Of a stretch of DNA of 64,000 nucleotides, positions 1 to 64,000 are shown piece after piece. The notes below the pieces were generated by a model. It saw only the letters and a list, made by a program, of their open reading frames with translations. It searched no databases and was not told the DNA's origin. Where the stretch lies: contig DATEDC010000099.1 of NCBI GenBank assembly GCA_035286585.1, positions 3,068 through 67,067 on the forward strand. The letters are read 5' to 3'. Within the stretch, counting starts at the first letter, position 1. Every line of letters begins with the position of its first letter. This DNA comes from Anaerolineales bacterium (GTDB lineage: Bacteria; Chloroflexota; Anaerolineae; Anaerolineales; UBA4823). The position numbers and the translations under genes are program-made.

Positions 1-145
1 TTGAGCTGGGCACTGATACGCTATCGCCTGCCGGTTGACGCCATCCTAGTGATCTTCGCCGGATTTGCTGTTGGATACATCTTTGCACGGAATGTGAGAC
101 TAGAACAACCTGGTAGGCTCCAAGCAAGCCTATAAACTGCGAACC

Positions 146-1381
146 GTGAATATCCTCTTCATCGTGCCTTACGTACCCAATCTGATTCGGGTGCGGTCAT
201 TCAACCTGATACGCCAGCTAGCCAAGCGCGGCAACAATCTCACCGTTTGCACACTGTGGACAGATGAGCATGAGCGGAGGGACGCCGATGATCTCGCCGA
301 ATACCCGGGCGTCGAGGTGGTTGCCCTGTATCAGTCGCGCTGGCAATCACTATGGAATTGTATTATCACGCTGCCTTCGACAACGCCCTTGCAGGCGGTT
401 TACTCCTGGCAGCCTGGGCTGGCTGCCAGGATCAGCGGCCTGTTAGGATCAAGCGACAGACCGCCTTTTGAGGTTGTCCATGTGGAACACCTGCGCGGGG
501 CGCGCTTTGGCGTCTATGTCAAGTCTCTTTTCCCGGAGATTCCGGTTGTCTGGGACAGCGTGGATTGCATCAGTTATCTTTTCGAACAGGCTGCCGGGTT
601 GAGTCGCAGCATATTTGGAAAGATGGTCACACGGCTGGACCTAAATCGGACGCGGCGCTATGAAGGTTGGCTGGCAAGCCGATTTAACCGCGCCATCATC
701 ACCTCTACAATGGATAAGCAGGCTTTGCTTGATCTTGTTCCCAATAATGTTCAGCCTGCTCCGATTGATATCCTCCCCAACGGAGTTGATTGGGAGTACT
801 TCGGAGAGAGCGAAGCGATGCCCCGTGATCCGGCCACAGTCGTTTTCAGCGGTAAGATGAGCTATCACGCCAATATCACCATGGTCACCTATCTTGTGAA
901 CGAGATCATGCCTTTGGTGTGGGGTGAAAGACCGAATGCAAAGTTGATTATTGTAGGCAAAGACCCCCCAAAGAATATTCTGGCCCTGGCACAAAATCCT
1001 GCCATTACAGTAACCGGCACAGTTCCAGACTTGCGCCCATACTTGAGCAAGGCCACCCTGGCGGTGGTCCCTCTGGTTTATGGGGCTGGCTCACAATTAA
1101 AGCTCTTGGAAGCGATGGCTTGTGGAACACCTGTGGTTGCTTCACCGCGTGCGATCATGGCTCTGAGAGCAGAACCAGGCAAAGATCTGCTGGTTGCTCA
1201 CACCCCTGCCGAGTTCGCGGCAAAGATTCTGGAGCTTTTCGATCACCCAGAGATGGCTAACCAGATAGGCCTGAGTGGTAGGCAATATATACGAGATCAC
1301 CATCGTTGGGCAGCAATCACCGAGCGTCTGGAGAGGGTCTATCAAGCCGCAGCTCAAACCCCGGGCAACGAGAAAAACTAG
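146..1381 (+). CDS. Glycosyltransferase, GT-B fold (family 4-like)
   Basis: 411-aa ORF. The C-terminal half has the GT4-type nucleotide-sugar binding region (VVPLVYGAGSQLKLLEAMACGTPVVAS). It is the first gene of a same-strand polysaccharide locus. GTG start taken from the ORF track. Confidence 0.8.
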   Translation: MNILFIVPYVPNLIRVRSFNLIRQLAKRGNNLTVCTLWTDEHERRDADDLAEYPGVEVVALYQSRWQSLWNCIITLPSTTPLQAVYSWQPGLAARISGLLGSSDRPPFEVVHVEHLRGARFGVYVKSLFPEIPVVWDSVDCISYLFEQAAGLSRSIFGKMVTRLDLNRTRRYEGWLASRFNRAIITSTMDKQALLDLVPNNVQPAPIDILPNGVDWEYFGESEAMPRDPATVVFSGKMSYHANITMVTYLVNEIMPLVWGERPNAKLIIVGKDPPKNILALAQNPAITVTGTVPDLRPYLSKATLAVVPLVYGAGSQLKLLEAMACGTPVVASPRAIMALRAEPGKDLLVAHTPAEFAAKILELFDHPEMANQIGLSGRQYIRDHHRWAAITERLERVYQAAAQTPGNEKN

Positions 1382-1617
1382 CCCAACCCTCGAAATCCGC
1401 TCCTTTTACGAAGGGGGAAAAACATTGCCTACTCTACAATCATTAGATCCCTTGAAGGTATTTTCAGCCAACAAGTTATGCTCTTGCGGTGTAACGATTG
1501 AAGATCGTTAAACGTTATCCTTAATTGGGCGCTTGTGTAGACGTTTTTTATAAAATAATAATTTCGATTATCAACAGCCCGTGGTCTGTGACGTGCTGAC
1601 CTTATTACCTTAATTCG

Positions 1618-3180
1618 ATGACCACCACGTCAAAATTGCAGTTGCGGATCGAATGGAGGGGATCTATCGTGAAGTCAACCGCGACAAGTTATGGGTATAT
1701 CGTTCCCGAGAGGGTCGAGAAACCAATCAAACCAGCGGTTATGGGTTTTTTACGCTGGCTGATCTGGTTCGAATATATTGTTGCCTTATTGATCAACGAT
1801 GCTTTAATGACATTGCTGGCATTTCGGGTCGCTTATTTGATCCGCTTTGAGTGGACCATCCCGGTTTTTCGTCTGGAAGCGATGTCCTCCCAGCCGTATT
1901 ACAGCAGCCTGTCTATCATTCTCGTGCCGATCTGGCTGATGATATTCGCTGCATTTGGATTGTATCGGCGCCAGAATCTGCTGGGCGGCACGGAGGAGTA
2001 TGCCCTGGTAGCGCGAGGAACTACCATTGGCATGCTGGTGCTGATCATATTTGGTTTCCTGGAACCGGAATTTCTCATTGCCCGTGCGTGGTTATTGATG
2101 GCCTGGGGTCTCTCCTTCATTTTCACTGCCATTGGTCGATTTATACTGCGCCGTGTGATTTACTTGTTGCGCCGACGCGGCTTTTTTGTATCCCTCGCGT
2201 TGATCGTCGGAGCGAACGATGAAGGCATCTCGCTGGCCCGGCAACTGCGTAACTGGCGGACTTCAGGTCTGGAGGTGATTGGATTTGTAGATAAAAAACT
2301 CAAACCCGGGACGGTGCTCTTTGAGGACATATGCGTACTTGGCAGCACCTCCCATCTTGATGAGATCATCCGAGATTATGGAGTGGAAGAACTGATATTG
2401 GCCTCGAGCGCCATCTCGTCTCACGACAAAATGCTGGAGATTTTTCAGCGATACGGCGTGGATAGTAGAGTCAATGTACGTATGTCTTCCGGCCTGTACG
2501 AGATTATCACCACTGGGCTGACGGTAAGGGAATTCGCCTACGTCCCGCTGGTGGGGATTAACAAAGTTCGCCTGACCGGGATGAATCGCTTGATAAAGTA
2601 TCTTTTCGATTATAGTGTGGCATCGCTTGGGATCATTGTGGCATCCCCTTTCATGCTGATGATCGCGATCGCGATCAAGCTGGATTCGCCAGGACCGGTT
2701 ATCCACCGGCGCAGGGTGATGGGGGTAAATGGGCGTCAATTTGACGCTTTCAAATTCAGGACGATGCATAAGAACGGACGAGATATTCTTGATCAGCACC
2801 CAGAGCTGCAAACGGAGCTGGCCGAAAAACATAAGATCAAGCGCGACCCGCGGGTTACACGGGTTGGGCGCGTGCTACGCCGCTTGAGCCTGGACGAACT
2901 GCCTCAAGCGTTCAATGTGCTCAAGGGGGATATGTCACTGGTCGGCCCGCGCATGATCTCCCCCGACGAGATCGAGAAATATGAGAAATGGGACATCAAC
3001 CTGTTAACCGTCAGACCAGGTCTCACTGGTTTGTGGCAGGTGAGCGGGCGCTCGGATATTTCATACAAGGATAGGGTCAGTCTGGATATGCACTACATCC
3101 GCAACTATAGCATCTGGTTGGATCTGCAAATATTGTGGCGAACACTACCCGCGGTGATTCAAGGTAGGGGGGCTTATTAG
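1618..3180 (+). CDS. Polyprenyl-phosphate glycosylphosphotransferase (bacterial sugar transferase, WbaP/EpsB-like priming enzyme)
   Basis: 520 aa with N-terminal TM helices and a central Rossmann-like region. The C-terminal bacterial sugar transferase signature is present (DELPQAFNVLKGDMSLVGPR ... RPGLTGLWQVSGRSD). Confidence 0.85.
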   Translation: MTTTSKLQLRIEWRGSIVKSTATSYGYIVPERVEKPIKPAVMGFLRWLIWFEYIVALLINDALMTLLAFRVAYLIRFEWTIPVFRLEAMSSQPYYSSLSIILVPIWLMIFAAFGLYRRQNLLGGTEEYALVARGTTIGMLVLIIFGFLEPEFLIARAWLLMAWGLSFIFTAIGRFILRRVIYLLRRRGFFVSLALIVGANDEGISLARQLRNWRTSGLEVIGFVDKKLKPGTVLFEDICVLGSTSHLDEIIRDYGVEELILASSAISSHDKMLEIFQRYGVDSRVNVRMSSGLYEIITTGLTVREFAYVPLVGINKVRLTGMNRLIKYLFDYSVASLGIIVASPFMLMIAIAIKLDSPGPVIHRRRVMGVNGRQFDAFKFRTMHKNGRDILDQHPELQTELAEKHKIKRDPRVTRVGRVLRRLSLDELPQAFNVLKGDMSLVGPRMISPDEIEKYEKWDINLLTVRPGLTGLWQVSGRSDISYKDRVSLDMHYIRNYSIWLDLQILWRTLPAVIQGRGAY

Positions 3181-3181
3181 G

Positions 3182-4159
3182 ATGATCATTGTTCAGACCC
3201 CCTTACGGGTAAGTTTCTTTGGCGGTGGCACCGACCTTCCCTCCTATTATCTTGAAGAGGGCGGCTGCGCATTAAGCTCGACCATCGATAAATATGTATT
3301 TATTACGATCAAACACCGTTTCGATAAACTGCTGCGCGTGGGCTGGACGCGGGCAGAGATGGTAGAGTGCGTCGATCAGATTCAACACGAATTGATTCGG
3401 GAGGCCTTCCGGATAACAGGTATACATGAAGGAGTTGAGATCACCACTATGGGAGATATTCCCTCCGCGGGAACTGGCCTGGGGTCATCATCAACGGTCA
3501 CAGTAGGGTCTTTGCATGCCATGTATACATTATTAGGGGAAATCGTGACGGCTGAGCGCCTGGCGCAAGAGGCTTGCAAGATCGAGATTGACATTCTGGG
3601 CAAGCCAATTGGCATACAAGATCAATATATTGTCGCCTATGGCGGTCTTCGGTTTATGGAATTTTACCCGGATGGCAGGGTGAGTTTGCAACGGATTATA
3701 TTGAATGAAGACTCAAGGCGGAAACTCAACGAAAACCTGCTCCTTTTTTACACCGGTATCAGCCGAAGTTCTGACCGCATACTGGTGGACCAGCAACGCA
3801 ACATCAAGAGCAGCTTCGCCGTACTGCGGGAAATGAAAAAGCTGGCATATGTCGCCCGCGAGTCTCTGGATTGTTGTGACATCGATATGATCGGTGAATA
3901 TCTCCATGAAGGCTGGCAGCTCAAAAAGCGCCTATCTGGTTTAATAAGCAATGGCGCCCTGGACGATATATACGCGGCTGCCCGCAAATCGGGAGCGACA
4001 GGCGGCAAGATCACCGGTGCAGGCGGCGGAGGATTTTTATTGCTTTATGTGCCACACGAGCGCCAGGCTGCTGTTCGGGAAGCTCTGCAAGGGCTGCAAG
4101 AGCTGCCATTCCAGCTTGAACCAGATGGCAGCAAGGTAATTTTCAATTACAAACGCTAA
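3182..4159 (+). CDS. GHMP-family sugar kinase, D-glycero-D-manno-heptose 7-phosphate kinase-like (HddA-like)
   Basis: N-terminus MIIVQTPLRVSFFGGGTDLPSYY and GHMP motif PSAGTGLGSSSTVTVG. It starts 2 nt after the previous stop and is followed by a GmhA-like SIS gene. Confidence 0.7.
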   Translation: MIIVQTPLRVSFFGGGTDLPSYYLEEGGCALSSTIDKYVFITIKHRFDKLLRVGWTRAEMVECVDQIQHELIREAFRITGIHEGVEITTMGDIPSAGTGLGSSSTVTVGSLHAMYTLLGEIVTAERLAQEACKIEIDILGKPIGIQDQYIVAYGGLRFMEFYPDGRVSLQRIILNEDSRRKLNENLLLFYTGISRSSDRILVDQQRNIKSSFAVLREMKKLAYVARESLDCCDIDMIGEYLHEGWQLKKRLSGLISNGALDDIYAAARKSGATGGKITGAGGGGFLLLYVPHERQAAVREALQGLQELPFQLEPDGSKVIFNYKR

Positions 4160-4188
4160 ATAGAGGTTGATTTATCCCTGGGGTTATC

Positions 4189-5352
4189 ATGGACCATATT
4201 AGTCGTTACGTAAACAGTCTAAAGCATACACTCGATCAGTTGCCGATGACCGAGATAGATAAGGTGATTGCAATATTACACGAGGCGCGTCTTTCCGGCA
4301 GGCAAATATTTATCATGGGAAATGGCGGCAGCGCCTCCACGGCCTCGCATTTCGTTTGTGACCTGGCAAAAAATACACGCAGACAGGGCTGGCCTAATTT
4401 TAAAGTGATTGGTTTGGCGGATAACATGTCGATATTTTCGGCTTACGCGAATGATGAGGGCTATGCAAGCGTGTTTGCCAATCAACTCGACAGCCTGGCG
4501 CATACGGGTGACGTGGTCATTGGCATCTCGACCAGTGGTAATTCACCCAATGTGATCAATGCGATCGAGCTGGCTAACCAGCGCGGGGCTACAACGATCG
4601 GCTTCACGGGATTTAATGGCGGTCGCCTGGGGTCAATGGTAGATATTGAAATCAGGGTTGCCAGCCAAAGCATCGAGCAAGTCGAAGACATTCACCTGAT
4701 ATTAGAACATTTGATAACAAAGGCGCTCAGAGAGGAAGTACAGGAGGCGGTCACAGCCAGCGAGCTGGGATTGCTGCTTGGCGTATCGGAGCAGGCCGTT
4801 GAATCTTCTGGCGCAACTGAACCCGAGAAAAGCCGCCAGATCTCCGCACAGGTAATTCGCTCGCCTGAGAATCTGGAATTGTTCTCCATGATCAGCCGCG
4901 AGCTGGCACTGGAATTAAATTTACGAGATATGCTCCGCCAGGTGCTGCAGATCACGCTATCCAACCTCAAAGCGATCAGCGGCAGCATCGTCGTTTTGGA
5001 TGAAAATTACCGGGTTGTTGAGGGTGTTTTGGCGTATAATGGAAATGTACAGGTAATACCACCCCAGCAATTTGCTGACATTGTCGAACGGGGCCTGGCT
5101 GGCTGGGTGGTAGCTAATCGTGAATCAGCCCTAATTGCGGATACCCGTAATGACCCTCGCTGGCTACCACGAGCATGGGAACAGCAAAATGGCGGATCCC
5201 GCTCCGTGATAAGTGTTCCTTTATTCTCTAGTGATCGGGTTGTTGGAGTATTCACATTGGTCAACCCTGCTGATTCAAGATTCACAGATAATGATCTCTC
5301 TCTCCTGACCGCGGTGGCTGTGGTCATGTCAATGGTGGATTTTGTGGTTTGA
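4189..5352 (+). CDS. SIS-domain phosphoheptose isomerase-like protein (GmhA-like) fused to a C-terminal GAF domain
   Basis: Residues ~1-190 form a SIS/GmhA-type domain ([47 protein letters not shown]). Residues ~230-387 have a GAF pattern ([10 protein letters not shown]..., [11 protein letters not shown]..., [29 protein letters not shown]). Confidence 0.75.
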
Positions 5353-5370
5353 TTGAGGTTATAAAAACCG

Positions 5371-7029
5371 ATGGAATTAAAAGTTTACCTACGTCCGGTC
5401 TTAAAATGGTGGTGGTTGTTAGCGCTGGCTACATTGCTAGCGGCTTCCGCCAGTTATTTGGTCGCACGCCGACAACCACCTGTGTATCAGTCGCGCACCA
5501 CTCTTGTCGCGGGAAGCGCAATTTTCGCTTCTAACCCAAACAGTGGAGAGCTCTTTCTAAATCAGCAGTTGGCTTCTTTTTATGCAGAACTGGCTTTGCG
5601 CGATCCGGTTCGCAATGCTACCATCGATGCTTTAGGGCTGTCGTTTTTGCCTCCATATACCGCGCGACCGCTGCCTAACAGCCAGTTTATCGAGATTGTA
5701 GTGACGGACACCAACCCACAGCGAGCCCAGGCTGTCGCCAGAGAATTAGCCGATCAACTCATCAAGCAAACTCCTGCCAACGATGATGACGATCAGGAAC
5801 GCCAGTCATTTATTGAAAGCCAACTCAGAACGCTCGAAGCTCGCATCACAGAGATTCAATCCGAGCTGATTGAAAAACAGAAGGAGCTTGCAACCCTCAC
5901 CAGCGCCAGGGAGATCTCGGTAACAGAAAATGAAATTGCGTCCTTAGAAAGGAGCTTATCTGATTACCGGTCCGATTATTCATCCCTGTTGGATAATTCG
6001 ACCCGCGGCGCGGTGAACACGCTATCTATTCTGGAATCGGCAAACCTGCCCCGCCAGCCAGTCGGCCCAAGTTCGATGACAATGGTCATCCTTTCCGCCG
6101 CGGTCGCCTTCTCTATCGCTGCTGCTGCGGCTTATATCCTGGAATACCTGGATGACACCTTGAAACTGCCAGAGGATATCACACGCCTGGTCGACCTACC
6201 CGTCATTGGTTATATCTCGGATGTTGAAAAAGAGGATTACCTTGGAGCCTATGTGACCAAACATCCCCGCTCTGCCGTTGCGGAGGCTTTCCGCGCCTTG
6301 CGCACAGATCTTGAATTCTCAGGCGTGGATGAACCGTTGGGGACTCTATTGGTTACCAGTCCGGACATGGCAGCCGGCAAAACCTCCATCGCTATCAACC
6401 TGGCGGTTGTCCTTGCCCAGTCAGGGAAACGGGTGGTGCTGATTGATGGTGATTTGCGCAAACCCAGTATACATCGCAGTTTAGGACTCTCAAATCATCG
6501 TGGTTTGGCTGATGTCTTCCGCGGTAATTTGGACGTTCACCATGTCATCACGAACTGGAAAGATGGCAACTTGTCGATCCTGACAAGCGGCGGGCAACCG
6601 CCTAACCCAACCGAACTGCTTGGCTCGAAGAAAATGGATCAGATCCTGGAATCCGTCAAAGAGCAGGCGGATATTGTTGTCATCGATGGGCCGCCCTTCG
6701 TAGTCTCAGATGCCACGATCCTCGCCACCAAAGTTGATGGCGTGTTGCTGGTTTATCGTTACGGGCATACCCGCAGGAATGTAGCCATCAACACAGCCAA
6801 GCAATTACGCCGGGTGGGCGCGCGCACCCTCGGTGTGGTGCTAAACCGCATTCCGCGCGCACGTGAGGAACTGTTTGGCATGTACAATTATTACTACCGT
6901 GAGTATTACACGCAAGAGGGAGAAGAAATTGCTGCTCCCGTAAATGGGCGTTCCTGGTTGTCCAGGATCATCCGACGCAAACCCGGGCAAATGCCTGAAC
7001 GTCCCAAAGCAAAAGATGCGGTCGAATGA
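5371..7029 (+). CDS. Polysaccharide co-polymerase / bacterial tyrosine autokinase (Wzz domain + CpsD/CapB-type P-loop kinase)
   Basis: Two TM segments flank a coiled-coil periplasmic-type region. Walker A is SPDMAAGKTS with LIDGDLRKPS, and there is a C-terminal Tyr cluster (MYNYYYREYY). Confidence 0.85.
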   Translation: MELKVYLRPVLKWWWLLALATLLAASASYLVARRQPPVYQSRTTLVAGSAIFASNPNSGELFLNQQLASFYAELALRDPVRNATIDALGLSFLPPYTARPLPNSQFIEIVVTDTNPQRAQAVARELADQLIKQTPANDDDDQERQSFIESQLRTLEARITEIQSELIEKQKELATLTSAREISVTENEIASLERSLSDYRSDYSSLLDNSTRGAVNTLSILESANLPRQPVGPSSMTMVILSAAVAFSIAAAAAYILEYLDDTLKLPEDITRLVDLPVIGYISDVEKEDYLGAYVTKHPRSAVAEAFRALRTDLEFSGVDEPLGTLLVTSPDMAAGKTSIAINLAVVLAQSGKRVVLIDGDLRKPSIHRSLGLSNHRGLADVFRGNLDVHHVITNWKDGNLSILTSGGQPPNPTELLGSKKMDQILESVKEQADIVVIDGPPFVVSDATILATKVDGVLLVYRYGHTRRNVAINTAKQLRRVGARTLGVVLNRIPRAREELFGMYNYYYREYYTQEGEEIAAPVNGRSWLSRIIRRKPGQMPERPKAKDAVE

Positions 7030-7068
7030 AGCTAGAGTTGATTTCGATCTCCCTCTGTTTTTAATAGG

Positions 7069-7097
7069 CCGCCCCTCCCAAGGGGCGGTTATTTTTG
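7069..7097 (+). terminator. Intrinsic terminator after the BY-kinase gene
   Basis: 7-bp GC stem (CCGCCCC 7069-75 / GGGGCGG 7082-88) with a 6-nt loop, followed by TTATTTTT. Confidence 0.6.
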
Positions 7098-7267
7098 CTT
7101 TATATCTCTTAACCTGATGTTCTATTGCGCTTAACCCTTCCCTGGTTGTGTGCGGGAACCCGACTGGTATGATATTTGCATTGAATCCAGTTCGAACCTC
7201 GTTTTTCGGGAGATATTCGAAACATGGATAATGCGCTGAAGTTCCTCTCTGCGTGGGAGGGGTGGTG

Positions 7268-8743
7268 ATGATAATGCCTGGATTTTCGGGCTTGATACGA
7301 CAATGGCTGGCTGGCATGTTGGTTGTAATCTTTGTGAGTCCTGGGTTTGGAGCGTCGTTCAACCTGGCTCGAGCTGAAGGATCGGAACAGACTTTTACGA
7401 GGGACCAGCCAGCAGCGGATACGTTCACAGTTGCCATACCTCTGGTGTATAAATCTCCACTTTTACCCAGTGCGCCGCGAGTAAATGCGCCATATTTCAA
7501 TCAAAATATCTTATTTGGGCGTACAGCGGTGTTTTGGTTTGGACAGGTTGGGGTAACACACAATTACGCCGATGTGCGCGTTGGCTACAACTCCAGCGAG
7601 CTGTTCATCCATCTGAATGTGTTCGACCGCCTGGTCTGGTTCGATGAGTCTCCCTCGCTGGAAGATTTAACCGCCTGGGATGGAGCGAGCTTGTTTTTGA
7701 ATATATCTGGAAATACTGGCAACTCACCTGCTGCGAGCTCATACCGCTTCGATGGCCAGGTGCGCTGGTGGCTCGATCCGAGGCTATATCAGTCAAGTTA
7801 CCAGGGGAATGGTGCGGACTGGCAAGCTGTCAGCGTGCCTCTTACTGTTGAGGGCGGTTGGGTGAGCGAAACATTGCCGAACAACACTACTGACGATGTC
7901 GGTTGGTCGCTTGTTTTCCATATACCCTTCACCAGCCTGGGTCTGACAGGGCCACCTGCAAGCGGCTCGATATGGGGACTGGGATTGACGCTGCACGATC
8001 GGGACGATGCAGTCGGCTCATCTATCCCAGATCAGCTTTGGCCGACCGGGATGCAACCTCAATCACCAGTTACCTGGGGGCAAATCCATTATGGGCTGCC
8101 TGGTTTCAGCCCGCCAGACATATCCCCGGCGGGCACAACCACTGTGCGCCATTTGCTGGATGGGGCCACAGTGAGGGACAGTATGGTAGGTGGAGGGTTC
8201 AACTGCGGCGGTTCGCTTAACCGCTGGACGCAATGGGGATTCACGAATTATGCCCATACCACCCAACTGAATGTTCAAAACCAGGCGCAGCTTGGCGATT
8301 GGCCGTGTTTCTCGAAAATCTATCTGACCTTTCCGCTGAGTTCAATCCCGCAGGGGAAAACGATCATCTCTGCCACTCTAACCCTGTACCAATTAGGAAA
8401 TTCCAATCCATCCGAGGCGAACTCCTCATTGATTCAGATGCTCATGATTGCCTCAGACTGGGACGAATCTACTCTGAACTGGAACAACGCCCCCCTGGCC
8501 TGGGAGAATGTCAGCCAGGCATGGGTTGAAGCGCTGCCCGGATACCCGGGCTATCCGGGTGTCCCCCGCCAGTGGGATCTCAGCCGGGCGGTTGCTCAGG
8601 CATACTCATCCGGAGCGCCGCTGCGCCTGGCGATGTATTCTGCCGATTTTCCGATGCACAGCGGCAAGTATTTTTATTCGTCTGACATGGATGATTACGC
8701 TGCCATCACCCGACCCACCCTTACCGTGATCTGGGGCGATTGA
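7268..8743 (+). CDS. Secreted protein with an N-terminal carbohydrate-binding (CBM9/DOMON-like) region and a C-terminal DNRLRE-like domain
   Basis: Signal-peptide-like N-terminus (MIMPGFSGLIRQWLAGMLVVIFVSPGFGASFNLARA). C-terminal motif SDWDESTLNWNNAPLAWENV is typical of DNRLRE domains. The ATG at 7268 is preferred over the GTG at 7253 because GGGAGGGG lies just upstream. Confidence 0.5.
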   Translation: MIMPGFSGLIRQWLAGMLVVIFVSPGFGASFNLARAEGSEQTFTRDQPAADTFTVAIPLVYKSPLLPSAPRVNAPYFNQNILFGRTAVFWFGQVGVTHNYADVRVGYNSSELFIHLNVFDRLVWFDESPSLEDLTAWDGASLFLNISGNTGNSPAASSYRFDGQVRWWLDPRLYQSSYQGNGADWQAVSVPLTVEGGWVSETLPNNTTDDVGWSLVFHIPFTSLGLTGPPASGSIWGLGLTLHDRDDAVGSSIPDQLWPTGMQPQSPVTWGQIHYGLPGFSPPDISPAGTTTVRHLLDGATVRDSMVGGGFNCGGSLNRWTQWGFTNYAHTTQLNVQNQAQLGDWPCFSKIYLTFPLSSIPQGKTIISATLTLYQLGNSNPSEANSSLIQMLMIASDWDESTLNWNNAPLAWENVSQAWVEALPGYPGYPGVPRQWDLSRAVAQAYSSGAPLRLAMYSADFPMHSGKYFYSSDMDDYAAITRPTLTVIWGD

Positions 8744-8867
8744 GGGCAAAACATCTTATGGCATTGCCTGCAAAACGACAACTTGCGTATTTTTTGATGG
8801 GTGGTAACGGTTTCAGGAAGGGAGGTAGAACGAGATACCAGTAAAACATAAAGAGCAGTTGTTTGGT

Positions 8868-10211
8868 CTAAGGTGTGACGACCAGGGGTTGCATGGCGCT
8901 GAAAACGGTGAGTAAATATCCACTTAACGGTTTTTGAGCGCCGACGCCCCACCAAAAATCTCCACTCTGGATGCGCACGCCATCAGACAAAACCCCATCG
9001 AACGGTATGGAAGTGAAACTGGTGAACCCGGATACCCAAACGGAGAACTGGCGGTCGCCACGGGTAAGGTTGATCCAATAAAATGTGGCCAGAGGATATT
9101 GACGCCACTCGAACCACAGCGGAGAGGTGGTGGATATTGACCCTGCAGAAACAGCAGCATTTGGAGGCGGGCTAACTTGCTCGAAACCTAATGGGGCGAT
9201 CTCCAGGTCAGGTAAATTTTCAAGCTCGCCATTCGCCATCAGTATCGGCTCCAACCACGCCCAACTGACCACCTGCCCAATCAGGTATTGGGGATTAAGC
9301 TCTTGCGAGAATACCAAGGTGTAACTCTGGTCGGAAACTACCACGTTGTTGAATGTAAACCTGCCGCTCTGGTTAGTCGTACTCACCATCAAGGGGTTGT
9401 TATATTGATCTTCGAGCAAGATGGCGACACCAGCCTGAACGGGAACCCCGTTGTAAGTCAGTCGCCCGCTTATGCTACCGGTAGTAAGCGTGGCGGAAGG
9501 GGTCAGGTTGGATCGGACCCGCACCATCACAGTCAGCAAGTCATCTGCCCTGGCGACGATGTCCACTCTTTGCCCCTGTGGGTTCACGAATGTCCAAACG
9601 CCCAAATGGTCTCCAATGATCTCAGGCGCCAGCATGGGAACGTTGAGCTCGACAACTTCGCCGGGAGAAACACTTGCTCCTATTTCGATCCTTACAGGGC
9701 TGGCATACACCTCGCCCGAGATCCAGGTTATGGCGTAATTACTCGCCCAGGTGCAGGAGCCGACGTTGCGCAGCCTCCAAAAATGGGCAAATGGTTCGCC
9801 AGGCAAGCGAGTGCTTATCTGGGCAGGCAGCAAATCCTGGGCAAGATCGCAAGGAGCAGGCGCGATGGTCGGAGTCGATGTAGCGGTATCCAAGCCCGGG
9901 GTGGGAGAAGCAGAAGGCTCAATGGACTGGGAGGGGGTAGAAGCAAGCTGGGTGAATTCGGGAGATGCTTGTGGAGTTGTCCCGACAATATTTGTGGTAG
10001 GAAACGCTTGTGGAGCTGCTGTCCGAGCAGTTGGCGAGACGAAGGCTGCCTTGGTTACTGTCGGCGATAATTGTGCCCCGGAGGGTGTTCGCACGGGTTG
10101 AATTCGACAGCCGACAATGATCAGACCGCAGATCAGGATGAAAACATGCGCCCATTTAGCGGGCGCTGCCCCGGCTTCCAGCCCGGTTCTTAACCCATGC
10201 TTGGAGGTCAT
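8868..10211 (-). CDS. Secreted/lipoprotein-like hypothetical protein (Pro/Thr/Ser-rich linker, NBR1-FW-like and carboxypeptidase-regulatory-like beta-sandwich regions)
   Basis: N-terminal hydrophobic segment with Cys (FILICGLIIVGC) and a PT-rich linker. It also has an HFWRLRNVGSCTW-type motif. The ATG at 10211 has AGGTGA upstream; the ORF track start is the GTG at 10220. Confidence 0.4.
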   Translation of the reverse strand: MTSKHGLRTGLEAGAAPAKWAHVFILICGLIIVGCRIQPVRTPSGAQLSPTVTKAAFVSPTARTAAPQAFPTTNIVGTTPQASPEFTQLASTPSQSIEPSASPTPGLDTATSTPTIAPAPCDLAQDLLPAQISTRLPGEPFAHFWRLRNVGSCTWASNYAITWISGEVYASPVRIEIGASVSPGEVVELNVPMLAPEIIGDHLGVWTFVNPQGQRVDIVARADDLLTVMVRVRSNLTPSATLTTGSISGRLTYNGVPVQAGVAILLEDQYNNPLMVSTTNQSGRFTFNNVVVSDQSYTLVFSQELNPQYLIGQVVSWAWLEPILMANGELENLPDLEIAPLGFEQVSPPPNAAVSAGSISTTSPLWFEWRQYPLATFYWINLTRGDRQFSVWVSGFTSFTSIPFDGVLSDGVRIQSGDFWWGVGAQKPLSGYLLTVFSAMQPLVVTP

Positions 10212-10359
10212 AGCCTTCACCTCATACTTGCTACCCTCTAGAGTAACTACAGAGAGTTAAGAAAAACGTTTGGCGTTGCAGGTTGAATTTATTATATAAT
10301 CAATTTTATCTTGAGTAGTCATTCACAGGTACTAATTTTTATGGGAGGTAAATTGAGCT

Positions 10360-11421
10360 GTGTCACATTCTAAACATTACCATCCAAAGCGGATGATCTA
10401 CCTGTTGTTGCTCATCGTTATACCCCTATTGCTCGCAATCACCTGGGTTATTAAGGTAAGACCAGCCATTGGCGCCGATTCGAGACCCTCCGGAGTCGAT
10501 CCTGAGGGTCCACCTATTGGCAGCCCGCCCGTGCTTGGGACTGTCTCGAGCAATTCACCTGTCAGCGAGAACGACAGCCTGGTTATCAGCGGTAATTTCT
10601 CCGACCCAGACACCAGCGACACTTTTACACTGGATGTCAGGTGGGGTAATGGCGATAGGGATATCTACGAGTATACATCTGGGACAACGGGGTTCAGCGA
10701 AACTCACCAATACCGGGATGATAACCCTAGCGGAACAAGTTCAGATCAATATACAATCAATATCAGTTTGACGGATAGCTCGGGATTAATCGATACAGAT
10801 ACAATAACCATAACAGTGAATAATGTAGCTCCGACGCTGGCCAGTGTCGTAATCACTCCATCAATTAACGAGAACGGCACTGCAACTTTGAGCGGGGATA
10901 TTGTTGATCCTAGCAGCGCGGACACTTTCTCCCTCGGGGTGATTTGGGGCGATGGGAATGTCAATACTATCAATTATCCAGCAGGGACTACCTCGTTCTC
11001 TCTAAACCACCAATACCGGGACGATAATCCCAGCGGAACTGCTGCAGATGAATATACCATCTCTCTCACTATAACAGATGACGATGGAGGCTCGAGCAAC
11101 GACTCTACCAGCATCACGGTCAACAATGTGGCGCCAGTTGTCCAGGCTGGAGCGGATCAGCAAGCGTTAATATTCGAGGTACTGTCATTTAACGGCAGCT
11201 TTACTGACCCGGGCAGCCTGGACACACACACGATTGAGTGGAATTTTGGAGACGGCACACCGGTCGTGAGCGGCAGCCTTACGCCCTCGCACACATTTAC
11301 CAGAAAGGGCGTATATACGGTAACTTTGACTGTGCGCGATGATGATAACGGCGTTGGCGTTGACACGCTTGAGGTCACGATAGATGCGTTCATACTCCAA
11401 TTACCGATGGCATATCGCTGA
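10360..11421 (+). CDS. Membrane-anchored protein with three PKD/cadherin-like repeats
   Basis: N-terminal TM helix, then two near-identical ~95-aa repeats (...HQYRDDNPSGT..D.YTI..T.TD..G...D...ITVNNVAP). The third repeat is a canonical PKD domain (HTFTRKGVYTVTLTVRDDDNG). GGGAGG lies 11 nt upstream of the GTG start. Confidence 0.6.
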   Translation: MSHSKHYHPKRMIYLLLLIVIPLLLAITWVIKVRPAIGADSRPSGVDPEGPPIGSPPVLGTVSSNSPVSENDSLVISGNFSDPDTSDTFTLDVRWGNGDRDIYEYTSGTTGFSETHQYRDDNPSGTSSDQYTINISLTDSSGLIDTDTITITVNNVAPTLASVVITPSINENGTATLSGDIVDPSSADTFSLGVIWGDGNVNTINYPAGTTSFSLNHQYRDDNPSGTAADEYTISLTITDDDGGSSNDSTSITVNNVAPVVQAGADQQALIFEVLSFNGSFTDPGSLDTHTIEWNFGDGTPVVSGSLTPSHTFTRKGVYTVTLTVRDDDNGVGVDTLEVTIDAFILQLPMAYR

Positions 11422-12259
11422 GCGAAATCCGCGGGATGCGACTTGCCTGCTGCTCCTGTTGAGCGTGTTGGCGGGGTGCACCTCAACCATTCCAGGTATC
11501 GATGCGCCTGAGCAAACAGTAACGGATACAGCGATACCGCTCTATTCGACTGCTACCCAGTCCAGCCTGACTCCCACAGAGGAGGTCGACCCATATTATC
11601 AGCGCCGTCTGAAGATGGTTGAAAACACCATTGAAGCGCGCGGTGTCCGCGATGCCCGCGTGCTGGAAGCCATGCGTAGCGTGCCCCGCCACCGCTTCGT
11701 CCCCGCTGACTACCTTGAATTCGCCTATGACGACAACCCATTGCCCATCGGTTACGGGCAGACGATATCCCAGCCATATATAGTGGCTTTAATGACCGAA
11801 CTACTCGATCTGACTCCCGGAGAAAAAGTACTCGAGATTGGAACCGGCTCCGGCTACCAGGCTGCCATCCTGGCGGCATGGGGTGGTCTTGAGGTCTACA
11901 GCGTGGAGATCATCCCCGAACTGGCTGAAAGCGCCGCTGCGCGCCTCCGGGAGCTCGCTTACACCGACGTCCAGGTTATGACCGCGGATGGTTACTTTGG
12001 CTGGGTAGAACACGCCCCGTTCGACGCTATTGTGGTCACAGCTGCTCCGGACCATCTCCCCGCACCCCTGGTCGAGCAGTTGGTGCCGGGTGGCCGCCTG
12101 GTCATTCCCATCGGTCCGCCAGGTGGTTTTCAGACTTTATGGAAATTTGTTTTTGAGAACGGCGAGCTAAAAGCCTATAACCTTGGATCGGTCGCTTTTG
12201 TGCCCTTTACCGGGAGCGGGATTGTCGGGGGGACCCCCGGGCCCACAATTTCTCCATAA
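11384..12259 (+). CDS. pcm: Protein-L-isoaspartate O-methyltransferase with a lipoprotein-type N-terminal extension
   Basis: VPRHRFVP...YDDNPLPIGYGQTISQPYIVALMTELL and SAM motif VLEIGTGSGYQAAILA. N-terminal LLLLLSVLAGC lipobox-like segment. Confidence 0.85.
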   Translation: MRSYSNYRWHIAERNPRDATCLLLLLSVLAGCTSTIPGIDAPEQTVTDTAIPLYSTATQSSLTPTEEVDPYYQRRLKMVENTIEARGVRDARVLEAMRSVPRHRFVPADYLEFAYDDNPLPIGYGQTISQPYIVALMTELLDLTPGEKVLEIGTGSGYQAAILAAWGGLEVYSVEIIPELAESAAARLRELAYTDVQVMTADGYFGWVEHAPFDAIVVTAAPDHLPAPLVEQLVPGGRLVIPIGPPGGFQTLWKFVFENGELKAYNLGSVAFVPFTGSGIVGGTPGPTISP

Positions 12260-14768
12260 ACCACGCGCCAGCATAACAAGCTGCTCCTAAACGCAGCACC
12301 CAGCCGAATCCAAACGAGAGGGCTAATAGAGCGGCTAACACAGCCGAAACTACTGATGCTGCGCCGTTAACCCCCCAACTCCAGGGTACGAGGGCGCGGC
12401 GACCTTCGGCTGCCAGGCGAGCAATCCCGGTGGGGAAGGGAAGTCCCATCAGGAAGCCAATCGGGGCGAGGATCAAGGCGGAAAATCCCAGCCTGGCTGC
12501 CAGGGATGCCCCCAGGGTGTTCTCGAAGAACTGCTTTCCCAGCAGTGGAAAACCCAATATGAAGACAACCAGCAAGGGCAGGACCAGAGGCGTAGAGATC
12601 CCCTGGCTGAAGCGGCTGCCTACTCCGGAGAAGAACAATAGTGAAAACAGCACCGTTGTGACGGCATAGGCTGGCTGTTCCAGGTAGAGGATAAACATCT
12701 GGATCAATGGGATTTCCACGAGTAAGAAAGCCAGCCCGACCAACCCAAAATATCCCAGCGGCATGATAGGGCTAACCTCGAAGGCGCTGCTAGCTTTACC
12801 GTCGCTGCCCTTCGTTCGGGCGACAGCCGCAGGAAGGAGGATCAACCCGCCTGCCAATACCGCCGCCAGTGCAAGCAGAGCTAATACGACAAAATAGCCT
12901 GCCCCCCCGAAAGGCTGCCAGGTCTTGCCAAATTCGGCTAAAACCTGCCTGGACTGTGACCACTTGAAATAGTGGCCGAAGAATGGACGATCATCGCTAG
13001 GGGGGCTGACATCGAAGGCGTAATCTCGATAGAATTGCCGGCGGTCATCCGTTGAGATCAAGGCGTTGAAGCTCTGGTAATACTCGTCTTCAGGAAGTAT
13101 ATTGAACTGATTGGCCTCTTGCGCCTGCATCCCTGGGACATACACCAGGTCGAACGCCCGGCTGGCGGCAAACGCTCGCACCAGTTCCAGTTCGCTGGCA
13201 GTAAATGCACCATTTTTCAGGTAAAGCGTTCCGGTGTTATAACTGCGGAAGGCAACCACACTCAGAGAAGGGTCAAGCCCGAGACGCTCCAGCGCGGTAA
13301 CGCCGATAGCAAAAGTACGCAGAAATTCGCTTGGAGGGGTCTGCAGCCAGCGGGTAACTACTAAAATACCGCCTGGGCGCAGGTTTCCAAGCGCATCCTG
13401 GAAGGATTCCACCGTATATCGGTATTCTTCAGCCAGGCTGTATGCGCCTGAGCGAACCGGGTGGTAGGCGCTGGTCAGGGAAATCAAGATCAGGTCGTAA
13501 TCCTGCAGCGATCGCCGCAGAAAGCTGCGCCCGCTGGCAGATACCGCATGCACATTCGGCAGAGTGTAAATGTGCTGGGAGGCGCTGACGATCAATGGGT
13601 TGACCTCCACTGCCATGACCTGCCCAGCTCCTTCAGCCAGAGCGATCAGGATATCTAACCCGCCGCGCGGTTCCAGGATGAGCGTCGTCGCCCGGGGGCG
13701 GAGCTGGTAAGCCAGAGAAGAGGGCATATAGGCGCTGAATGACAGATTTGCGCCCTCCCAAACAACCGGAGAGAGGTCATCGCCATCCACCAGGACCGCG
13801 TCTTGGGGTGGCGGCAGTTGCAGGAAGCGGTAGCTCAACCCGGGCAGCGAGCGAATGCCGGGGCTGCGGACCACATCCACGCGCGAGAATGCATTCCATG
13901 CCTGACGGATCAATTGGGCAGAAGGATACTGCAACGCGTACGACAAACCCTTATAAGGTGAGATGCGGAGCGCCATGAGGCTCAACCCATTTTTGCGAGC
14001 GAGGCGCAGGCTCACATCGCTGAGAGCGAAGACGAGCAAACTGACTAATACCGCCCAGCGGATTGATCCCTGGATTATCGCATATAGCCCCCAGCCCTGC
14101 CTTTGAAATCGTGGTATTCCATTCACCTGTCCTGTGAACAGCCAAATCATCCCCGCGCTCGCGGCTAACACGAGGCTCAAGGTGACCGTTCCTTCACCAC
14201 CGAGCAGATTGGGAGCAAACAGCGCCAGGAGGCAGCCAAAAGCGGATCCGACCAGATTGAAGGCATAGGTGAGCCCCGCCTGGTTGGCGTGGACGGTGAG
14301 GAGCAGCCCGGTGGCCAGCCCACTGAAGAAAAAAGGGCAGGCGAGGGCAACGTAATGCAGCACCAGGATCGCCAATTGCCGCTTATCCCAGGCTACGCTG
14401 AACGAGTCGAATGGCAGCCAGTTGGTCAGCAGGTAGGCAGTCAGCATGCTAACCCCAGACCCTAGCGCCAGCCAGCTCAGGCTCGAGTATGCCCTGTCGG
14501 CGGGAATCCGGGAGAAAAGCGCCAGGACCGTCCCGCTGGCGCCAAAGCCGAGCAGGGCAATGCTGACGATCATAAAAGCAAAATGGTAGAACTGCGCCAC
14601 CGAGAACAGCCGGGTCAGGTTGATCTCGTAGGTCAGTGTGGCGGTAGAAAGGAAGAACAAACCAAGCGCAGCTAAGCCGGAAAACAGCGGCGCTGGCTGG
14701 TGAGAATTGTTCGGTCTGTTAGCCATACCGTGTTTAGTCCGCCAACTGGCGCAACTGGCGATGCGCAA
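12207..14768 (-). CDS. Polytopic membrane protein with an embedded spermidine synthase-like (SAM-MTase fold) domain
   Basis: 853 aa. About 8 N-terminal and ~6 C-terminal TM helices flank a soluble domain (LILEPRGGLDILIALAEGAG..., YDLILISL...YSLAEEYRYTVESFQDALGNLRPGGILVV), as in fused MFS/spermidine synthase-like proteins. Confidence 0.55.
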   Translation of the reverse strand: MRIASCASWRTKHGMANRPNNSHQPAPLFSGLAALGLFFLSTATLTYEINLTRLFSVAQFYHFAFMIVSIALLGFGASGTVLALFSRIPADRAYSSLSWLALGSGVSMLTAYLLTNWLPFDSFSVAWDKRQLAILVLHYVALACPFFFSGLATGLLLTVHANQAGLTYAFNLVGSAFGCLLALFAPNLLGGEGTVTLSLVLAASAGMIWLFTGQVNGIPRFQRQGWGLYAIIQGSIRWAVLVSLLVFALSDVSLRLARKNGLSLMALRISPYKGLSYALQYPSAQLIRQAWNAFSRVDVVRSPGIRSLPGLSYRFLQLPPPQDAVLVDGDDLSPVVWEGANLSFSAYMPSSLAYQLRPRATTLILEPRGGLDILIALAEGAGQVMAVEVNPLIVSASQHIYTLPNVHAVSASGRSFLRRSLQDYDLILISLTSAYHPVRSGAYSLAEEYRYTVESFQDALGNLRPGGILVVTRWLQTPPSEFLRTFAIGVTALERLGLDPSLSVVAFRSYNTGTLYLKNGAFTASELELVRAFAASRAFDLVYVPGMQAQEANQFNILPEDEYYQSFNALISTDDRRQFYRDYAFDVSPPSDDRPFFGHYFKWSQSRQVLAEFGKTWQPFGGAGYFVVLALLALAAVLAGGLILLPAAVARTKGSDGKASSAFEVSPIMPLGYFGLVGLAFLLVEIPLIQMFILYLEQPAYAVTTVLFSLLFFSGVGSRFSQGISTPLVLPLLVVFILGFPLLGKQFFENTLGASLAARLGFSALILAPIGFLMGLPFPTGIARLAAEGRRALVPWSWGVNGAASVVSAVLAALLALSFGFGWVLRLGAACYAGAWFMEKLWARGSPRQSRSR

Positions 14769-14777
14769 GCTGTGACC

Positions 14778-15266
14778 TTAGAGATCCGAGTTCACCAGAG
14801 ACTCGGCCACCTGATCGTGGTTAATCGTCCCTACGCTGCGCCAGAGGGCTGCTCCCCGAGCATCGAAGAAGATGAAGGTAGGCGTGGCGATGACAGTAAG
14901 CTCTCGGGCCAGCGTCTTGCCGGCCGCCTCCTGCACATCCACGCGCAGGACAAGCAGCCGCCCGCTATATTCGCTCTCGATCCCATCCACGATGGGCCTG
15001 GCGGCCATGCAGGCTATTCAATACGGCGATTGGAATTCGAGCAGCACGGGTGTGCCCGCGCCGATCTGGCTGCGTAATTCAGCCAGGTCCGTGTGTGGGG
15101 TTTGCACGGGACGCAGGCGATACCAACCAAACAGCAGCCCAAAGGCCAGAAGGGCTAAGATCAGGAGACGTTCCAAGCTGAGACCGGGTCGCAAGAGAAA
15201 ATATCCTGCCAACAGCAGCACGAAAAGAATGAACAGCAGAGCGGAGTAGAGGTTAAAAGGGTTCAT
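14778..15266 (-). CDS. Membrane-anchored thioredoxin-fold protein with an in-frame TGA at the first position of the CxxC motif (U-I-A-C), a candidate selenoprotein or a nonsense pseudogene
   Basis: ORFs 15018..15344 and 14778..15008 share one frame and are separated only by TGA (15020-15018) plus three sense codons. The joined product reads ...TPVLLEFQSPY-[TGA]-IACMAARPIVDGIESEYSGRLLVLRVDV...ATPTFIFF..., which is a thioredoxin fold including the cis-Pro. There are two N-terminal TM helices, with a likely start at ATG 15266. Confidence 0.5.
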
Positions 15267-15465
15267 GGGATGAGGATAATGGAGAAGTGGAGAAGTGTCA
15301 ATAAGGCGAGCGCTTGTGTCCAGGACTTTCCCCTGCCTTTGCATTCACCCGGCAGCGTGTAATTTTCTTGTAATGATTCTGCAAGGTCTGGATAATCTTT
15401 CTGCTCTACACTAAGGTTTATTGCGCTCGTATAAACCCACTCAATATCCAAAGGAGGTAAAAACA

Positions 15466-15927
15466 ATGATCCGCAAAATTTCCCTGGTTCTCTCCGTTAT
15501 TGCCCTCAGCCTGCTGTTTGTCGTTCCTGCATTGGCTGACCCTGGCCAACCCAATTTTTCTCCTGGCTTGTATGGTGATGGCATGGTTTGGGGCACGAAG
15601 GGCGCCGCGATACTGCCCGCTCCCAGCGGCAATAACCTGGCTTCCTTCGATAAGCTGTTCGTCATCGTCAACAGCAACAATCCGATGGGGCAGTTGCCGG
15701 TGGCTGAAGCTGCGCCGGGCAATCCCGACTATAACGGCGGGCGCTGGTACACGCATACCGTGGAGTGGACAGCGGCTGGATTTGCAGACCATGGAATCGT
15801 GCCGGTGCTCACTTCTTACGCCCAGATTATGGTGCACTACAACCTGGGCCACCTCTCGATCACGCCGGGTTCACCTGCTGGCGGCCCGCCAGCCTTCTTC
15901 GAATGTCCGATGCTGCCAGTGAAGTAA
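15466..15927 (+). CDS. Secreted hypothetical protein
   Basis: ATG at 15466 preceded by AAAGGAGG. Signal peptide MIRKISLVLSVIALSLLFVVPALA. I recognise no family. Confidence 0.5.
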   Translation: MIRKISLVLSVIALSLLFVVPALADPGQPNFSPGLYGDGMVWGTKGAAILPAPSGNNLASFDKLFVIVNSNNPMGQLPVAEAAPGNPDYNGGRWYTHTVEWTAAGFADHGIVPVLTSYAQIMVHYNLGHLSITPGSPAGGPPAFFECPMLPVK

Positions 15928-15989
15928 GGCGTTTGGATCGCTGGTCAATAATTTTCACAAAATAACATCACGCCAACTCATTGGGAATA

Positions 15990-16028
15990 AACACGGGGCT
16001 GTCCCTCTATCATGGACAGCCCCGTGTT
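15990..16028. terminator. Bidirectional hairpin terminator between convergent genes
   Basis: Perfect 14-15-bp stem (AACACGGGGCTGTCC / GGACAGCCCCGTGTT) with a 9-nt loop. It sits between the stops at 15927 (+) and 16052 (-). Confidence 0.6.
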
Positions 16029-16051
16029 GTTTGGCAATAGTACACCCGCAG

Positions 16052-16372
16052 TTAAACAGCTTCCCCCTCCAGAGGGTATCCCGCCGCATCCCATTCCGCC
16101 AATCCGCCGGAGTAGCGGCGCACATTCTTAAAACCGCGCTTGACCAGATATTGATAAGCCGCCTGGCTGGCGATACAGGCTGGATCAGAGCAATAAACCA
16201 CGATCTCTTCCTCGGGGTCGAGCAATCGGGCGGCGTCTTCCATGCGGCTGATGCTGATCGAGCCAGGGATGTGTTTGGCGTTGAACGCCCATTCGTTCAG
16301 GGTCATCACGAGTTTAAATTTTTCACCACGGTCGAGCTTGGCTTTCAATTCCTCCCGGCTGATTACATTCAT
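16052..16372 (-). CDS. Single-domain rhodanese-like sulfurtransferase
   Basis: 106 aa. It has HIPGSISI, an active-site loop VVYCSDPACIASQ and a GGLAEWDAAGYPLEG tail. It lies 17 nt downstream of the REC/TrxR-like gene. Confidence 0.8.
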   Translation of the reverse strand: MNVISREELKAKLDRGEKFKLVMTLNEWAFNAKHIPGSISISRMEDAARLLDPEEEIVVYCSDPACIASQAAYQYLVKRGFKNVRRYSGGLAEWDAAGYPLEGEAV

Positions 16373-16389
16373 CTAATCTCTCCTCCTCG

Positions 16390-18051
16390 TCATACTGTCT
16401 TCAGGTACTGGTGGATGAGGCTGACCGCGATAGCGCCCTCACCCACGGCGGAGGCCACGCGCCGCACCGCCCCCTGGCGCACATCGCCAGCGGCGAAGAT
16501 ACCCGGTACGCTGGTCTCCAGCAGATACGGGTCGCGCTGCAACGTCCAGTTTTTCGGACGCTTACCGTCCTGGTACAGATCTGGGCCAGTCAGCACAAAC
16601 CCGGCACGATTGGTTGCCACAACCCCATTCACCATTTCAGTATGGGGCACTGCGCCGATGAAGAGAAACAGGGCTGGCGTCTCCACTCGCAAGGTCTCCT
16701 GGGTCTGGTTGTTTTTCAGGGTGAGCGCCTCCAACTTGTTTTTCCCAAATGCTTCGACCACTTCTGTGTGCACCTGAATGTCGATGTTTTCCGTCGCGCT
16801 GATCTGGTCGATCAGGTATTGGGACATGGTAGCCTGCAGACCGCTGCCACGCACCAACATGCTCACCTGGCTGGCATAGCGGGAGAAGAACATGGCAGCC
16901 TGTCCGGCGGAGTTGGCGCCTCCGACAACATAGACATGCTGACCTGTGTAGTAGGCGGCTTCGGTAAGGGCGGCGCCATAATATACCCCCGCCCCGGTGA
17001 GATCCTTGATGCCCGGCGCGTCCAGCTGGCGAACGGTTACACCCGTCGCGATCATAAGCGCCCGGGCGCTTAATTCGGAGCCATCATCCAGGATAACGAT
17101 GCGATATGGTCCATCTACCCGGACCTTAACGACCTCCTGGGCGGTCAGAATCTCAGCTCCAAGCCGTCTGGCCTGATCGGTTGCCCGTCGCGACAAGTCA
17201 GCGCCGCTGATGCCTTTGGGGAAACCCAGATAATTCTCGATGCGGGAGCTGGTTCCGGCCTGTCCGCCGGTAGCCTCGCGTTCGATCAGTGCGGTGCGCA
17301 AACCCTCAGAGGCCCCGTATACCGCAGCCCCCAGCCCGGCTGGCCCAGCCCCAATGATGACCAGATCGTAAAAAGGCTGGGTTGCCTGGGTCTGCATACC
17401 GGCTTTCTCTGCCAGCGTGCGGAAGTCAGGTTCCACCAGGGTTGTCCCATCGGGGAAAAAGACTACTGGCAAACGATGTTCTCCCTGCAACACCGAATCC
17501 ACCAGTTCCTTGGCAACGCTATCCTGCTCGATATCCAACCACTGGTACGGGATGCGGTTGCGCGCCAGGAAGTCCTTTACCAGATGCGAGTGAGGCGACC
17601 AGAGTGTTCCCGCCACCCGAATGCCCTCATATGGCAGCGGGACTGTCGCCATCCAGTCGCTCAGCAATTCATCCAGGATGGGATACAGGTGTTGGTCTGG
17701 GGGATCCCAGGGTTTCATCAGGTAGTGATCCAAGCCAATGACGTTGATACTGGTGATGGCGGCCTCTGTGTCTGCATAAGCCGTCAACAGTACCTTGCGC
17801 GCCTCGGGATAATACTTTAGCGCCTGGGATAGGAATTCCGTCCCGCTCATCTCTGGCATACGCTGGTCAACCAGAAAAAGAGCTATCGGAGTGTTCCGTT
17901 TTTTGAATTCTTCCACGGCTTTTAGCGCCTCAGCGCCAGAGCCGGCTTTTACAATCCGGTAATCGCTGCGGTAATACTGGCGCAGGTCGCGTTCGATAGC
18001 ATTCAATACTTGCGGCTCATCATCGACCGACATTATGATTGGCTTTGCCAT
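16390..18051 (-). CDS. Fused response-regulator receiver / glutaredoxin-like / thioredoxin-reductase-like FAD flavoprotein (completely Cys-free)
   Basis: REC domain (SVDDEPQVL...LFLVDQRMPEMSG...K). A middle thioredoxin-fold segment has WSPHS where CPxC would sit. The TrxR-like domain has GAGPAGLGAAVYGASEG and GGANSAGQAAMF dinucleotide motifs and IFAAGDV. There is no Cys in the 553 aa. Confidence 0.8.
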   Translation of the reverse strand: MAKPIIMSVDDEPQVLNAIERDLRQYYRSDYRIVKAGSGAEALKAVEEFKKRNTPIALFLVDQRMPEMSGTEFLSQALKYYPEARKVLLTAYADTEAAITSINVIGLDHYLMKPWDPPDQHLYPILDELLSDWMATVPLPYEGIRVAGTLWSPHSHLVKDFLARNRIPYQWLDIEQDSVAKELVDSVLQGEHRLPVVFFPDGTTLVEPDFRTLAEKAGMQTQATQPFYDLVIIGAGPAGLGAAVYGASEGLRTALIEREATGGQAGTSSRIENYLGFPKGISGADLSRRATDQARRLGAEILTAQEVVKVRVDGPYRIVILDDGSELSARALMIATGVTVRQLDAPGIKDLTGAGVYYGAALTEAAYYTGQHVYVVGGANSAGQAAMFFSRYASQVSMLVRGSGLQATMSQYLIDQISATENIDIQVHTEVVEAFGKNKLEALTLKNNQTQETLRVETPALFLFIGAVPHTEMVNGVVATNRAGFVLTGPDLYQDGKRPKNWTLQRDPYLLETSVPGIFAAGDVRQGAVRRVASAVGEGAIAVSLIHQYLKTV

Positions 18052-18103
18052 CAGTTCTCACACCCTTTTCTAACGTGGGTGATCTTCCCCACCGTGCTGA
18101 CCG

Positions 18104-18286
18104 TTATATTTGCAGGTGCTCACGCACCTCTCGACGGTTTAAAAATGAATTGCGCAGTTCTTCATTGCTAATATGATCGAAGATGTATTGTAACACCTCA
18201 CGTGTCCTGCCGCGTAATTGCGCTGCTTCAACACGATCGCCTTTCAGCTCATAAACCATGGCTAATTTTGCCAGGACACGCCACAA
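18104..18286 (-). pseudogene. Remnant copy of the C-terminus of a cyclase-associated TPR protein
   Basis: The 60 codons (TTG start, TGA immediately upstream in frame) align along their length with the last ~60 aa of the adjacent 589-aa TPR protein: ...NEELRNSFLNRREVREHLQI against ...SEELRESFLNRKDVIALRESQ. Confidence 0.5.
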
Positions 18287-18313
18287 TCAATGCCCCTAAA
18301 ATCAAATCCAGAC

Positions 18314-20083
18314 TCATTGTGACTCCCGTAACGCGATTACATCCTTTCGATTCAAAAAGGATTCACGCAATTCCTCGCTTCCGGTACGGGCGGCAATATA
18401 GTTAATGATCTCCCTGGCGAGGGCCCGATGCTGTCTGGATTGATCGGATTTACCTTGCCGATCCGCCAATTCAGCCAGGGCAGCTTGGACCTGCCAAATG
18501 ATAATCCTCGAGTGCATATTTTCTGCGTGCTCTAGGGCTTTAGTAAGTGCGTCATGTGCATCAGCGTGTTGTCCTGTTTCAAGAAGAGTTACCCCGCGCA
18601 TGTAGTACAACCAGGGCGTAAATAGACGGATGTCGGTGATGACCTCTGTTTCGAACAATTGGGAGATCTCGAGAGCACGGGGATAATCTTTTTCTGCCAG
18701 TGCAAGCTCGCAATACAAACCTTGAAAAACGATCCGTGCAAACCCCAACGGATCACCTTGTTGCAAGGCCTTTTCAGCGTTTTGCATCAATTTTCGAGCT
18801 TCTTCGAATTCATTGCGTTGAGCGTGGACTCGGGCTTTAATCGCAAGCGCCCAGGCGCCCCATCCAACGATCTCCTGACTCCTGTTTATCAGCGCCTTAT
18901 CGATGGTAGCGAGACCGCGTTCGATGTCTCCCAGGTACGCGTATATGTATCCTAATTCCGCTTGAGTTTGCAATAATGGCACGATGAAGCCGGCCTCCTC
19001 TGCCAACTGGATACACTGTTTCATGAGCTGGATGGCTTCTTCTGGATGGCCACGATCAAAGTAGATATCCCCTACGTACATGCGGCAGTAAGCCTGTCCC
19101 CAAAGATTTCCAATTGACTCGCTGAGCGCCGCAGCTTCCTGGTATTTAGCCAACGCCGGATCGTACTCTCCATTGAAATAATCATATGCGATCAAGGTCG
19201 ATAAGTTATCGACCAGCATTGGCAAATTGCCCAGCGAGCGCCATAGACTCTGCGCTTCTTTGAGTGCCTGATAACCTTTCTCAAACTGGTAGGTGCTGAC
19301 ATAAGGCTGGCTCACATCGTTGAGTGTGTAAGCCATCAGTTCTTTATGGTCGAGCTTGCGCGCCAGAGCCAGTGCCTGTTCGTGGTGTACGATTGAATCG
19401 ATGAATTTTCCTGTACGCGCATATAGCAGACCAAGTATCCAATGGATGCGCGCCTGTGATGTACGATCGCCGATTTTTTCCGCCAGTTCAAGCGCCATGT
19501 TGCTTAGTTTTTGTGCCCTATCCGCATCGTGTACTGCGCTGGGTGTGGCATATACCTTTGCCCGGGCGATGATCCCAGCCAACCGCATGGCTTCATCCCT
19601 GTTTTCGTTGGCTAAGGATTCCATATCTCTGTAGCACTCCAGAGCCTGGTTATATTGGGCATTTAATTCGTAGGCTATGCCGAGCTGGGAGAACAGGCGA
19701 TTTATTTTGTTTTGCCAAGAGCGGTCCCGCTTGGCAATATCCAATGCATATTTGTAATGCTCAATCGCCTCTGGAATGGCGTATATCTCCATTGCCTTAT
19801 CCCCGGAAATGGTGAAATAGCGCAAGGCGCGCTCATAATCACTGGCGGCATAGAAATGTCCGGCCAGAATTGGAGCAATTTCCTCTTCGCGCTCCCTGTA
19901 AATATCCTCCAGCACTGAACCCGTAATTCGATGCAATGCCTGCCGGTCGGATTTGAGGAGCGAGCCGTAAGCGGCTTCCTGGATAAGCGTGTGCCGGAAG
20001 AGATACTCTACTTCAGGCAGCACATTAACCAGTGACACCAACCCGGAGGCTTCCAGGATGCGCAGGTGGGTGCTATGGCTCAT
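18314..20083 (-). CDS. TPR-repeat protein, the C-terminal sensor/scaffold part of a cyclase-STAND-TPR architecture
   Basis: 589 aa. The N-terminus continues the winged-helix region of STAND NTPases (EYLFRHTLIQEAAYGSLLKSDRQALH), followed by more than 10 TPR-like repeats. Its start overlaps the upstream stop (ATGA). Confidence 0.75.
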   Translation of the reverse strand: MSHSTHLRILEASGLVSLVNVLPEVEYLFRHTLIQEAAYGSLLKSDRQALHRITGSVLEDIYREREEEIAPILAGHFYAASDYERALRYFTISGDKAMEIYAIPEAIEHYKYALDIAKRDRSWQNKINRLFSQLGIAYELNAQYNQALECYRDMESLANENRDEAMRLAGIIARAKVYATPSAVHDADRAQKLSNMALELAEKIGDRTSQARIHWILGLLYARTGKFIDSIVHHEQALALARKLDHKELMAYTLNDVSQPYVSTYQFEKGYQALKEAQSLWRSLGNLPMLVDNLSTLIAYDYFNGEYDPALAKYQEAAALSESIGNLWGQAYCRMYVGDIYFDRGHPEEAIQLMKQCIQLAEEAGFIVPLLQTQAELGYIYAYLGDIERGLATIDKALINRSQEIVGWGAWALAIKARVHAQRNEFEEARKLMQNAEKALQQGDPLGFARIVFQGLYCELALAEKDYPRALEISQLFETEVITDIRLFTPWLYYMRGVTLLETGQHADAHDALTKALEHAENMHSRIIIWQVQAALAELADRQGKSDQSRQHRALAREIINYIAARTGSEELRESFLNRKDVIALRESQ

Positions 20084-22017
20084 TGACGCCCCTGCCTTGC
20101 CAAGACTTGCTCTAGCACCTGCAGTGAGAAGCGCCGCCCAATCACGGAAGCGACACGTAAAGTGCGCTTCACCTCATCGGGCAGGCGGTCGATCCGGGCT
20201 AAAAGTAAGCTTTGGAGATTATCCGGGATATCCATCATGTCAATCGATCCCTCAGCCATCCAGCCCCCATCCCTTTGCACGACGATCTCGCGGTCAATCA
20301 ACATGCGGATGATTTCCTCAACAAAAAACGGGTTGCCCTCGGCTTTCTTAAGGATGATTGTGCGGATATTTTCAGGAAGGGCTTCAATTTCCAATAAATT
20401 CGCGACCAGCTGGCGGCTATCTTCTTCAGATAGAGAGTGGAGCTGCACCTCTACCAGGCTGTTACCCATCTGCTCTCGAGTTGCATTTATCAATCGCCAA
20501 CCGGGCGCATCCATGTCGGGGCGGGTCAGAAAACAAAATAGAATTGGCACCTCGTTGGCTAAAGGGAGCAATTTCGTCAGCAATTCAACCGAAGATGGGT
20601 CAGCCCAATGCAAATCTTCACACACCAGGATCAGCGGCTGTTGAGCAGCATTGGCGAGCAAGATACGCCGGATCGCAGACAGATACTTATTTTGCAGGCT
20701 TTGCGGGTCGAACAGGCGAATTCGCTCTAGAACAGCGGGCTCTAAAGGCAAGGAGAGGAGATGCCCGATGAAAGGAGTGATCTCTTCCGCCTGTCCACCG
20801 ACCAGGTCTTTGATCATTTGGAGCAAGCGAGTGTAGCTCTCGTCGCCGCTGGGTTTGCCAATCAATCCCAACGTCGAGCGCAACAGATCAATCAATAGAT
20901 GATATGCCAGACCTTGACCATAAGAAAGGCAGTGACCTTCGATCCATTCCAGTGGTGCAATTTCTGTTTCTTTTTTTAGTAATAGGGCTTTCCACTCGGC
21001 AATTAGACGCGATTTTCCCAACCCCGCTTCTCCGAGGATCAGCGCGGCTCGTCCCAGACCAGCCCGGACCACATCTGCCAGGTGGAGCAGTGCGTTCAGC
21101 TCCGCATGACGTCCGACCATTGGGCTTTCCAGGCCCTGTATGCCCCGCATCTTGCCAGGTTTGCTTTTGGGTTTCACTACCTCGTAGATTTGGATGAGAT
21201 CGGATTTTCCTTTTATACTGATCTTCCCGAGATCCCGACACTCGAAAACGGGGGTAATAAAGCGGTACGTGTTTTCAGCGATTAACACAGTCATCGGGCG
21301 GGCAGCGGATTGCAGCCGCGCCGCCAGATTGATTGCGTCCCCCATGGCAGTGTACTCGTATACCAGATTGCTGCCTACATCTCCGACCACTACAGGTCCA
21401 GTGCTCAACCCGACCCGAATAGCGAAGTCAATTCCATGTATCCGGCGCACTTCCTCAGCATAGCGACGTGTGGTTGAAACGATTTCGAGCGCGGCATGGG
21501 CTGCCCTTATTGGATCATCCTCGTGGGCGACAGGCGCCCCAAAGAACGCCAGCAGTCCGTCTCCCATCAAGCGGGCAATTGTGCCCTCATACATATAGAC
21601 AGCAGGGACCAAGAGATCGAAGGCCTGATTCATGACCTCTGTCCAATCTTCTGGATCCATGTGAGCCGCAAGCTCAGTGGAACCGACCACGTCGGCGAAC
21701 AACGCAGTGACAACACGGCGCTCGCCGGATAGATGGGCGACGGAGCGGATTTTTTCCGCCAGCGCAGTTGGCGTGTTTGCCACCAGGCGAGCCAGGCGTG
21801 GGTCTGCAGAAGGCGGGGCAGGACGCCTCTCTTGTTCTCGTGTAAGCGAATCCACGCCTGGTTTTGTGTCCAGGCGGTTGCCACACTGTTTGCAGAATTT
21901 AGCCGAAGCAGCGTTGATTGTTCCGCAGTTCAGGCATTTGCGCTCCAGCATGCTGCCGCAGTTCTGACAAAATTTCGCGTCGGATGGGTTTTCGAATGAG
22001 CAGGTGGGACAGATCAT
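20080..22017 (-). CDS. Double zinc-ribbon / class III adenylate-guanylate cyclase / AAA(STAND) ATPase protein
   Basis: N-terminal CPTCSFEN...CQNCG...CLNCG...CKQCG. Cyclase homology domain (VTALFADVVGSTEL...EGTIARLMGDGLLAFFGAP...RVGLSTGPVVVGDVG). P-loop LILGEAGLGKSRL and Walker B LILVCEDLHWAD. Confidence 0.85.
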   Translation of the reverse strand: MICPTCSFENPSDAKFCQNCGSMLERKCLNCGTINAASAKFCKQCGNRLDTKPGVDSLTREQERRPAPPSADPRLARLVANTPTALAEKIRSVAHLSGERRVVTALFADVVGSTELAAHMDPEDWTEVMNQAFDLLVPAVYMYEGTIARLMGDGLLAFFGAPVAHEDDPIRAAHAALEIVSTTRRYAEEVRRIHGIDFAIRVGLSTGPVVVGDVGSNLVYEYTAMGDAINLAARLQSAARPMTVLIAENTYRFITPVFECRDLGKISIKGKSDLIQIYEVVKPKSKPGKMRGIQGLESPMVGRHAELNALLHLADVVRAGLGRAALILGEAGLGKSRLIAEWKALLLKKETEIAPLEWIEGHCLSYGQGLAYHLLIDLLRSTLGLIGKPSGDESYTRLLQMIKDLVGGQAEEITPFIGHLLSLPLEPAVLERIRLFDPQSLQNKYLSAIRRILLANAAQQPLILVCEDLHWADPSSVELLTKLLPLANEVPILFCFLTRPDMDAPGWRLINATREQMGNSLVEVQLHSLSEEDSRQLVANLLEIEALPENIRTIILKKAEGNPFFVEEIIRMLIDREIVVQRDGGWMAEGSIDMMDIPDNLQSLLLARIDRLPDEVKRTLRVASVIGRRFSLQVLEQVLARQGRQ

Positions 22018-22029
22018 CCTTGGGTTCTG

Positions 22030-22689
22030 TTAACCGGTCGCGAGGCGGAAAAAAATCCAGATTGCGCAAACAACACCGATATCGGTCAAGAGCGCTCTCC
22101 AACGATGTTTGCCAACATACGGCAGTATTGCTATGGCGCTGGCTGCAAGCGCTGTGGTCCTGGGAACGCTGGTGGCTGTCAGGAGCAGGGTGAGCAGTGC
22201 GCCGCGAGTGAGCATGCGCGGCAAATATTGGGCCTGCACCTCTGCCTGGTAGGTTGGTGAGGCATAAACCATGATGCGCTCGCTGATATACCATACATAC
22301 ATCGCCAACAGGTAGCTGGTTCCGAGAATAGCCCACTGAGGGTCAAAAGGCGGAGCGATATCACCCAGAGCAGCTTGAATCCGGGCTGCGAGTATCCAGA
22401 TCGTCAGGTAATGAATACATTGATCCACGATGTAAGGTACGACCACCCATTTTGGGCGGAGTTTGTAGATCACGTTTTTAGCCACATCGATTATGAAATG
22501 CAGACCAGCCAGAACTGCAAGGTAAGGCCACAGGCGCCCTCGCTCTGCGCCTACCAGGAGGAGCGTCATAACCAGGTGAACTCCGGCATGGATGGCGACA
22601 AACAGGGTGCGGCGTTTATTGCGCAGGATCCATGAAAATTGCAGCGGGTAGTCGGCCAAGAAGTGGGCAAGCAAGATATGCCAAACCAT
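22030..22689 (-). CDS. DUF3307-family integral membrane protein
   Basis: N-terminus MVWHILLAHFLADYPLQFSWILRNK is typical of DUF3307, with ~6 TM helices. The gaps to both neighbouring genes are 5-12 nt. Confidence 0.6.
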   Translation of the reverse strand: MVWHILLAHFLADYPLQFSWILRNKRRTLFVAIHAGVHLVMTLLLVGAERGRLWPYLAVLAGLHFIIDVAKNVIYKLRPKWVVVPYIVDQCIHYLTIWILAARIQAALGDIAPPFDPQWAILGTSYLLAMYVWYISERIMVYASPTYQAEVQAQYLPRMLTRGALLTLLLTATSVPRTTALAASAIAILPYVGKHRWRALLTDIGVVCAIWIFFRLATG

Positions 22690-22694
22690 GATAT

Positions 22695-24524
22695 CTACCC
22701 ACTTGCCAGCAGGCGTTTGTGTGTGGCGCGCATACAGGTATCCATGACCACCATTAATCCTGCATCTTGGGCGCTTTGGGCTGCTGCTTCGTTGACGATC
22801 CCTTCCTGCATCCAGACCACCTTCGCCCCGATTTTGATCGCCTGCTCCACAATCGGGGGCACGGCCTCGCTGCGCCGGAAAATCAAGACGACATCGACGG
22901 TTTCAGGGAGCGCCAGCAAATCTGGGTATGCCTTTTCTCCTAACGCCTCAGTCAGGTATGGGTTTACCGGGAAAATGCGGTAGCCGGCTTTTTGCAAATA
23001 GGCTGGCACACTATGCGCCGGCACCTCGGGTCGTTCCGAGAGACCGACAACAGCGATGTTCCGGGTTTCGAGGAGAATGCGCTTCAGTTTTTCGTCGTCA
23101 GATTCCCGGTTGTTGAATGTAGCAAGAGGATTTTGGTCAACTTTTTCGAAATTGATCGGCAGATAGACCGTGAAGCAAGTTTTGCCGGGTTTGGAATATA
23201 CTTTTATTTCGCCGCCGTGTTTCAGAATGATGTTATAACTGATGTTCAAGCCCAATCCTGCGCCTTTGCCGACGGGCTTGGTGGTGAAGAACGGGCTGAA
23301 CAGCTTGTTCTGTATATCCTCCGGGATTCCCGCGCCGGTGTCCTGGATTTCAACGACCACCCAATCGCCATCCTGCCACGTGCGCAAAGTCAGATCACCC
23401 CGCCCATCCATTGCATCGATGGCGTTGTCGATCAGGTTGGTCCACACCTGGTTCAGCTCGCTGCCATAAACCTGGATGCGAGGTAAATCTGTTGCGTACT
23501 CGCGGCGCACGTTGACACCGGTTTTCAATTTGCCGCGCAGCATTACCAGGGTGTTATCCAATCCCTCGTGCAGGTCAACCGCCTGAACCGGAGCCTGGTC
23601 AAGATATACGTAACTCTTCAAGGATTTGACAATCTCGCTAATCCGGCTGGCTCCTTGACCGATCTCTTCCAGCAAGGTATAAGTACCCACGGTTGGTTCC
23701 AGCCAGGCGAGCAAGGTTTCCAGACTTTCGCCCTGAAATGCCTCCAACAAAGACCGGATTCGTCTGTCAGGATACCCCAGGGTTACCAGAACAGGAGCGT
23801 AATTCCAGGGCTGTTGAATGCCAGCTTTTTCCAGCCAGCTTTCGGCTTCATCTTCTCTATCGCTGCGGGTCAGGCTGTCGATGTCTGTAGGCCTTGCGGC
23901 GGCAGTTTGGGCAAGGCTGTTCAACTCTAAGAGATTATCTAACTGCGCTGGAATGAGGGATATCCGATACAGGCGCTGGCTGGCTTGCTGGAGGGCGGAG
24001 AATATAGATTTCAATTGCTCTGCGCCTCGTCCAGCGGCTGAAGCTGGATTATTGAGCTCATGGGCAATGCCTGCGGTTAGGGTGCCAAGCTGCGCCATCT
24101 TCTCACTCTGGCGCAGAACTAATTCAGTGGAGCGCAGACGGGCAGTGATGGTGTGCAGCAAGGCGCGCGCCGCAGATGGGCTGGTGTTTAGTAAGTTATT
24201 AAGCTGCTCGTGCCCAATCGCTAATAATAAGCTGTCTGAGCGCGCCCGCACCGTGGCAAAGCGCGGCGCGGACTCCAGCAGCGACATCTCACCAATCACT
24301 TCGCCCGGTTTGCGCACAGCAAGAAGCACGTTACGCCCCCCGGATGTTTTCAGGATTTCGATTTCGCCTTGTTGGATTACAAAGGCGCTGTCGCCGGGGC
24401 TGCCCTCTGTAAAAAGCTCTTCGCCGGCTTTCAAGCTGACCTCGGCTACCATCTCACACAGGCGTTCCAGATCTTCATCTGGCAGGTCGGCAAACAAGGG
24501 TATTTTTTTCAGGAATTCATACAT
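22695..24524 (-). CDS. Cyclic-nucleotide-binding domain / histidine kinase / C-terminal CoA-binding (YccU-like) domain protein
   Basis: cNMP-binding domain (IPLFADLPDEDLERL...GEVIGEMSLLESAPRFATVRA). H-box LTAGIAHELNNPASAA. HATPase N/G boxes (WTNLIDNAIDA, DTGAGIP, GKGAGLGL). C-terminal RNIAVVGLSERPEVPAHSVPAYLQKAGYRIFPVNP...VVLIFRRSEAVPPIVEQAIKIGAKVVWMQEG. Confidence 0.85.
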   Translation of the reverse strand: MYEFLKKIPLFADLPDEDLERLCEMVAEVSLKAGEELFTEGSPGDSAFVIQQGEIEILKTSGGRNVLLAVRKPGEVIGEMSLLESAPRFATVRARSDSLLLAIGHEQLNNLLNTSPSAARALLHTITARLRSTELVLRQSEKMAQLGTLTAGIAHELNNPASAAGRGAEQLKSIFSALQQASQRLYRISLIPAQLDNLLELNSLAQTAAARPTDIDSLTRSDREDEAESWLEKAGIQQPWNYAPVLVTLGYPDRRIRSLLEAFQGESLETLLAWLEPTVGTYTLLEEIGQGASRISEIVKSLKSYVYLDQAPVQAVDLHEGLDNTLVMLRGKLKTGVNVRREYATDLPRIQVYGSELNQVWTNLIDNAIDAMDGRGDLTLRTWQDGDWVVVEIQDTGAGIPEDIQNKLFSPFFTTKPVGKGAGLGLNISYNIILKHGGEIKVYSKPGKTCFTVYLPINFEKVDQNPLATFNNRESDDEKLKRILLETRNIAVVGLSERPEVPAHSVPAYLQKAGYRIFPVNPYLTEALGEKAYPDLLALPETVDVVLIFRRSEAVPPIVEQAIKIGAKVVWMQEGIVNEAAAQSAQDAGLMVVMDTCMRATHKRLLASG

Positions 24525-24537
24525 CTACAGCCTGGCC

Positions 24538-24870
24538 TCATGGGGTGAATAATTCTGCATCAGGATAGCACCAAATCCAATCTTCGCCCGGCTCGAATGA
24601 CTTGATCAATGGGTGCCCGGTAGCGTGGAAATGCTTGGTGGCATGCTTGTTCTTGGAATTATCACAGCAGCCCACATGCCCACAGATCATGCACAGGCGC
24701 AGATGCACCCATTCATCGCCTAACTGAAGGCATTCCTCGCAGCCATCGGCGCTGGGGATCACGTTCTGCACCTGGTCCATATGAGAGCACACTTGCGAGT
24801 CGATATCTCCAGTTGCCAGCAATCCATTTACCCAGTCAACCAGCTTTAGGCGAGATTTATGATCACTCAT
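24538..24870 (-). CDS. UBP-type zinc-finger (zf-UBP) domain protein
   Basis: CEECLQLGDEWVHLRLCMICGHVGCCDNSKNKHATKHFHATGHPL matches the zf-UBP Cys/His pattern. The ATG at 24870 has GGAGG upstream; the ORF track start at 24912 is TTG. Confidence 0.7.
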   Translation of the reverse strand: MSDHKSRLKLVDWVNGLLATGDIDSQVCSHMDQVQNVIPSADGCEECLQLGDEWVHLRLCMICGHVGCCDNSKNKHATKHFHATGHPLIKSFEPGEDWIWCYPDAELFTP

Positions 24871-24984
24871 TGGACCTCCAAAATAAGATGAGCCGCTTTG
24901 TAATGCCGCCAACGACCTGGGCTCGAATTAAGTGTGTATTATAAGATATATTATGTCTAATTCCTTGTATGTTTCGGTTCCTTA

Positions 24985-25722
24985 TTACCTAAACCACTTG
25001 TGATACCACAACTGCATGGTTTTGCTGGTGAATCCATTGCGCTGGTACAGGCGTTGCGCCTCCAGATTGCGCCCCTGGGTTACAACCTCTACTGCAGAGG
25101 CGCGCTGATTGCTGAACCAGTTCAAAGAAGCCTGCACCAATAAACCTCCCAGGCCGCGCCCGCGGGCATGCTCACTTACCCCGACCAGCTCGATCTCTCC
25201 CAGAGTTCTACCGGATTCTAATCGACAGGTGATAAAACCTGCTGCACTGCGGTCAATTTCTGCCACGAGCACGGCTTGCGCCCTGCCGTGGCAGCTCTTC
25301 GCAATCCATACCGCGTACATCTCGGCGCTCTTTTCGGGCGAAAAGAAGGGGTCGAAGAAAAAACGCGTTTGGGTAAAGCTGAGGCGTGCAATCCTCTCCA
25401 GCTCTGCCAGGTCATTTTCATCCCAGCTACGGATGATCACGCCGTCAGGTGGGACAGAACTGCCTCCCCAAGAATCCAGGCTCCTGCCCAGGGTCAAGCG
25501 CATATCCACGAATCGGAACCCCGCGTCCTCCGCCGTGCGGATGGTGTGGTTATCATGGGCATCCGCCAGCAGGTAGAGGCAGTCGATCTGCATGGTTTGG
25601 CACCAGGTGCGAGCAGACTGCCAGGATTGGGGATTCATCCGGCTATCCAGGTAGCGAGCGATCCGGCAACCGAAAAAGTCCGAATCCCAGGTCAGGAACT
25701 GGCAGGGTTCAGATGGATTCAT
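24985..25722 (-). CDS. GNAT-family N-acetyltransferase (WecD/TDP-aminosugar acetyltransferase-like)
   Basis: N-terminal LTWDSDFFGCRIARY as in WecD-type proteins. C-terminal GNAT core (IELVGVSEHARGRGLGGLLV...QRLYQRNGF). The start at ATG 25722 gives a 14-nt overlap with the upstream GT2. Confidence 0.7.
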   Translation of the reverse strand: MNPSEPCQFLTWDSDFFGCRIARYLDSRMNPQSWQSARTWCQTMQIDCLYLLADAHDNHTIRTAEDAGFRFVDMRLTLGRSLDSWGGSSVPPDGVIIRSWDENDLAELERIARLSFTQTRFFFDPFFSPEKSAEMYAVWIAKSCHGRAQAVLVAEIDRSAAGFITCRLESGRTLGEIELVGVSEHARGRGLGGLLVQASLNWFSNQRASAVEVVTQGRNLEAQRLYQRNGFTSKTMQLWYHKWFR

Positions 25723-26680
25723 GGGATGGTTCGCCCCCGGGGATGATCTCTTCGCGGATGACATAGGAGGGCTTGTCCATCATTCGGAAGTGCATCCGCG
25801 CCAGGTATTCGCCGATGATCCCCAGGGCGAATAATTGCACGCCCGAGAAGATAGCGATGGTAGAAGCCAGAAACGGGAAGCCTGGGACGCTGCCTCCCTG
25901 GATAATGTAGCGCCCGAGCACATAGATCAGCACAATTCCGCCGAACAAGGCGAAAAGGAAGCCCAGCATGCTGGCGAGCTGCAATGGCAGCACGCTGAAT
26001 CCGGTCATCATATTGAGGGCATGGATCACCAGCTTGCGGAATGTGTAATTCGATTTACCCGCCAGACGCAGATCGTGCCTCACCGGTACCGAGGCGAAGC
26101 GAGTGGTAGCCCAGGTCAGCAGCACGTCGATGGAAACAAATGGGCCCTGATAGTTTTCGAAGGCATCCCTCAGGCGGGTGCGAAAAGCGCGTAAGGCGCT
26201 CACTTTGCGGGCGGTTTCCGCGCCCATGGCGCTCTGCAAAGCTAGCTTGGTCACCTGCGAGGCGATGTCGCGCCACAGGCCGTGCTGCTCATGCTGTGGC
26301 GTGCCGTAGACCACATCGTGACCTTCATCCAGCTTCTCCAACAGCAGGTGTAGCTCCTCCGGGGGGTGCTGCAGGTCGTCATCCATGGTGATGATGAACT
26401 CATACTGCGCCGCACGGACGCCGGCTAATAAAGCGTTATGCTGCCCATAATTGCGCATCATGTTGATGGCGTGAAGCCAGGAATACTCCTGACTGAGGGC
26501 CGCGATCTTTTCCCAGCTCCGATCAAGGCTGCCGTCGTTTACCAGGATTACTTCGTAATTCTCGCTCAAGGCGGGGAGCGAACCCCCCAGGCGAGCCAGA
26601 AGCGCCTCCAGACTGGCTTCGCTATTGTAAACGGGGATAACAATTGAAAGACTGTTTACATACATATGAAACAAATCCAT
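25709..26680 (-). CDS. Family 2 glycosyltransferase, polyprenyl-phosphate glycosyltransferase type (ArnC/DPM1-like) with two C-terminal TM helices
   Basis: SIVIPVYNSEASLEALL, VNDGSLDRS, TMDDDLQHPPE (DxD) and a C-terminal membrane anchor. Confidence 0.85.
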   Translation of the reverse strand: MDLFHMYVNSLSIVIPVYNSEASLEALLARLGGSLPALSENYEVILVNDGSLDRSWEKIAALSQEYSWLHAINMMRNYGQHNALLAGVRAAQYEFIITMDDDLQHPPEELHLLLEKLDEGHDVVYGTPQHEQHGLWRDIASQVTKLALQSAMGAETARKVSALRAFRTRLRDAFENYQGPFVSIDVLLTWATTRFASVPVRHDLRLAGKSNYTFRKLVIHALNMMTGFSVLPLQLASMLGFLFALFGGIVLIYVLGRYIIQGGSVPGFPFLASTIAIFSGVQLFALGIIGEYLARMHFRMMDKPSYVIREEIIPGGEPSHESI

Positions 26681-26925
26681 ATTGGGTTTATATTTCCCAC
26701 AATCAGATCATCAACCCAGGAGGTGATGGTCATACAAATACCCCCGAATTTTACCAGAGAGGGATTTACCAAAACATCTGAGTTTATTCCCCTTGCAGAT
26801 ATTTTAACGACTGCTGCGCCGACTAACAACTCGCCTCCAACCTGTCTGCAAGTCCTAACCCGGTTGAGGCGAACGCGCCGCTCAGCGTGAGCGCTACCAT
26901 TGATGATACTGTTACGGGTTGTGCG

Positions 26926-26933
26926 GATTCTTG
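26926..26933. repeat. Left copy of the 8-bp target-site duplication GATTCTTG
   Basis: An identical octamer flanks the other IS end at 28366-28373. Confidence 0.8.
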
Positions 26934-28365
26934 GGTAGTGTATCTTTCATTCATGAAATACAAAAAGGGACTTGATCAACCTGTAAAATGTGGTTGCTAC
27001 CCCACAAGCCACAGGAGATCAAGTCATGCCGATTGTACCCATTGGGAGCCTTTTTCTGCAAGTACCCGCAAGCGATACACCAAGATTTGCACACGAATTG
27101 TGCGCTGTGCTGGAAGAGCAAATCCGACAAGTGGTTGGGCGCTGCCTGGAAGAAGCATTGGAAACCGAAGTTGAGCGATGGTTGGGGCGAAAGCGGCATG
27201 TGCGCCGACGGAAAACCAAAGGTCAGCGGGTCGAAGTACGCTGTAGCCGGTGCTTCAGTCATGAGCGGCGGCGTTTTCGGCGCAATGGGCACTACCAGCG
27301 TAGATTGGATACCCGCTGGGGACGGGTAAAGATCGACGTTCCGCAGCTGATCTGCGAGTGTGGTGGCAATGTGTGCCTTTCGTTTCGGACTTTGCGACGT
27401 GGGCAGCGCATTTGGCATGATCTGGAATGGGAAGTCCTTGTGAATTATGAGCGAGGCTTGAGCTACCGACAAATCAAAGCAGACTGGGATCAACTTCTGG
27501 GAAGTTCTGTTGGGTTACGCACGCTGAACCGACGAGTGCTGGCACTGGATAGCGACGGTTTGCCAGCCCGTCCTTGGATGAAAGGCGAGGTACCTCCTGT
27601 CGTCCGCCTGGATGGCATCTGGATTACGGTAATGTTCCCGACTGGCAAGACCCATACCGACCGGATGGGACGCAAACGCCTGGTCAAACACGCCAAGAAA
27701 GTCCCCATCCTGGCTGCACAGGGTGTCTGGCCCTTGAGCGAAAAGACCTGCTTGTTGGCCTGGGTTAGAGCGGATGGCGAAGACACTGCCAGTTGGCAGC
27801 AGTTTCTTGAACAATTGTACGAGGCTGGCCTCACCCCCAAGAACGGCTTGGCCTTGCTGGTAGCCGATGGCAGCCCTGGTTTGCTGGCTGCTCGCGAAAA
27901 TGTGTATTGGACGACCCCTTTGCAACGCTGTGTCTTTCACAAACTACGTAACCTCGCCCAAGCCCTCACCTTGCCAGCCAACCTCGATCGCCAGGCGGGA
28001 CGAGGGTATCGTACCCAATTCCTGCGCCAAGCCGCTCACATCTGGCAGGCCTCTACCGAAACCGAAGCCCGCCAGTGTTACGTCGTGTTTTCTCAGCAGT
28101 GGCAATCCGAACAACCGAAAGCCATCCGCACTTTGCAGAACGATTTTGAAGCCACCTTGACCTTCTATGCCGTTCAAGAGCAAGCCGCTGAACGCAACGA
28201 AGTCTGGCCATCTCATTTGCTACGCACCACCAGCCCTTTGGAACGCACCTTCCGGGACTTCCGTCGCCGTTATCGCCTGGCGGTCTTGTTTCACTCCGAT
28301 GCCGGCGCTAGATCTACCACCTCTCAATTGGCTGCCCGTTTTTCATGAACCAAGGATACACTAAC
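26934..28365 (+). mobile_element. IS256-family insertion sequence (1432 bp), apparently intact
   Basis: Terminal inverted repeats GGTAGTGTATCTTTCATTCATGAAA (26934-58) and the reverse complement of 28341-65, GTTAGTGTATCCTTGGTTCATGAAA, are 21/25 identical. It is flanked by the 8-bp direct repeat GATTCTTG. It carries a single Mutator/IS256-type transposase ORF that ends inside IRR. Confidence 0.85.
27026..28348 (+). CDS. IS256-family (Mutator-type) transposase
   Basis: ~440 aa from the ATG at 27026 (AGGAG 8 nt upstream). Family-typical C-terminal region: QRCVFHKLRNLAQAL ... RTTSPLERTFRDFRRR. Confidence 0.85.
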   Translation: MPIVPIGSLFLQVPASDTPRFAHELCAVLEEQIRQVVGRCLEEALETEVERWLGRKRHVRRRKTKGQRVEVRCSRCFSHERRRFRRNGHYQRRLDTRWGRVKIDVPQLICECGGNVCLSFRTLRRGQRIWHDLEWEVLVNYERGLSYRQIKADWDQLLGSSVGLRTLNRRVLALDSDGLPARPWMKGEVPPVVRLDGIWITVMFPTGKTHTDRMGRKRLVKHAKKVPILAAQGVWPLSEKTCLLAWVRADGEDTASWQQFLEQLYEAGLTPKNGLALLVADGSPGLLAARENVYWTTPLQRCVFHKLRNLAQALTLPANLDRQAGRGYRTQFLRQAAHIWQASTETEARQCYVVFSQQWQSEQPKAIRTLQNDFEATLTFYAVQEQAAERNEVWPSHLLRTTSPLERTFRDFRRRYRLAVLFHSDAGARSTTSQLAARFS

Positions 28366-28373
28366 GATTCTTG
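28366..28373. repeat. Right copy of the 8-bp target-site duplication GATTCTTG
   Basis: Identical to 26926-26933. Its last three bases are the TTG of the TTGACA -35 box. Confidence 0.8.
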
Positions 28374-28399
28374 ACATTTCCACCGCCGAAGAGTAAAAT
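28371..28399 (+). promoter_or_regulatory. Sigma-70-type promoter of the aro/tyr operon
   Basis: TTGACA (28371-76), a 17-nt spacer, then TAAAAT (28394-99). It lies 27 nt upstream of the leader ORF start. Confidence 0.55.
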
Positions 28400-28425
28400 T
28401 GCCTTCAATCAAGGACAGCTATCCG

Positions 28426-28509
28426 GTGAACAAAGTCAAGTTCGCTCGTTATTACGCTTACTACTATTATTTCGGCATCGACTCTTCGACTGCCGTTGGT
28501 AGCGTTTAA
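28426..28509 (+). CDS. Candidate 27-aa leader peptide rich in Tyr/Phe (MNKVKFARYYAYYYYFGIDSSTAVGSV)
   Basis: GTG start with AAGGA 10 nt upstream. Codons 28450-28473 read Y Y A Y Y Y Y F. The ORF is followed by an intrinsic terminator and then the aromatic amino acid operon. Confidence 0.55.
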   Translation: MNKVKFARYYAYYYYFGIDSSTAVGSV

Positions 28510-28531
28510 GCGAGCGAAAGCATCTCTTAAC

Positions 28532-28563
28532 AAAAACGCGAGGCTAACGGCCTCGCGTTTTTT
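28532..28563 (+). terminator. Intrinsic terminator (attenuator) between the leader ORF and aroH
   Basis: 8-bp stem CGCGAGGC (28537-44) / GCCTCGCG (28550-57) with a 5-nt loop. An A5 run upstream can extend the stem against the T6 run (28558-63). It sits 33 nt before the aroH ATG. Confidence 0.65.
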
Positions 28564-28595
28564 GCGTTATATGAGTATATTGAGAGGAGGTATAT

Positions 28596-28967
28596 ATGCC
28601 GGTACGCGGTGTACGTGGCGCCACCACCTGTGAGATGGACATACCTGAGGCGATTTACTCCGCCACAGGCGAGCTGCTGCAAGCCATCCTCGATGCCAAC
28701 CTGCAGATGCGACCCGAAGACCTGGCCAGCGCGATATTCACCGTAAGCGATGATCTGGCTTCAGCCTATCCGGCGCGCGCAGCCCGCGATCTGGGCTGGG
28801 AAATGGTACCTTTGCTGTGCGCTCGGGAAATTCCCGTTCCGGGCAGCCTGCCGCGCTGCGTGCGCGTATTGCTGCACTGGAATACCGACCTGCCTCAATC
28901 GGCTATCCGCCATGTGTATCTGGGTCTGGCTGCCAAGCTGCGCCAAGATTTGAGCTCGCTGAGCTGA
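28596..28967 (+). CDS. aroH: Chorismate mutase, AroH (monofunctional trimeric) type
   Basis: MPVRGVRGATT..., 123 aa, colinear with B. subtilis-type AroH. GAGGAGG RBS. Confidence 0.85.
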   Translation: MPVRGVRGATTCEMDIPEAIYSATGELLQAILDANLQMRPEDLASAIFTVSDDLASAYPARAARDLGWEMVPLLCAREIPVPGSLPRCVRVLLHWNTDLPQSAIRHVYLGLAAKLRQDLSSLS

Positions 28968-29072
28968 CAGGCCGTCGATAAGGGCTGGGCAACTGGAGGC
29001 AAACATTTGCTACGCTTTTTGTCGCGCCTTGCTGGCCCTGTCATTCATATTTTTGCCAAGGAGAAAACTACC

Positions 29073-30122
29073 ATGATGATTATTATGCGTACCAACGCCA
29101 CCCCGGAGCAGATCGAAGAGGTGGTCAAGATCGTCCAGGCAAACGGATTGCGCGCTCACCTGTCTACCGGCGACGAGCGCACGGTGATTGGCGCCATTGG
29201 GGATGGACGCCCGGTGCAGAAAGATCAATTCTTCCATTTGCCGGGCGTGGATCGGGTTGTGCCCATTACCCGGCCATACAAGCTTGCCTCCCGCGAGTTC
29301 AAGGAAGCAAACACCGTATTTACTTTAGATGGCGTGACGGTCGGCGGGAATAGTATCGTGATCATCGCCGGTCCGTGCTCGGTGGAAAGCCGGAGCCAGC
29401 TCCTGGAGACAGCCCACGCGGTGCGCGAAGCCGGCGCGCACGCACTGCGCGGGGGCGCTTTCAAGCCGCGCACCTCCCCCTATTCATTTCAAGGCCTGGG
29501 AGAGGTCGCCCTGGAGATCCTGGCCGAAGCGCGCCAGGAAACTGGCCTGCCGATTGTGACTGAAGTGATGGCGATCGAGCAGATCCCCTTGCTGCTGCGC
29601 TATGCCGACGTGCTCCAGATTGGCGCCCGCAACATGCAAAATTACTCCTTGTTGCACGCTGCCGGAGAGAGCCAGCATCCGGTTCTGCTGAAGCGCGGTA
29701 TGTCGGCCACGGTAGAAGAGCTGCTCATGGCAGCCGAGTATATCCTCTCGCATGGCAATCGCCGGGTGATCCTGTGCGAGCGCGGCATCCGCACCTTCGA
29801 GACTACCACGCGCAATACGACCGATATCAATGCCATCCCGGTGTTGAAATCCTTGACCCACCTGCCCGTCCTGCTCGACCCCAGCCACAGCACCGGTTAT
29901 TGGGAGTTTGTCACCGCCATTGCCCGAGCCGGAATTGCCGCCGGCGCGGATGGCTTGCTGGTAGAGGTTCATCCGGACCCGGCTGCGGCTTACTCGGATG
30001 GGGGCCAGTCGCTCAAACCCGAGCGTTTTGCAGAACTGGTGCGCCAGGTCCGCCAGATCGCCCAGGCTGTTGGCCGCAGTGCAGCGCCGACTGTTGAAGC
30101 TGATAAAATTCAGGCTGGCTGA
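29073..30122 (+). CDS. 3-deoxy-7-phosphoheptulonate (DAHP) synthase, type I-beta with an N-terminal ferredoxin-like regulatory domain
   Basis: The N-terminal ~70 aa FL/ACT-like domain ([26 protein letters not shown]) is as in Thermotoga-type DAHPS. Catalytic barrel motifs are [24 protein letters not shown] and DPSH. The ATG at 29073 has an AGGAG RBS. Confidence 0.9.
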
Positions 30123-30997
30123 TGGAAAAACCAAGCGACCTGTCTTCCGTTACCATTGCCATCCTGGGCCTGGGCTTGATGGGGGGCTCGCTTGCCAGGG
30201 CACTGAAAGGCCGCTGCAGGAGGCTCCTGGCTTACGATCCTGACCCCGCAACCCTGGAGCTGGCCCGAGGCGAGCACATCGTCGATCGGGTTGCTTCCGA
30301 GCCGGGGGAAATTCTGCCTGACGCCGACCTGATCATCCTGGCCGCCCCGGTGCGGGCAATTATCACCCTGATCCAGCAATTGCCCGCCTGGCACCCCGGC
30401 GAGCCGGTAGTGATCGATCTGGGCTCCACCAAGGTCCAGGTTTGCCAGGCGCTGGCTGGATTGCCGGGGCGTTTCGATCCGCTTGGCGGGCACCCGATGT
30501 GCGGCAAGTCTGCCCATGGATTGGCGAACGCTGAAGCTGACCTGTTCCGCTACGCACCTTTTGCCTTCACGCCTCTGCCGCGCAGCGGCGAGCGCGCCCG
30601 AACCCTGGCGGTTCAGCTCGCGGAGGCGATCGGCGCTCGACCTCTCTGGCTTGACGCTGAGACGCACGACCGCTGGGTAGCCGCCACCAGCCATGCACCG
30701 TATCTGCTGGCTTGCGCCTTGACCCTGGCCACACCCAGAGAAGCCGCTCCATTGGTGGGACCGGGTTTTCGCAGCGCCAGCCGCCTGGCTGGCAGCTCGG
30801 CGATAATGATGGGCGACATCCTGCGCACCAACCGGGAGAACGTGCTCCTGGCATGCAGCCGGATCAAGGCTGAGCTGAAGGACATCGAGAGATTATTGTT
30901 CGAGGAGGATTACCCCGCCCTGATGAAATTATTGGAGGAGGTTGCAGCATACCGCCAGGCCATGGCAGAGGCTCCCATCCAGGAGACTGGACCATGA
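30122..30997 (+). CDS. tyrA: Prephenate (or arogenate) dehydrogenase
   Basis: NAD motif IAILGLGLMGGSLARAL and catalytic region GGHPMCG. Its start overlaps the DAHPS stop (TGATG). Confidence 0.85.
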   Translation: MEKPSDLSSVTIAILGLGLMGGSLARALKGRCRRLLAYDPDPATLELARGEHIVDRVASEPGEILPDADLIILAAPVRAIITLIQQLPAWHPGEPVVIDLGSTKVQVCQALAGLPGRFDPLGGHPMCGKSAHGLANAEADLFRYAPFAFTPLPRSGERARTLAVQLAEAIGARPLWLDAETHDRWVAATSHAPYLLACALTLATPREAAPLVGPGFRSASRLAGSSAIMMGDILRTNRENVLLACSRIKAELKDIERLLFEEDYPALMKLLEEVAAYRQAMAEAPIQETGP

Positions 30998-32349
30998 GGC
31001 TGACCGTGCAGCCTGGAAATCCTCTACGTGGGGAGATTACTCCTCCAGGTGACAAATCGATTTCACATCGGGCGGCTTTGATTGCCGCCCTGGCAGCAGG
31101 GGAAAGCCGGCTGGGCAATTTTCTGCTCGCTGGCGTCACCCGGTCCATGCTGGACGCCCTAACCGCTCTGGGTGTAACCTGGGAGCTTGACGGTGCCACA
31201 CTGAGCGTTCAGGGAGTGGGCCTGACTGGCTTGCGACCGCCTTCTGCTCCAATTGATTGCGGCCATTCAGCGACAACCATGCGCCTGCTGGCAGGCGCCC
31301 TGGCGGCCGCAGGGATTCCCGCGGTTTTGGACGGCTCGCCTGGCCTGCGCCGCCGCCCGATGGAGCGGATTATCGAGCCGCTGCGCAAGATGGGCGTCCC
31401 GGTCAGCGCAGAAAATGGAAGAGCTCCGCTCGTTTTCAGCCGCCGGGAGGCGCCGCTCGAACCACTGGAATATGCCCTGCCGGTCCCCAGCGCCCAGGTC
31501 AAATCCTGCCTCTTGCTGGCGGGGCTGGCTGCCGGCGGCTCGACTACCCTGACCGAACCCGGACCTTCCCGCGATCACACCGAACGCATGCTCCACAGCC
31601 TGGGCGTAAACGTGGTAAGCGCGAAGCGCAGCGGCAGCCTGAGCTACACGACATGCCTGGCGCCGCCTCGCCCATTCTCCCTTCCGCCTCTGAAGTTTAC
31701 ACTGCCGGGAGATATCTCCGCTGCGGCTTTCCTGATCGTGGCTGCCTTGATCACCCCAGGATCGCAGTTATTGCTGAGAGATGTCCTGCTCAATCCGACC
31801 CGCACCGGCTTTCTGGATGCCCTGCTGGCGATGGGGGCTGACCTGCGCATCTCCCCGGCAGGTGAGCGCCAGGGCGAGCCGCTGGGAGACATCCTCGTGC
31901 TCGCCTCGCCGCTGCGGGCAACGCATGTTTCGGGCTCCCTGGTGGTGCGCATGATCGATGAGTTCCCCGCACTTGCAGTAGCCGCAGCCTGCGCCCGCGG
32001 CCAGACCGTCGTTTCAGACGCCCAGGAATTGCGTTATAAAGAATCTGACCGCATCAACGCCATCTGCACTGAGCTGCAGCTCCTGGGCGTTCGCGCCCAG
32101 GAAACGCCGGATGGGTTCACGATATCTGGCGGGGGCTCCTCTCAGGGCGAGTCCTCGGGACGAGCCTTGCGGGGAGGCGAGGTCGCTTCGCACGGTGATC
32201 ACCGCCTGGCAATGGCGCTGGCCGTCGCCGGGCTGGCGAGCTCGGAGCCGGTGACTGTGCAATCGGCGGAGATCCTGTCCGAATCTTTTCCGGATTTCCC
32301 CGCGGCATTGAAATCTCTCGGAGCGCAGGTGCAGGTTGAACATGGGTGA
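30994..32349 (+). CDS. aroA: 3-phosphoshikimate 1-carboxyvinyltransferase (EPSP synthase)
   Basis: PGDKSISHRA, LPGDISAAAFL, KESDRI and DHRLAMA motifs. ATGA overlap with tyrA. Confidence 0.9.
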   Translation: MRLTVQPGNPLRGEITPPGDKSISHRAALIAALAAGESRLGNFLLAGVTRSMLDALTALGVTWELDGATLSVQGVGLTGLRPPSAPIDCGHSATTMRLLAGALAAAGIPAVLDGSPGLRRRPMERIIEPLRKMGVPVSAENGRAPLVFSRREAPLEPLEYALPVPSAQVKSCLLLAGLAAGGSTTLTEPGPSRDHTERMLHSLGVNVVSAKRSGSLSYTTCLAPPRPFSLPPLKFTLPGDISAAAFLIVAALITPGSQLLLRDVLLNPTRTGFLDALLAMGADLRISPAGERQGEPLGDILVLASPLRATHVSGSLVVRMIDEFPALAVAAACARGQTVVSDAQELRYKESDRINAICTELQLLGVRAQETPDGFTISGGGSSQGESSGRALRGGEVASHGDHRLAMALAVAGLASSEPVTVQSAEILSESFPDFPAALKSLGAQVQVEHG

Positions 32350-33238
32350 AGCCTCCCCAAAATTCTGGCAAATGGGCTTGCTGGGCTATCCCCTGGGGCA
32401 CAGCCTCTCGCCGCGGCTGCATGACTCAGCTTTGCAGGCTGCCGGGCTGGCAGGGGAATACCGCCTGCATGCGCTGCCGCCGGATGCGCCTGTTGAATTG
32501 GAGAGGCTGCTCGACCGGGTTCGCAGGGGCGAAATAGACGGCTTGAACGTAACTATCCCCTACAAACAAATTGTCCTGCCTGACCTGGATGAGCTCACGC
32601 CGGCCGCGGGCGCCATCGGGGCGGTAAACACCATTTACGCCCGCCAGGGCTTACTGGTAGGGGATAACACAGATGCGCCCGGTTTTTTGGCTGACCTGGG
32701 GCGCGTGACGGGATGGTCCCTGGCTGATCTGCGCCCGGCGGGGAGGGTACTACCTACTGCTCTGCTCCTAGGCGCTGGCGGCTCAGCCCGGGCGGTGGCT
32801 TATGCGTTGGGCACCGCCGGCTGGCATGTTTGGGTGGCTGCCCGCCGCCTGGAGCAAGCCCGCGAGCTCACCACCAGCCTGCGCAAGCGAATCTCTGCGC
32901 CCATCCATCACCTGACCCTGGCGAGTCTGCCGGTCTTGTTCAACGCAGTCGCGCCAAAATTCGACCTGCTGGTCAACACCACACCGCTAGGCATGGCGCC
33001 TGAGGTCGCCGCTTCACCCTGGCCGGAACGACTGGAATTTCCACTTGGCGCATTTGTTTACGATCTGGTGTACAATCCACCCGAAACCGCCTTGCTGCGA
33101 GCGGCGCGTGGCGCAGGACTGTCGGCTGCGAACGGACTGGGCATGCTGGTCGAACAGGCAGCCCTGTCTTTCGAACGCTGGACAGGCTGCGTCGCCTCGC
33201 GAGCAGCCATGTACCGGGCGGTTAGCTCAGAATTCTAA
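32342..33238 (+). CDS. aroE: Shikimate 5-dehydrogenase
   Basis: LLGYPLGHSLSPRLHD, GLNVTIPYK, NTD and LLLGAGGSARAV motifs. The start is uncertain among TTG 32336, ATG 32342 and a later ATG. Confidence 0.85.
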   Translation: MGEASPKFWQMGLLGYPLGHSLSPRLHDSALQAAGLAGEYRLHALPPDAPVELERLLDRVRRGEIDGLNVTIPYKQIVLPDLDELTPAAGAIGAVNTIYARQGLLVGDNTDAPGFLADLGRVTGWSLADLRPAGRVLPTALLLGAGGSARAVAYALGTAGWHVWVAARRLEQARELTTSLRKRISAPIHHLTLASLPVLFNAVAPKFDLLVNTTPLGMAPEVAASPWPERLEFPLGAFVYDLVYNPPETALLRAARGAGLSAANGLGMLVEQAALSFERWTGCVASRAAMYRAVSSEF

Positions 33239-33250
33239 GCGGAGTCGTCG

Positions 33251-34435
33251 ATGCTTTCCCCTGCTCGCCGCCTGGAGCGCTCATCCACGCAGTTCTTCGC
33301 CTCGCTCAACCAGCAGGTAGCCAGGCTCCAGTCCACCGGGAAGGAGGTCATCCGCCTGGACGTGGGCTCACCAGACCTGCCGCCCGCTGCTCACATTATC
33401 CAGGCTCTGGCGCAGGCTGCCTCCCGTCCGGACCGGCATGGCTACCAATCCCACAACGCCACGCCCGCCCTGCGGGCTGCCTGGGCGGGGATGTATCTGC
33501 GCCTGTATGGGGTGGAGCTGGATCCTGAGGCCCAGGTCGTCCCGCTTTTAGGCTCCAAGGAGGGCATCTTTCATCTGTCCCTGGCGCTGGTGGAGGAGGG
33601 AGAGTTCGTCTTGATCCCCGATCCCGGCTACCTGACCTACACCCAGGGCGCCCTGCTGAGCGGTGGAGCGCCGTACTACCTGCCCCTCACCCCCGAGCGC
33701 GGATTTTTACCTGACCTGGCGGGGATTCCGCCGGAGGTTGCCCGCCGCGCCCGGCTGCTGTGGTTAAATTACCCCAACAACCCCACCGCGGCGATAGCGC
33801 CGCCAGAGTTCTTTGTCGAGGCGGTTGAGTTTGCCAGAAGGTACGATCTGCTGGTCTGTCACGATGCAGCCTATGCACAGGTCGCTTTCGACGGCTACCG
33901 ACCTCCCAGCCTGTTAGAGGTCCCAGGTGCAGAGGAGATCGCAATCGAGTTCAACACCCTGTCCAAATCACACAACATGGCGGGCTGGCGGGTAGGCGCT
34001 GCCCTGGGCAACCCTGAAGCGCTGCGCCTGCTTTACAAGGTCAAGACGAACGCCGACAGCGGGCATTTTTTGCCGATCCTGGAGGCTGCCACGGCTGCGC
34101 TGAGCGGAGACCAGAGCTGGCTGGAAGAGCGCAACGAGATCTACAGCCGGCGGCGCGACCTGCTGGTCGCCGGCCTGCGCCGCCTGGGATTCGCGGTGGA
34201 GAGCCCGCGAGCCTCTCTCTACGTCTGGTGCCCGGTCCCTGATGGGTGGAGTTCCAGCGAGTTCGCAGCCGCTTTGCTCGAGGAGGCGTATGTCAGCCTT
34301 ACGCCAGGCGTAGTTTTTGGACCAGGCGGCGAAGGGTTTGTGCGCATCACCCTGACCCAGACGGAAGAGCGCCTGGCGGTAGCCCTGCAGCGCCTGGAGA
34401 ACTGGATTTCGAAGGGAGGTCAGCGTGCCGCTTAG
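33251..34435 (+). CDS. Class I/II PLP-dependent aminotransferase (candidate aromatic/prephenate aminotransferase)
   Basis: NYPNNPTAA and the FNTLSKSHNMAGWRVG PLP-lysine motif. It is embedded in the aro/tyr operon. Confidence 0.8.
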   Translation: MLSPARRLERSSTQFFASLNQQVARLQSTGKEVIRLDVGSPDLPPAAHIIQALAQAASRPDRHGYQSHNATPALRAAWAGMYLRLYGVELDPEAQVVPLLGSKEGIFHLSLALVEEGEFVLIPDPGYLTYTQGALLSGGAPYYLPLTPERGFLPDLAGIPPEVARRARLLWLNYPNNPTAAIAPPEFFVEAVEFARRYDLLVCHDAAYAQVAFDGYRPPSLLEVPGAEEIAIEFNTLSKSHNMAGWRVGAALGNPEALRLLYKVKTNADSGHFLPILEAATAALSGDQSWLEERNEIYSRRRDLLVAGLRRLGFAVESPRASLYVWCPVPDGWSSSEFAAALLEEAYVSLTPGVVFGPGGEGFVRITLTQTEERLAVALQRLENWISKGGQRAA

Positions 34436-35612
34436 ATTTCTCACCGCAGGCGAATCTCATGGACCTGCCCTGACGGCGATCCTGGAAGGTTTGCCGGCAG
34501 GATTAACCGTCAAAGCTGAGCAGATCGATGCCGAGCTCGCCCGCCGCCAGCGAGGTTACGGCGCCGGGCCACGGATGAAAATCGAGCAGGATCGGGCGCG
34601 CATCCTGGCGGGCGTCATGCAGGGAGTGACTACTGGCTCCCCTCTGGCTTTACGAATCGAAAACCGCGATCACGCAAGATGGCGCGGACGGGCAATCGAG
34701 CCTCTCACCATTCCGCGACCAGGCCACGCCGACCTTACCGGAGCGTTGAAATATGGCTACCGCGATCTCCGTCCCGCCCTGGAGCGCGCCTCCGCCCGTG
34801 AGACCGCAGCCCGTGTGGCGGTCGGCGCGGTTTGCAAGCAACTGCTCGCTCAATTTGACATGCAAATCGGCGGCTACGTGGTAGCGATTGGCGAGATCGA
34901 GGCCGACCTGGAGTCTCTATCCCTGGTCGAGCGCCTGGAGCGGTCTGAGGAATCGGAGGTGCGCTGCCCGGACGCTCAGGCTGCCCAGGCGATGCGCCAG
35001 CGCATCGAGGAGATCATCCGCCTGCGTGACACGCTTGGGGGGGTGCTCGAGATCGTCGCGCTGGGCGTGCCGCCGGGGTTGGGGTCGTACATGCATTGGG
35101 ACCGCCGCCTGGAGACGCGCCTGGGCGCGGCCGTGCTGAGCGTGCCGGCGATCAAGGGCGTGGAGATCGGGCCGGCGTTCCGAAACGCCCGCCTGCCCGG
35201 CACGCAGGTCCAGGATGCCATCCGGTTGGAAAGGGGAGAGCTGACTCGCGAGAGCAACCGCGCCGGAGGAGTGGAAGGGGGTATTACCAACGGGCAGCCA
35301 CTGCTGATCCGGGCGGCGATGAAACCCATCGCCACCACGCTCACGCCGCAGAAATCCGTCGATCTGGCGCAAGGCCGCCGGGTTGACACCCAGTACGAGC
35401 GGTCGGACTTTTGCCCGGTGCCGCGGGCGGTGCCTATTTTAGAAGCGGTGATTGCCTTTGTGCTTGCCGACGCCCTGCTTGAAAAACTCGGCGGCGATTC
35501 GCTGGATGAGATGCTGCCGCGCTTTTCTGCGCTGCGCCGCGCCCGCCTATCCGACCTGCCGATGGACGATATTGCGCACACATTTTGGCCTGAAGAAGCG
35601 GATGATGACTGA
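34425..35612 (+). CDS. aroC: Chorismate synthase
   Basis: LRFLTAGESHGPAL, GRSSARETAARVA-like (ERASARETAARVA) and GGISNG-like (EGGITNG) motifs. GTG start with GGGAGG upstream. Confidence 0.9.
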   Translation: MPLRFLTAGESHGPALTAILEGLPAGLTVKAEQIDAELARRQRGYGAGPRMKIEQDRARILAGVMQGVTTGSPLALRIENRDHARWRGRAIEPLTIPRPGHADLTGALKYGYRDLRPALERASARETAARVAVGAVCKQLLAQFDMQIGGYVVAIGEIEADLESLSLVERLERSEESEVRCPDAQAAQAMRQRIEEIIRLRDTLGGVLEIVALGVPPGLGSYMHWDRRLETRLGAAVLSVPAIKGVEIGPAFRNARLPGTQVQDAIRLERGELTRESNRAGGVEGGITNGQPLLIRAAMKPIATTLTPQKSVDLAQGRRVDTQYERSDFCPVPRAVPILEAVIAFVLADALLEKLGGDSLDEMLPRFSALRRARLSDLPMDDIAHTFWPEEADDD

Positions 35613-37215
35613 TCGGCAATTTGCCGCAAGCGATAAGCCGCCTCTCCATGCCCCTCTCTTCCTGTATGGCCCCCCCGGTTCGGGAAAAAGTGCCTTGGGC
35701 AAGGCACTGGCACAGGCCCTGAATTTACCATTTTGTGACCTGGATGAGGAAATAGAAGCTCGTACCGGGCAGAGCATCGCTCAGATTTTCTCCCAGCAGG
35801 GCGAAGAGGCTTTCCGCCGGCTCGAGAGAGAAATGCTGGAAAAATACCTGGAGAGAAAAGAACGGGTGGTCGCGCTGGGCGGCGGCGCCTTGCTGGACCC
35901 CGGCTCGCGCCTCAGGGTAGAAGCTTCCGGGCGGGTGATCTGCCTGCGCGCCTCTCTCACGCTGCTGCTAGAGCGCCTGAGATCGGAGGCAGAGAGGCGC
36001 CCATTATTAGCTGGAGAGCTTTATAACCAACTGGCGGATATATTGGCCAAGCGCGAGGGGCATTACGCCTCCTTTTCCATTCAACTCGATGTGGACGGCA
36101 AATCCCCGGGTGACCTGGCCTGGCAGGCGCAGGTGCTGCTGGGGCGCTATCACCTGAGAGGCATGGCGAGCGGACTTTTCCCCGGCTGCGAAGTTCGCGT
36201 CCAGGCTGGTAGCCTGGTTGAAGTGGGTGAATGCCTGCGCATCGACGGCCTGGGCGGCCCGGTTGCTGTGGTCAGCGATGCAAACGTCGCCCGGTTGTAC
36301 GCCCCCCAGGTGATGAAATCTTTGGAGGAGACCGGTTACGCAGCCAGCCTGGTGGAGATCCCCGCAGGAGAAGAGCAGAAAAACCTGAGGACTGTTGAGC
36401 GCCTGTGGGCGAGCTTTCTGACCGTGGGGCTGGATCGCGCTGGCACGGTCGTTGCCCTGGGCGGGGGGGTGGTAGGGGATTTAGCCGGCTTTGCAGCGGC
36501 GATATACCTGCGTGGGGTAGGCTGGGTTTCTGTTCCCACCACTTTGCTGAGCATGGTGGATGCCAGCCTGGGGGGCAAAACCGGCGTCGACCTGCCGCAG
36601 GGCAAGAACCTGGTCGGTTCTTTCCACCCGCCGCGCCTGGTTTTGGCAGACCCTGATACCCTTGAGTCTTTGCCCCCCGAAGAGCTGCGCAGCGGCATGG
36701 CTGAAGCGATCAAGCATGGCTTGATCGCCGACCCCGAGCTTTTTTCGCGCTGCGCCCAGGGCTGGGATGCGGTCGCCGCGGACTGGGATTGGCTGGTGCG
36801 ACGGGCAATGGCGGTCAAAATCCAGATTATCGAAGCCGATCCGTACGAGCGCGGCCGCCGCGCGGCGCTCAATCTCGGTCACACCCTGGGACACGCCATC
36901 GAACGGGCTTCGGATTACCGCCTGCGTCATGGCGAGGCGGTGGCGATTGGCATGCTCGCCGCTGCCCGGCTGGCTGTTCGCCTGGAGATGGCCCCGGCAG
37001 AGCTGGCATCCCGGCTTGAAGCCGTCCTGCGCGGCCTGGGGTTGCCGCGGCGCATCCCGGAAAACCTGGATCGGGATAAGATCCTGGAATACATGGGTGT
37101 GGATAAAAAGCGCGCTGGCGGGAAGCCTCGCTTCGTCCTCCCTGTGGGCGTGGGCGAGGTGCGTGACGGGATCGAGGTGGACGATCCCGCCCTGATATTT
37201 GAAGAGGTAACCTGA
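35602..37215 (+). CDS. aroK/aroB: Bifunctional shikimate kinase / 3-dehydroquinate synthase
   Basis: N-terminal P-loop LYGPPGSGKSALGKALA...FCDLDEEIE (shikimate kinase). C-terminal DHQS motifs: GGGVVGDLAGFAAA, PTTLLSMVDASLGGKTGVD and LNLGHTLGHAIE. The ATG at 35602 overlaps the aroC end, and the ORF-track N-terminal extension is unlikely. Confidence 0.85.
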   Translation: MMTDRQFAASDKPPLHAPLFLYGPPGSGKSALGKALAQALNLPFCDLDEEIEARTGQSIAQIFSQQGEEAFRRLEREMLEKYLERKERVVALGGGALLDPGSRLRVEASGRVICLRASLTLLLERLRSEAERRPLLAGELYNQLADILAKREGHYASFSIQLDVDGKSPGDLAWQAQVLLGRYHLRGMASGLFPGCEVRVQAGSLVEVGECLRIDGLGGPVAVVSDANVARLYAPQVMKSLEETGYAASLVEIPAGEEQKNLRTVERLWASFLTVGLDRAGTVVALGGGVVGDLAGFAAAIYLRGVGWVSVPTTLLSMVDASLGGKTGVDLPQGKNLVGSFHPPRLVLADPDTLESLPPEELRSGMAEAIKHGLIADPELFSRCAQGWDAVAADWDWLVRRAMAVKIQIIEADPYERGRRAALNLGHTLGHAIERASDYRLRHGEAVAIGMLAAARLAVRLEMAPAELASRLEAVLRGLGLPRRIPENLDRDKILEYMGVDKKRAGGKPRFVLPVGVGEVRDGIEVDDPALIFEEVT

Positions 37216-37655
37216 TGCACAAAATCCTTGTTCTTCACGGGCCGAATCTCAACCTGCTCGGAACTCGCGAGCCGGAAGTATATGGCTCGCTGACACTGGC
37301 GGAGATCGATGAAAGACTGGTCGCCGCGGGTGAGAAACTAGGCCTGGAAATCCGCTCGTTCCAATCCAACAGCGAGGGCGCCCTGATCGATGCCCTGCAG
37401 GAGGCGCGCAACTGGGCTAGCGGGGTGATTTTCAACCCCGGCGGGTATACCCACACCTCGGTCGCCCTGCGCGATGCGGTGACCGCCATCGGCATACCGG
37501 TGATCGAGGTCCACCTGTCGAATGTCTACGCCCGGGAAGAGTTTCGCCAGCATTCGATGATCTCTGCCGCCTGCAAAGGGAAGATCGTCGGCTTCGGCTG
37601 GCGCTCTTACTGGCTGGCGCTTTACGCGCTGAGAGAAATGTTGGCAGCAACTTAG
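37215..37655 (+). CDS. aroQ: Type II 3-dehydroquinate dehydratase
   Basis: ILVLHGPNLNLLGTREPEVYG, FQSNSEGALID, NPGGYTHTSVALRDA and EVHLSN motifs. Confidence 0.9.
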   Translation: MHKILVLHGPNLNLLGTREPEVYGSLTLAEIDERLVAAGEKLGLEIRSFQSNSEGALIDALQEARNWASGVIFNPGGYTHTSVALRDAVTAIGIPVIEVHLSNVYAREEFRQHSMISAACKGKIVGFGWRSYWLALYALREMLAAT

Positions 37656-37696
37656 TTTCCGGCAGCAACTTAGTTTCTGGCGGCAACTTAGTTGCC
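37643..37696. repeat. 3 x 18-bp tandem repeat overlapping the aroQ stop codon
   Basis: GGCAGCAACTTAGTTTCC / GGCAGCAACTTAGTTTCT / GGCGGCAACTTAGTTGCC. The third unit is a perfect GGCAAC-TTA-GTTGCC palindrome. Confidence 0.8.
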
Positions 37697-37750
37697 GAGT
37701 GAATAGAGTAGGAGGCTGACAAGCGCGGAAAAACACGGAATAACCATTGC

Positions 37751-38548
37751 TTATAAGCGCACTCTATCTGCCAGGCGGAACATCGCGCGAATCGGATTGT
37801 AATCCTCGTCTCTGACCCGGGCGAAGCGCTTCAAGCGCAGGCTGGCCAAGACGCGCCGGCCTTCTATTTCAGCTTCCATGCCCAGCAGGATTTCGCGAAT
37901 CGCGGTTTTGAGCCTGTCTGGCAGCCTCTTCTGGACCACCCAGGGCGGGATGGGGCTGGGACCCCAGGTGGCAACGGTGCGAATCCGGTCTTCTACTTCA
38001 GGCTTATTTTCCAGCTCTATTTCCAGAACAGTGCTGTCGATGGCGGTGGCGTCGATCTGACCTGCTAGTAGCATCTGGAGCGCAGCCTGGTGGCTGCCAG
38101 CCTGGATGGCAGACCCAAAGTAGCCGTCGAACGCGCCCATTTGCGCCAACACATAGCGAGTCAGGTTGTAGCCGGAATGGGAGTTCGGCTCGTTGTACGC
38201 CCAGCGCACCCCGCGTAAATCTCCGAAGGATGTAAAGGGCGTCTCTCGCCGGACGATGACGTCTGAGAAGTAGACTGGCAAGTTCCGGTAGCGGGCGGGG
38301 CGCATCACCGGTGCGACCAGCAGCTCGACCTGCGCTCCAGGCTGGTCGGCTCTCTGAATGTACGGCAGCCCGCAAATCCAGGCGATATTGATCTCACCCA
38401 TGTCCAGCATTTGCTCCCTGTCTTGCCAGGGGGGCGCGTGAACGAATTCGGTGGGGATAGACAGCTTGCGCTCGAGGTAATCCGCAAGCGCGGCGCCGAT
38501 CCAATCCTGGTTGGGGGCCTGGATTGAAGTGAGCGTAATTTTCTGCAT
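37751..38548 (-). CDS. PhnD/SsuA-like periplasmic-binding-protein-fold protein without an obvious signal peptide
   Basis: From the ATG at 38548: MQKITLTSIQAPNQDW...NIAWICGLPY...YNEPNSHSGY..., which resembles phosphonate-type SBPs. The ORF-track upstream extension overlaps the next gene and lacks coding character. Confidence 0.55.
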   Translation of the reverse strand: MQKITLTSIQAPNQDWIGAALADYLERKLSIPTEFVHAPPWQDREQMLDMGEINIAWICGLPYIQRADQPGAQVELLVAPVMRPARYRNLPVYFSDVIVRRETPFTSFGDLRGVRWAYNEPNSHSGYNLTRYVLAQMGAFDGYFGSAIQAGSHQAALQMLLAGQIDATAIDSTVLEIELENKPEVEDRIRTVATWGPSPIPPWVVQKRLPDRLKTAIREILLGMEAEIEGRRVLASLRLKRFARVRDEDYNPIRAMFRLADRVRL

Positions 38549-38574
38549 GGATCGAAACACGAAAGCCAAGCCCT

Positions 38575-39132
38575 TCAGAGCAAAAACGGGATGAGCATCC
38601 TGGTGCGCTCCATGTAGCGTTCGTATACTGGACCGAAATAAGCGATGTTCTCCACTTCTTCCATCCTGGCAGTGAGCCACAGAAATAGCGTGGCCAGGCC
38701 TGCCAGGCTGAAACCCAGCCAGGATAGTTTCTTGAAAAACCCACCCCATGTAAGGAAGAGTAAGGAACTGTATAGCGGGTGGCGGATGTAGGCGTAAACG
38801 CCGGACGTCACCAGCTCGGTGGTCTTCTCGATGCCGACTAGAGCAGGATCGCGGCGTTTTTCATCCGATTTGCCTGCCTTGCGCAGGAGCTGTACTCCGA
38901 GGATAACCAAAAACAAGGAGGCGATCAGCAACACCCACGAAACGAGCTGATTGATCCTGAAGGGCTGATAGAACCAGCGATCCAGGTTCAGCAGGATCAA
39001 AGCCAGAATCGCTTCCCAGGCGAAGAAGCGGTAGAAACCGTGTGAACGAACTTTACCCAAGGAGGAGCGCGAGATCCAGGCGATCCCCAGAGAGGCGGTG
39101 AGAAATACAATGGCTTTTAGCTGAAAATTCAT
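38575..39132 (-). CDS. Isoprenylcysteine carboxyl methyltransferase (ICMT/PEMT)-family membrane protein
   Basis: 4-5 TM helices and LVTSGVYAYIRHPLYSSLLFLTWG. Confidence 0.6.
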   Translation of the reverse strand: MNFQLKAIVFLTASLGIAWISRSSLGKVRSHGFYRFFAWEAILALILLNLDRWFYQPFRINQLVSWVLLIASLFLVILGVQLLRKAGKSDEKRRDPALVGIEKTTELVTSGVYAYIRHPLYSSLLFLTWGGFFKKLSWLGFSLAGLATLFLWLTARMEEVENIAYFGPVYERYMERTRMLIPFLL

Positions 39133-39352
39133 CCTGCCTGGCTTTCGCCCGAAATCCGGCGGCGCATGAGTTCGAGATTGGCGGGGAAGAACAGATTATA
39201 TGGGCTTATTTTACCTTATTGACATGCGGATAGCCTGGTTTACAGTTGTTTCGTGTACAATAAGCCTGGTTGGTTTGAGCGCGGGGAAGGTCCCCATCAT
39301 ACCGTCAGCACACCTCAGCATGTGGAGTTTTTAGGTGACAGCTAAGACAGCT

Positions 39353-40309
39353 ATGCAGCAGCGGAGGTTAGGCAAAACCAGCATCATGGTCTCTCCCATC
39401 GGTTTAGGCGTGATGCAGTTTTCTGGAGGCTCGGGGGTGTTCAATCTTGCTTTCCCAAGACTTACCCAGGATCGAAAAAACGCCATCATCAAAGCAGCAC
39501 TGGATGGCGGCATCAACTGGTTCGACAGCGCTGAAATGTATGGCCTCGGGCGCTCGGAACGCTCACTTTCTGCCGCGCTGAAAGCTGCCAGGGCGAAAGA
39601 TAAGCAGGTGATCATCGCGACCAAGTGGCTGCCGCTATTGAGATCCGCCAGGAATATCCCCCGTTCTATCGAAAATCGACTACGCTGCCTGGATGGGTAC
39701 ACCATCGACCTGTACATGGTGCACCAGCCCTGGAGCTTATCCTCTCCGGAGGCTGAAATGGATGCCATGGCAGACCTGGTTGTAGCGGGCAAGATCCGCT
39801 CGGTGGGGGTGAGCAATTTCAGCGCGGAGAGAATGCGGCGCGCTCACCAGGCGCTGGAGAAGCGCGGCCTTCCCCTGGCAGTCAACCAGATGGAGTACAG
39901 CCTGCTGAACCGCAAGATCGAAACGGATGGTGTGCTGGAGGCCGCTAAAGAGCTTGGCGTTACCATCATCGCTTATACGCCTTTGGCGAACGGTTTGCTC
40001 TCCGGGGCGTATCACCAGCATCCCACGCTGCTTCAAGCCAAGCCGGTATATCACAGGGTAATGATCGAGCGCCAGATCGAGCGCACTCGATTTTTGATCG
40101 AGGCGCTGGAAGAGATTGCACCTCGCTACCAGGTCACCCCAGCCCAGGTGGCGCTGAATTGGGCGATCAACTTCCAGGGCGAGACGGTGGTTGCCATACC
40201 AGGGGCAAGCAAGGTGTACCAGGCTGAACAGGCCGCCGGGGCGATGAACTTTCGTTTAAGCGACGAAGAGCTGGCGCAGCTCGACCATCTCTCCCAAACC
40301 TACCGATGA
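39353..40309 (+). CDS. Aldo/keto reductase
   Basis: MQQRRLGKTSIMVSPIGLGVMQF..., DSAEMYG, DLYMVHQP and GVSNFS motifs. The alternative start is the GTG at 39335. Confidence 0.85.
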   Translation: MQQRRLGKTSIMVSPIGLGVMQFSGGSGVFNLAFPRLTQDRKNAIIKAALDGGINWFDSAEMYGLGRSERSLSAALKAARAKDKQVIIATKWLPLLRSARNIPRSIENRLRCLDGYTIDLYMVHQPWSLSSPEAEMDAMADLVVAGKIRSVGVSNFSAERMRRAHQALEKRGLPLAVNQMEYSLLNRKIETDGVLEAAKELGVTIIAYTPLANGLLSGAYHQHPTLLQAKPVYHRVMIERQIERTRFLIEALEEIAPRYQVTPAQVALNWAINFQGETVVAIPGASKVYQAEQAAGAMNFRLSDEELAQLDHLSQTYR

Positions 40310-40339
40310 TCCTGCTGCGCCAACCAGGAAGGAGAATAT

Positions 40340-40753
40340 ATGCCACACATCAGTAAAGATCATTTGATAAGTCGTTTCACAGCATTGATTCTGGGTGGGC
40401 GAGACCTGCCGAAGAAAGACCAAGACCTGCATATTCTGTTTATCAGCGCGACCCTGAGCTTAGATCCCCAACGAGAATACTCAGAAGCTGAACTGAACGA
40501 TGAGCTGCGCAAGTGGTCAGCTCAGTTCGGCGACAATTTTGCTTTGGATCATGTGACCTTACGCAGGTTTCTGATCGATGCGGGTTATCTCCGGCGCAAC
40601 ACAGCAGGTAGCGAATACCAACTCAACGCGATCGATATGCCCTATACCTACGACGAGTCGCTGAAAAACCTCGACCTTGTGAAATTGATCGAAGATGCGA
40701 AAAGGGAGCGTGAAGAGCGAAAACAACGTTACCTGAAAGAGGCTAAAGGATAG
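40340..40753 (+). CDS. DUF2087-like protein
   Basis: LPKKDQDLHILF...YSEAELNDELRKW...DHVTLRRFLIDAGYLRRNTAGSEYQL fits the DUF2087 pattern. AGGAAGGAG RBS. Confidence 0.5.
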   Translation: MPHISKDHLISRFTALILGGRDLPKKDQDLHILFISATLSLDPQREYSEAELNDELRKWSAQFGDNFALDHVTLRRFLIDAGYLRRNTAGSEYQLNAIDMPYTYDESLKNLDLVKLIEDAKREREERKQRYLKEAKG

Positions 40754-40849
40754 AGTCTGAGCCCTGTTAAGCCGAGACGCTCATCCTGTAAAGTAGTAAA
40801 TTACACCCTGGCAGTGAAGGGATAACTCGAGGTGCCTGGTTTGGGGGGT

Positions 40850-41407
40850 TCAGATCGGGATGCCTTCTTTGAAGACTATCGACCCCGGCAAGTTAACGGG
40901 AGCGGTTTTCTTCTCCAGGAGGGTAAACCCCGCATAGGCAATCGAGCCGTTTCCCACACAGTTGCCAGTCTGTACCGCCATGATCTTCCCATCCCGAATG
41001 ATGAGAACCGCGCTATTCATTTTCAGCTTCAGAAGGATATCGAATTTCAGTTTGGCCAGCCTGACACTGTTGACTACCGGCTGGAGGGTGGGGGAATGTT
41101 TAGACACCAGGGTGTGTTCCAGCAAGGGCACGTTGTGCGCACCGCCGGGTGGATTCTCCTTGCCCCGATACTGAACGATCTCGCGCTGTTTGCGCCAACC
41201 CCAGACCAGGATATCCCCGATGTCGATATCCAACGCCTCGGTGAGCTTGAGGATCATCAGCTCATAGAAGGAGGGGGGGACAGTGAAACCCTTTAACTCC
41301 TGGGCTATCCTCTGTTTCGCCTGGGCGAACTCCTTGCTTTTGGTAATGTTGGAAACCCAATCCGTAGATTCTGCCTGGGTATTGAAGAAAGTATTTAGCG
41401 TGTGCAT
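40850..41407 (-). CDS. Hypothetical protein, 185 aa, no family recognised
   Basis: ATG with GGAGG upstream. It lies 50 nt downstream of, and is co-oriented with, the repeat-containing membrane protein. The opposite-strand ORF 40832..41296 lacks an RBS. Confidence 0.45.
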   Translation of the reverse strand: MHTLNTFFNTQAESTDWVSNITKSKEFAQAKQRIAQELKGFTVPPSFYELMILKLTEALDIDIGDILVWGWRKQREIVQYRGKENPPGGAHNVPLLEHTLVSKHSPTLQPVVNSVRLAKLKFDILLKLKMNSAVLIIRDGKIMAVQTGNCVGNGSIAYAGFTLLEKKTAPVNLPGSIVFKEGIPI

Positions 41408-41457
41408 ATTTCCTCCGCTGGCAAATACGAGAATTGCTAGATAAATTGGGAACCTGT

Positions 41458-43065
41458 CTATTCCCGAGAAATGATAGACGATCCGCTCGGTTCAACGTGT
41501 TGTTCACCCTTATCCACTGTGACCTCGAAGTGGATATCGATATCCATCTTGAGCGATGGTTCCGCAAGCTCCACGCTCTGTATCCCGGGATCCACTGAGA
41601 CGATAAAGTCGATCTCAGCCGCGGGTTGGCCCGGTTTACCCCTGGGTTGGTCCGTGGGTTTTCCAGGCCTTCGCAAGAGGCGCCACGGGCCAACACCCAT
41701 GATGCCAATCGCTGCAACAGCAACAACGCCTAGGATGCCAGTCGCGGCGACAAGGAAAACGATGATGGCAATCGGCGGTAATCCAGGTGGAGGGGGCGGT
41801 GTAGAGGGGGGCGGCTGGCTGATGGGGAACACGAAGAAGGGCGCCTCGAGGCTGGCATTCTCGAATTCGAACTCGATCCTACCTTCTCCGGTGGGAGTAT
41901 CTTCAGGCAAATAAACCCCGACGATCACCTCTTCCGCTGAAATAACATCCACATGCGATACGGGGATCTCGGATCCACTGAGGTGGACGCGAATTAACCC
42001 ACCCAGATCAAGCAGGTTTTCTCCTGTCAAACGCATTTCGATTTCTGTATCTGCCTCCGCCTGAGGCGGCGCGAGATTATTTAGGGCGGGGAGCGCCGGC
42101 TCTATCGGTCCAGGTTCACGCTCGATGACGAAAAAGAAGTCCTCAAAACCAGCATTCTCAAAGATGATAGCGATCGATTGTTCACCTGGCGGCGTATCTA
42201 CGGGGAGATAGAGGACAATTTCGAGCAAATTGTCAGACATGATATTGTAGCTCGATACCGGGACGTCGAGCCCCCCGATATTTACCGCGATCAGGCTCCC
42301 CAAGTTTAATAAGCTTTCTCCTTCCAGGGTCAAGAGGAGCTCGGAGTCTACCCACCCCTCCTGGGGAAAGATGCGCCTCAGCGTAGGCGCACTCGGCTGA
42401 ACGATTTCAGGCTCGCGGGGTCTGATCAAAAAAGGGGCCGCAAAACTTGCGTTTTCGAAGAAGATGGCGATTTGGGTTTCACCGACCGGGGTTTCGCCAG
42501 GGAAGTAGACAGCGATCCGCATCGACCCTTCGGACTCGACCTGGATGTCAAACACCGGGATATCGACCTCCCCAATCAGGATACCGCCTAATTCACCCAA
42601 TTCGAAAACCCCACGCCCTTCTAAAAATAGCGTCAATTCTGAGTCCGGCAACCCCTCGCGAGGAGAGAGTTCTACAATGATGGGCGCATCTAGCGACTCT
42701 TCTCTACCCATGACGATAAAAAAAGCATCGGCTCCGAAATTTTCGAAAATGAAAGAAATCTCGGTTTCCCGGATGGCTGTACCCTCGGGAAGCGCGATTC
42801 TCACCCTGCTGTATTGGTTGGATACGGTGGTGTAATCCGAGAATGGTATCGTCTGGCCCTCGAGAAACACGTTCGTCAGACGACCAAACTCGAGAAAACC
42901 CTCTCCACTCAGCAATAGATCAACTTCCGCCCCGGCGGTCCCTCTGTACGGGTAAACCCCATGCAGAACCCATGATTGCTGGGCGAGGGAGGGTTTTACG
43001 GGCCAGGAGGTTAAAATCAAAACGAGTGCGGTGCAGACACAAACACCAAATTTTTTGAGGAGCAT
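41458..43065 (-). CDS. Single-pass membrane protein with four IPT/TIG-like beta-sandwich repeats and a ~95-aa cytoplasmic tail
   Basis: Signal peptide (MLLKKFGVCVCTALVLILTSWPVKPSLAQ; the ATG at 43065 has AAGGAG upstream). There are four ~95-aa repeats, each ending ...I(A/S)IIFENA.F...FF(V/L)I. These are followed by a poly-Pro stalk, the TM helix PPIAIIVFLVAATGILGVVAVAAIGIMGV and an acidic tail. Confidence 0.55.
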   Translation of the reverse strand: MLLKKFGVCVCTALVLILTSWPVKPSLAQQSWVLHGVYPYRGTAGAEVDLLLSGEGFLEFGRLTNVFLEGQTIPFSDYTTVSNQYSRVRIALPEGTAIRETEISFIFENFGADAFFIVMGREESLDAPIIVELSPREGLPDSELTLFLEGRGVFELGELGGILIGEVDIPVFDIQVESEGSMRIAVYFPGETPVGETQIAIFFENASFAAPFLIRPREPEIVQPSAPTLRRIFPQEGWVDSELLLTLEGESLLNLGSLIAVNIGGLDVPVSSYNIMSDNLLEIVLYLPVDTPPGEQSIAIIFENAGFEDFFFVIEREPGPIEPALPALNNLAPPQAEADTEIEMRLTGENLLDLGGLIRVHLSGSEIPVSHVDVISAEEVIVGVYLPEDTPTGEGRIEFEFENASLEAPFFVFPISQPPPSTPPPPPGLPPIAIIVFLVAATGILGVVAVAAIGIMGVGPWRLLRRPGKPTDQPRGKPGQPAAEIDFIVSVDPGIQSVELAEPSLKMDIDIHFEVTVDKGEQHVEPSGSSIISRE

Positions 43066-43160
43066 AGCGACTCCTTTAGGAGGCAACAACAGGGGACTTC
43101 GAGCGACGGAAAGGCAGTGAGGGCTGGCTGAGGGTTATTATAGTCCAGAAACGCAAATAT

Positions 43161-44387
43161 TCAGGCAGTGTTCCCTGCCAGCGACAACAGCATCTTTTTG
43201 AGGGCGATGGCGACATCGGCAAGTTTTGCGGGGTCCACCAGCTCGGGTCGATCCCGGGGTGTGTGCGTGATTTCCGCAAGCTCCAGCATGGCGCGCTCTG
43301 AGGTCAGGGCGATGGCGGGGACACCGTTCTGGACGAAAATCATGTGGTCGCCGGCGTACCAGGCTTCGCCTTCGTGCAGCTCGTTATGGTTGGCGAATGA
43401 CTGTCGGATAAGGCGGGTGAGCCCCTCCGGGCAGGCGTAGAAAGAATAGGCTGTTCCACCCTGGTGGAATCCGGCGCCGTCCAGGTTGATATTGAGCCGG
43501 ACCTGGGAGAGTCGGTCTTTATTGTGCTCCAGATATTTTACCTCCCCAATGGCTGAGTAGTAATCCTCGCCGTTGATGGCGACCAGCTCTATCCCGTTTT
43601 CACCCTGGTAATCCTGGAGAACTTCGGCTAAGAGCAGCAGGATGACCACCCCTGAGGCGTTGTCCAATGCGCCGGGAGAATCGCGCTTGGCGTCGATGTG
43701 GGCGGTGAGGACCACCTTGTGCTCGCCCTGCCCCGCTACCCTGGCGACCACGTTGCAGCCTGTGGAGGGGATGCGCCGAGCCCGGCTCTCTAAGGCGACC
43801 TCCTTACCCCCATAACGCAGCAATCTCTCACCCTGCTCGGCGGTCATATACACCGAGGGGATGTCGAAGTCGCCATCCTCGATCAGCGGGAAGGGGTACA
43901 CACCGCCTGCCATAGCGGGATCTCGCGAGGTGGCGGCAATGATCGCCAGAGGACCTTTGCTCTCCAGCAGGCTGACTGTTCGCTGGTGGTGTTCCGGGTT
44001 GTAGAAGGGGAAGTTTTTCGGCATCAACTGCTCTCTGGCTATCTCGCCTCGCAGCAGGAGGGTCTTACCGGCTATATCCATGCTTGCCAGCTCTTCCAGC
44101 GACGAGACCGCAGCCAGCGGCGCCTGGAGGCGGCATGCCAGCGAGTATGGGCTGGGGAAAGCTTGAAACCGCTCTCCGCCCGCCTCCAGGCGCGCCTCTT
44201 CCTGCTCCCAATCCAGGCAGTCGAATGGCTGATAATCAACGCGGCAGCCAAAGGAAGCCGTCCTCTCGCCGAAAAATGTAGTCGCCTGGTGGTTGCCTGG
44301 GCTGCCCACTCGGCGGTTAGATATTTCCAGGCACAGATGATTCAAATAGCGTGAGGCTTTTTGAGCCAGGTTTGCTGGCGCAGTCAT
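43161..44387 (-). CDS. M28-family zinc metallopeptidase (aminopeptidase-like)
   Basis: HIDAKRDSPGALDNASGVVILLLLAE and later INGEDYY/E motifs match the M28 metal ligand pattern. Confidence 0.75.
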   Translation of the reverse strand: MTAPANLAQKASRYLNHLCLEISNRRVGSPGNHQATTFFGERTASFGCRVDYQPFDCLDWEQEEARLEAGGERFQAFPSPYSLACRLQAPLAAVSSLEELASMDIAGKTLLLRGEIAREQLMPKNFPFYNPEHHQRTVSLLESKGPLAIIAATSRDPAMAGGVYPFPLIEDGDFDIPSVYMTAEQGERLLRYGGKEVALESRARRIPSTGCNVVARVAGQGEHKVVLTAHIDAKRDSPGALDNASGVVILLLLAEVLQDYQGENGIELVAINGEDYYSAIGEVKYLEHNKDRLSQVRLNINLDGAGFHQGGTAYSFYACPEGLTRLIRQSFANHNELHEGEAWYAGDHMIFVQNGVPAIALTSERAMLELAEITHTPRDRPELVDPAKLADVAIALKKMLLSLAGNTA

Positions 44388-44393
44388 CTTTGC

Positions 44394-45812
44394 TTATATT
44401 CCCTCGTGGGCAAGTTTTTCCAGTTTTTCCCAGATTTTCACCATCGCCAAAGTGTCGAATTCACAATACCTGAGCATATCTTCCTGTAATTTGTCTCGCT
44501 CGCTGGCCGCGATTTGGCCAGCGAATAAATTCCACCAAGCCATCATCAACTCCTCGGCACTCGAAATCTCCAGCTCTTCGTAACGCATTTCCGGCACCAC
44601 CACAGGCAGAACTTTCTTTAGAGAGGCGCGGCCGCGAAAGTCAGGATGCAGGTAATACCCATGGCTGAAAATTTCCATCAAGTCATACATCCGGGCGTTC
44701 AGGTCGAGCAGGAAATCACTGTACTCTGTGTATCTCCGGGCAAGTTCTTTGTTCCGTCCAGCCTCAAACAGCTTGTACCAGACGATTACCGAACCGCGGG
44801 GTCCAATCTCATGCGCCAGGTTCTCTACCAGCTCCTTTCCCGGGTCGTGCGGACCGATGAGCAGGCATTCGTGATGCTTAAACTGCCCTCCCGGGCGCCC
44901 GATCACGTACAACGAGTATTGAAAGACGATGTGATCGTATGGGCGGTAGCCGTCAAATAGCGGCACAGCGGGGTTGAAAGTCTCGTAGTCCAGGAAATAC
45001 AAAGGGTAGACCAGCTTATCCAGCTCGCTTTGAATGCTTTTTTGATCAATCCACGGTTTGCCTTGCTTTACCACCTGAACCTGTCTCCATTGTGAATCCG
45101 AAAGCGGGTAATCGACAGGGATATCCTGGATCGCCAGTATGCCCTGCTGTTTCAAAGCCAGGGCTTTTACCCCGATCCGGTTGAGATCGTAGATCGGGTA
45201 TTCTGGCAATTCGGGATGGCACAGACTCGGGCAAACGCACTTATCGGGATTTACGCAGCCTTCGATGCCATCCGGCGTCTCGAGTTGAGAAATTCGCAAG
45301 GCTTCCGAGCGCAATTGCTCGACCTCGATTCTGCGCCCCGCGATCTCGGCGTTTATTGCATGGATCACGAACAATTCCCTGGGGTCGAACTCCCCCTGAC
45401 GGGTATATTCCTTGTTGACATGCACCAGGTAAAAATCCCTTATCGGCAGGCTGGCTGCGCAAACCAACGCCTGAAAGGCAAGGTCATATTCGTGCTCTTT
45501 TTTCACGCTGGTGGCGCTTTTGACCTCGTAGATATCATACACGCCGGCGTCGCGATCGAAGATGACCGCATCGGAGCGAGCCTGGAAGGCTCCATCAGTG
45601 TACATCAGTTGCCAGAATAAGTCGTAATTGGTATATCGTTTGGCTGCTTCAGCCGCGATGAATTCCTTCGCTACGGTCTCAATATGATTCCCCTGCTCCA
45701 TTAAGTGCTGCTCAAAAGGGGAGGGCGCGAGCGCCTCGAGCCGCCCGCGCTTTGCCGCCCACAGGTGCAGCGGAGCTTCAAGGTAAGATCTTAAATCTGT
45801 TTTCGTGATCAT
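44394..45812 (-). CDS. DUF2779-family protein (N-terminal PD-(D/E)xK nuclease-like, C-terminal RNase H-like region)
   Basis: YDIYEVKSATSVK (D..EVK nuclease motif). A Cys cluster CVNPDKCVCPSLC. FLDYETFNPAVPLFDGYRPYDHIVFQYSLYV is typical of DUF2779. Confidence 0.65.
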   Translation of the reverse strand: MITKTDLRSYLEAPLHLWAAKRGRLEALAPSPFEQHLMEQGNHIETVAKEFIAAEAAKRYTNYDLFWQLMYTDGAFQARSDAVIFDRDAGVYDIYEVKSATSVKKEHEYDLAFQALVCAASLPIRDFYLVHVNKEYTRQGEFDPRELFVIHAINAEIAGRRIEVEQLRSEALRISQLETPDGIEGCVNPDKCVCPSLCHPELPEYPIYDLNRIGVKALALKQQGILAIQDIPVDYPLSDSQWRQVQVVKQGKPWIDQKSIQSELDKLVYPLYFLDYETFNPAVPLFDGYRPYDHIVFQYSLYVIGRPGGQFKHHECLLIGPHDPGKELVENLAHEIGPRGSVIVWYKLFEAGRNKELARRYTEYSDFLLDLNARMYDLMEIFSHGYYLHPDFRGRASLKKVLPVVVPEMRYEELEISSAEELMMAWWNLFAGQIAASERDKLQEDMLRYCEFDTLAMVKIWEKLEKLAHEGI

Positions 45813-45915
45813 CTTGACAGGGTGAAAAAGGCGAATATAATTTATCGAACATCTGTTCTGTTTTTAGATCGCATCCATCTGGTACTTTAACATCCTCCCA
45901 TATCTACACGCAGAG

Positions 45916-47487
45916 CTATGCTGCAATGGCTGATTTTACTGCGGCTGCCAGCGCCCCGCTGGCGATCAGCTCGCGCACGGCTTCGATATAGGGGTACATG
46001 ACGGCGTCCTGCTCCAGGAAAGGAACCCGCTCGCGGATCAGGGCGTAGGCCGGGGCGGTGCCCTGTCCCAGGCGAGCCTGAGCGCCCAGGATCTTGCGCC
46101 GGAAGTCGATGCCCTGGGCGGCGGCGAACAGCTCCAGCGCAAGGATGTGCTCCACGTTCCTGGCAATCCGCCGGGCCTGGCGGGCGGCAATCGCTCCCAT
46201 GCTGACGTGATCTTCGATGTTCGCCGAGGAAGGGATGGTATCCGAGCTGGCAGGATGAGCCAGGGATTTGTTCTCCGAGGCCAGTGAAGCGGCGGTGTAC
46301 TGGGTGAGCATGAAACCGGAGTTCAAACCGCCCTGCTCGGTCAAAAAAGCGGGTAGGGTTCCCTGGTTGCTGGCTTCGTCGGTCAGGCGGGTCAGGCGCC
46401 GCTCGGAGATATTGCCAAGCTCGGTCAACGCCAGGGAGAGGTAATCCATGGCAATAGCCACCGGCTCGCCGTGAAAATTGCCCCCTGAGAGCACAGTGGG
46501 CTCGCCGCTCTCTTCGTCGAAGAAAATGAGCGGGTTGTCGGTGGCGGAGTTCAGCTCGATGTTCAATACCCAGCGGGCGTACAGGATCGCATCCCGCACC
46601 GCCCCGTGCACTTGGGGGATGCAGCGCAGCGTGTAAGCATCTTGAACGTTTGCGGCAAACTTGCCGAAGGGGTCATCCGGGCGGACGAACGTGCTCCCGT
46701 TGATGAGCTGGCGCAGGAATGCGGCGCATTCAACCTGCCGTGGGTGCGGACGTACGGCGTGGAGGCGCGCATCGAAGGCGCGCGGCGTGCCATGCAGGGC
46801 TTCCAGGCTCAGACAGCCAGCCAGATCCGCGGTGCACATCAGGTTTTCGGCTTGCAAGGTGGTCAGCGCGCCGATGGCGGTCATCATGGCTGTCCCGTTG
46901 GTGAGCGCCAGGCCTTCTTTGGCGCCCAGTTTCACCGGAGCCAGCCCGGCTCGTTCCAGCGCTGCCTCGCCGGGAAGCTGTTCTCCCAGGTAGACAGCCT
47001 CGCCCAGCCCGATCAACGGCAGGGCCATGTGCGCCAGTGGGGCGAGATCGCCGCTCGCTCCCAGCGAGCCCTGGCTGGGCACCACCGGATGGACACCGCG
47101 ATTGAGCATTTCGATCAGCAGGCGCAAAGTCGCTTCCCGAATGCCCGAGTGGCCCTTGGCGAGGGTGTTAACCCGTACCAGCATCTGGGCGCGGGTGGTG
47201 CCCTGGTCCAGCGCTTCGCCGACGCCCGCGGCGTGGCTCATCAGGATATTGCGCTGCAGTTGGGCGACCTGCTCTGGCGGGATGATGCGATCTTTGAAGG
47301 CGCCGAAACCGGTGGTCACGCCGTAGATGATCTCGCCGCGCTGCATAAACGCCTGCACCGCCCTTTCGGCCCGGCGCACCTTTTCCCAGGCCTCTTCCGG
47401 TAACCGCACTTCAACCCCCGGGTTGTACGCGGCTGCCGCAACCGCCTCCAGGGTCAGCGTCTCGCCATCCAGCCAGATCGTTTCCAT
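45916..47487 (-). CDS. hutH: Histidine ammonia-lyase
   Basis: GSLGASGDLAPLAHM (the MIO-forming ASG) with full-length colinearity to HAL/PAL family enzymes. Confidence 0.9.
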   Translation of the reverse strand: METIWLDGETLTLEAVAAAAYNPGVEVRLPEEAWEKVRRAERAVQAFMQRGEIIYGVTTGFGAFKDRIIPPEQVAQLQRNILMSHAAGVGEALDQGTTRAQMLVRVNTLAKGHSGIREATLRLLIEMLNRGVHPVVPSQGSLGASGDLAPLAHMALPLIGLGEAVYLGEQLPGEAALERAGLAPVKLGAKEGLALTNGTAMMTAIGALTTLQAENLMCTADLAGCLSLEALHGTPRAFDARLHAVRPHPRQVECAAFLRQLINGSTFVRPDDPFGKFAANVQDAYTLRCIPQVHGAVRDAILYARWVLNIELNSATDNPLIFFDEESGEPTVLSGGNFHGEPVAIAMDYLSLALTELGNISERRLTRLTDEASNQGTLPAFLTEQGGLNSGFMLTQYTAASLASENKSLAHPASSDTIPSSANIEDHVSMGAIAARQARRIARNVEHILALELFAAAQGIDFRRKILGAQARLGQGTAPAYALIRERVPFLEQDAVMYPYIEAVRELIASGALAAAVKSAIAA

Positions 47488-47672
47488 AGCGGGTCAATGC
47501 TCCTGATTTGATGCATACGATCAACAGTTGTATTATATCCCGCGCAGGGGACCGGGTTCGATGGATTCCACAGCGGGCGCTTGCAGGTGCAGATATGGGA
47601 GTGAACCATAGCTGATATCAGGGCGTATGATCATCAGTCCCACACAAAATTCTCGTCTTTCAGGAGGAAGCC

Positions 47673-48044
47673 ATGTCCATGTTCAAAAATGTAAACGTTG
47701 TGTCTTTATATGTAACCGATTGGGAAGCCGCTAAGAAGTTTTACAGCGAAGTGCTCGAATGGCCCGTCGCTTACGGCGATGACCAGTTCGGCTGGTTCGA
47801 ATACGGGCGTGAGAACGAGACCCATGTGTCGATCAACCGCTGGGATGACCCCGCTACCGTCCCACCCAGGCAAGGCGGAGCCACTATTGTGTTAACGGTG
47901 GATGACGCCGATCAGGTGACCGCGGCGCTGCGGGCCAAGGGCGTCAAGTGCGATGAGGTGGTCAATATCCCGGGTGTGGTCAAGTACGGCACGTTTTACG
48001 ACCCGGAGGGCAACCGCCTGCAGTTCGCATCAAACCCCACCTAG
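47673..48044 (+). CDS. VOC/glyoxalase-family protein
   Basis: 123 aa with a paired beta-alpha-beta-beta-beta pattern and a C-terminal YGTFYDPEGNRLQF. AGGAGG RBS. Confidence 0.7.
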   Translation: MSMFKNVNVVSLYVTDWEAAKKFYSEVLEWPVAYGDDQFGWFEYGRENETHVSINRWDDPATVPPRQGGATIVLTVDDADQVTAALRAKGVKCDEVVNIPGVVKYGTFYDPEGNRLQFASNPT

Positions 48045-48067
48045 ACCCTAATTGTTCGAAACCCAGC

Positions 48068-48111
48068 AGACCAGGCAGGTATGTTTTGGCAGTAAAAAAT
48101 CTGCCTGGTCT
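48068..48111. terminator. Hairpin between convergent genes
   Basis: 11-bp stem AGACCAGGCAG (48068-78) / CTGCCTGGTCT (48101-11) with a 22-nt A/T-rich loop. Confidence 0.4.
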
Positions 48112-49415
48112 CACAACGCGGCCAGGCTGGCGTCTAGAATCATTAATGCCTCATCCACCTGGTCTGCGGTCACGTTCAGCGGCGGGATCAGGCGGATCAC
48201 CTGACCGTGCAGGCCAGCCATGTAAGCCAGCAGCCCTCGCTCCAGGGCGTTGTTCAAGACAGTGAACGCCGCTGAGCCATCCGGTGCTTTGTCCGTGCCT
48301 GGATGAATGAATTCCATGGCGACCATCAACCCCAGCCCACGGACGTCCCCGATCAGCGGGTACTTTTCCCTCAACTTACCAAAGCCTTCCAACAGACGCT
48401 TCCCCATCTGGCGGCAGTTTTCCAGCAGGTTCTCCTCTTTGATCACCTCCAGCACCGCCAGGGCGGCCGCGCAGGCGATGGGGTTGCCGCCATAGGTGGT
48501 GCCGTGAGAGCCAGGCAGCCATTGGCTCATCAATTCTCGGCTGGCGACGGTGGCGCTGAGCGGGAACCCATTAGCGATGCCTTTGGCGATGGCCATGATA
48601 TCCGGCTGCACACCGAAGACCTGGGCGGCGAACATCTGGCCCGTGCGACCAAAGCCGGTTTGCACCTCGTCCAGGATCAGCAGGATACCGTGCTCGTCGC
48701 AGATGCGCCGCAGGGCGTGCAAAAATCCCGCTGGCGGCACAACGTACCCGCCTTCTCCCTGCACGGGCTCGATGAGCATGGCAGCCACCTGTCTGGGAGG
48801 GATCAGCCTGTCGAAGAGCCGCTCCAGCCCGTCCAGGCACCAGGCGACCACGCTTTCATCGTCCTCGCCCCACGGGCAGCGATAAGGGTAGGCGTAGGGC
48901 GCGAAGTAAGCGCCCGGGACGAATGGCTCGTAGTGATCCCGGTATTTAGCTTTTACCGAGGTGACCGAGGCCGCTCCATAGGTTCGACCATGAAATCCGC
49001 CTTCAAAGGCGATGATGCCCGGCCTTCCGGTCACGTAACGCGCCAGCTTGAGAGCCCCCTCCACTGCCTCCGCCCCACTGTTTCCGAAGAAAAACATTTC
49101 CATACCAGGTGGCATCACCTGAGGCAGCGCCTGGCAAAGCTGCAACAGCGGCTCGTGCAGGGTTATCCCTACCGCGCTGTGGGAGAACTTTTCCATCTGC
49201 TGGCGAGCGGCGTCCAGCACGCGCGGATGGCCATGACCCACATTGGTCACGGCGATCCCGGAGGTGAAATCCAGGTAGCGCCTGCCATCGGCTGTATACA
49301 GGTAAGCCCCCTCAGCCTTGACCACGGGCAGCAAGGGCCAATCCTGGGCGAAGCTCGGCATGAGCAGCTCGCTTGCCCAGGCGGCGGCATGGATAAATCG
49401 ATCGTTTTGATTCAT
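48111..49415 (-). CDS. Class III PLP aminotransferase (GABA/omega-amino acid or acetylornithine aminotransferase-like)
   Basis: GNSGAEAVEGALKLAR, LILDEVQTGFGRTG and the MAIAKGIANGFPLS PLP-lysine region. Confidence 0.85.
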   Translation of the reverse strand: MNQNDRFIHAAAWASELLMPSFAQDWPLLPVVKAEGAYLYTADGRRYLDFTSGIAVTNVGHGHPRVLDAARQQMEKFSHSAVGITLHEPLLQLCQALPQVMPPGMEMFFFGNSGAEAVEGALKLARYVTGRPGIIAFEGGFHGRTYGAASVTSVKAKYRDHYEPFVPGAYFAPYAYPYRCPWGEDDESVVAWCLDGLERLFDRLIPPRQVAAMLIEPVQGEGGYVVPPAGFLHALRRICDEHGILLILDEVQTGFGRTGQMFAAQVFGVQPDIMAIAKGIANGFPLSATVASRELMSQWLPGSHGTTYGGNPIACAAALAVLEVIKEENLLENCRQMGKRLLEGFGKLREKYPLIGDVRGLGLMVAMEFIHPGTDKAPDGSAAFTVLNNALERGLLAYMAGLHGQVIRLIPPLNVTADQVDEALMILDASLAAL

Positions 49416-49445
49416 ATCTGGATGCTCCCAAAAATTCCCGTGATA

Positions 49446-52061
49446 TCAGCCTCGCGAGCGGTCCAGGAACTCACCTGCATTGAGCACGTTTGCCGGGTCC
49501 CAGCGCCTTTTGAGCTGGAGCATCAAGGCGTGGGCCGAACGTGGCTCGCCCCAGGCCTCGACCTGACCCAGCCAGAGGCGCGGGCCGGCAAACAGGATCG
49601 CATGACCGCCGAATTGCTGCCCAGCCAGGCGCAGCGCCTCCAACCTGGCCCTGACTTCGCCTGCATCTATATTCCCCAACAGGCAGAAAACCTGCCCATT
49701 GGCGATGTCCACTGCGTATCTCGTCCCCAACAGGCCGGGCTGTAAACTGGCGAGAAAACCGGGCAGCTTGCCGGGCGCCAACCCGAGGCGCAGCACGCAG
49801 CCAGCCCCGCTGAGGGCCTGTACCCACTGGTCGGTGGCAGTGGTCGTCTGGCTCTCCACGACTGATTCTGCCCCAGAGTCGCGCAGGAGGCCTTTGACGA
49901 TCTGCAACTCCACCCGCAGGTCAGCCGGCTGCCCTTCAGCGGTGAACACCAGCGCCGGTCGATCCGGCGCGCAGTAACCTTCCAGTTCTGAAACCAGGGT
50001 CAGCCCGGCGCAGTTACGGGCGCGGCGCAGAATCGCCAGCCCCCAGTCGACCGCGGCAGACGCGTCCGGCACACACGCCAGCAGGCTCATCCGGCCGCGC
50101 GGCAGTGGCCGCACTTTCAAGGTGACCTCAGTGACCAGCCCCAGAGTGCCGAATGCGCCTACAAACAGCTTGCTCAGCGCGTAGCCAGCCACGTCTTTTA
50201 CCAGGGCTTTGCCAAAGCGCAGGGAGCGCCCGCCCGGCAGAGCAACCTGGAGCGCCATGAGCAGATCACTGATGCCGCCGTACAACGTTCGCATCGGCGC
50301 GTTGGCTCGGGCGGATAGCACGCCCCCGAGCGTGGCTTCGGGCCAGGGGCTGGCGATAGGTACCCATAGGCCCGCTCGCGCCAGCTCCTCCTGCAGCTCT
50401 GCCAGGCGGGTTCCCGCCCCCACGCGGACGTAAAAATCTTCGCGGGATAACTCTCTGATACCTGCCAGCAGGCGAGTAGAGAGAAGCTTGCCGTCGGAAG
50501 TCTCTCCACGCCACTTGGTAGCGCCCCCGGAGAGGTAAGCTTTCAGCTCTGAACACTGGAGGGTGGCCAATATATCGGCGGCCTCCTCGCCAGTGGCAGG
50601 AGTGAGCGCGGCGGGCATGGACTCGGCTCGGGTATGGGGGAGGGGCGGCGGCTCCGGGCTGCGCTCGGGGAAGATTTTCCCCGGGTTGAGCAAGCCCTGC
50701 GGGTCGAAAACGTGCTTGACTTCCAGCATAGCGGCGATCTCGGCGGGTTGATACATGGCGCTCAGGTATTCGCGCTTTTCGACCCCCACGCCGTGCTCTC
50801 CGGCGATGGAGCCGCCCAGGCGGGCGCATAGCATCAGGATTTCACCGCCCGCCTGGTAAACTCGCTCCAGCTCCCCGGGTCGGGACAGATCGCACAGCAG
50901 GTTGGGATGCAGGTTGCCATCTCCGGCGTGGGCGAGATAGCCGAGGCGAAAGCCGTGCTCCGCGCCGATTCGGTTGATACCCGTGAGCGCCTCTGCCAGG
51001 CGCGAGCGCGGCAGGCTGACATCCAGCACCAACTCGTTTGGAGAAAGGCGCGCCACCGCGGCGGCTGCGCTGCGGCGCCCGCGCCAGAGCAGATCCCGTT
51101 CAGCTGGGGTGCCGGCGGTCTTGATCTCCAATGGATTGAAAGGGCGCAGGATTTGGGCGATCTCACTTAACTGGTCGTCCAGGCTCTCCATGTAGCCATC
51201 CACGTCAAATATGAGCAGCGCCCCGGCGCCGGGGGCGATATCGGCCTGCAGGAATTCCTCGACGATAGCAATCATGCTGCCGTCCATCATCTCGATCGTC
51301 GCGGGGAGCAGCCCGGCGGCGATGACGGCCGAAACCGCCTGGCCGGCAACTGCTACCGAATCGAAGCTGGCGGTCAGTGTCTTGACAGCCAGCGGTGGGC
51401 TGCGCAGCAGCAGGGTGGCCTGGGTAATCAGCGCCAGGGTGCCTTCCGAGCCGGTTATCAGAGCGGTGAAGTCATATTCAGGCGGATCCAGGGCGTCGCC
51501 GCCAAGCTGCACCCGGCTGCTATCCGCCAGCACCACTTCTAGCCCGACCACATAGTTGCCCGTCACACCGTACTTCAGACAGTGCGGCCCACCGGCGTTT
51601 TCGGCGATATTGCCTCCCAGGGTGCACACCGAGTGGCTGGCAGGGTCTGGCGGGTAGGTTAAATCCAGGCTGAGCAGATGTTTTTGCAAATGGGCGTTGA
51701 TCACACCCGGCTGCACGATCGCCTGGCGGCTGTCCACATCCACTTCCAGGATATTCTGCATGCGGGTGAAGGCAACGTTTAAGCCGCCTTTCAGCGCCAC
51801 TGCGCCACCGGTGTAGCCGGTGCCCGAGCCGCGCCCGGTCAAGGGAACGCCCTGCTCCTGGGCCCACTTCGCCAGGCGCTGCACATCTGCGGCGTTCTCT
51901 GGTAGTACGATCCCCACCGGCTGACCGTGATCTAGGCCCGCGTCCCAGCGGTAAGCCACCAGCGAGCCCGGGTCGGTGATCACCTGGCCAGTGGAAAACA
52001 GAGAAGATAAAGTTCGCTTTTGTTCTGCGCTCAGCATCGCGGCTGCACTGTCCTGGCTCAA
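49446..52061 (-). CDS. Fused FAD-linked oxidase (GlcD-like plus GlcE-like halves in one 871-aa protein)
   Basis: There are two PCMH-type FAD-binding modules. The first has RGSGTGYTGGAV, with HAGDGNLHPN and GEHGVG in its cap. The second starts near residue 480 (LSGGATKWRG...). The start is either the TTG at 52061 (TTGA overlap with the permease) or the ATG at 52037. Confidence 0.75.
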   Translation of the reverse strand: MSQDSAAAMLSAEQKRTLSSLFSTGQVITDPGSLVAYRWDAGLDHGQPVGIVLPENAADVQRLAKWAQEQGVPLTGRGSGTGYTGGAVALKGGLNVAFTRMQNILEVDVDSRQAIVQPGVINAHLQKHLLSLDLTYPPDPASHSVCTLGGNIAENAGGPHCLKYGVTGNYVVGLEVVLADSSRVQLGGDALDPPEYDFTALITGSEGTLALITQATLLLRSPPLAVKTLTASFDSVAVAGQAVSAVIAAGLLPATIEMMDGSMIAIVEEFLQADIAPGAGALLIFDVDGYMESLDDQLSEIAQILRPFNPLEIKTAGTPAERDLLWRGRRSAAAAVARLSPNELVLDVSLPRSRLAEALTGINRIGAEHGFRLGYLAHAGDGNLHPNLLCDLSRPGELERVYQAGGEILMLCARLGGSIAGEHGVGVEKREYLSAMYQPAEIAAMLEVKHVFDPQGLLNPGKIFPERSPEPPPLPHTRAESMPAALTPATGEEAADILATLQCSELKAYLSGGATKWRGETSDGKLLSTRLLAGIRELSREDFYVRVGAGTRLAELQEELARAGLWVPIASPWPEATLGGVLSARANAPMRTLYGGISDLLMALQVALPGGRSLRFGKALVKDVAGYALSKLFVGAFGTLGLVTEVTLKVRPLPRGRMSLLACVPDASAAVDWGLAILRRARNCAGLTLVSELEGYCAPDRPALVFTAEGQPADLRVELQIVKGLLRDSGAESVVESQTTTATDQWVQALSGAGCVLRLGLAPGKLPGFLASLQPGLLGTRYAVDIANGQVFCLLGNIDAGEVRARLEALRLAGQQFGGHAILFAGPRLWLGQVEAWGEPRSAHALMLQLKRRWDPANVLNAGEFLDRSRG

Positions 52062-52744
52062 TGGCGCTCGATTTCCAATACCAACCCCGGTGTGCGCATC
52101 TTGCGCTCGATGGCGCCCAAAATTTGCGTGGCAACGAACACCAGGAGGATATAAATGAGCGCGACGGTCAGGTATACCTCAATCGGGTTGAAATACCTGC
52201 CAGCGAGGATCTTCGCCTGCCCCATCAGGTCGGGCACGGCGATCAAGAAAACGACCGCCGTGTATTTGATCATCGAGACAGCCTCATTCGACCAGGCTGG
52301 CAACGCCAGGAGCAATGCCTGCGGCAGGATAATATAGCGGATGGCCTGGAGGCGGCTCATGCCAACCGCCCGGGCAGCTAGCATCTGCCCGCTGCCCACC
52401 GCCTGGATGGCGCCGCGAAAGTATTCAGCCTGGTATGCCCCGCTGTTCAAGCCCAGGGTGATCGAGGCGGCAAACAGGCGTGAGAGGGTCAACCCCAGGT
52501 CTGGCAGGCCGTAATAGATCAGGAACAACTGCACCAGCAGAGGTGTACCGCGGAACAGCTCGATATAGCCAATGACGAGGCGGCGAGCGTACTTTCCGCC
52601 GTAGACACGAACCAGCGCGGCTGGCAGACCGAACAAGACGCCCAGTCCCAAGGCAATCATGGTGAGCTGGAGGGTGATCCTTGTCCCCTGGATCAGCTCT
52701 GGGGTCGTCCTTTGCAAAAAGAGGGACAGGCTATCTAACATCAA
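52058..52744 (-). CDS. Polar amino acid ABC transporter permease
   Basis: His/Glu/Gln/Arg/opine family pattern (ELFRGTPLLVQLFLIYYGLP; AARAVGMSRLQAIRYIILPQA). Confidence 0.85.
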   Translation of the reverse strand: MMLDSLSLFLQRTTPELIQGTRITLQLTMIALGLGVLFGLPAALVRVYGGKYARRLVIGYIELFRGTPLLVQLFLIYYGLPDLGLTLSRLFAASITLGLNSGAYQAEYFRGAIQAVGSGQMLAARAVGMSRLQAIRYIILPQALLLALPAWSNEAVSMIKYTAVVFLIAVPDLMGQAKILAGRYFNPIEVYLTVALIYILLVFVATQILGAIERKMRTPGLVLEIERH

Positions 52745-53515
52745 CTAAATCTCGCCTGGGCGGTTCTCGCCGTAGAGCTCGCTGATCTTGCCCAAGAATT
52801 CCCGTGTGCGTGGGAATTTCGGGGCGTAAAACATCTGCCTCGATGGCCCTTCTTCCAGGATGACGCCATTTTCCATGAATACAATGCGGTCCGACACCTC
52901 GCGGGCAAAGCCCATCTCGTGGGTGACGACCAGCATGGTCATGCCTTCGCGGGCAAGTTTTTGCATCACGCCGAGCACCTCGCCGATCAGCTCGGGGTCG
53001 AGAGCGGAGGTCGGCTCATCGAAGAGCATCACATCCGGGTTCAGCGCCAGGGCGCGGGCAATCGCCACGCGCTGCTTCTGGCCTCCCGAGAGTTGGGCGG
53101 GATAGCTGGCAGCTTTATCCGCCAGATCCACCCGTTCGAGCTCCCAAAGCCCCTTTTGCCTGGCTTCACGGATATCCATTCTCAGGACTTTGTTCAATCC
53201 AATGGTCACATTTTGCAGCGCGGTCAGATGGTTGAACAGGTTGAAATCCTGAAAAACCATGCCGATGCGCTGGCGGACTTTGTCCTCATCTGTGTACGGA
53301 GCCGTGATCTCCTGCTCTTTCAGCCAGATACGACCCGAATCCGGGCGGGTGAGCAGATTGATGCAGCGCAGCAAAGTGCTCTTGCCCGTCCCGCTCGGCC
53401 CGATAATGACGACCACCTCCTGCTCGCGCACCGTCAAGGAGATGCCTTTGATGATCTCTAACTCCTGATAGGACTTGCGCAAATCTTCAACCCGGATAAT
53501 CGCCCTGACCATCAT
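52745..53515 (-). CDS. Polar amino acid ABC transporter ATP-binding protein
   Basis: Walker [10 protein letters not shown], signature [15 protein letters not shown] and Walker [12 protein letters not shown]. Confidence 0.9.
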
Positions 53516-53525
53516 CGTCTACGCC

Positions 53526-54176
53526 TCACATCAGAATGCGGTAGCGGCGCTCAAAAAAATCCAGGCTGCGGTTTGCCAGGAAAGTCAGGGCAAAGTAAAT
53601 AGCCGCCGCGGCGCCAAAGGCGATAAACGGCTCGAGCGTTCGGGCGGAGACGTACTGCGCCCGGCGCAGGATTTCTGGCACACCGATGACGAAAACCAGG
53701 GAGGAGTCCTTCAAGACAATCGCGGCTTCGTTCGACCAGGGGGGGATCGCCAGGCGGATCGCCTGCGGCAAGATGATATAGCGGATTGCCTTCAGCCTGC
53801 TCATCCCAATCGCCCGAGCAGCCAGCATTTGACCTGCCGGGATGGACAGGATCGCGCCCCGGAAGACCTCGGATTGGTAAGCGGCACTGGCAAAACCAAG
53901 CGCAAGCGCCCCGGAAAGGAATGGCGAAAGGTCAACGATTTTAGCGATCACGAAGAACAATATGAAGATGAGGACTACCACCGGCACCGCCCGGATGAGG
54001 GTGCTGTAAACCGCGGCAAACCTGGCAACCGGTTTGCTGCCATATACCCGCATCACTGCCAGGAGAGTGCCAAAAAGGAAACCCATGCTCAAGGCGATCA
54101 GGGTGACGCCCAGAGTCACCCCGGTACCTTGCAGCAGGTAATTAATCAGAAAAATAAGGTCTTTCAGGAATTCCAT
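53526..54176 (-). CDS. Polar amino acid ABC transporter permease
   Basis: Paralogue of 52058..52744 (AARAIGMSRLKAIRYIILPQA). Confidence 0.85.
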   Translation of the reverse strand: MEFLKDLIFLINYLLQGTGVTLGVTLIALSMGFLFGTLLAVMRVYGSKPVARFAAVYSTLIRAVPVVVLIFILFFVIAKIVDLSPFLSGALALGFASAAYQSEVFRGAILSIPAGQMLAARAIGMSRLKAIRYIILPQAIRLAIPPWSNEAAIVLKDSSLVFVIGVPEILRRAQYVSARTLEPFIAFGAAAAIYFALTFLANRSLDFFERRYRILM

Positions 54177-54232
54177 GAACGAAAATGCGTCGGAGGCCGG
54201 GCAGGGGGGCGCCCGGCCTCAATCCAATCAGT

Positions 54233-55033
54233 TCATGGGATGCCCCATTTTTCCTGGAGCTGTTGGATGAAACCCTCGTTCTCCAGCTCGTTGATGTATT
54301 TATCCAGCTCGGCTTTCAAGGCGGTCTCGCCTTCCGGCAAAGCGATGGACTGTCCACCGATCACGGTTTCGCTGGTGACTAAGGCGACCTTCAAACCCAG
54401 GTCGTCGGCCATTTTTTGGGCCGGGTCGGCGTTGATGAACAGGATCTCGACCCTGCCTGCGGCAACATCCAGAGCGCCCTGGTCGACCCGCTCGTAGCGG
54501 AAAATCTGGTTTTCGGAAGTGCCTTTGGGCACCAGGTTATCCAGGACCCACTTCTCCTGGATTGTGCCGGTCTGCACGCCAATGGAATGTCCGGCAGCGT
54601 CCATTGGGGAATTCAGCGCCAGCGTCGAATCGCCAGCAACGATAAAAGCGTCCTTCTGGAAGTGGTAGGGGATGGAGAAATCAACTTTCTCTTCGCGCTC
54701 AGGCGAAGCCTGCATGGCGGCGATGACAACATCTACCTTCTTCTCCTGCACCGCGGCGATCAGGGCGTCGAAGGCCATATCTTTGACTTCGACTTCCACG
54801 CCCATGCGTTTGCCGATCTCAGTGATCAGGTCGATATCAAATCCGACAAAACTACCTGTTGGGTCGACGGACTCATAGGGCGGATAATCAGCGGATGTCC
54901 CGACAACCAGCGTACCTTTTTCTTTGATGGTGCCCAGGTACCCTTGCTCAGGAGCGGCGGCTTGCTGCTGGCAGCCTGCGATCAGCAGGGTTGCAATGAT
55001 GAACAGAATCAAGATCGAAGAGCGGCGTTTCAT
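54233..55033 (-). CDS. Amino acid ABC transporter substrate-binding lipoprotein
   Basis: Lipobox LLIAGC and family 3 SBP motifs (GTSADYPPYES, GFDIDL, DVVIAAM). Confidence 0.85.
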   Translation of the reverse strand: MKRRSSILILFIIATLLIAGCQQQAAAPEQGYLGTIKEKGTLVVGTSADYPPYESVDPTGSFVGFDIDLITEIGKRMGVEVEVKDMAFDALIAAVQEKKVDVVIAAMQASPEREEKVDFSIPYHFQKDAFIVAGDSTLALNSPMDAAGHSIGVQTGTIQEKWVLDNLVPKGTSENQIFRYERVDQGALDVAAGRVEILFINADPAQKMADDLGLKVALVTSETVIGGQSIALPEGETALKAELDKYINELENEGFIQQLQEKWGIP

Positions 55034-55263
55034 GATTATTCTCCTCCGGGTTACTATAGTCTCAGGCGAGTGTGGTAATTTTCATCTTTTTGAATGAGTG
55101 TTCCTGATACTGAGAACGCTTCAATAGCTCACCTCCTCTCGTCTGCGTTAGATGAGCGCAGTGTAACCGGCGGCAATTCAAGAAATTATAGTCCTATTTT
55201 CCAGGAGCGCAACCGCGAGAGAAGAGCTGATCGGAACATATCCAACCGGCAGACACCTGTTAT

Positions 55264-55288
55264 AGAAAATGATCCCCTGGTTGGGGAT
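55264..55288 (-). terminator. Weak intrinsic terminator after the 224-aa membrane protein gene
   Basis: On the minus strand: a 6-bp stem ATCCCC/GGGGAT with a 5-nt loop, then CATTTTCT. It lies 22 nt after the stop. Confidence 0.35.
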
Positions 55289-55310
55289 AGGTAAGGATCC
55301 CGGCTGAAGT

Positions 55311-55985
55311 TCACGAGTTGCGCCGCGGCCGGCGCGGCCAGAACATTGGCGTGCTCGCCTTGTAGTTCAGGTAATCTTGCCCAAAGCGAATCTCCAGCTC
55401 ACGCTCCTCGTAAATCACCAGGAATACGTAAATCGCCGGGCTGAAAATCACCAACGCCCACACCAGAAACAGGCCAGACTGAAGCCACAATCCCAACCCA
55501 ACCAGAAAAGCCAGGGCGCTCAACACCATCGGGTTGCGCGTCCAGGCGTACAGCCAGTCTGTCGCCACCAGCCGGGTCAGCGCCAGAGCAAACGGCAAAC
55601 CGAATCCTTTGAGCGCCAGGTTGAAGACCACCAGCACCAGGGCTGCCCCGCTGGCCACCATCACGCCGATACCCAGCCAGGGAGGCAGGCGCACAGGCCA
55701 TAGGGAAAAGTTTTGAGCCAACCGGGTAGCTTCGATGACAGACGCGCCGAGCAGGGTCAGGAGCAAATAATGCATCCCGGTAGTCAACCAAATGGCCCTG
55801 CGCATCCCCGGCTGCTGGTCCAAAAAGCGCCTGCCCAGGTAGACGAGGGGTGCGACCAAAATCGGGCCACCCAGGGTGATCGCCAGGCTGCTGCCGAGGC
55901 TGAATTCGCGGTCAATCACCCACAGCCAGATGAGCCAGGTCAGCACCAGGCCCAATACATTCGCCAGGCTGATCAACATAGGCAC
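55311..55985 (-). CDS. Membrane methyltransferase-family protein (ICMT/PEMT/DUF1295-like)
   Basis: ~6 TM helices and a C-terminal WTRNPMVLSALAF...IYEERELEIRFGQDYLNYKASTPMFWP. Confidence 0.55.
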   Translation of the reverse strand: MPMLISLANVLGLVLTWLIWLWVIDREFSLGSSLAITLGGPILVAPLVYLGRRFLDQQPGMRRAIWLTTGMHYLLLTLLGASVIEATRLAQNFSLWPVRLPPWLGIGVMVASGAALVLVVFNLALKGFGLPFALALTRLVATDWLYAWTRNPMVLSALAFLVGLGLWLQSGLFLVWALVIFSPAIYVFLVIYEERELEIRFGQDYLNYKASTPMFWPRRPRRNS

Positions 55986-55997
55986 GCCTCCCGTGCG

Positions 55998-56252
55998 CTA
56001 CTGCACTTTGTAAACCTCATCCCCCCGGCGAACGTAATCCCAAACCTTCAAGGCAACTTCACCCGGGCCGGCAGACCGAACTTTCTGATGCTCGATTTCT
56101 ATCGATTCGGCTGTCTGGGTGAAATCAGTGACACGCCCGACAATATGGATGGTATCCCCCATTGTGAGCTCATCGTTCAAGTCGAGCACGGCAACGTTGA
56201 TGCGGTTATAGAAATGGACGACTTTTCCAATCAGGACTTCCATCTTCATCAC
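55998..56252 (-). CDS. Small EF-Tu domain-2-like beta-barrel protein
   Basis: 84 aa. IGKVVHFYNRINVAVLDL...GDTIHIVG...IEIEHQKV..AGPGEVALKV resembles translation-factor domain II stand-alone proteins. GGAGGTG RBS. Confidence 0.5.
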   Translation of the reverse strand: MMKMEVLIGKVVHFYNRINVAVLDLNDELTMGDTIHIVGRVTDFTQTAESIEIEHQKVRSAGPGEVALKVWDYVRRGDEVYKVQ

Positions 56253-56535
56253 CTCCGGATCGTAAAGGACACCCAGAGCGGGGCGGGGAGCAGAAATGTA
56301 TGCAGAAAACCGCCCGGCAGCTCAATCAGGGTGACGTATTTCTGCTATCAGCATACCGGAAATTTGTGTAGGAATCAAGAGGTATTATCCCCGGAAGGTA
56401 AAGGGAATGTCACCCTGGCCTGAAGACGGCCTGTTGATCAGGAAAGTACGTTGTGCATTGGCTGTAATAAAGACAGTGAACAGAACCACAAAGCCGCAAA
56501 GCCACAAAGGTAGAGATATGCATTAGAATTACATT

Positions 56536-57306
56536 ATGCGCTCAAACGAAGATGAACCGCTGGTCGATCCCAAGAAAGTGGTCTCTAACTATCTGGTAAG
56601 AACGGGGATCAGCCTGCCGCAGCTCGGCGTCGCGCCGCTGGTGGTGGTCTCCTGGGGTCGAAGTGTGGTGCAGAGGTTGGCAGAGCAAGCCCAGGCTCAG
56701 CTTTCCGAGCACTGGTTTTATGGCGACCGCAATCCGCTTTTCCACGGGGTTTACGCGGGTAAACCGGTTTCATTTGTACAGATGCCGGTGGGCGCGCCCG
56801 GCACGGTGATGATCATGGAGGAATTAATCGCCTGCGGGGCGAGCACTATTTTAGGATTGGGTTGGGCAGGCAGCCTGCAGCCCGAGGCTCCGATAGGCAG
56901 CCTGATCATCCCCACCGCCTGCCTTAGTGAGGAGGGCACCTCGCTGCATTATTTCGATGAGGAGGTTGACCTTGCGCCCGACCCCGGGTTGGTGGCTTTG
57001 CTGGTCAAGAATGCCAGGCTGGAGGGGGCAACGGCCCTGGCTGGTCCGTTATGGACTACTGATGCCCCCTACCGAGAGCTGCGCTACAAAGTGAGCGAAT
57101 ACCAGCGCCAGGGCATTCTGGGGGTGGACATGGAGACTTCCGCCATGTACGCCTTGGGCATCTTCAGAAGGATACGGGTGTGCAATATGCTGGTGGTGAG
57201 CGACCAGCTCGTCGAAGAGTGGGACGAAGCCTTCGGCACCGAGCGCCTCCAGGAGGCCAATCGAGTGGCGCAGCAGGTCGTCCTGCGCACCTTGAGCGCA
57301 CTATAG
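56536..57306 (+). CDS. Nucleoside phosphorylase (PNP/UDP family 1)
   Basis: MPVGAPGTVMIMEELIACG, GWAGSL and GVDMETSAMYALG motifs. Confidence 0.7.
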   Translation: MRSNEDEPLVDPKKVVSNYLVRTGISLPQLGVAPLVVVSWGRSVVQRLAEQAQAQLSEHWFYGDRNPLFHGVYAGKPVSFVQMPVGAPGTVMIMEELIACGASTILGLGWAGSLQPEAPIGSLIIPTACLSEEGTSLHYFDEEVDLAPDPGLVALLVKNARLEGATALAGPLWTTDAPYRELRYKVSEYQRQGILGVDMETSAMYALGIFRRIRVCNMLVVSDQLVEEWDEAFGTERLQEANRVAQQVVLRTLSAL

Positions 57307-57454
57307 TGGATCAAGCTCCAGGAGAGAAACCAGGCAATTAGTAGTAAAATAGCAACAGTATATTCTTTACCGACTGAGGGGATGCCTCGCTGAGGCTGCA
57401 GCCGTCTTCGGCGCATATCCCCGAGAGCTGAAGTCAAGAAATGGAGAGATAAGC

Positions 57455-57628
57455 ATGTTTCGATTTGGACCCACCGAGCTTTTGATCATTCTGGTGATTG
57501 TCATTCTGTTGTTTGGCGTTGGACGGATCAGTAAAATCGCCGGCGAACTGGGGAGCGGTATCCGCTCCTTCCGCAAGGGATTGGAAGAGCCGGAGGAAGA
57601 AAAAGAATCGACCAAAGAAGAATCCTGA
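57455..57628 (+). CDS. tatA: Twin-arginine translocase subunit TatA/E
   Basis: 57 aa, too short for the ORF track. MFRFGPTELLIILVIVILLFGVGRISKIAGELGSGIRSFRKGL followed by an acidic tail. GGAGAG lies upstream. Confidence 0.8.
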   Translation: MFRFGPTELLIILVIVILLFGVGRISKIAGELGSGIRSFRKGLEEPEEEKESTKEES

Positions 57629-57644
57629 TTCGCAGCAAATGATT

Positions 57645-57802
57645 GATCTCCGAGCCGGGCAGCCTGTAGCCTGATATGGTTATGGTTGCCAGGCCGGTCG
57701 CTGAGGCGACCCAGGCCGGTGGTGGAAATACACCGACCTCCCGAAATTCTTTTCGCTACGGGGAAGGCTGCCGTTGCGAGGAATGGAATTGGAAAGGAGA
57801 CG
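57645..57802 (+). ncRNA. Candidate molybdenum-cofactor (Moco-type) riboswitch aptamer
   Basis: From memory of the Moco RNA motif: 5' CUCCGAGCC, internal CACCGACCUCCC and 3' GGAAAGGAG. The helices visible are:
- P1: UCUCC (57647-51) / GGAGA (57796-800)
- Inner helix: GGCAGCC (57658-64) / GGCUGCC (57766-72)
- Hairpin: GGUCGC-UGAG-GCGACC
Not verified with a covariance model. Confidence 0.5.
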
Positions 57803-57824
57803 ACCAAATGTTCGCTTTTGCATG

Positions 57825-57857
57825 GGCCGTCTCTGCTGAGACGGCCTGATTTATTAT
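57825..57857 (+). terminator. Intrinsic terminator (likely riboswitch expression platform) upstream of the FmdE-like gene
   Basis: Perfect 9-bp stem GGCCGTCTC (57825-33) / GAGACGGCC (57838-46) with loop TGCT, followed by TGATTTATTAT. It ends 17 nt before the ATG at 57874. Confidence 0.55.
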
Positions 57858-57873
57858 AAAGAGAGAATAGAAG

Positions 57874-58512
57874 ATGACCAATTCTCCACTTGCCAAATTG
57901 CTGAAAATGTCGGCGTGTCGTCACAGCCATCTTTGCCCACGGCAAGTTTTGGGGGTACGGATCGCCCTGGCGGGGGCAGCAGCGCTCGATCTGGCTCTCC
58001 CGCGCCGGGATAAGCGCATGCTGGGCATCCTGGAAACGGACGGCTGTTTCGCGGATGGGGTGGAAGTGGCCAGTGGGTGTACGCTGGGACACCGCACGCT
58101 AAGAGTGGAGGATTACGGGAAGATCGCGGCCACTTTCATCGATGTCACCAGGGGGGCAGCTGTGCGTCTCTCCCCCACGCCTGAGATCCGAGAGCAGGCT
58201 TTCGTCTACGCCGGGGATGAAAAACGCCGCTACTTTGCCCAACTGCACGCTTACCAGGTAATGCCCGATTCCGAGTTGCTTACCATCCAGGCGGTGCGCC
58301 TGTTGACGCCGGTAGACAAGATCGTGAGCAGACCTGGCGTGCGGGTCAACTGTGCAGAATGTGGGGAGGAGATCATCAACGAGCGCGAAGTCGTGCGCGG
58401 GGAAATCATCCTTTGCCGGGGATGTGCCGGGCCAGCCTATTACAAAACGATTGTAGAGCCCCTGCCAGTTCCGTTATGGCTTGCCAGTCAGGTGGTTAAG
58501 AATTCGGCGTGA
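57874..58512 (+). CDS. FmdE-domain protein with a C-terminal zinc ribbon
   Basis: CRHSHLCPRQVLGVRIALAG...ETDGCFADGV (FmdE/PF02663-like) and C-terminal CAECGEEI...CRGC. Confidence 0.7.
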   Translation: MTNSPLAKLLKMSACRHSHLCPRQVLGVRIALAGAAALDLALPRRDKRMLGILETDGCFADGVEVASGCTLGHRTLRVEDYGKIAATFIDVTRGAAVRLSPTPEIREQAFVYAGDEKRRYFAQLHAYQVMPDSELLTIQAVRLLTPVDKIVSRPGVRVNCAECGEEIINEREVVRGEIILCRGCAGPAYYKTIVEPLPVPLWLASQVVKNSA

Positions 58513-59273
58513 TCGACCCTGGCGCGCTGCCACCCCCACAGCTTGCACTGTTGGTCATAGCCATCGCGTTTCTGTACTCGAGCGTTGGTTTTGGGGGAGC
58601 TTCAGGCTATCTGGCTGCGATGAGCCTTTTCACCATCGCCCCGCAGGTGATGTCCAGCACGGCGTTGATTTTAAATCTATTTGTCTCGGGTATTGCTTTT
58701 GTAGCGTATTACAGGGCGCTACATTTTAAGCCGCGCCTGGTGTGGCCCTTTTTACTCACCTCTGTGCCAGCAGCTTTTATCGGGGGCTTCCTGGACATCA
58801 GCGCCAACACTTATCTGACGCTGCTCTACCTTTCGCTCACCTACATCGCATTCCGGCTGTTATTTTTTCACAGAGTAAATGACGACGAGCAAAACAACCT
58901 GCGCCCACTTTCGCTGGTGATTGCCCTTCTATGCGGGGCGGGTATCGGGCTGCTCTCCGGGATGCTGGGGATCGGAGGAGGGATCTTTTTATCGCCGCTG
59001 ATCGTGATGGCGGGTTGGGGCACGCCTAAACAGGCCGCAGCTTCAGCGGCGGCGTTCATCTTTGTCAACTCTTTCAGCGGACTGGTGGGTCGGGCGCTCG
59101 GCGCCAATCTGGAATTGGGTTTACTGGGGGCGACCCTGCTTCCATTGGGATTGACAGGCGCATGGGCTGGCAGCCGGCTGGGAGCACACCATCTCTCGGG
59201 GGCGGCTGTGCGCCGCTTGCTGGGATTGGCGCTGTTCATCGCAGCGGCTCGCTATTGGAGCGCTTTCTTCTAA
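58509..59273 (+). CDS. TauE/SafE-family anion permease
   Basis: 7-8 TM helices and paired motifs GFGGASGYL / GIGGGIFLSPL. The GTG start overlaps the FmdE-like stop (GTGA). Confidence 0.8.
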   Translation: MIDPGALPPPQLALLVIAIAFLYSSVGFGGASGYLAAMSLFTIAPQVMSSTALILNLFVSGIAFVAYYRALHFKPRLVWPFLLTSVPAAFIGGFLDISANTYLTLLYLSLTYIAFRLLFFHRVNDDEQNNLRPLSLVIALLCGAGIGLLSGMLGIGGGIFLSPLIVMAGWGTPKQAAASAAAFIFVNSFSGLVGRALGANLELGLLGATLLPLGLTGAWAGSRLGAHHLSGAAVRRLLGLALFIAAARYWSAFF

Positions 59274-59307
59274 CAAATTCGGTGGTGAGCAGTGTCTGGA
59301 AATGCGA

Positions 59308-59586
59308 TCACCTGGGTGTGTTATTCTCGAAAATTGTGCGGCTGGTAAGGTATACCACCACCAGAATTGTGATGATAATGAGCTGACCTGTCAACAAGCC
59401 GATTAATTCGGCTTCGAAGAGCAGATCACGACCGTTGGATACCACCAGCCGGCCCAAGTTCATTAAACTTGTAGCTATCTGAATCAAGTGATCGCTGATA
59501 TATGCTGAAGCCGCCAGAGCCATGCCAGTGAAGGGTATGGCGATGATCAGCGTCCAGAACACTGCTGTAGCCTGAACTTTACGCAT
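59308..59586 (-). CDS. Small hypothetical membrane protein (3 TM)
   Basis: ATG preceded by a strong AGGAGG. It has hydrophobic segments and I recognise no family. Confidence 0.5.
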   Translation of the reverse strand: MRKVQATAVFWTLIIAIPFTGMALAASAYISDHLIQIATSLMNLGRLVVSNGRDLLFEAELIGLLTGQLIIITILVVVYLTSRTIFENNTPR

Positions 59587-59706
59587 ACCAGCCTCCTGTT
59601 TGTTACTCTTGTTTAGAGTATATAGATTTAATTGTGGCTATTCAATAGGTTAAGCTGGGGATTAATTTATAGGGTGTTTACCCTATATCGGGTCGTTGGG
59701 AGGTGG

Positions 59707-60360
59707 CTAAGCTTCAATCATACCTTTGCGGATAGCGTAGCGGACCAGATCGATACGGCGATGCAAATTGAGCTTACGCATGATATTCTCGCGATGACGT
59801 GCCACGGTGTGTGGGCTGATGTACAGGCGGGCTGCGACCTCTTCATTATTTAACCCGTCTGCCAATAACTCCAGCACTTCTATCTCACGGGGCGTCAGCT
59901 CTTGGATATCGTCCGCCTCGCTTTCATCGGGAGAATATCTCAGAAAATCTTTGACCAGTATTTTTGCCAAGGCAGGGTGGATATACACCTCGCCCTTGTG
60001 AGCTGCGCGGACAGCGTTGATCAGGTGTTCAGGGGCGGCTCGTTTGGGCACATAGCCAGAGGCGCCAGCGCGCAGCATCTCGAAGAAATATTGCTCGTCT
60101 TCGTGGATGGTCAAGGCGATTATGCATACCTCAGGCTGGTCCTGGAGGATCAGGCGGGTGACCTCGATGCCTGAAATATCCGGCAATGTCAGGTCCATGA
60201 CCACAACATCTGGATTTAACTGCTTTATCCGCTGAAGAGCCTCTCCGCCGGAGCTGGCTTCACCGATAATCAGCATATCCTCGCAGCTCTCGAGCAGCAT
60301 GCGCAGTCCGGTACGGACCACTTCATGATCATCTACTAACAAGAGACGAATCTCGCTCAT
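59707..60360 (-). CDS. NarL/FixJ-family response regulator (REC + LuxR HTH)
   Basis: LLVDDHEVVRTG..., DVVVMDLTLPD, and LTPREIEVLELLADGLNNEEVAARLYISPHTVARHRENIMRKL. Confidence 0.9.
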   Translation of the reverse strand: MSEIRLLLVDDHEVVRTGLRMLLESCEDMLIIGEASSGGEALQRIKQLNPDVVVMDLTLPDISGIEVTRLILQDQPEVCIIALTIHEDEQYFFEMLRAGASGYVPKRAAPEHLINAVRAAHKGEVYIHPALAKILVKDFLRYSPDESEADDIQELTPREIEVLELLADGLNNEEVAARLYISPHTVARHRENIMRKLNLHRRIDLVRYAIRKGMIEA

Positions 60361-61837
60361 TTTCTTTTCTTTCCGCCGGAAGGTCGACTTCCACCATTAC
60401 TTTCGTACCCCGTCCGGGCAGGGAAATCACCTGGCACTTCCCTCCGACCGAGCTGGCGCGTTCCATCATGCCCATTATACCCAGGCATTGATATTCCGGA
60501 CCGCCCCTTAAAACCAGGTCGGTATCAAATCCTTCCCCATCGTCATCGATATTGATAATGATCTGCTGATCAGTTTTGGTCAATAATATGGTCACCTGTC
60601 TGGCATGCGCGTGCCGAATTACGTTGTTGATCGCTTCCTGGACAATGCGGTATAAAACTAAACGGATATCCGCGGGAATATCGAGGTTGTCCAATTGATT
60701 GATGACCTTCACCGGCAAGTTATAACGCTGCTGAACCTCGCTGGTGAGGGAGCGAATCGCGGCGACCAGCCCCAAATCATCCAGCTGTGGCGGGTGAAGG
60801 CCGGAAACTATGCCGCGCAATTCATCCAGCCCGCTGTTGGTGAGCCGTTGGAGCTGGATAGTCTGTCTTGTTGCCCGCTCGGGATCCCGATCGATGGCGT
60901 CAATAATCCCCTTAAGCCCCATACCGATGGCGGTTAGTGTTTGCCCTGTCTCATCGTGAAGCTCGCGAGCGATGCGCTTGCGCTCGTCTTCCTGAGCACG
61001 AATAGTGCGGTGAAATAACTCGTTGCGCAGGTAATCCAGGCGAATTTTTTCAGCCTGTTGGGCATTGCTGAGCTCGTTGATGCGGCGTTTGTTCTCTTCT
61101 TCGAAGACGCGTAAGGAGTGGATAATTGCAATGGCGACCACGGCTGCCATAGAGGCGCGGAAGACCTGGATTGGAAAGCCAACCCAGCGCATGAACGCCT
61201 CTGCATTGATGGCATGCAGAGGAATGATACCACTGGGTGAGACGAATAACTGCCCTATGCCGCCATAGAAGGCGAAAGCGATGGCCGCCACAAGCAAGTC
61301 GTTGCCGAAGCGGTGCATGCCCTCGCCTTTGAACTGGCGTCGTTGCAAGATCAGACCCCAGGCAGTTATGGCTGCACCAGGTATCGCCAGCGAGTAGCGG
61401 GTGTAGATATCTGCCCATACGAAAGCCGTTTGCATATCTGGGGCGCGCCAGGCAAGTAAGGTCAAACCGGATGCGTAGATAAGAGCGGCAAATCCCAATG
61501 CCAGTTGAAGGGTGCGTTTTGCCGACCTCCCGGCGATGAGCAGCAGACCAAATTGCAAGAGCAGGAAGAATGAAACCGCCAGTATTGAGATGCGCAGCAC
61601 ACTTAACCAGATGGGCGGCGCCGCCGCATTAGACCGACTGGATATAATCAAAAACATCTCTAACCATTCATGGCTGCCGTGAATGATGCCAAACAGGCTT
61701 AAAGGCAATAAGGCTCTGGCGAAATACAACCTGGAAGAGTGACCAGCTTCCATGAAGACTGCCAATCCCATGCTGAAGAACGAGAGCCCGTAGAAAAAAT
61801 ATACGAGGAGGATGTTATTCAGAAAGTAATCTGCCAC
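60329..61837 (-). CDS. Sensor histidine kinase, HisKA_3/NarX-DesK type, with an N-terminal ~7-TM sensing domain
   Basis: H-box ERKRIARELHDETGQTL plus HATPase N/G boxes (QEAINNVIRHA, DDDGEGF, LGIMGMMERA). The GTG start is 5 nt after the upstream stop, and the gene overlaps the RR by 32 nt. Confidence 0.85.
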   Translation of the reverse strand: MADYFLNNILLVYFFYGLSFFSMGLAVFMEAGHSSRLYFARALLPLSLFGIIHGSHEWLEMFLIISSRSNAAAPPIWLSVLRISILAVSFFLLLQFGLLLIAGRSAKRTLQLALGFAALIYASGLTLLAWRAPDMQTAFVWADIYTRYSLAIPGAAITAWGLILQRRQFKGEGMHRFGNDLLVAAIAFAFYGGIGQLFVSPSGIIPLHAINAEAFMRWVGFPIQVFRASMAAVVAIAIIHSLRVFEEENKRRINELSNAQQAEKIRLDYLRNELFHRTIRAQEDERKRIARELHDETGQTLTAIGMGLKGIIDAIDRDPERATRQTIQLQRLTNSGLDELRGIVSGLHPPQLDDLGLVAAIRSLTSEVQQRYNLPVKVINQLDNLDIPADIRLVLYRIVQEAINNVIRHAHARQVTILLTKTDQQIIINIDDDGEGFDTDLVLRGGPEYQCLGIMGMMERASSVGGKCQVISLPGRGTKVMVEVDLPAERKENERDSSLVSR

Positions 61838-61842
61838 GCCTG

Positions 61843-63051
61843 CTACTTTTCAGCTGCGCCGGCTGCTATCCATTCAATCACCTGTTCTAACTCGTCCAGG
61901 GTGAGTTGTCCAGGATGATTGCCGGCAGATTGGACGGTTACCACGGTGCTGGCTTCAGGGTCTCCTGACACGATTCCCGGTCCGCTATCGCCTCCCTGGA
62001 GTGCGCTCTGGTAATCTGCCAAAGAAAGCCCACCGACCGCAGTGAATCCATGGCAGGTGCCGCAGCGATTTCGGAATAGGTCGCGGTAATTGCCCTCCCA
62101 TGAATTCGGGCTGACCGCAGCCTCGCCTGGGATCGGTGTTGGCGTCGGAATGGGAGTGGGTCGCGGTGTGGGGGTAATTGGAACGAATACGGCTACCGTT
62201 TCACGGGGGGGAATAGTAGTTATCGACGTTTCCTCAAAGGTCACATATTTGTAAATACCAAATAGCAGGGAAATGGTAAGAATTACTGCGGGGGGGAGGA
62301 AGATGCGTTGGCGCCGGCGGATTTCCTCTGGTTTGGGGATGGCGGGAGCGCTGCCAGACTCGATCAAATTCAGCTCGGCCGGGTGTTCGTGCTCCATCTC
62401 CTGGCGGGTGAGCTTACCGGTGAACATGCTTTTATTGAAATGCTTTATATGTACATGGTAGAAGTGCCAGATTACGATGGATAACACTGCCAGGACTGCT
62501 TCACCACCATGCGCGGCTTTGGAGGCAGGGATAAATTGGCCTGGGAGTATGCTGGCAGTGGCGACAGGGTTCCACATCATGAAACCGGTGATTGCCATGA
62601 CGAGCGTGCCCCAGACTACTGCCAGGTATTCCACCTTTTCGATATAACTGTACCTCCCGTAGTAGGCTTTCCGTTTACGCAAATTGAAGTAATAGGCCAG
62701 ATCGTGGAGCAGGTGCTTGAAGTCTTCCAGAAGCGGCAGCATGGTCAGAGGCGAGCGCAGTACGATGATTCGGTAGAGCACCGCCACGATGTGGAATACA
62801 CTGACCAGCATCAGCACAATTGCCGCAATGTGGTGGATCTGGCGGGTCATCTCGATTCCGCCGAACGAGCGGATCATCCATTCGCCGATGGTGGAGGTGG
62901 CGAACATTTGAGGCAGACCTGTCAAGGCGAGTATGGTGAAGGAAACCAGCATTATCAGGTGCTCAAGACGTTGAGACAGGTCAAAGCGCGTATATGTCTC
63001 GCTGCCCTCGTCGGAAGATGGCGCTGGAGCGGGGTTAGCTGAGGCTGCCAT
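61843..63051 (-). CDS. Cytochrome b (formate dehydrogenase gamma/Ni-Fe hydrogenase cyt b-like) membrane protein fused to a C-terminal c-type cytochrome domain
   Basis: 4-5 TM helices with conserved His (RLEHLIM, QIHHIAA, IVIWHFYHVH). A Pro/Thr linker is followed by a C-terminal CGTCHG heme-c motif. The likely start is the ATG at 63051, and the ORF-track extension overlaps the upstream gene. Confidence 0.7.
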   Translation of the reverse strand: MAASANPAPAPSSDEGSETYTRFDLSQRLEHLIMLVSFTILALTGLPQMFATSTIGEWMIRSFGGIEMTRQIHHIAAIVLMLVSVFHIVAVLYRIIVLRSPLTMLPLLEDFKHLLHDLAYYFNLRKRKAYYGRYSYIEKVEYLAVVWGTLVMAITGFMMWNPVATASILPGQFIPASKAAHGGEAVLAVLSIVIWHFYHVHIKHFNKSMFTGKLTRQEMEHEHPAELNLIESGSAPAIPKPEEIRRRQRIFLPPAVILTISLLFGIYKYVTFEETSITTIPPRETVAVFVPITPTPRPTPIPTPTPIPGEAAVSPNSWEGNYRDLFRNRCGTCHGFTAVGGLSLADYQSALQGGDSGPGIVSGDPEASTVVTVQSAGNHPGQLTLDELEQVIEWIAAGAAEK

Positions 63052-64000
63052 GCTGATCCTCCTCACTGGCGGGCTCACCCGCGCTTTCTGCCTGTTGGGG
63101 CTCGACTTGTTCCTGTGTGACCTCCATTTTACGTATCTTTGGATATCGCGTTCTGGCACGTTTGTTTAGATCTAGAGCGACCAGGATGACCATGCTGCCA
63201 ACCACACCGGGTATGAAGAACTTATAAAATTGATTTACATAATACACAACAGGATTATGTTCCAGAGATGGGATGTAATGTGAGAGCCAGGAATCGGGAA
63301 AGTTAATGGTGGCATCGGGGTGGCATAACTGGCAGCGGATTAAGAGATTTTCTTTCACCTGCAAGCCCCTCTCAGGATCGTCGGTAGCTTTAATGTCGTG
63401 GATACTATGGCAGTCATAGCAGACTGGCTTATTCGTCTCCGCGTCCGGGGTGATTTTTTCGAAGAGCGTGACGGTGGTGCCGTGGAAATCAGCTACATAA
63501 GTATTCAATACATCGGTGGAGAGGCCATATTTTGCCATGCGCTCTTCATCGGTGTGACACTTTGAGCAGATTTGCGGCGACTTCAAGCGAAATGAGGCAA
63601 CGGTGGGGTCTTCAATGTTATGCACACCGTGACAGTCGATGCAGGTGGGCACATCCGGATTGCCGGCTTCAATCAGGGCTGAGCCATGGACGGATTCTTG
63701 GTACTTTTCGTAAATGGCGCTGTGACACTGCGCACAGGTTTGGGGTATCCACACATGAGCATCGACGAGCAACTCGCCCGTTGTCCGGTCTTTGAGGGGG
63801 CGGACGGCGTGTGCGGTGTGGCAATCGGTACAGATGGCAGTTTCTCGTTTGCCCTCTGCCAGAGCTCGGGAATGGACGCTATCCTGGGCGAGGGCATATT
63901 GCTGCTCATGGCAGCCCCGGCAAGCCTGGTAGAGATCCAGGCTGGCAGCGCGCAGGTCGCTGGCGCTATAGGCTGGGTGTGGGTATTCACCCACTGAGCG
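63035..64000 (-). CDS. Multiheme c-type cytochrome with a C-terminal membrane anchor (5' end outside the window)
   Basis: Seven CxxCH motifs in the visible 320 aa: CRGCH, CTDCH, CAQCH, CIDCH, CSKCH, CYDCH and CQLCH. C-terminal TM helix FIPGVVGSMVILVALDL. The reading frame is open to the window edge. Confidence 0.8.
   Translation of the reverse strand, partial: RSVGEYPHPAYSASDLRAASLDLYQACRGCHEQQYALAQDSVHSRALAEGKRETAICTDCHTAHAVRPLKDRTTGELLVDAHVWIPQTCAQCHSAIYEKYQESVHGSALIEAGNPDVPTCIDCHGVHNIEDPTVASFRLKSPQICSKCHTDEERMAKYGLSTDVLNTYVADFHGTTVTLFEKITPDAETNKPVCYDCHSIHDIKATDDPERGLQVKENLLIRCQLCHPDATINFPDSWLSHYIPSLEHNPVVYYVNQFYKFFIPGVVGSMVILVALDLNKRARTRYPKIRKMEVTQEQVEPQQAESAGEPASEEDQHGSLS

Follow-up and report, generated by a model that had tools for sequence, protein, structure and literature searches.

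A predicted membrane-anchored thioredoxin-like selenoprotein of Anaerolineales with a minimal in-frame SECIS hairpin

A reading frame interrupted by one TGA, located in a 64,000-nucleotide stretch of Anaerolineales DNA (the window), very probably encodes a membrane-anchored thioredoxin-like protein whose UGA is recoded in a SECIS-dependent manner, most probably as selenocysteine (Sec). The predicted product is a selenoprotein of 162 residues and about 18 kDa, in which two transmembrane helices at the N-terminus precede a classical thioredoxin-fold domain and Sec would take the place of the attacking cysteine. We infer the insertion of Sec and the part played by SelB, as well as substrate and topology. 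A hairpin at 14998-14980, with the loop GUG, would act as a bacterial SECIS 27 nt downstream of the UGA and would recruit SelB with Sec-tRNA(Sec) to this codon, where the ribosome would insert Sec and not terminate. The protein would be a membrane-tethered thiol/selenol-disulfide oxidoreductase: its selenolate would attack disulfides of the substrates, and Cys86 would resolve the mixed selenenylsulfide.

A preliminary description of this DNA had proposed one minus-strand frame split by a single TGA. Inspection of the sequence and its frames bears this out, the TGA at 15020-15018 being the only internal stop between 15266 and 14778. The codon stands in the context TPVLLEFQSPY-TGA-IACMAARPIVDGIESEY (in shorter form VLLEFQSPY-TGA-IACMAARPIVDG), and the N-terminus, MNPFNLYS, fits the consensus of homologues, MxxxxNxYS. 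The gene and its two redox-active codons are the following:

14778..15266, minus strand: predicted selenoprotein CDS, 162 codons plus a TAA stop (14780-14778), with the ATG at 15266 and Sec as codon 83
15018..15020, minus strand: in-frame TGA, predicted Sec codon (residue 83), at the position of the nucleophilic first Cys of CxxC
15009..15011, minus strand: TGC codon of the resolving Cys, residue 86 of U-I-A-C, in a column (C86) that is invariant in the alignment

In the gene calls of both GenBank and JGI the gene is divided into two ORFs, one of 82 and one of 76 aa, and the corresponding NCBI entries are named 'hypothetical protein' (HLA98013.1) and 'thioredoxin family protein' (HLA98012.1). 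The same two-ORF annotation is found for the Sec form in a complete MAG chromosome, CP070639.1 (UCH59793.1/UCH59794.1). Our reading corrects a systematic annotation error, by which MAGs in GenBank have this gene divided between a 'hypothetical protein' and a 'thioredoxin family protein' that is truncated.

When U is written as C, the read-through product matches the Pfam family Thioredoxin (PF00085) over residues 64-155 with 39 bits, the cut-off being 23.5, and a hydropathy scan finds two hydrophobic segments in 182 of the 184 family members. The product was thus rightly described as a protein with two transmembrane segments and a thioredoxin domain. Its parts are located as follows:

14802..15077, minus strand: thioredoxin-fold domain, residues 64-155, from PF00085 and from comparison of the AF2 model of homologue P0001 with thioredoxins
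15192..15251, minus strand: predicted transmembrane helix 1, residues 6-25, from hydropathy (helix 9-27 in the P0001 AF2 model)
15120..15167, minus strand: predicted transmembrane helix 2, residues 34-49, from hydropathy (helix 32-52 in the P0001 AF2 model)

The redox motif reads Y-U83-I-A-C86. It had been suggested that the TGA falls exactly where thioredoxins have the nucleophilic Cys of WCxxC; the position of the Cys holds, as homologues carry Cys there, and the classical Trp before it does not, the residue preceding Sec being Tyr. Both the resolving Cys (15011-15009) and the cis-Pro are indeed retained, the latter in the motif TPTF (T128-P129-T130-F), with its Pro codon at 14882-14880 of the minus strand. 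The AF2 model, built for the Cys homologue P0001 (50% identical to the protein of the window, pLDDT 85), consists of two long N-terminal helices and a thioredoxin domain of alpha-beta-alpha-beta-alpha-beta-beta-alpha order, where CxxC (85-88) follows the strand 76-81 and lies at the start of the helix 86-101. In PDB it matches spinach thioredoxin m and E. coli TrxA best, the TM-scores, normalised to the target, being 0.73-0.82; the gamma domain of DsbD (1uc7) stands lower among the fold matches. In 182 family members, the loop that joins the hydrophobic helices carries 2.87 K+R against 0.69 D+E, and the stretch after helix 2 is neutral. By the positive-inside rule, such a positive loop would be cytoplasmic and the redox domain would lie on the outer face, a topology which we regard, from residue composition, as reasonably probable.

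The TGA is conserved well beyond the window. Four metagenome contigs that belong to the same organism and were assembled independently have it at codon 83, their genes showing 0-2 mismatches. A database search yielded 159 homologues, and every one that was inspected or aligned has Cys at the TGA column, with the exception of the fragment P0060. The motif of homologues is LLEFQSPYC[ILMV][AG]C, its Cys being invariant among the 43 aligned; their names, where given, are 'thioredoxin family protein' or 'thiol-disulfide isomerase', and their organisms, where NCBI names one, are Anaerolineae/Chloroflexota, apart from one labelled Bacteroidota. The exceptional fragment (94 residues) stops at the same codon and represents the N-terminal half of a relative encoded at locus L001, whose protein is about 80% identical to that of the window and whose gene shares the in-frame TGA and keeps the frame intact beyond it. 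When the window is compared with L001, dN/dS amounts to 0.22 upstream of the TGA (dS 0.59) and to 0.20 downstream of it (dS 0.48), and the latter value implies that the region past the 'stop' is translated and under selection. Alignment of homologues, which the preliminary description had named as a check, finds Cys or the TGA at this column and a conserved frame behind it.

Metagenome contigs were further scanned for the exact pattern GARTTYCARTCNCCNTAYTGANNNGSNTGY, which is present at no fewer than 120 loci (at least 120 were recorded); among the matches listed, all except a chance match, L090, encode EFQSPY-TGA-xxC together with a complete downstream thioredoxin domain. A second scan, with TGA, TGC or TGT allowed in the same pattern and one genome taken per species, returned 103 genomes, where the column is occupied by TGA in 68 (66%), by TGC in 25 and by TGT in 10. 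Among the 80 record titles listed for these 103, all denote MAGs of Anaerolineales, Anaerolineae or Chloroflexota, except two that say 'bacterium' only. Several MAGs of Longilinea and of Candidatus Villigracilis are among those with a Sec form. Pooled, both scans give at least 163 unique TGA genes, down to about 40% identity. Among the matches listed, 150 of the TGA genes reach a terminator; the cis-Pro motif is kept in 148 of them, and in 100 the terminator is itself TGA. TGA is likewise the commonest end of the 49 long ORFs in the window (23 TGA, 15 TAA, 11 TAG). As the same mRNA has a first TGA that is read through and a second that acts as terminator, recoding must be local, with no reassignment of the codon. 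A rough neighbour-joining tree has Sec and Cys forms interspersed, with at least 13 switches between them; some Cys forms share 87% identity with Sec forms, those at L203, L205 and L154 count as recent conversions to Cys, and the residue after the TGA is I, L, M or V, in mixes that are alike in both.

The RNA element predicted to direct the recoding lies inside the coding sequence:

14980..14998, minus strand: predicted SECIS hairpin, from covariation, specificity to TGA forms and the criteria for bacterial SECIS (bSECIS)

In the window, its core, CCCAUC-GUG-GAUGGG (14996-14982), pairs 14996-14991 with 14987-14982 around the loop GUG (14990-14988), and after a bulged A two extra pairs join 14998-14997 with 14981-14980. 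The hairpin is contained in codons 90-96, the 15-nt core coding for P91-I-V-D-G95; its loop begins 27 nt past the UGA and its MFE is -8.4 kcal/mol. Of the two hairpins that had been drawn downstream of the TGA, this second one is conserved and covaries in TGA forms. We aligned 93 distinct gap-free 72-nt segments around the TGA (alignment A1), where the hairpin corresponds to columns 29-36 and 40-47. At least six of its eight pairs are formed in every one of the 93 sequences, and the loop starts with GU in all of them. The pair 33-43 is CG in 79 and UA in 14, the pair 34-42 is GC in 55, AU in 33 and GU in 5, and neither is ever unpaired (0/93). The covariation score of 0.206 compares with 0.114 for shuffles, none of which (0/500) reaches it, and controls with the structure slid along the alignment score at most 0.10.

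The nature of these changes can be followed codon by codon. The Asp codon tracks its partner: Ile AUC is always accompanied by GAU (33/33), and Val or Ala (GUC/GCC) by GAC in 54 and GAU in 5 cases. Pro encoded by CCU is paired with an AGG or AAG codon in 14 of 14 sequences, a replacement of Gly by Arg or Lys alongside a synonymous change of Pro. Sequences with an internal C-A mismatch, caused by a Glu codon GAG, have an outer closing G-C pair added in 24 of 25 cases (Fisher p = 7e-9). The Cys forms provide a contrast. All six core pairs are present in 40 of 68 Sec-type genomes versus 2 of 35 Cys-type ones; 100% of Sec forms have the pairs 33-43 and 34-42, against 54% and 63% of Cys forms, respectively; the mean hairpin MFE is -8.45 kcal/mol in Sec forms and -2.60 kcal/mol in Cys forms. 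The stem also codes for a conserved peptide, P-[IVA]-V-D-[GER] (with K once at the last position), so part of its conservation is at protein level. Covariation at synonymous sites and the contrast with Cys forms argue against conservation at protein level only. Because the stem is made of the codons of P-[IVA]-V-D-[GERK], RNA pairing limits the choice of both amino acids and synonymous codons.

Several more general searches for RNA structure were negative. RNAalifold found no consensus structure in the 93-sequence, 72-nt alignment, and the hairpin was tested as a named structure instead. No SECIS family was matched in Rfam, either at gathering cut-offs or at E <= 10; to our knowledge, short in-frame bacterial hairpins of this kind are not expected among Rfam models. 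Folded as a single sequence, the 51 nt that follow the UGA show no unusual stability (z = -0.9), and across the family there is no conservation of the lower stem seen in the window's MFE structure. The RNA evidence is consequently comparative only. The other hairpin that had been drawn (14992..15008, minus strand) did not hold up: it can be folded here and is specific to the lineage, with no conservation across the family, as 50.5% of its cells are paired, equal to the shuffled mean, and 92 of 500 shuffles reach its covariation score. As it also overlaps the real hairpin, it probably plays no part.

Bacterial SECIS elements have their prototype in that of E. coli fdhF. The published bSECIS model has a loop of 3-9 nt, an upper stem of 4-16 bp and a G in the first two loop positions (PMC13188914); its further limits are a distance of 16-37 nt from the UGA and an MFE of -7.5 kcal/mol or lower (PMC13188914). 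The distance and the position of the G had been correctly stated in the preliminary description. The window hairpin lies within all of these limits, with a 3-nt loop starting with GU, 6-8 bp, a spacing of 27 nt and -8.4 kcal/mol. With the bSECIS consensus it shares a small apical loop that starts with G-U, an upper stem of 6-8 bp, the 27-nt spacing and an MFE not above -7.5; it differs in having a very short loop, of 3 nt, and neither a conserved lower stem nor an internal loop.

Other explanations of the TGA have to account for the same observations. That it is a nonsense mutation of TGC or TGT, which killed a Cys-type thioredoxin gene and left a pseudogene, would agree with the two ORFs given by gene callers and GenBank and with the abundance of Cys-type homologues. 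Such a mutation would hardly recur in at least 163 distinct genes reaching down to about 40% identity, with the downstream domain intact in 148 of 150 among the matches listed, with a downstream dN/dS of 0.20 and with a covarying hairpin specific to TGA forms; the preliminary description had judged a pseudogene the less likely explanation, and we consider its probability negligible. It is only slightly less far-fetched that the locus is a genuinely split gene, coding for an 82-aa membrane anchor and a thioredoxin fragment of about 76-79 aa, with termination at the TGA and re-initiation nearby. An ATG does follow three codons past the TGA in the window and immediately past it in L001, and the second ORF bears the name 'thioredoxin family protein' at NCBI. 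The TGA is nevertheless mostly followed by ATT, ATA, CTG or CTT, which are non-start codons, the fragment would be devoid of the attacking residue and of the first strand of the fold, and the covarying hairpin exclusive to TGA forms would be left unexplained. An error of sequencing or assembly, or a global reassignment of TGA (genetic code 4 or 25), comes to mind because the source is a metagenome-assembled genome, and nothing specific speaks for it; the TGA is present in four independent assemblies, and TGA, besides closing more of the window's long ORFs than any other stop, ends 100 of 150 Sec-type family genes among the matches listed, so that we give this explanation practically no credit.

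More closely related to our reading is SECIS-dependent recoding in which Cys is inserted by tRNA(ReC), or near-cognate read-through (Trp/Cys) promoted by the hairpin without SelB. According to the account of Vargas-Rodriguez et al. 2018 given in PMC13582414, tRNA(ReC) decodes UGA as Cys when a SECIS follows downstream. The inserted residue is beyond what sequence alone can tell, and the frequent interchange of Sec and Cys forms (at least 13 switches) would suit insertion of Cys. Against this, about 17% of all Sec-type genomes, and about 2% of those outside the UxxU subgroup, have tRNA(ReC) (PMC13582414), and none is reported for Chloroflexota in the same paper. The lineage-wide preference for TGA (66% of species) would be hard to explain if the product were the same as that of the TGC form, and the hairpin, with its loop starting with G-U, fits the SelB-type model. 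We therefore hold these variants to be quite unlikely, and prefer decoding of the UGA as Sec.

A Sec-containing protein of this kind has known counterparts. Thioredoxin (PF00085, UxxC) is listed among the prokaryotic selenoprotein families with experimental verification, exemplified by WP_010956703.1 (PMC13188914, Table 1), so the statement that Sec/Cys pairs of thioredoxin-like proteins are an established class was well founded. Sec-thioredoxin has been reported in Treponema denticola, Geobacter, Anaeromyxobacter and Carboxydothermus (PMC1794560), and other thioredoxin-fold UxxC families have been predicted, some of them extracytoplasmic (PMC13188914; PMC1088965; PMC1794560). The protein described here shares with Sec-thioredoxin the Pfam family, Sec as the first residue of UxxC, the resolving Cys and the cis-Pro, as well as a SECIS that lies in the coding sequence shortly after the UGA and the coexistence of Cys-type homologues. 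It differs in its two N-terminal transmembrane helices, in a domain that is probably extracytoplasmic, in the motif Y-U-[ILMV]-[AG]-C in place of W-C-G-P-C, and in its taxonomic range: record titles that indicate a phylum say Chloroflexota, mostly Anaerolineales, and two say 'bacterium' only. The canonical TrxA/TrxC equivalog models score far below their cut-offs (TIGR01068 40.9 versus 96.8, NF006898 30.2 versus 138, NF008229 26.7 versus 125). Tests for TlpA/ResA/CcmG-type proteins gave PF13098 below its cut-off (24.4 versus 27) and no Redoxin or AhpC-TSA match. The NCBIfam selenoprotein 'exception' models (e.g. SaoT, HUIPC-motif Trx-like, VPGUxxT) did not match; only generic thioredoxin and DsbD models did, all of them below cut-off, and NCBIfam contains no model for the two-helix subfamily.

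The extracytoplasmic UxxC redox families also belong to the thioredoxin superfamily and were also predicted by Sec/Cys pairing and bSECIS, but they are soluble periplasmic or single-anchor proteins of other subfamilies, whereas the present one has an anchor formed by a two-helix hairpin. The gamma domain of DsbD and the ResA/CcmG reductases are likewise membrane-associated thioredoxin folds, and predicted outward-facing like the protein of the window. Similarity to DsbD is weak in sequence (NF001419, E = 1e-5, score 24 versus a cut-off of 330) and in structure (1uc7 among the fold matches); unlike these systems, the gene has no DsbD/CcdA membrane domain, and neither CcdA nor cytochrome-maturation genes are among its conserved neighbours. 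The distinctive traits are the two-helix anchor, YUxxC, restriction to Chloroflexota of the Anaerolineales type, the majority of Sec forms and the minimal SECIS. Taken for itself, the gene is a currently mis-annotated addition to, or subfamily within, a well-known class of selenoproteins, which will not surprise a specialist. Putting these traits together, we suggest tentatively that it may represent an uncatalogued, lineage-wide selenoprotein subfamily of Anaerolineales, with a two-helix tether and the selenol outside, in which Sec is the majority state and possibly the ancestral one, and in which a minimal 19-nt in-frame SECIS constrains both a residue (Gly/Arg/Glu) and the choice of codons.

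Anaerolineales are abundant and poorly cultured bacteria of sediments, groundwater and wastewater sludge. The results indicate that selenocysteine decoding is widespread among them. Should the gene represent such a lineage-wide subfamily, much of the order would need selenium for a redox function of the envelope, and public annotation would systematically miss the gene responsible; knowledge of the selenoprotein mechanism as such is left unchanged. With about 160 Sec forms and numerous Cys forms of a single small protein, between which switching has recurred, and with a minimal in-frame SECIS, the family constitutes a clean natural data set, useful for studying the rise and decay of SECIS elements and the limits that RNA structure imposes on coding sequence.

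Selenoproteins have been reported in Chloroflexi/Chloroflexota (PMC1794560; PMC13326102; PMC13582414), and literature searches aimed at the Sec machinery of Anaerolineae in particular yielded no direct report. The genes selA, selB, selD and that of tRNA-Sec are absent from the 64-kb window and from about 1.29 Mb of related loci, each of at most 14.7 kb, which amount to a tiny fraction of the genomes. With ARAGORN, neither the window nor 121 loci gave a tRNA; tblastn with SelA, SelB and SelD of E. coli as queries, run on the window and the 1.29 Mb of loci, returned a single weak match to a GTPase domain; and Pfam comparison of 52 ORFs of the window identified neither Sec machinery nor a second selenoprotein. 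Scanning all loci for Sec/Cys pairs produced off-frame artefacts only. Two further ORF pairs of the window with an in-frame TGA were rejected as selenoprotein candidates: the pair at 39335-40753 codes for two unrelated domains, an aldo/keto reductase and then DUF2087, and the pair at 48111-52178 represents two separate genes in the same frame.

An 853-aa membrane protein encoded just downstream, a rhodanese and a response-regulator/TrxR fusion are linked to the gene only in the closest relatives, and since synteny is limited to these, we do not claim a functional operon. The conserved neighbours suggest no redox partner. Across the family, the gene is accompanied by that of an EF-G-like GTPase and by one for a protein of about 305 aa that has no annotation.

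Some forms of the thioredoxin family with a TGC or TGT codon at the first position of the CxxC motif (Cys forms; loci L203, L205 and L154 of relatives) share 85-87% protein identity with their nearest TGA-containing (Sec) forms, which implies recent Sec/Cys switches.

Across the family, two genes recur beside the thioredoxin gene. In 115 loci (for example L151 and L154), a divergently transcribed gene located upstream codes for a GTPase of ~690 residues, whose likeness to elongation factor G was judged by eye. In 68 loci, a protein of ~305 residues is encoded downstream on the same strand. Around the selenoprotein gene of the window, four further genes are found:

12207-14768 (-), multi-pass membrane protein, 853 residues
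15421-15927 (+), ORF of 168 residues with hydrophobic N-terminus
16052-16372 (-), small rhodanese
16390-18051 (-), fusion of a response-regulator receiver, a glutaredoxin/mycoredoxin-like segment and a thioredoxin-reductase domain, 553 residues

The membrane protein, which starts ~10 nt past the end of the selenoprotein gene, has no match in Pfam or NCBIfam, and its position adjoining the thioredoxin gene is conserved only in L001, the ~80%-identical relative with TGA, and in L045, L051 and L157. The ORF is oriented divergently to the selenoprotein gene, is called with 153 residues in other assemblies as against 168 here, has no family match and is conserved in six loci only. The fusion gene and the rhodanese gene that follows it are both found upstream of the selenoprotein gene, at a distance of ~1 kb; in the neighbourhoods of related loci, this linkage is limited to the closest relatives. 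The rhodanese bears a weak resemblance to NF041203 and NF045694, which are families of rhodanese selenoproteins, but possesses a Cys.

Several features more distant from the selenoprotein gene were also recorded:

26990-28348, Mutator-family transposase
29007-37215 (+), compact aromatic amino-acid (shikimate pathway) operon
57636-57815 (+), molybdenum/tungsten cofactor riboswitch (Rfam RF01055, 54 bits)
57874-58512 (+), FmdE-family ORF
58509-59273 (+), TauE/SafE-family membrane protein ORF
61843-63994 (-), cytochrome b561-like membrane protein adjoining a multihaem c-type cytochrome, at the window edge

The shikimate operon, with the transposase gene just upstream of it, codes for DAHP synthase, prephenate dehydrogenase, EPSP synthase, shikimate dehydrogenase, an aminotransferase, chorismate synthase and a shikimate kinase/DHQ synthase fusion. 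At 0.61-0.64, its G+C content clearly exceeds the 0.51-0.55 of the flanking DNA. The riboswitch lies directly upstream of the FmdE-family and TauE/SafE-family genes, a context that differs from the usual molybdate-transporter or Moco-biosynthesis genes. The multihaem cytochrome gives c7/c3/MtrC-like matches.

What the first reader, a model, noticed from the sequence alone, without database searches (positions are those of the whole stretch)
28371..28595. Tyrosine-codon leader peptide plus intrinsic terminator in front of a complete shikimate-to-tyrosine operon (candidate ribosome-mediated attenuator)
Seen directly:
- A near-consensus promoter: TTGACA, 17 nt, TAAAAT.
- A 27-codon ORF (GTG 28426 to TAA 28507-09, AAGGA 10 nt upstream) encoding MNKVKFARYYAYYYYFGIDSSTAVGSV. 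Six Tyr and one Phe fall in eight consecutive codons (28450-28473).
- 27 nt after the stop, an 8-bp GC hairpin (28537-44 / 28550-57) flanked by A5 and T6. It sits 33 nt before aroH.

Candidate alternative pairings found by eye:
- 28455-62 with 28498-504, which places the Tyr codons in segment 1.
- 28500-07 with 28534-41, which would sequester the 5' arm of the terminator.
- A 10-bp helix of 28441-50 with 28509-18.

This is the trp/phe/his-type attenuator layout. The operon behind it encodes chorismate mutase, DAHP synthase, prephenate dehydrogenase, EPSPS, shikimate DH, an aminotransferase, chorismate synthase, shikimate kinase/DHQ synthase and dehydroquinase. It has no prephenate dehydratase and no trp genes, so it covers exactly the route to tyrosine, which matches the Tyr codon run. 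The DAHPS also carries the N-terminal ferredoxin-like allosteric domain, so the pathway would be controlled at two levels. I do not know of a described Tyr-specific leader-peptide attenuator governing a whole shikimate operon, least of all in this kind of organism.
Basis: partly seen in the sequence, partly recalled or inferred. Interest (0 to 1): 0.8.

Follow-up and report, generated by a model that had tools for sequence, protein, structure and literature searches.

The report
Tyrosine/phenylalanine leader-peptide attenuator of aro operon
A 27-codon mini-gene packed with tyrosine codons, followed by a transcription stop signal, sits in front of the aromatic amino-acid operon of an uncultured Anaerolineales (Chloroflexota) bacterium and has the anatomy of a classical ribosome-sensing attenuator; the same element occurs in more than 120 related genomes and I found no earlier description of it.

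Summary
The promoter, the GTG-started 27-codon ORF (YYAYYYYF run) and the A5-hairpin-U6 terminator are all present.

The interpretation as a trp/phe/his-type attenuator holds up in silico:
- The free RNA folds as 1:2 plus a 3:4 terminator.
- Masking the RNA a ribosome would cover at the Tyr codons lets 28492-28506 pair with 28535-28551. That pairing uses the terminator's 5' arm, its loop and the first bases of its 3' arm.
- A ribosome at the stop codon covers segment 2, so the terminator forms.

The element is conserved in front of the same aro operon in 128 distinct Anaerolineales leaders.
- Run codons are strictly U-[A/U]-[C/U], that is Tyr or Phe only.
- Compensatory changes support both the terminator and the antiterminator.
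- The segment-2 nucleotides persist even where the reading frame shifts.
- A covariance model built without the window hits it at 90.5 bits (E 8e-22).

"Tyr-specific" is only partly supported. Family-wide the run is Tyr 493, Phe 375, Trp 54 in front of the same operon architecture, and the window lies at the Tyr-rich end. Rfam has no matching family and I found no prior description. The closest known analogues are C. glutamicum aroR and E. coli pheL. No experimental evidence exists.

The parts
28371..28376 (+). -35 hexamer TTGACA
   Evidence: TTGACN is conserved with a 17-nt spacer in 124 of 128 related leaders. It is rebuilt by the 8-bp target duplication of the upstream IS.
28394..28399 (+). 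-10 hexamer TAAAAT
   Evidence: TANNNT is conserved in relatives. The inferred transcription start is about 28406.
28411..28415 (+). Shine-Dalgarno-like AAGGA of the leader ORF
   Evidence: The nearest relative L087 has AGGA at the same place. Many other family members have no SD and only 10 nt between the -10 and the ATG, which looks leaderless.
28426..28509 (+). Leader ORF, 27 codons (GTG to TAA): MNKVKFARYYAYYYYFGIDSSTAVGSV
   Evidence: Homologous short ORFs occur in about 130 relatives.
28450..28473 (+). Regulatory codon run Tyr-Tyr-Ala-Tyr-Tyr-Tyr-Tyr-Phe
   Evidence: In the family alignment the run codons have U at position 1 in 91-100% of sequences (invariant in two codons). Position 2 is almost only A or U, and position 3 is almost only C or U.
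28441..28481 (+). Segment 1: the 5' strands of the anti-antiterminator helices (28441-50, 28454-58, 28460-63, 28473-81). It overlaps the Tyr codons and the footprint of a stalled ribosome.
   Evidence: Free-RNA MFE. The inner hairpin is supported by covariation (helix 1).
28486..28518 (+). Segment 2: pairs with segment 1 in free RNA and with segment 3 when segment 1 is covered. It contains the conserved GCCGUUGGNNGCGYUUAA and the stop codon.
   Evidence: The nucleotides are conserved even in leaders read in a shifted frame (the RLPLAALK variants).
28535..28551 (+). Segment 3 as used by the antiterminator: 28535-39 pairs with 28502-06 and 28543-51 pairs with 28492-28500.
   Evidence: Constrained folds give -24.6 kcal/mol with a ribosome at the last Tyr codons and the 3' arm not yet made. 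The duplex is -21.0 kcal/mol, z = -3.6 against shuffled segment 2. Across the family 88% of cells are paired against 36-49% in slid controls.
28532..28563 (+). Intrinsic terminator: 14-bp stem 28532-45:28549-62 (GC core 28537-44:28550-57), loop 28546-48, U-run 28558-63
   Evidence: A homologous hairpin plus U-run was found in 148 related leaders, and 92.7% of cells pair with 12 pairs showing double changes (helix 2).
28596..37655 (+). Regulated operon: aroH-type chorismate mutase (28596-28967), DAHPS with FXD domain (29073-30122), prephenate/arogenate DH (30122-30997), EPSPS (30994-32349), shikimate DH (32336-33238), aminotransferase (33251-34435), chorismate synthase (34425-35612), shikimate kinase-DHQ synthase fusion (ends 37215), type II dehydroquinase (37215-37655)
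   Evidence: Pfam and NCBIfam. The same gene order occurs in relatives.

Best explanation
This is a classical ribosome-mediated (leader-peptide) transcription attenuator for the aromatic amino-acid operon.

Proposed mechanism:
1. Transcription starts about 28406 from a near-consensus sigma-70-type promoter.
2. A ribosome initiates at GTG 28426 and translates a 27-codon leader whose codons 9-16 are Tyr-Tyr-Ala-Tyr-Tyr-Tyr-Tyr-Phe.
3. If Tyr-tRNA (and Phe-tRNA) is well charged, the ribosome runs to the stop codon at 28507-09 and covers segment 2 (28491-28518). If the leader is not translated at all, segment 2 stays locked to segment 1 (28441-81). In both cases the hairpin 28532-62 plus U6 forms and transcription ends about 28563, before aroH.
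4. If charged Tyr-tRNA is scarce, the ribosome stalls in 28450-73 and covers segment 1. Segment 2 is then free to pair with 28535-51, which is the terminator's 5' arm, loop and first 3' arm bases, before the 3' arm is made. The terminator cannot form, and RNA polymerase reads into aroH, DAHPS, tyrA and the rest of the shikimate genes.

Shown here: the sequence elements, their mutual exclusivity, their conservation and their covariation.
Inferred: translation of the ORF, the stall, termination and read-through, and which amino acid is actually sensed.

The window's version is the Tyr-rich form of a family that generally mixes Tyr and Phe, often with one Trp.
For: 1. Anatomy in the window is as described.
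2. Constrained folds:
   - Free RNA gives 1:2 plus the terminator (-59.4 kcal/mol).
   - Masking the RNA up to a footprint edge of 28464-28485 and transcribing only to 28552 gives 28492-28500:28543-51 plus 28502-06:28535-39 (-24.6 to -26.5 kcal/mol).
   - Masking as for a ribosome at the stop codon leaves only the terminator.
3. Conservation:
   - A short ORF with an aromatic run lies 70-160 nt upstream of the first operon gene in about 70 of 80 genome loci and about 75 of 80 metagenome loci.
   - A terminator hairpin follows in 148 of them.
   - In L062, where DAHPS comes first, the leader sits in front of DAHPS.
4. Coding signature: run codons are U-[A/U]-[C/U], so only Tyr or Phe and never Leu or stop.
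5. RNA-level constraint: segment 2 (GCCGUUGGNGGCGCUUAA) is kept in about 15 leaders whose frame is shifted by a 1-nt indel.
6. Covariation:
   - Terminator plus inner 1:2 hairpin: 89% paired, 270 double-change cells against 91 in shuffles, slid controls 33-52%.
   - Antiterminator: 88% paired against 36-49% slid, 58 double-change cells against 12 (0/500 shuffles). An example is G-C to A-U at columns 92:155.
7. The same three-state behaviour appears in 125-128 of 128 leaders.
8. A covariance model built without the window or L087 hits the window once, at 28447-28565, with 90.5 bits and E 8e-22.
9. The promoter is conserved and is native. It is identical in IS-free alleles.
Against: - No transcriptome, Term-seq, ribosome-profiling or reporter data exist for this organism or any relative, so every dynamic step is inferred.
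- With the whole leader transcribed and the ribosome stalled, the terminator conformer is still about 9 kcal/mol more stable than the antiterminator conformer (-33.9 against -24.6 kcal/mol). Read-through must therefore depend on kinetics, as it does in E. coli trp (my own knowledge).
- The covariation shuffle control can be inflated by relatedness of the sequences. Two of its measures (pairs and types) are only marginal for the antiterminator (27/500 and 24/500).
- The outer 1:2 helix could not be tested because the 5' ends align poorly between lineages.
- Amino-acid specificity is not established. The operon also makes chorismate and prephenate for Phe and Trp. The C. glutamicum Phe-Tyr-Phe leader responds to Phe only.
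Confidence: 0.85

Rival explanations
1. It is the same attenuator, but the effective signal is phenylalanine or general aromatic amino-acid starvation rather than tyrosine. The Tyr-rich run of the window would then be neutral drift within a Tyr/Phe-interchangeable family.
For: - Family-wide the run mixes Tyr 493, Phe 375 and Trp 54, and 38 of 127 leaders have more Phe than Tyr.
- Operon architecture does not change with the Tyr/Phe ratio.
- C. glutamicum aroR (Phe-Tyr-Phe) responds to Phe and not to Tyr.
- The operon feeds all three aromatic branches.
Against: - The window has 6 Tyr and only 2 Phe codons, and one of the Phe codons lies before the run.
- The last four codons before the conserved Gly are Tyr in 73% of family cells.
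- The operon carries the Tyr-branch dehydrogenase but no prephenate dehydratase.
Confidence: 0.1
2. The conserved RNA is a terminator/antiterminator switch operated by something other than a translating ribosome, such as a T-box-like tRNA contact, a metabolite-binding riboswitch or an RNA-binding protein. The short ORF would be incidental.
For: - The RNA structure and segment 2 are conserved at the nucleotide level, independent of frame in about 15 leaders.
- T-boxes are known in Chloroflexi (PMC3766115). In Firmicutes tyrosine genes are T-box regulated (PMC1262725).
Against: - No T-box or any other Rfam family matches, even at E <= 10.
- The run shows strict codon periodicity U-[A/U]-[C/U], which a non-coding U/A-rich tract would not show.
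- An in-frame start and stop are always present, and the stop always lies in or just after segment 2.
- Nothing between the helices looks like a conserved ligand pocket. The linker between the stop and the terminator is variable.
Confidence: 0.04
3. The short ORF encodes a functional aromatic-rich micropeptide, or the terminated about 160-nt transcript is a trans-acting small RNA. Its position before the aro operon would be secondary.
For: - The peptide C-terminus AVGGA and the Arg and Gly flanking the run are conserved.
- Attenuator-derived sRNAs and leader peptides with trans functions are known in Sinorhizobium (PMC6614838 and PMC7298713, listed).
Against: - C-terminal conservation is explained by RNA pairing and survives frameshifts that change the peptide to RLPLAALK.
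- The N-terminus and the length vary freely.
- The element always sits at the 5' end of the operon, and no second copy occurs in 505 kb of related loci.
- A trans role would add to attenuation rather than replace it.
Confidence: 0.03
4. It is a chance combination: a promoter-like site, a short frame and the terminator of the upstream transposase gene.
For: - The hairpin is symmetric (A5...U6).
- A transposase gene ends 190 nt upstream, at 28348.
Against: - IS-free alleles carry the identical promoter, ORF and terminator next to a divergently oriented glycosyltransferase gene.
- The element is conserved in more than 120 other genomes.
- The held-out model gives E 8e-22.
Confidence: 0.01

Closest known systems
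Corynebacterium glutamicum aroR leader peptide upstream of aroF (DAHP synthase), Neshat et al. 2014, as summarised in PMC11802643
   Same: - A leader-peptide transcription attenuator in front of a DAHP-synthase-containing operon.
- Its regulatory codons are a mix of Phe and Tyr.
- It lies outside the Proteobacteria.
   Different: - aroR has only Phe-Tyr-Phe and was reported to respond to Phe, not Tyr.
- The present leader has 6 Tyr and 1 Phe in 8 codons and governs nine genes: the whole shikimate pathway, chorismate mutase and the Tyr branch.
- The phyla differ (Actinomycetota against Chloroflexota).
- Sequence homology was not tested, because I had no aroR sequence, and it is not expected.
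E. coli pheL-pheA attenuator (Rfam Phe_leader RF01859) and the trpL/hisL/leuL/thrL class
   Same: - The four-segment logic is the same: 1:2 anti-antiterminator overlapped by the regulatory codons, 2:3 antiterminator, 3:4 intrinsic terminator, and a stop codon placed so that a terminating ribosome covers segment 2.
- The distance from the regulatory codons to the U-run is about 90-110 nt, similar to trp (my own knowledge of trpL).
   Different: - No sequence or structure match to any Rfam leader family.
- The codons are Tyr-dominated.
- pheL controls a single bifunctional gene of the Phe branch, whereas this element controls the common pathway plus the Tyr branch.
- Many family members appear leaderless.
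Leaderless leader-peptide attenuators of Deinococcus deserti (PMC4007540) and the polycysteine short ORFs of mycobacteria (bioRxiv 10.1101/834739)
   Same: In about 55 of the 128 relatives the -10 hexamer ends 6-12 nt before the ATG (exactly 10 nt in 44) with no SD. The leader ORF would then start at or within 1-3 nt of the mRNA 5' end, as in those systems.
   Different: - The window's own leader has a spacing of 26 nt and an AAGGA SD, so it is probably not leaderless.
- The amino acid sensed differs.
- The mycobacterial Cys ORFs were not described as classical terminator/antiterminator switches (abstract only).
T-box riboswitches with a Tyr specifier in front of aro and tyr genes in Firmicutes
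   Same: Both sense tRNA charging for tyrosine to control aromatic biosynthesis genes by antitermination. T-boxes also exist in Chloroflexi.
   Different: - There is no T-box match.
- Sensing here would go through a translating ribosome, not through direct tRNA-RNA contact.

Membership tests
Classical ribosome-mediated (leader-peptide) transcription attenuators | Promoter-proximal short ORF with a usable translation start | tested here: met
   GTG 28426 lies 10 nt after AAGGA and about 20 nt after the inferred transcription start. An in-frame start is present in 124 of 128 relatives.
Classical ribosome-mediated (leader-peptide) transcription attenuators | Cluster of codons for the amino acid made by the regulated pathway | tested here: met
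   6 Tyr and 1 Phe fall in 8 codons. Run codons across the family are restricted to UAY and UUY. The operon makes chorismate, prephenate and the Tyr branch.
Classical ribosome-mediated (leader-peptide) transcription attenuators | Intrinsic terminator between the leader ORF and the first structural gene | tested here: met
   The 14-bp stem 28532-45:28549-62 with U6 ends 32 nt before aroH. It is conserved and covaries.
Classical ribosome-mediated (leader-peptide) transcription attenuators | Antiterminator (2:3) mutually exclusive with the terminator | tested here: met
   28492-28506 pairs with 28535-51, which overlaps the terminator's 5' arm, loop and 3 nt of its 3' arm. Across the family 88% of cells are paired, with compensatory changes.
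Classical ribosome-mediated (leader-peptide) transcription attenuators | Anti-antiterminator (1:2) whose 5' strand lies under a ribosome stalled at the regulatory codons, with a stop codon placed so that a terminating ribosome covers segment 2 | tested here: met
   The 1:2 helices 28441-81 / 28486-28518 flank and overlap the run 28450-73, and the stop at 28507-09 lies inside segment 2. 126 of 128 relatives show 1:2 in free RNA and 128 of 128 form the terminator with a ribosome at the stop. The outer helix could not be tested for covariation.
Classical ribosome-mediated (leader-peptide) transcription attenuators | Amino-acid- or tRNA-charging-dependent read-through that requires leader translation | not testable with these tools
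   This needs Term-seq or RNA-seq, reporters or in vitro coupled transcription-translation.
Anaerolineales aro-operon leader family defined here (model R1) | Significant match to a covariance model built from 127 other leaders, with the window and its nearest relative held out | tested here: met
   Window 28447-28565 scores 90.5 bits, E 8.1e-22, over the full model length, and is the only sense-strand hit in 64 kb.
Rfam leader families (Phe_leader RF01859, Trp_leader, His_leader and others) | Covariance-model score at or near the family gathering threshold | tested here: not met
   No leader family appears at E <= 10 in the window region. In the relative L013, Phe_leader scores 16 bits on the wrong strand against a gathering score of 55.
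T-box riboswitch (RF00230) | Match to the T-box model (specifier loop, T-box sequence) | tested here: not met
   No T-box hit at E <= 10.
C. glutamicum aroR | Sequence homology of the leader peptide or RNA | not tested
Only the functional description was read.

The most novel reading that the evidence does not exclude
This is an undescribed family of leader-peptide attenuators found across the Anaerolineae, and the first in which tyrosine codons dominate.
- It governs the entire shikimate, chorismate mutase and Tyr-branch operon.
- Within the family the codon run has been retuned repeatedly between Phe-rich, mixed Phe/Tyr/Trp and almost pure Tyr versions. The window is one of the Tyr versions.
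- In close to half of the members the leader ORF is translated from a leaderless or nearly leaderless mRNA.
Probability: 0.55. Interest if true: 0.6.

Novelty: new member of a known kind. Interest (0 to 1): 0.5.

Why it matters
- It would give the first regulatory RNA element I know of for amino-acid biosynthesis in Anaerolineae. This is an abundant but poorly cultured class of Chloroflexota in sediments, aquifers and digesters. It would also extend classical attenuation to another phylum.
- Tyrosine is usually sensed by TyrR-type repressors or by T-boxes. A Tyr-dominated leader peptide fills a gap in the set of amino acids known to be read out by ribosome stalling.
- The family of 128 distinct sequences has clear covariation. 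It is ready to become a curated RNA family and would improve annotation of MAGs.
- The natural series from Phe-rich to Tyr-rich leaders in front of one operon architecture is a ready-made experiment on how attenuator specificity evolves.
- The mechanism itself is textbook, so conceptually this is an extension and not a surprise.

Tried and rejected
1. Rfam scans of the window region, the whole window and a typical relative found no leader, T-box or riboswitch family. The whole-window scan found only a Moco riboswitch at 57636-57815.
2. The simple terminator scan did not list the hairpin. I judged this a scanner artefact, probably caused by the A5/U6 stem extension using up the U tail.
3. I looked for a link between the Tyr/Phe ratio of the leader and operon content. 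None was found within Anaerolineales, where the order CM-DAHPS(-DAHPS)-PDH-EPSPS-SDH is the same throughout. Prephenate dehydratase appears only in more distant Chloroflexota, either fused to aroH or as a separate gene, and those have different leaders.
4. In one search I forced a single antiterminator pair and got -14 kcal/mol. The forced pair was out of register, so that number is disregarded. The unconstrained stalled-state fold (-24.6 kcal/mol) is used instead.
5. Covariation of the outer 1:2 helix could not be assessed, because the 5' parts of the ORFs align poorly between lineages.
6. Six literature searches found no description of this element. The 2010 survey by Lopatovskaya, Seliverstov and Lyubetsky (PubMed 20198868) is not held, so prior prediction there cannot be excluded.
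7. I rejected the idea that the hairpin terminates the upstream transposase gene, because IS-free alleles carry it unchanged.
8. I searched for extra copies of the element in front of other genes. There were none in the window or in 505 kb of related loci.
Full report
OBSERVATION

- TTGACA 28371-76, a 17-nt spacer and TAAAAT 28394-99.
- AAGGA 28411-15, 10 nt before GTG 28426.
- A 27-codon ORF ending at TAA 28507-09 that encodes MNKVKFARYYAYYYYFGIDSSTAVGSV. Codons 28450-73 read Tyr-Tyr-Ala-Tyr-Tyr-Tyr-Tyr-Phe.
- The hairpin CGCGAGGC/GCCUCGCG (28537-44 / 28550-57) between A5 and U6, ending 32 nt before the aroH ATG at 28596.

The promoter match (11/12) is the best in the surrounding 13 kb. The leader folds far better than shuffled sequence: -59.5 kcal/mol, z = -5.1. 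It is the only short frame with at least 6 of 8 aromatic codons in all six frames of the 64-kb window.

Pfam confirms the operon: AroH-type chorismate mutase, DAHP synthase with the ferredoxin-like N-terminal domain, prephenate dehydrogenase, EPSPS, shikimate dehydrogenase, an aminotransferase, chorismate synthase, a shikimate kinase-DHQ synthase fusion and type II dehydroquinase. There is no prephenate dehydratase and there are no trp genes.

ORGANISM AND LOCAL CONTEXT

AroH homologues carry the names Anaerolineales or Chloroflexota. Identical copies of the locus occur in metagenome assemblies (ENA and Logan runs and two JGI samples).

The gene upstream (26990-28348) is a Mutator/IS256-family transposase. 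The element spans 26934-28365, with imperfect terminal inverted repeats and an 8-bp target duplication GATTCTTG at 26926-33 and 28366-73. It landed inside the -35 region, and the duplication rebuilds TTGACA.

IS-free alleles of the same strain (L002, L006) carry an identical promoter, leader and terminator. There the upstream neighbour is a divergently oriented glycosyltransferase gene. The element is therefore native to the aro operon and is not the transposase's terminator.

STRUCTURES IN THE WINDOW

Free RNA:
- 1:2 helices 28441-50:28509-18, 28454-58:28501-05, 28460-63:28497-500, 28473-77:28491-95 and 28478-81:28486-89.
- Terminator 28532-45:28549-62 plus the U-run.

Stalled ribosome: I masked the RNA up to a 3' footprint edge of 28464-28485 (A site on a Tyr or Phe codon plus 12 nt) and let transcription reach only 28552.
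- 28492-28500 (GCCGUUGGU) pairs with 28543-51 (GCUAACGGC).
- 28502-06 pairs with 28535-39.
- The energy is -24.6 to -26.5 kcal/mol.
- This consumes the terminator's 5' arm, its loop and the first three bases of its 3' arm, so the two structures cannot coexist.

Ribosome at the stop codon: segment 2 is masked and only the terminator forms.

Once the 3' arm exists, the terminator conformer is the more stable one (-33.9 against -24.6 kcal/mol). The decision must therefore be kinetic. To my knowledge the same is true of E. coli trp.

The upper and stronger half was missed.

COMPARATIVE EVIDENCE

One scan of GTDB species genomes and one of JGI metagenomes with AroH gave 160 loci.
- About 145 of them have a short ORF with an aromatic run 70-160 nt upstream of the first operon gene.
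- 148 leaders are followed by a GC-rich hairpin with a U tail.
- The common form is M-L-K-S-A-R-W-F-A-F-Y-F-Y-Y-G-F-R-x-S-V-A-V-G-G-A-stop.
- In L062 DAHPS precedes aroH, and the leader sits before DAHPS. The element therefore tracks the operon's 5' end.
- Planctomycete loci with a similar AroH lack it.

The alignment of 128 distinct leaders (A3) shows three things.

1. The run is under codon-level selection. Codon position 1 is U in 91-100% of sequences and invariant in two codons. Position 2 is almost only A or U. Position 3 is almost only C or U. That means Tyr or Phe, and never Leu or stop.

2. The conserved C-terminal AVGGA-stop is really a conserved RNA segment, GCCGUUGGNGGCGCUUAA. About 15 leaders have a 1-nt indel upstream and read it as RLPLAALK with a later stop, yet keep the nucleotides.

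3. Both conformers covary.
   - Inner 1:2 hairpin plus terminator: 89.1% of cells paired (slid controls 33-52%), and 270 double-change cells against 91 in shuffles.
   - Antiterminator: 88.3% paired (slid controls 36-49%), and 58 double-change cells against 12.4, with 0/500 shuffles reaching that. One example is GUUAGC in segment 2 matched by GCUAAC in the terminator loop. A clade with GCUGCCGGC has its terminator loop changed to GCCCGCAGC.
   - The shuffle control can be inflated by relatedness. The slid controls and the clade-specific compensations are the more convincing part.

Folding every leader gives the same three states:
- terminator in free RNA, 128 of 128;
- segment 2 paired upstream, 126 of 128;
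- at least 8 bp of 2:3 pairing in the stalled state, 125 of 128;
- terminator with a ribosome at the stop, 128 of 128.
The set was selected for having a hairpin, so the first figure is partly by construction.

A covariance model built from 127 leaders, without the window and without its 89%-AroH relative L087, gives these results:
- It finds the window element at 28447-28565 with 90.5 bits, E 8e-22, as the only sense-strand hit in 64 kb.
- It finds the held-out L087, L088, L062, L049 and L066.
- It finds no second copy in 505 kb of related loci.

PROMOTER AND START OF THE LEADER

TTGACN-17-TANNNT is present in 124 of 128 leaders.
- In 44 the -10 hexamer ends exactly 10 nt before the ATG, and in about 55 the gap is 6-12 nt. 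No SD is present, so the leader ORF would be at or within a few bases of the mRNA 5' end.
- This inferred leaderless arrangement has precedents in Deinococcus deserti (PMC4007540) and in mycobacteria (10.1101/834739).
- The window and L087 belong to a second class with 20-40 nt between the -10 and the start (26 nt in the window) and an SD-like AAGGA or AGGA.

SPECIFICITY

The family-wide counts in the best 10-residue window are Tyr 493, Phe 375 and Trp 54. Tyr exceeds Phe in 63 leaders, equals it in 26 and is lower in 38. The four codons before the conserved Gly are Tyr in 73% of cells.

The window (6 Tyr, 1 Phe) lies in the Tyr-rich tail, together with L087, L090, L098, L154 and L158.

Operon architecture (CM, one or two DAHPS, PDH, EPSPS, SDH) is the same whatever the ratio. 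More distant Chloroflexota have prephenate dehydratase fused to AroH (L054 type) or as a separate gene (Caldilineaceae). They have different aromatic leaders that score only 15-21 bits.

In C. glutamicum the Phe-Tyr-Phe leader aroR responds to Phe and not to Tyr (PMC11802643). I therefore treat 'mainly Tyr-responsive' for the window as likely but unproven.

COMPARISON WITH KNOWN SYSTEMS

Functionally this is the trpL/pheL/hisL mechanism, and every structural criterion of that class is met. It is not a member of any curated RNA family. No Rfam leader, T-box or riboswitch model matches, even at E <= 10.

The closest known analogues are aroR-aroF of C. glutamicum and pheL-pheA of E. coli. A 2005 survey states that tyrosine genes are regulated at the RNA level by T-boxes, while Phe, His and Thr use attenuators (PMC1262725).

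Six full-text searches found no description of a leader-peptide attenuator in Chloroflexi or Anaerolineae. One relevant survey (PubMed 20198868) could not be read.

VERDICT

No experimental evidence exists.

The element is a new and widespread member of a well-known kind of regulator. Its notable points are Tyr-dominated codons, control of a nine-gene shikimate/Tyr operon, presence throughout Anaerolineales, and apparent leaderless translation in many members.

Confidence that it works as a ribosome-mediated attenuator is 0.85. Interest is 0.5.

Noticed in passing
window 26934-28365 (target duplications 26926-33 and 28366-73): An IS256/Mutator-family insertion sequence (transposase 26990-28348, imperfect terminal inverted repeats) has inserted into the -35 region of the aro promoter. 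The 8-bp duplication GATTCTTG rebuilds TTGACA, so only the sequence upstream of -35 is replaced. The insertion is polymorphic: L001, L003 and L005 carry it, while L002 and L006 do not. Its effect on promoter strength, or through read-through transcription from the IS, is unknown.
   Followed up: yes
L007-L166, upstream of the leader ORFs (for example L013 about 3735-3789): In about 55 of the 128 related leaders the -10 hexamer ends 6-12 nt before the ATG (exactly 10 nt in 44). It is followed by a conserved (A/T)GCGCCCAAY and no Shine-Dalgarno, which implies leaderless or nearly leaderless leader ORFs. The window belongs to the other class, with a spacing of 26 nt and an SD.
   Followed up: partly
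window 57636-57815 (+): A molybdenum/tungsten cofactor (Moco) riboswitch scores 54.1 bits against a gathering score of 36. It is the only Rfam hit in the window at gathering thresholds.
   Followed up: no
window 33251-34435 (+): The aminotransferase inside the aro operon scores best against LL-diaminopimelate aminotransferase-like NCBIfam models (472 bits, below the 507 cutoff) and not against a named aromatic aminotransferase. It could be a prephenate aminotransferase, which would mean an arogenate route to Tyr. That is my own inference and was not tested.
   Followed up: partly
L007, L014-L016, L019, L020, L023, L024, L026, L028, L029 and others, downstream of aroH: Many relatives carry two tandem DAHP synthase paralogues after aroH, where the window has one.
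   Followed up: no
L054:4001-5212, also L058, L064, L074 and L084; L069:4455-5447: In more distant Chloroflexota the AroH-type chorismate mutase is fused to prephenate dehydratase plus an ACT domain. In Caldilineaceae a separate PDT-ACT gene follows aroH. These operons have different aromatic leader ORFs, such as EDYFGYFYYAYA and GFSFGNFWFGYYFG. A terminator is present, but they match model R1 only weakly.
   Followed up: partly
window 35452-37215 (+): Shikimate kinase and 3-dehydroquinate synthase are fused in one ORF (SKI domain residues 75-213, DHQS residues 301-553). The longest ORF overlaps the end of chorismate synthase by 160 nt, so the true start is probably later.
   Followed up: no
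L013:3912-3995 and similar positions in L008, L035 and L029: Some relatives have a long, very stable GC-rich hairpin inserted between the attenuator terminator and aroH, which lengthens that spacer to 140-150 nt. The window lacks it.
   Followed up: no
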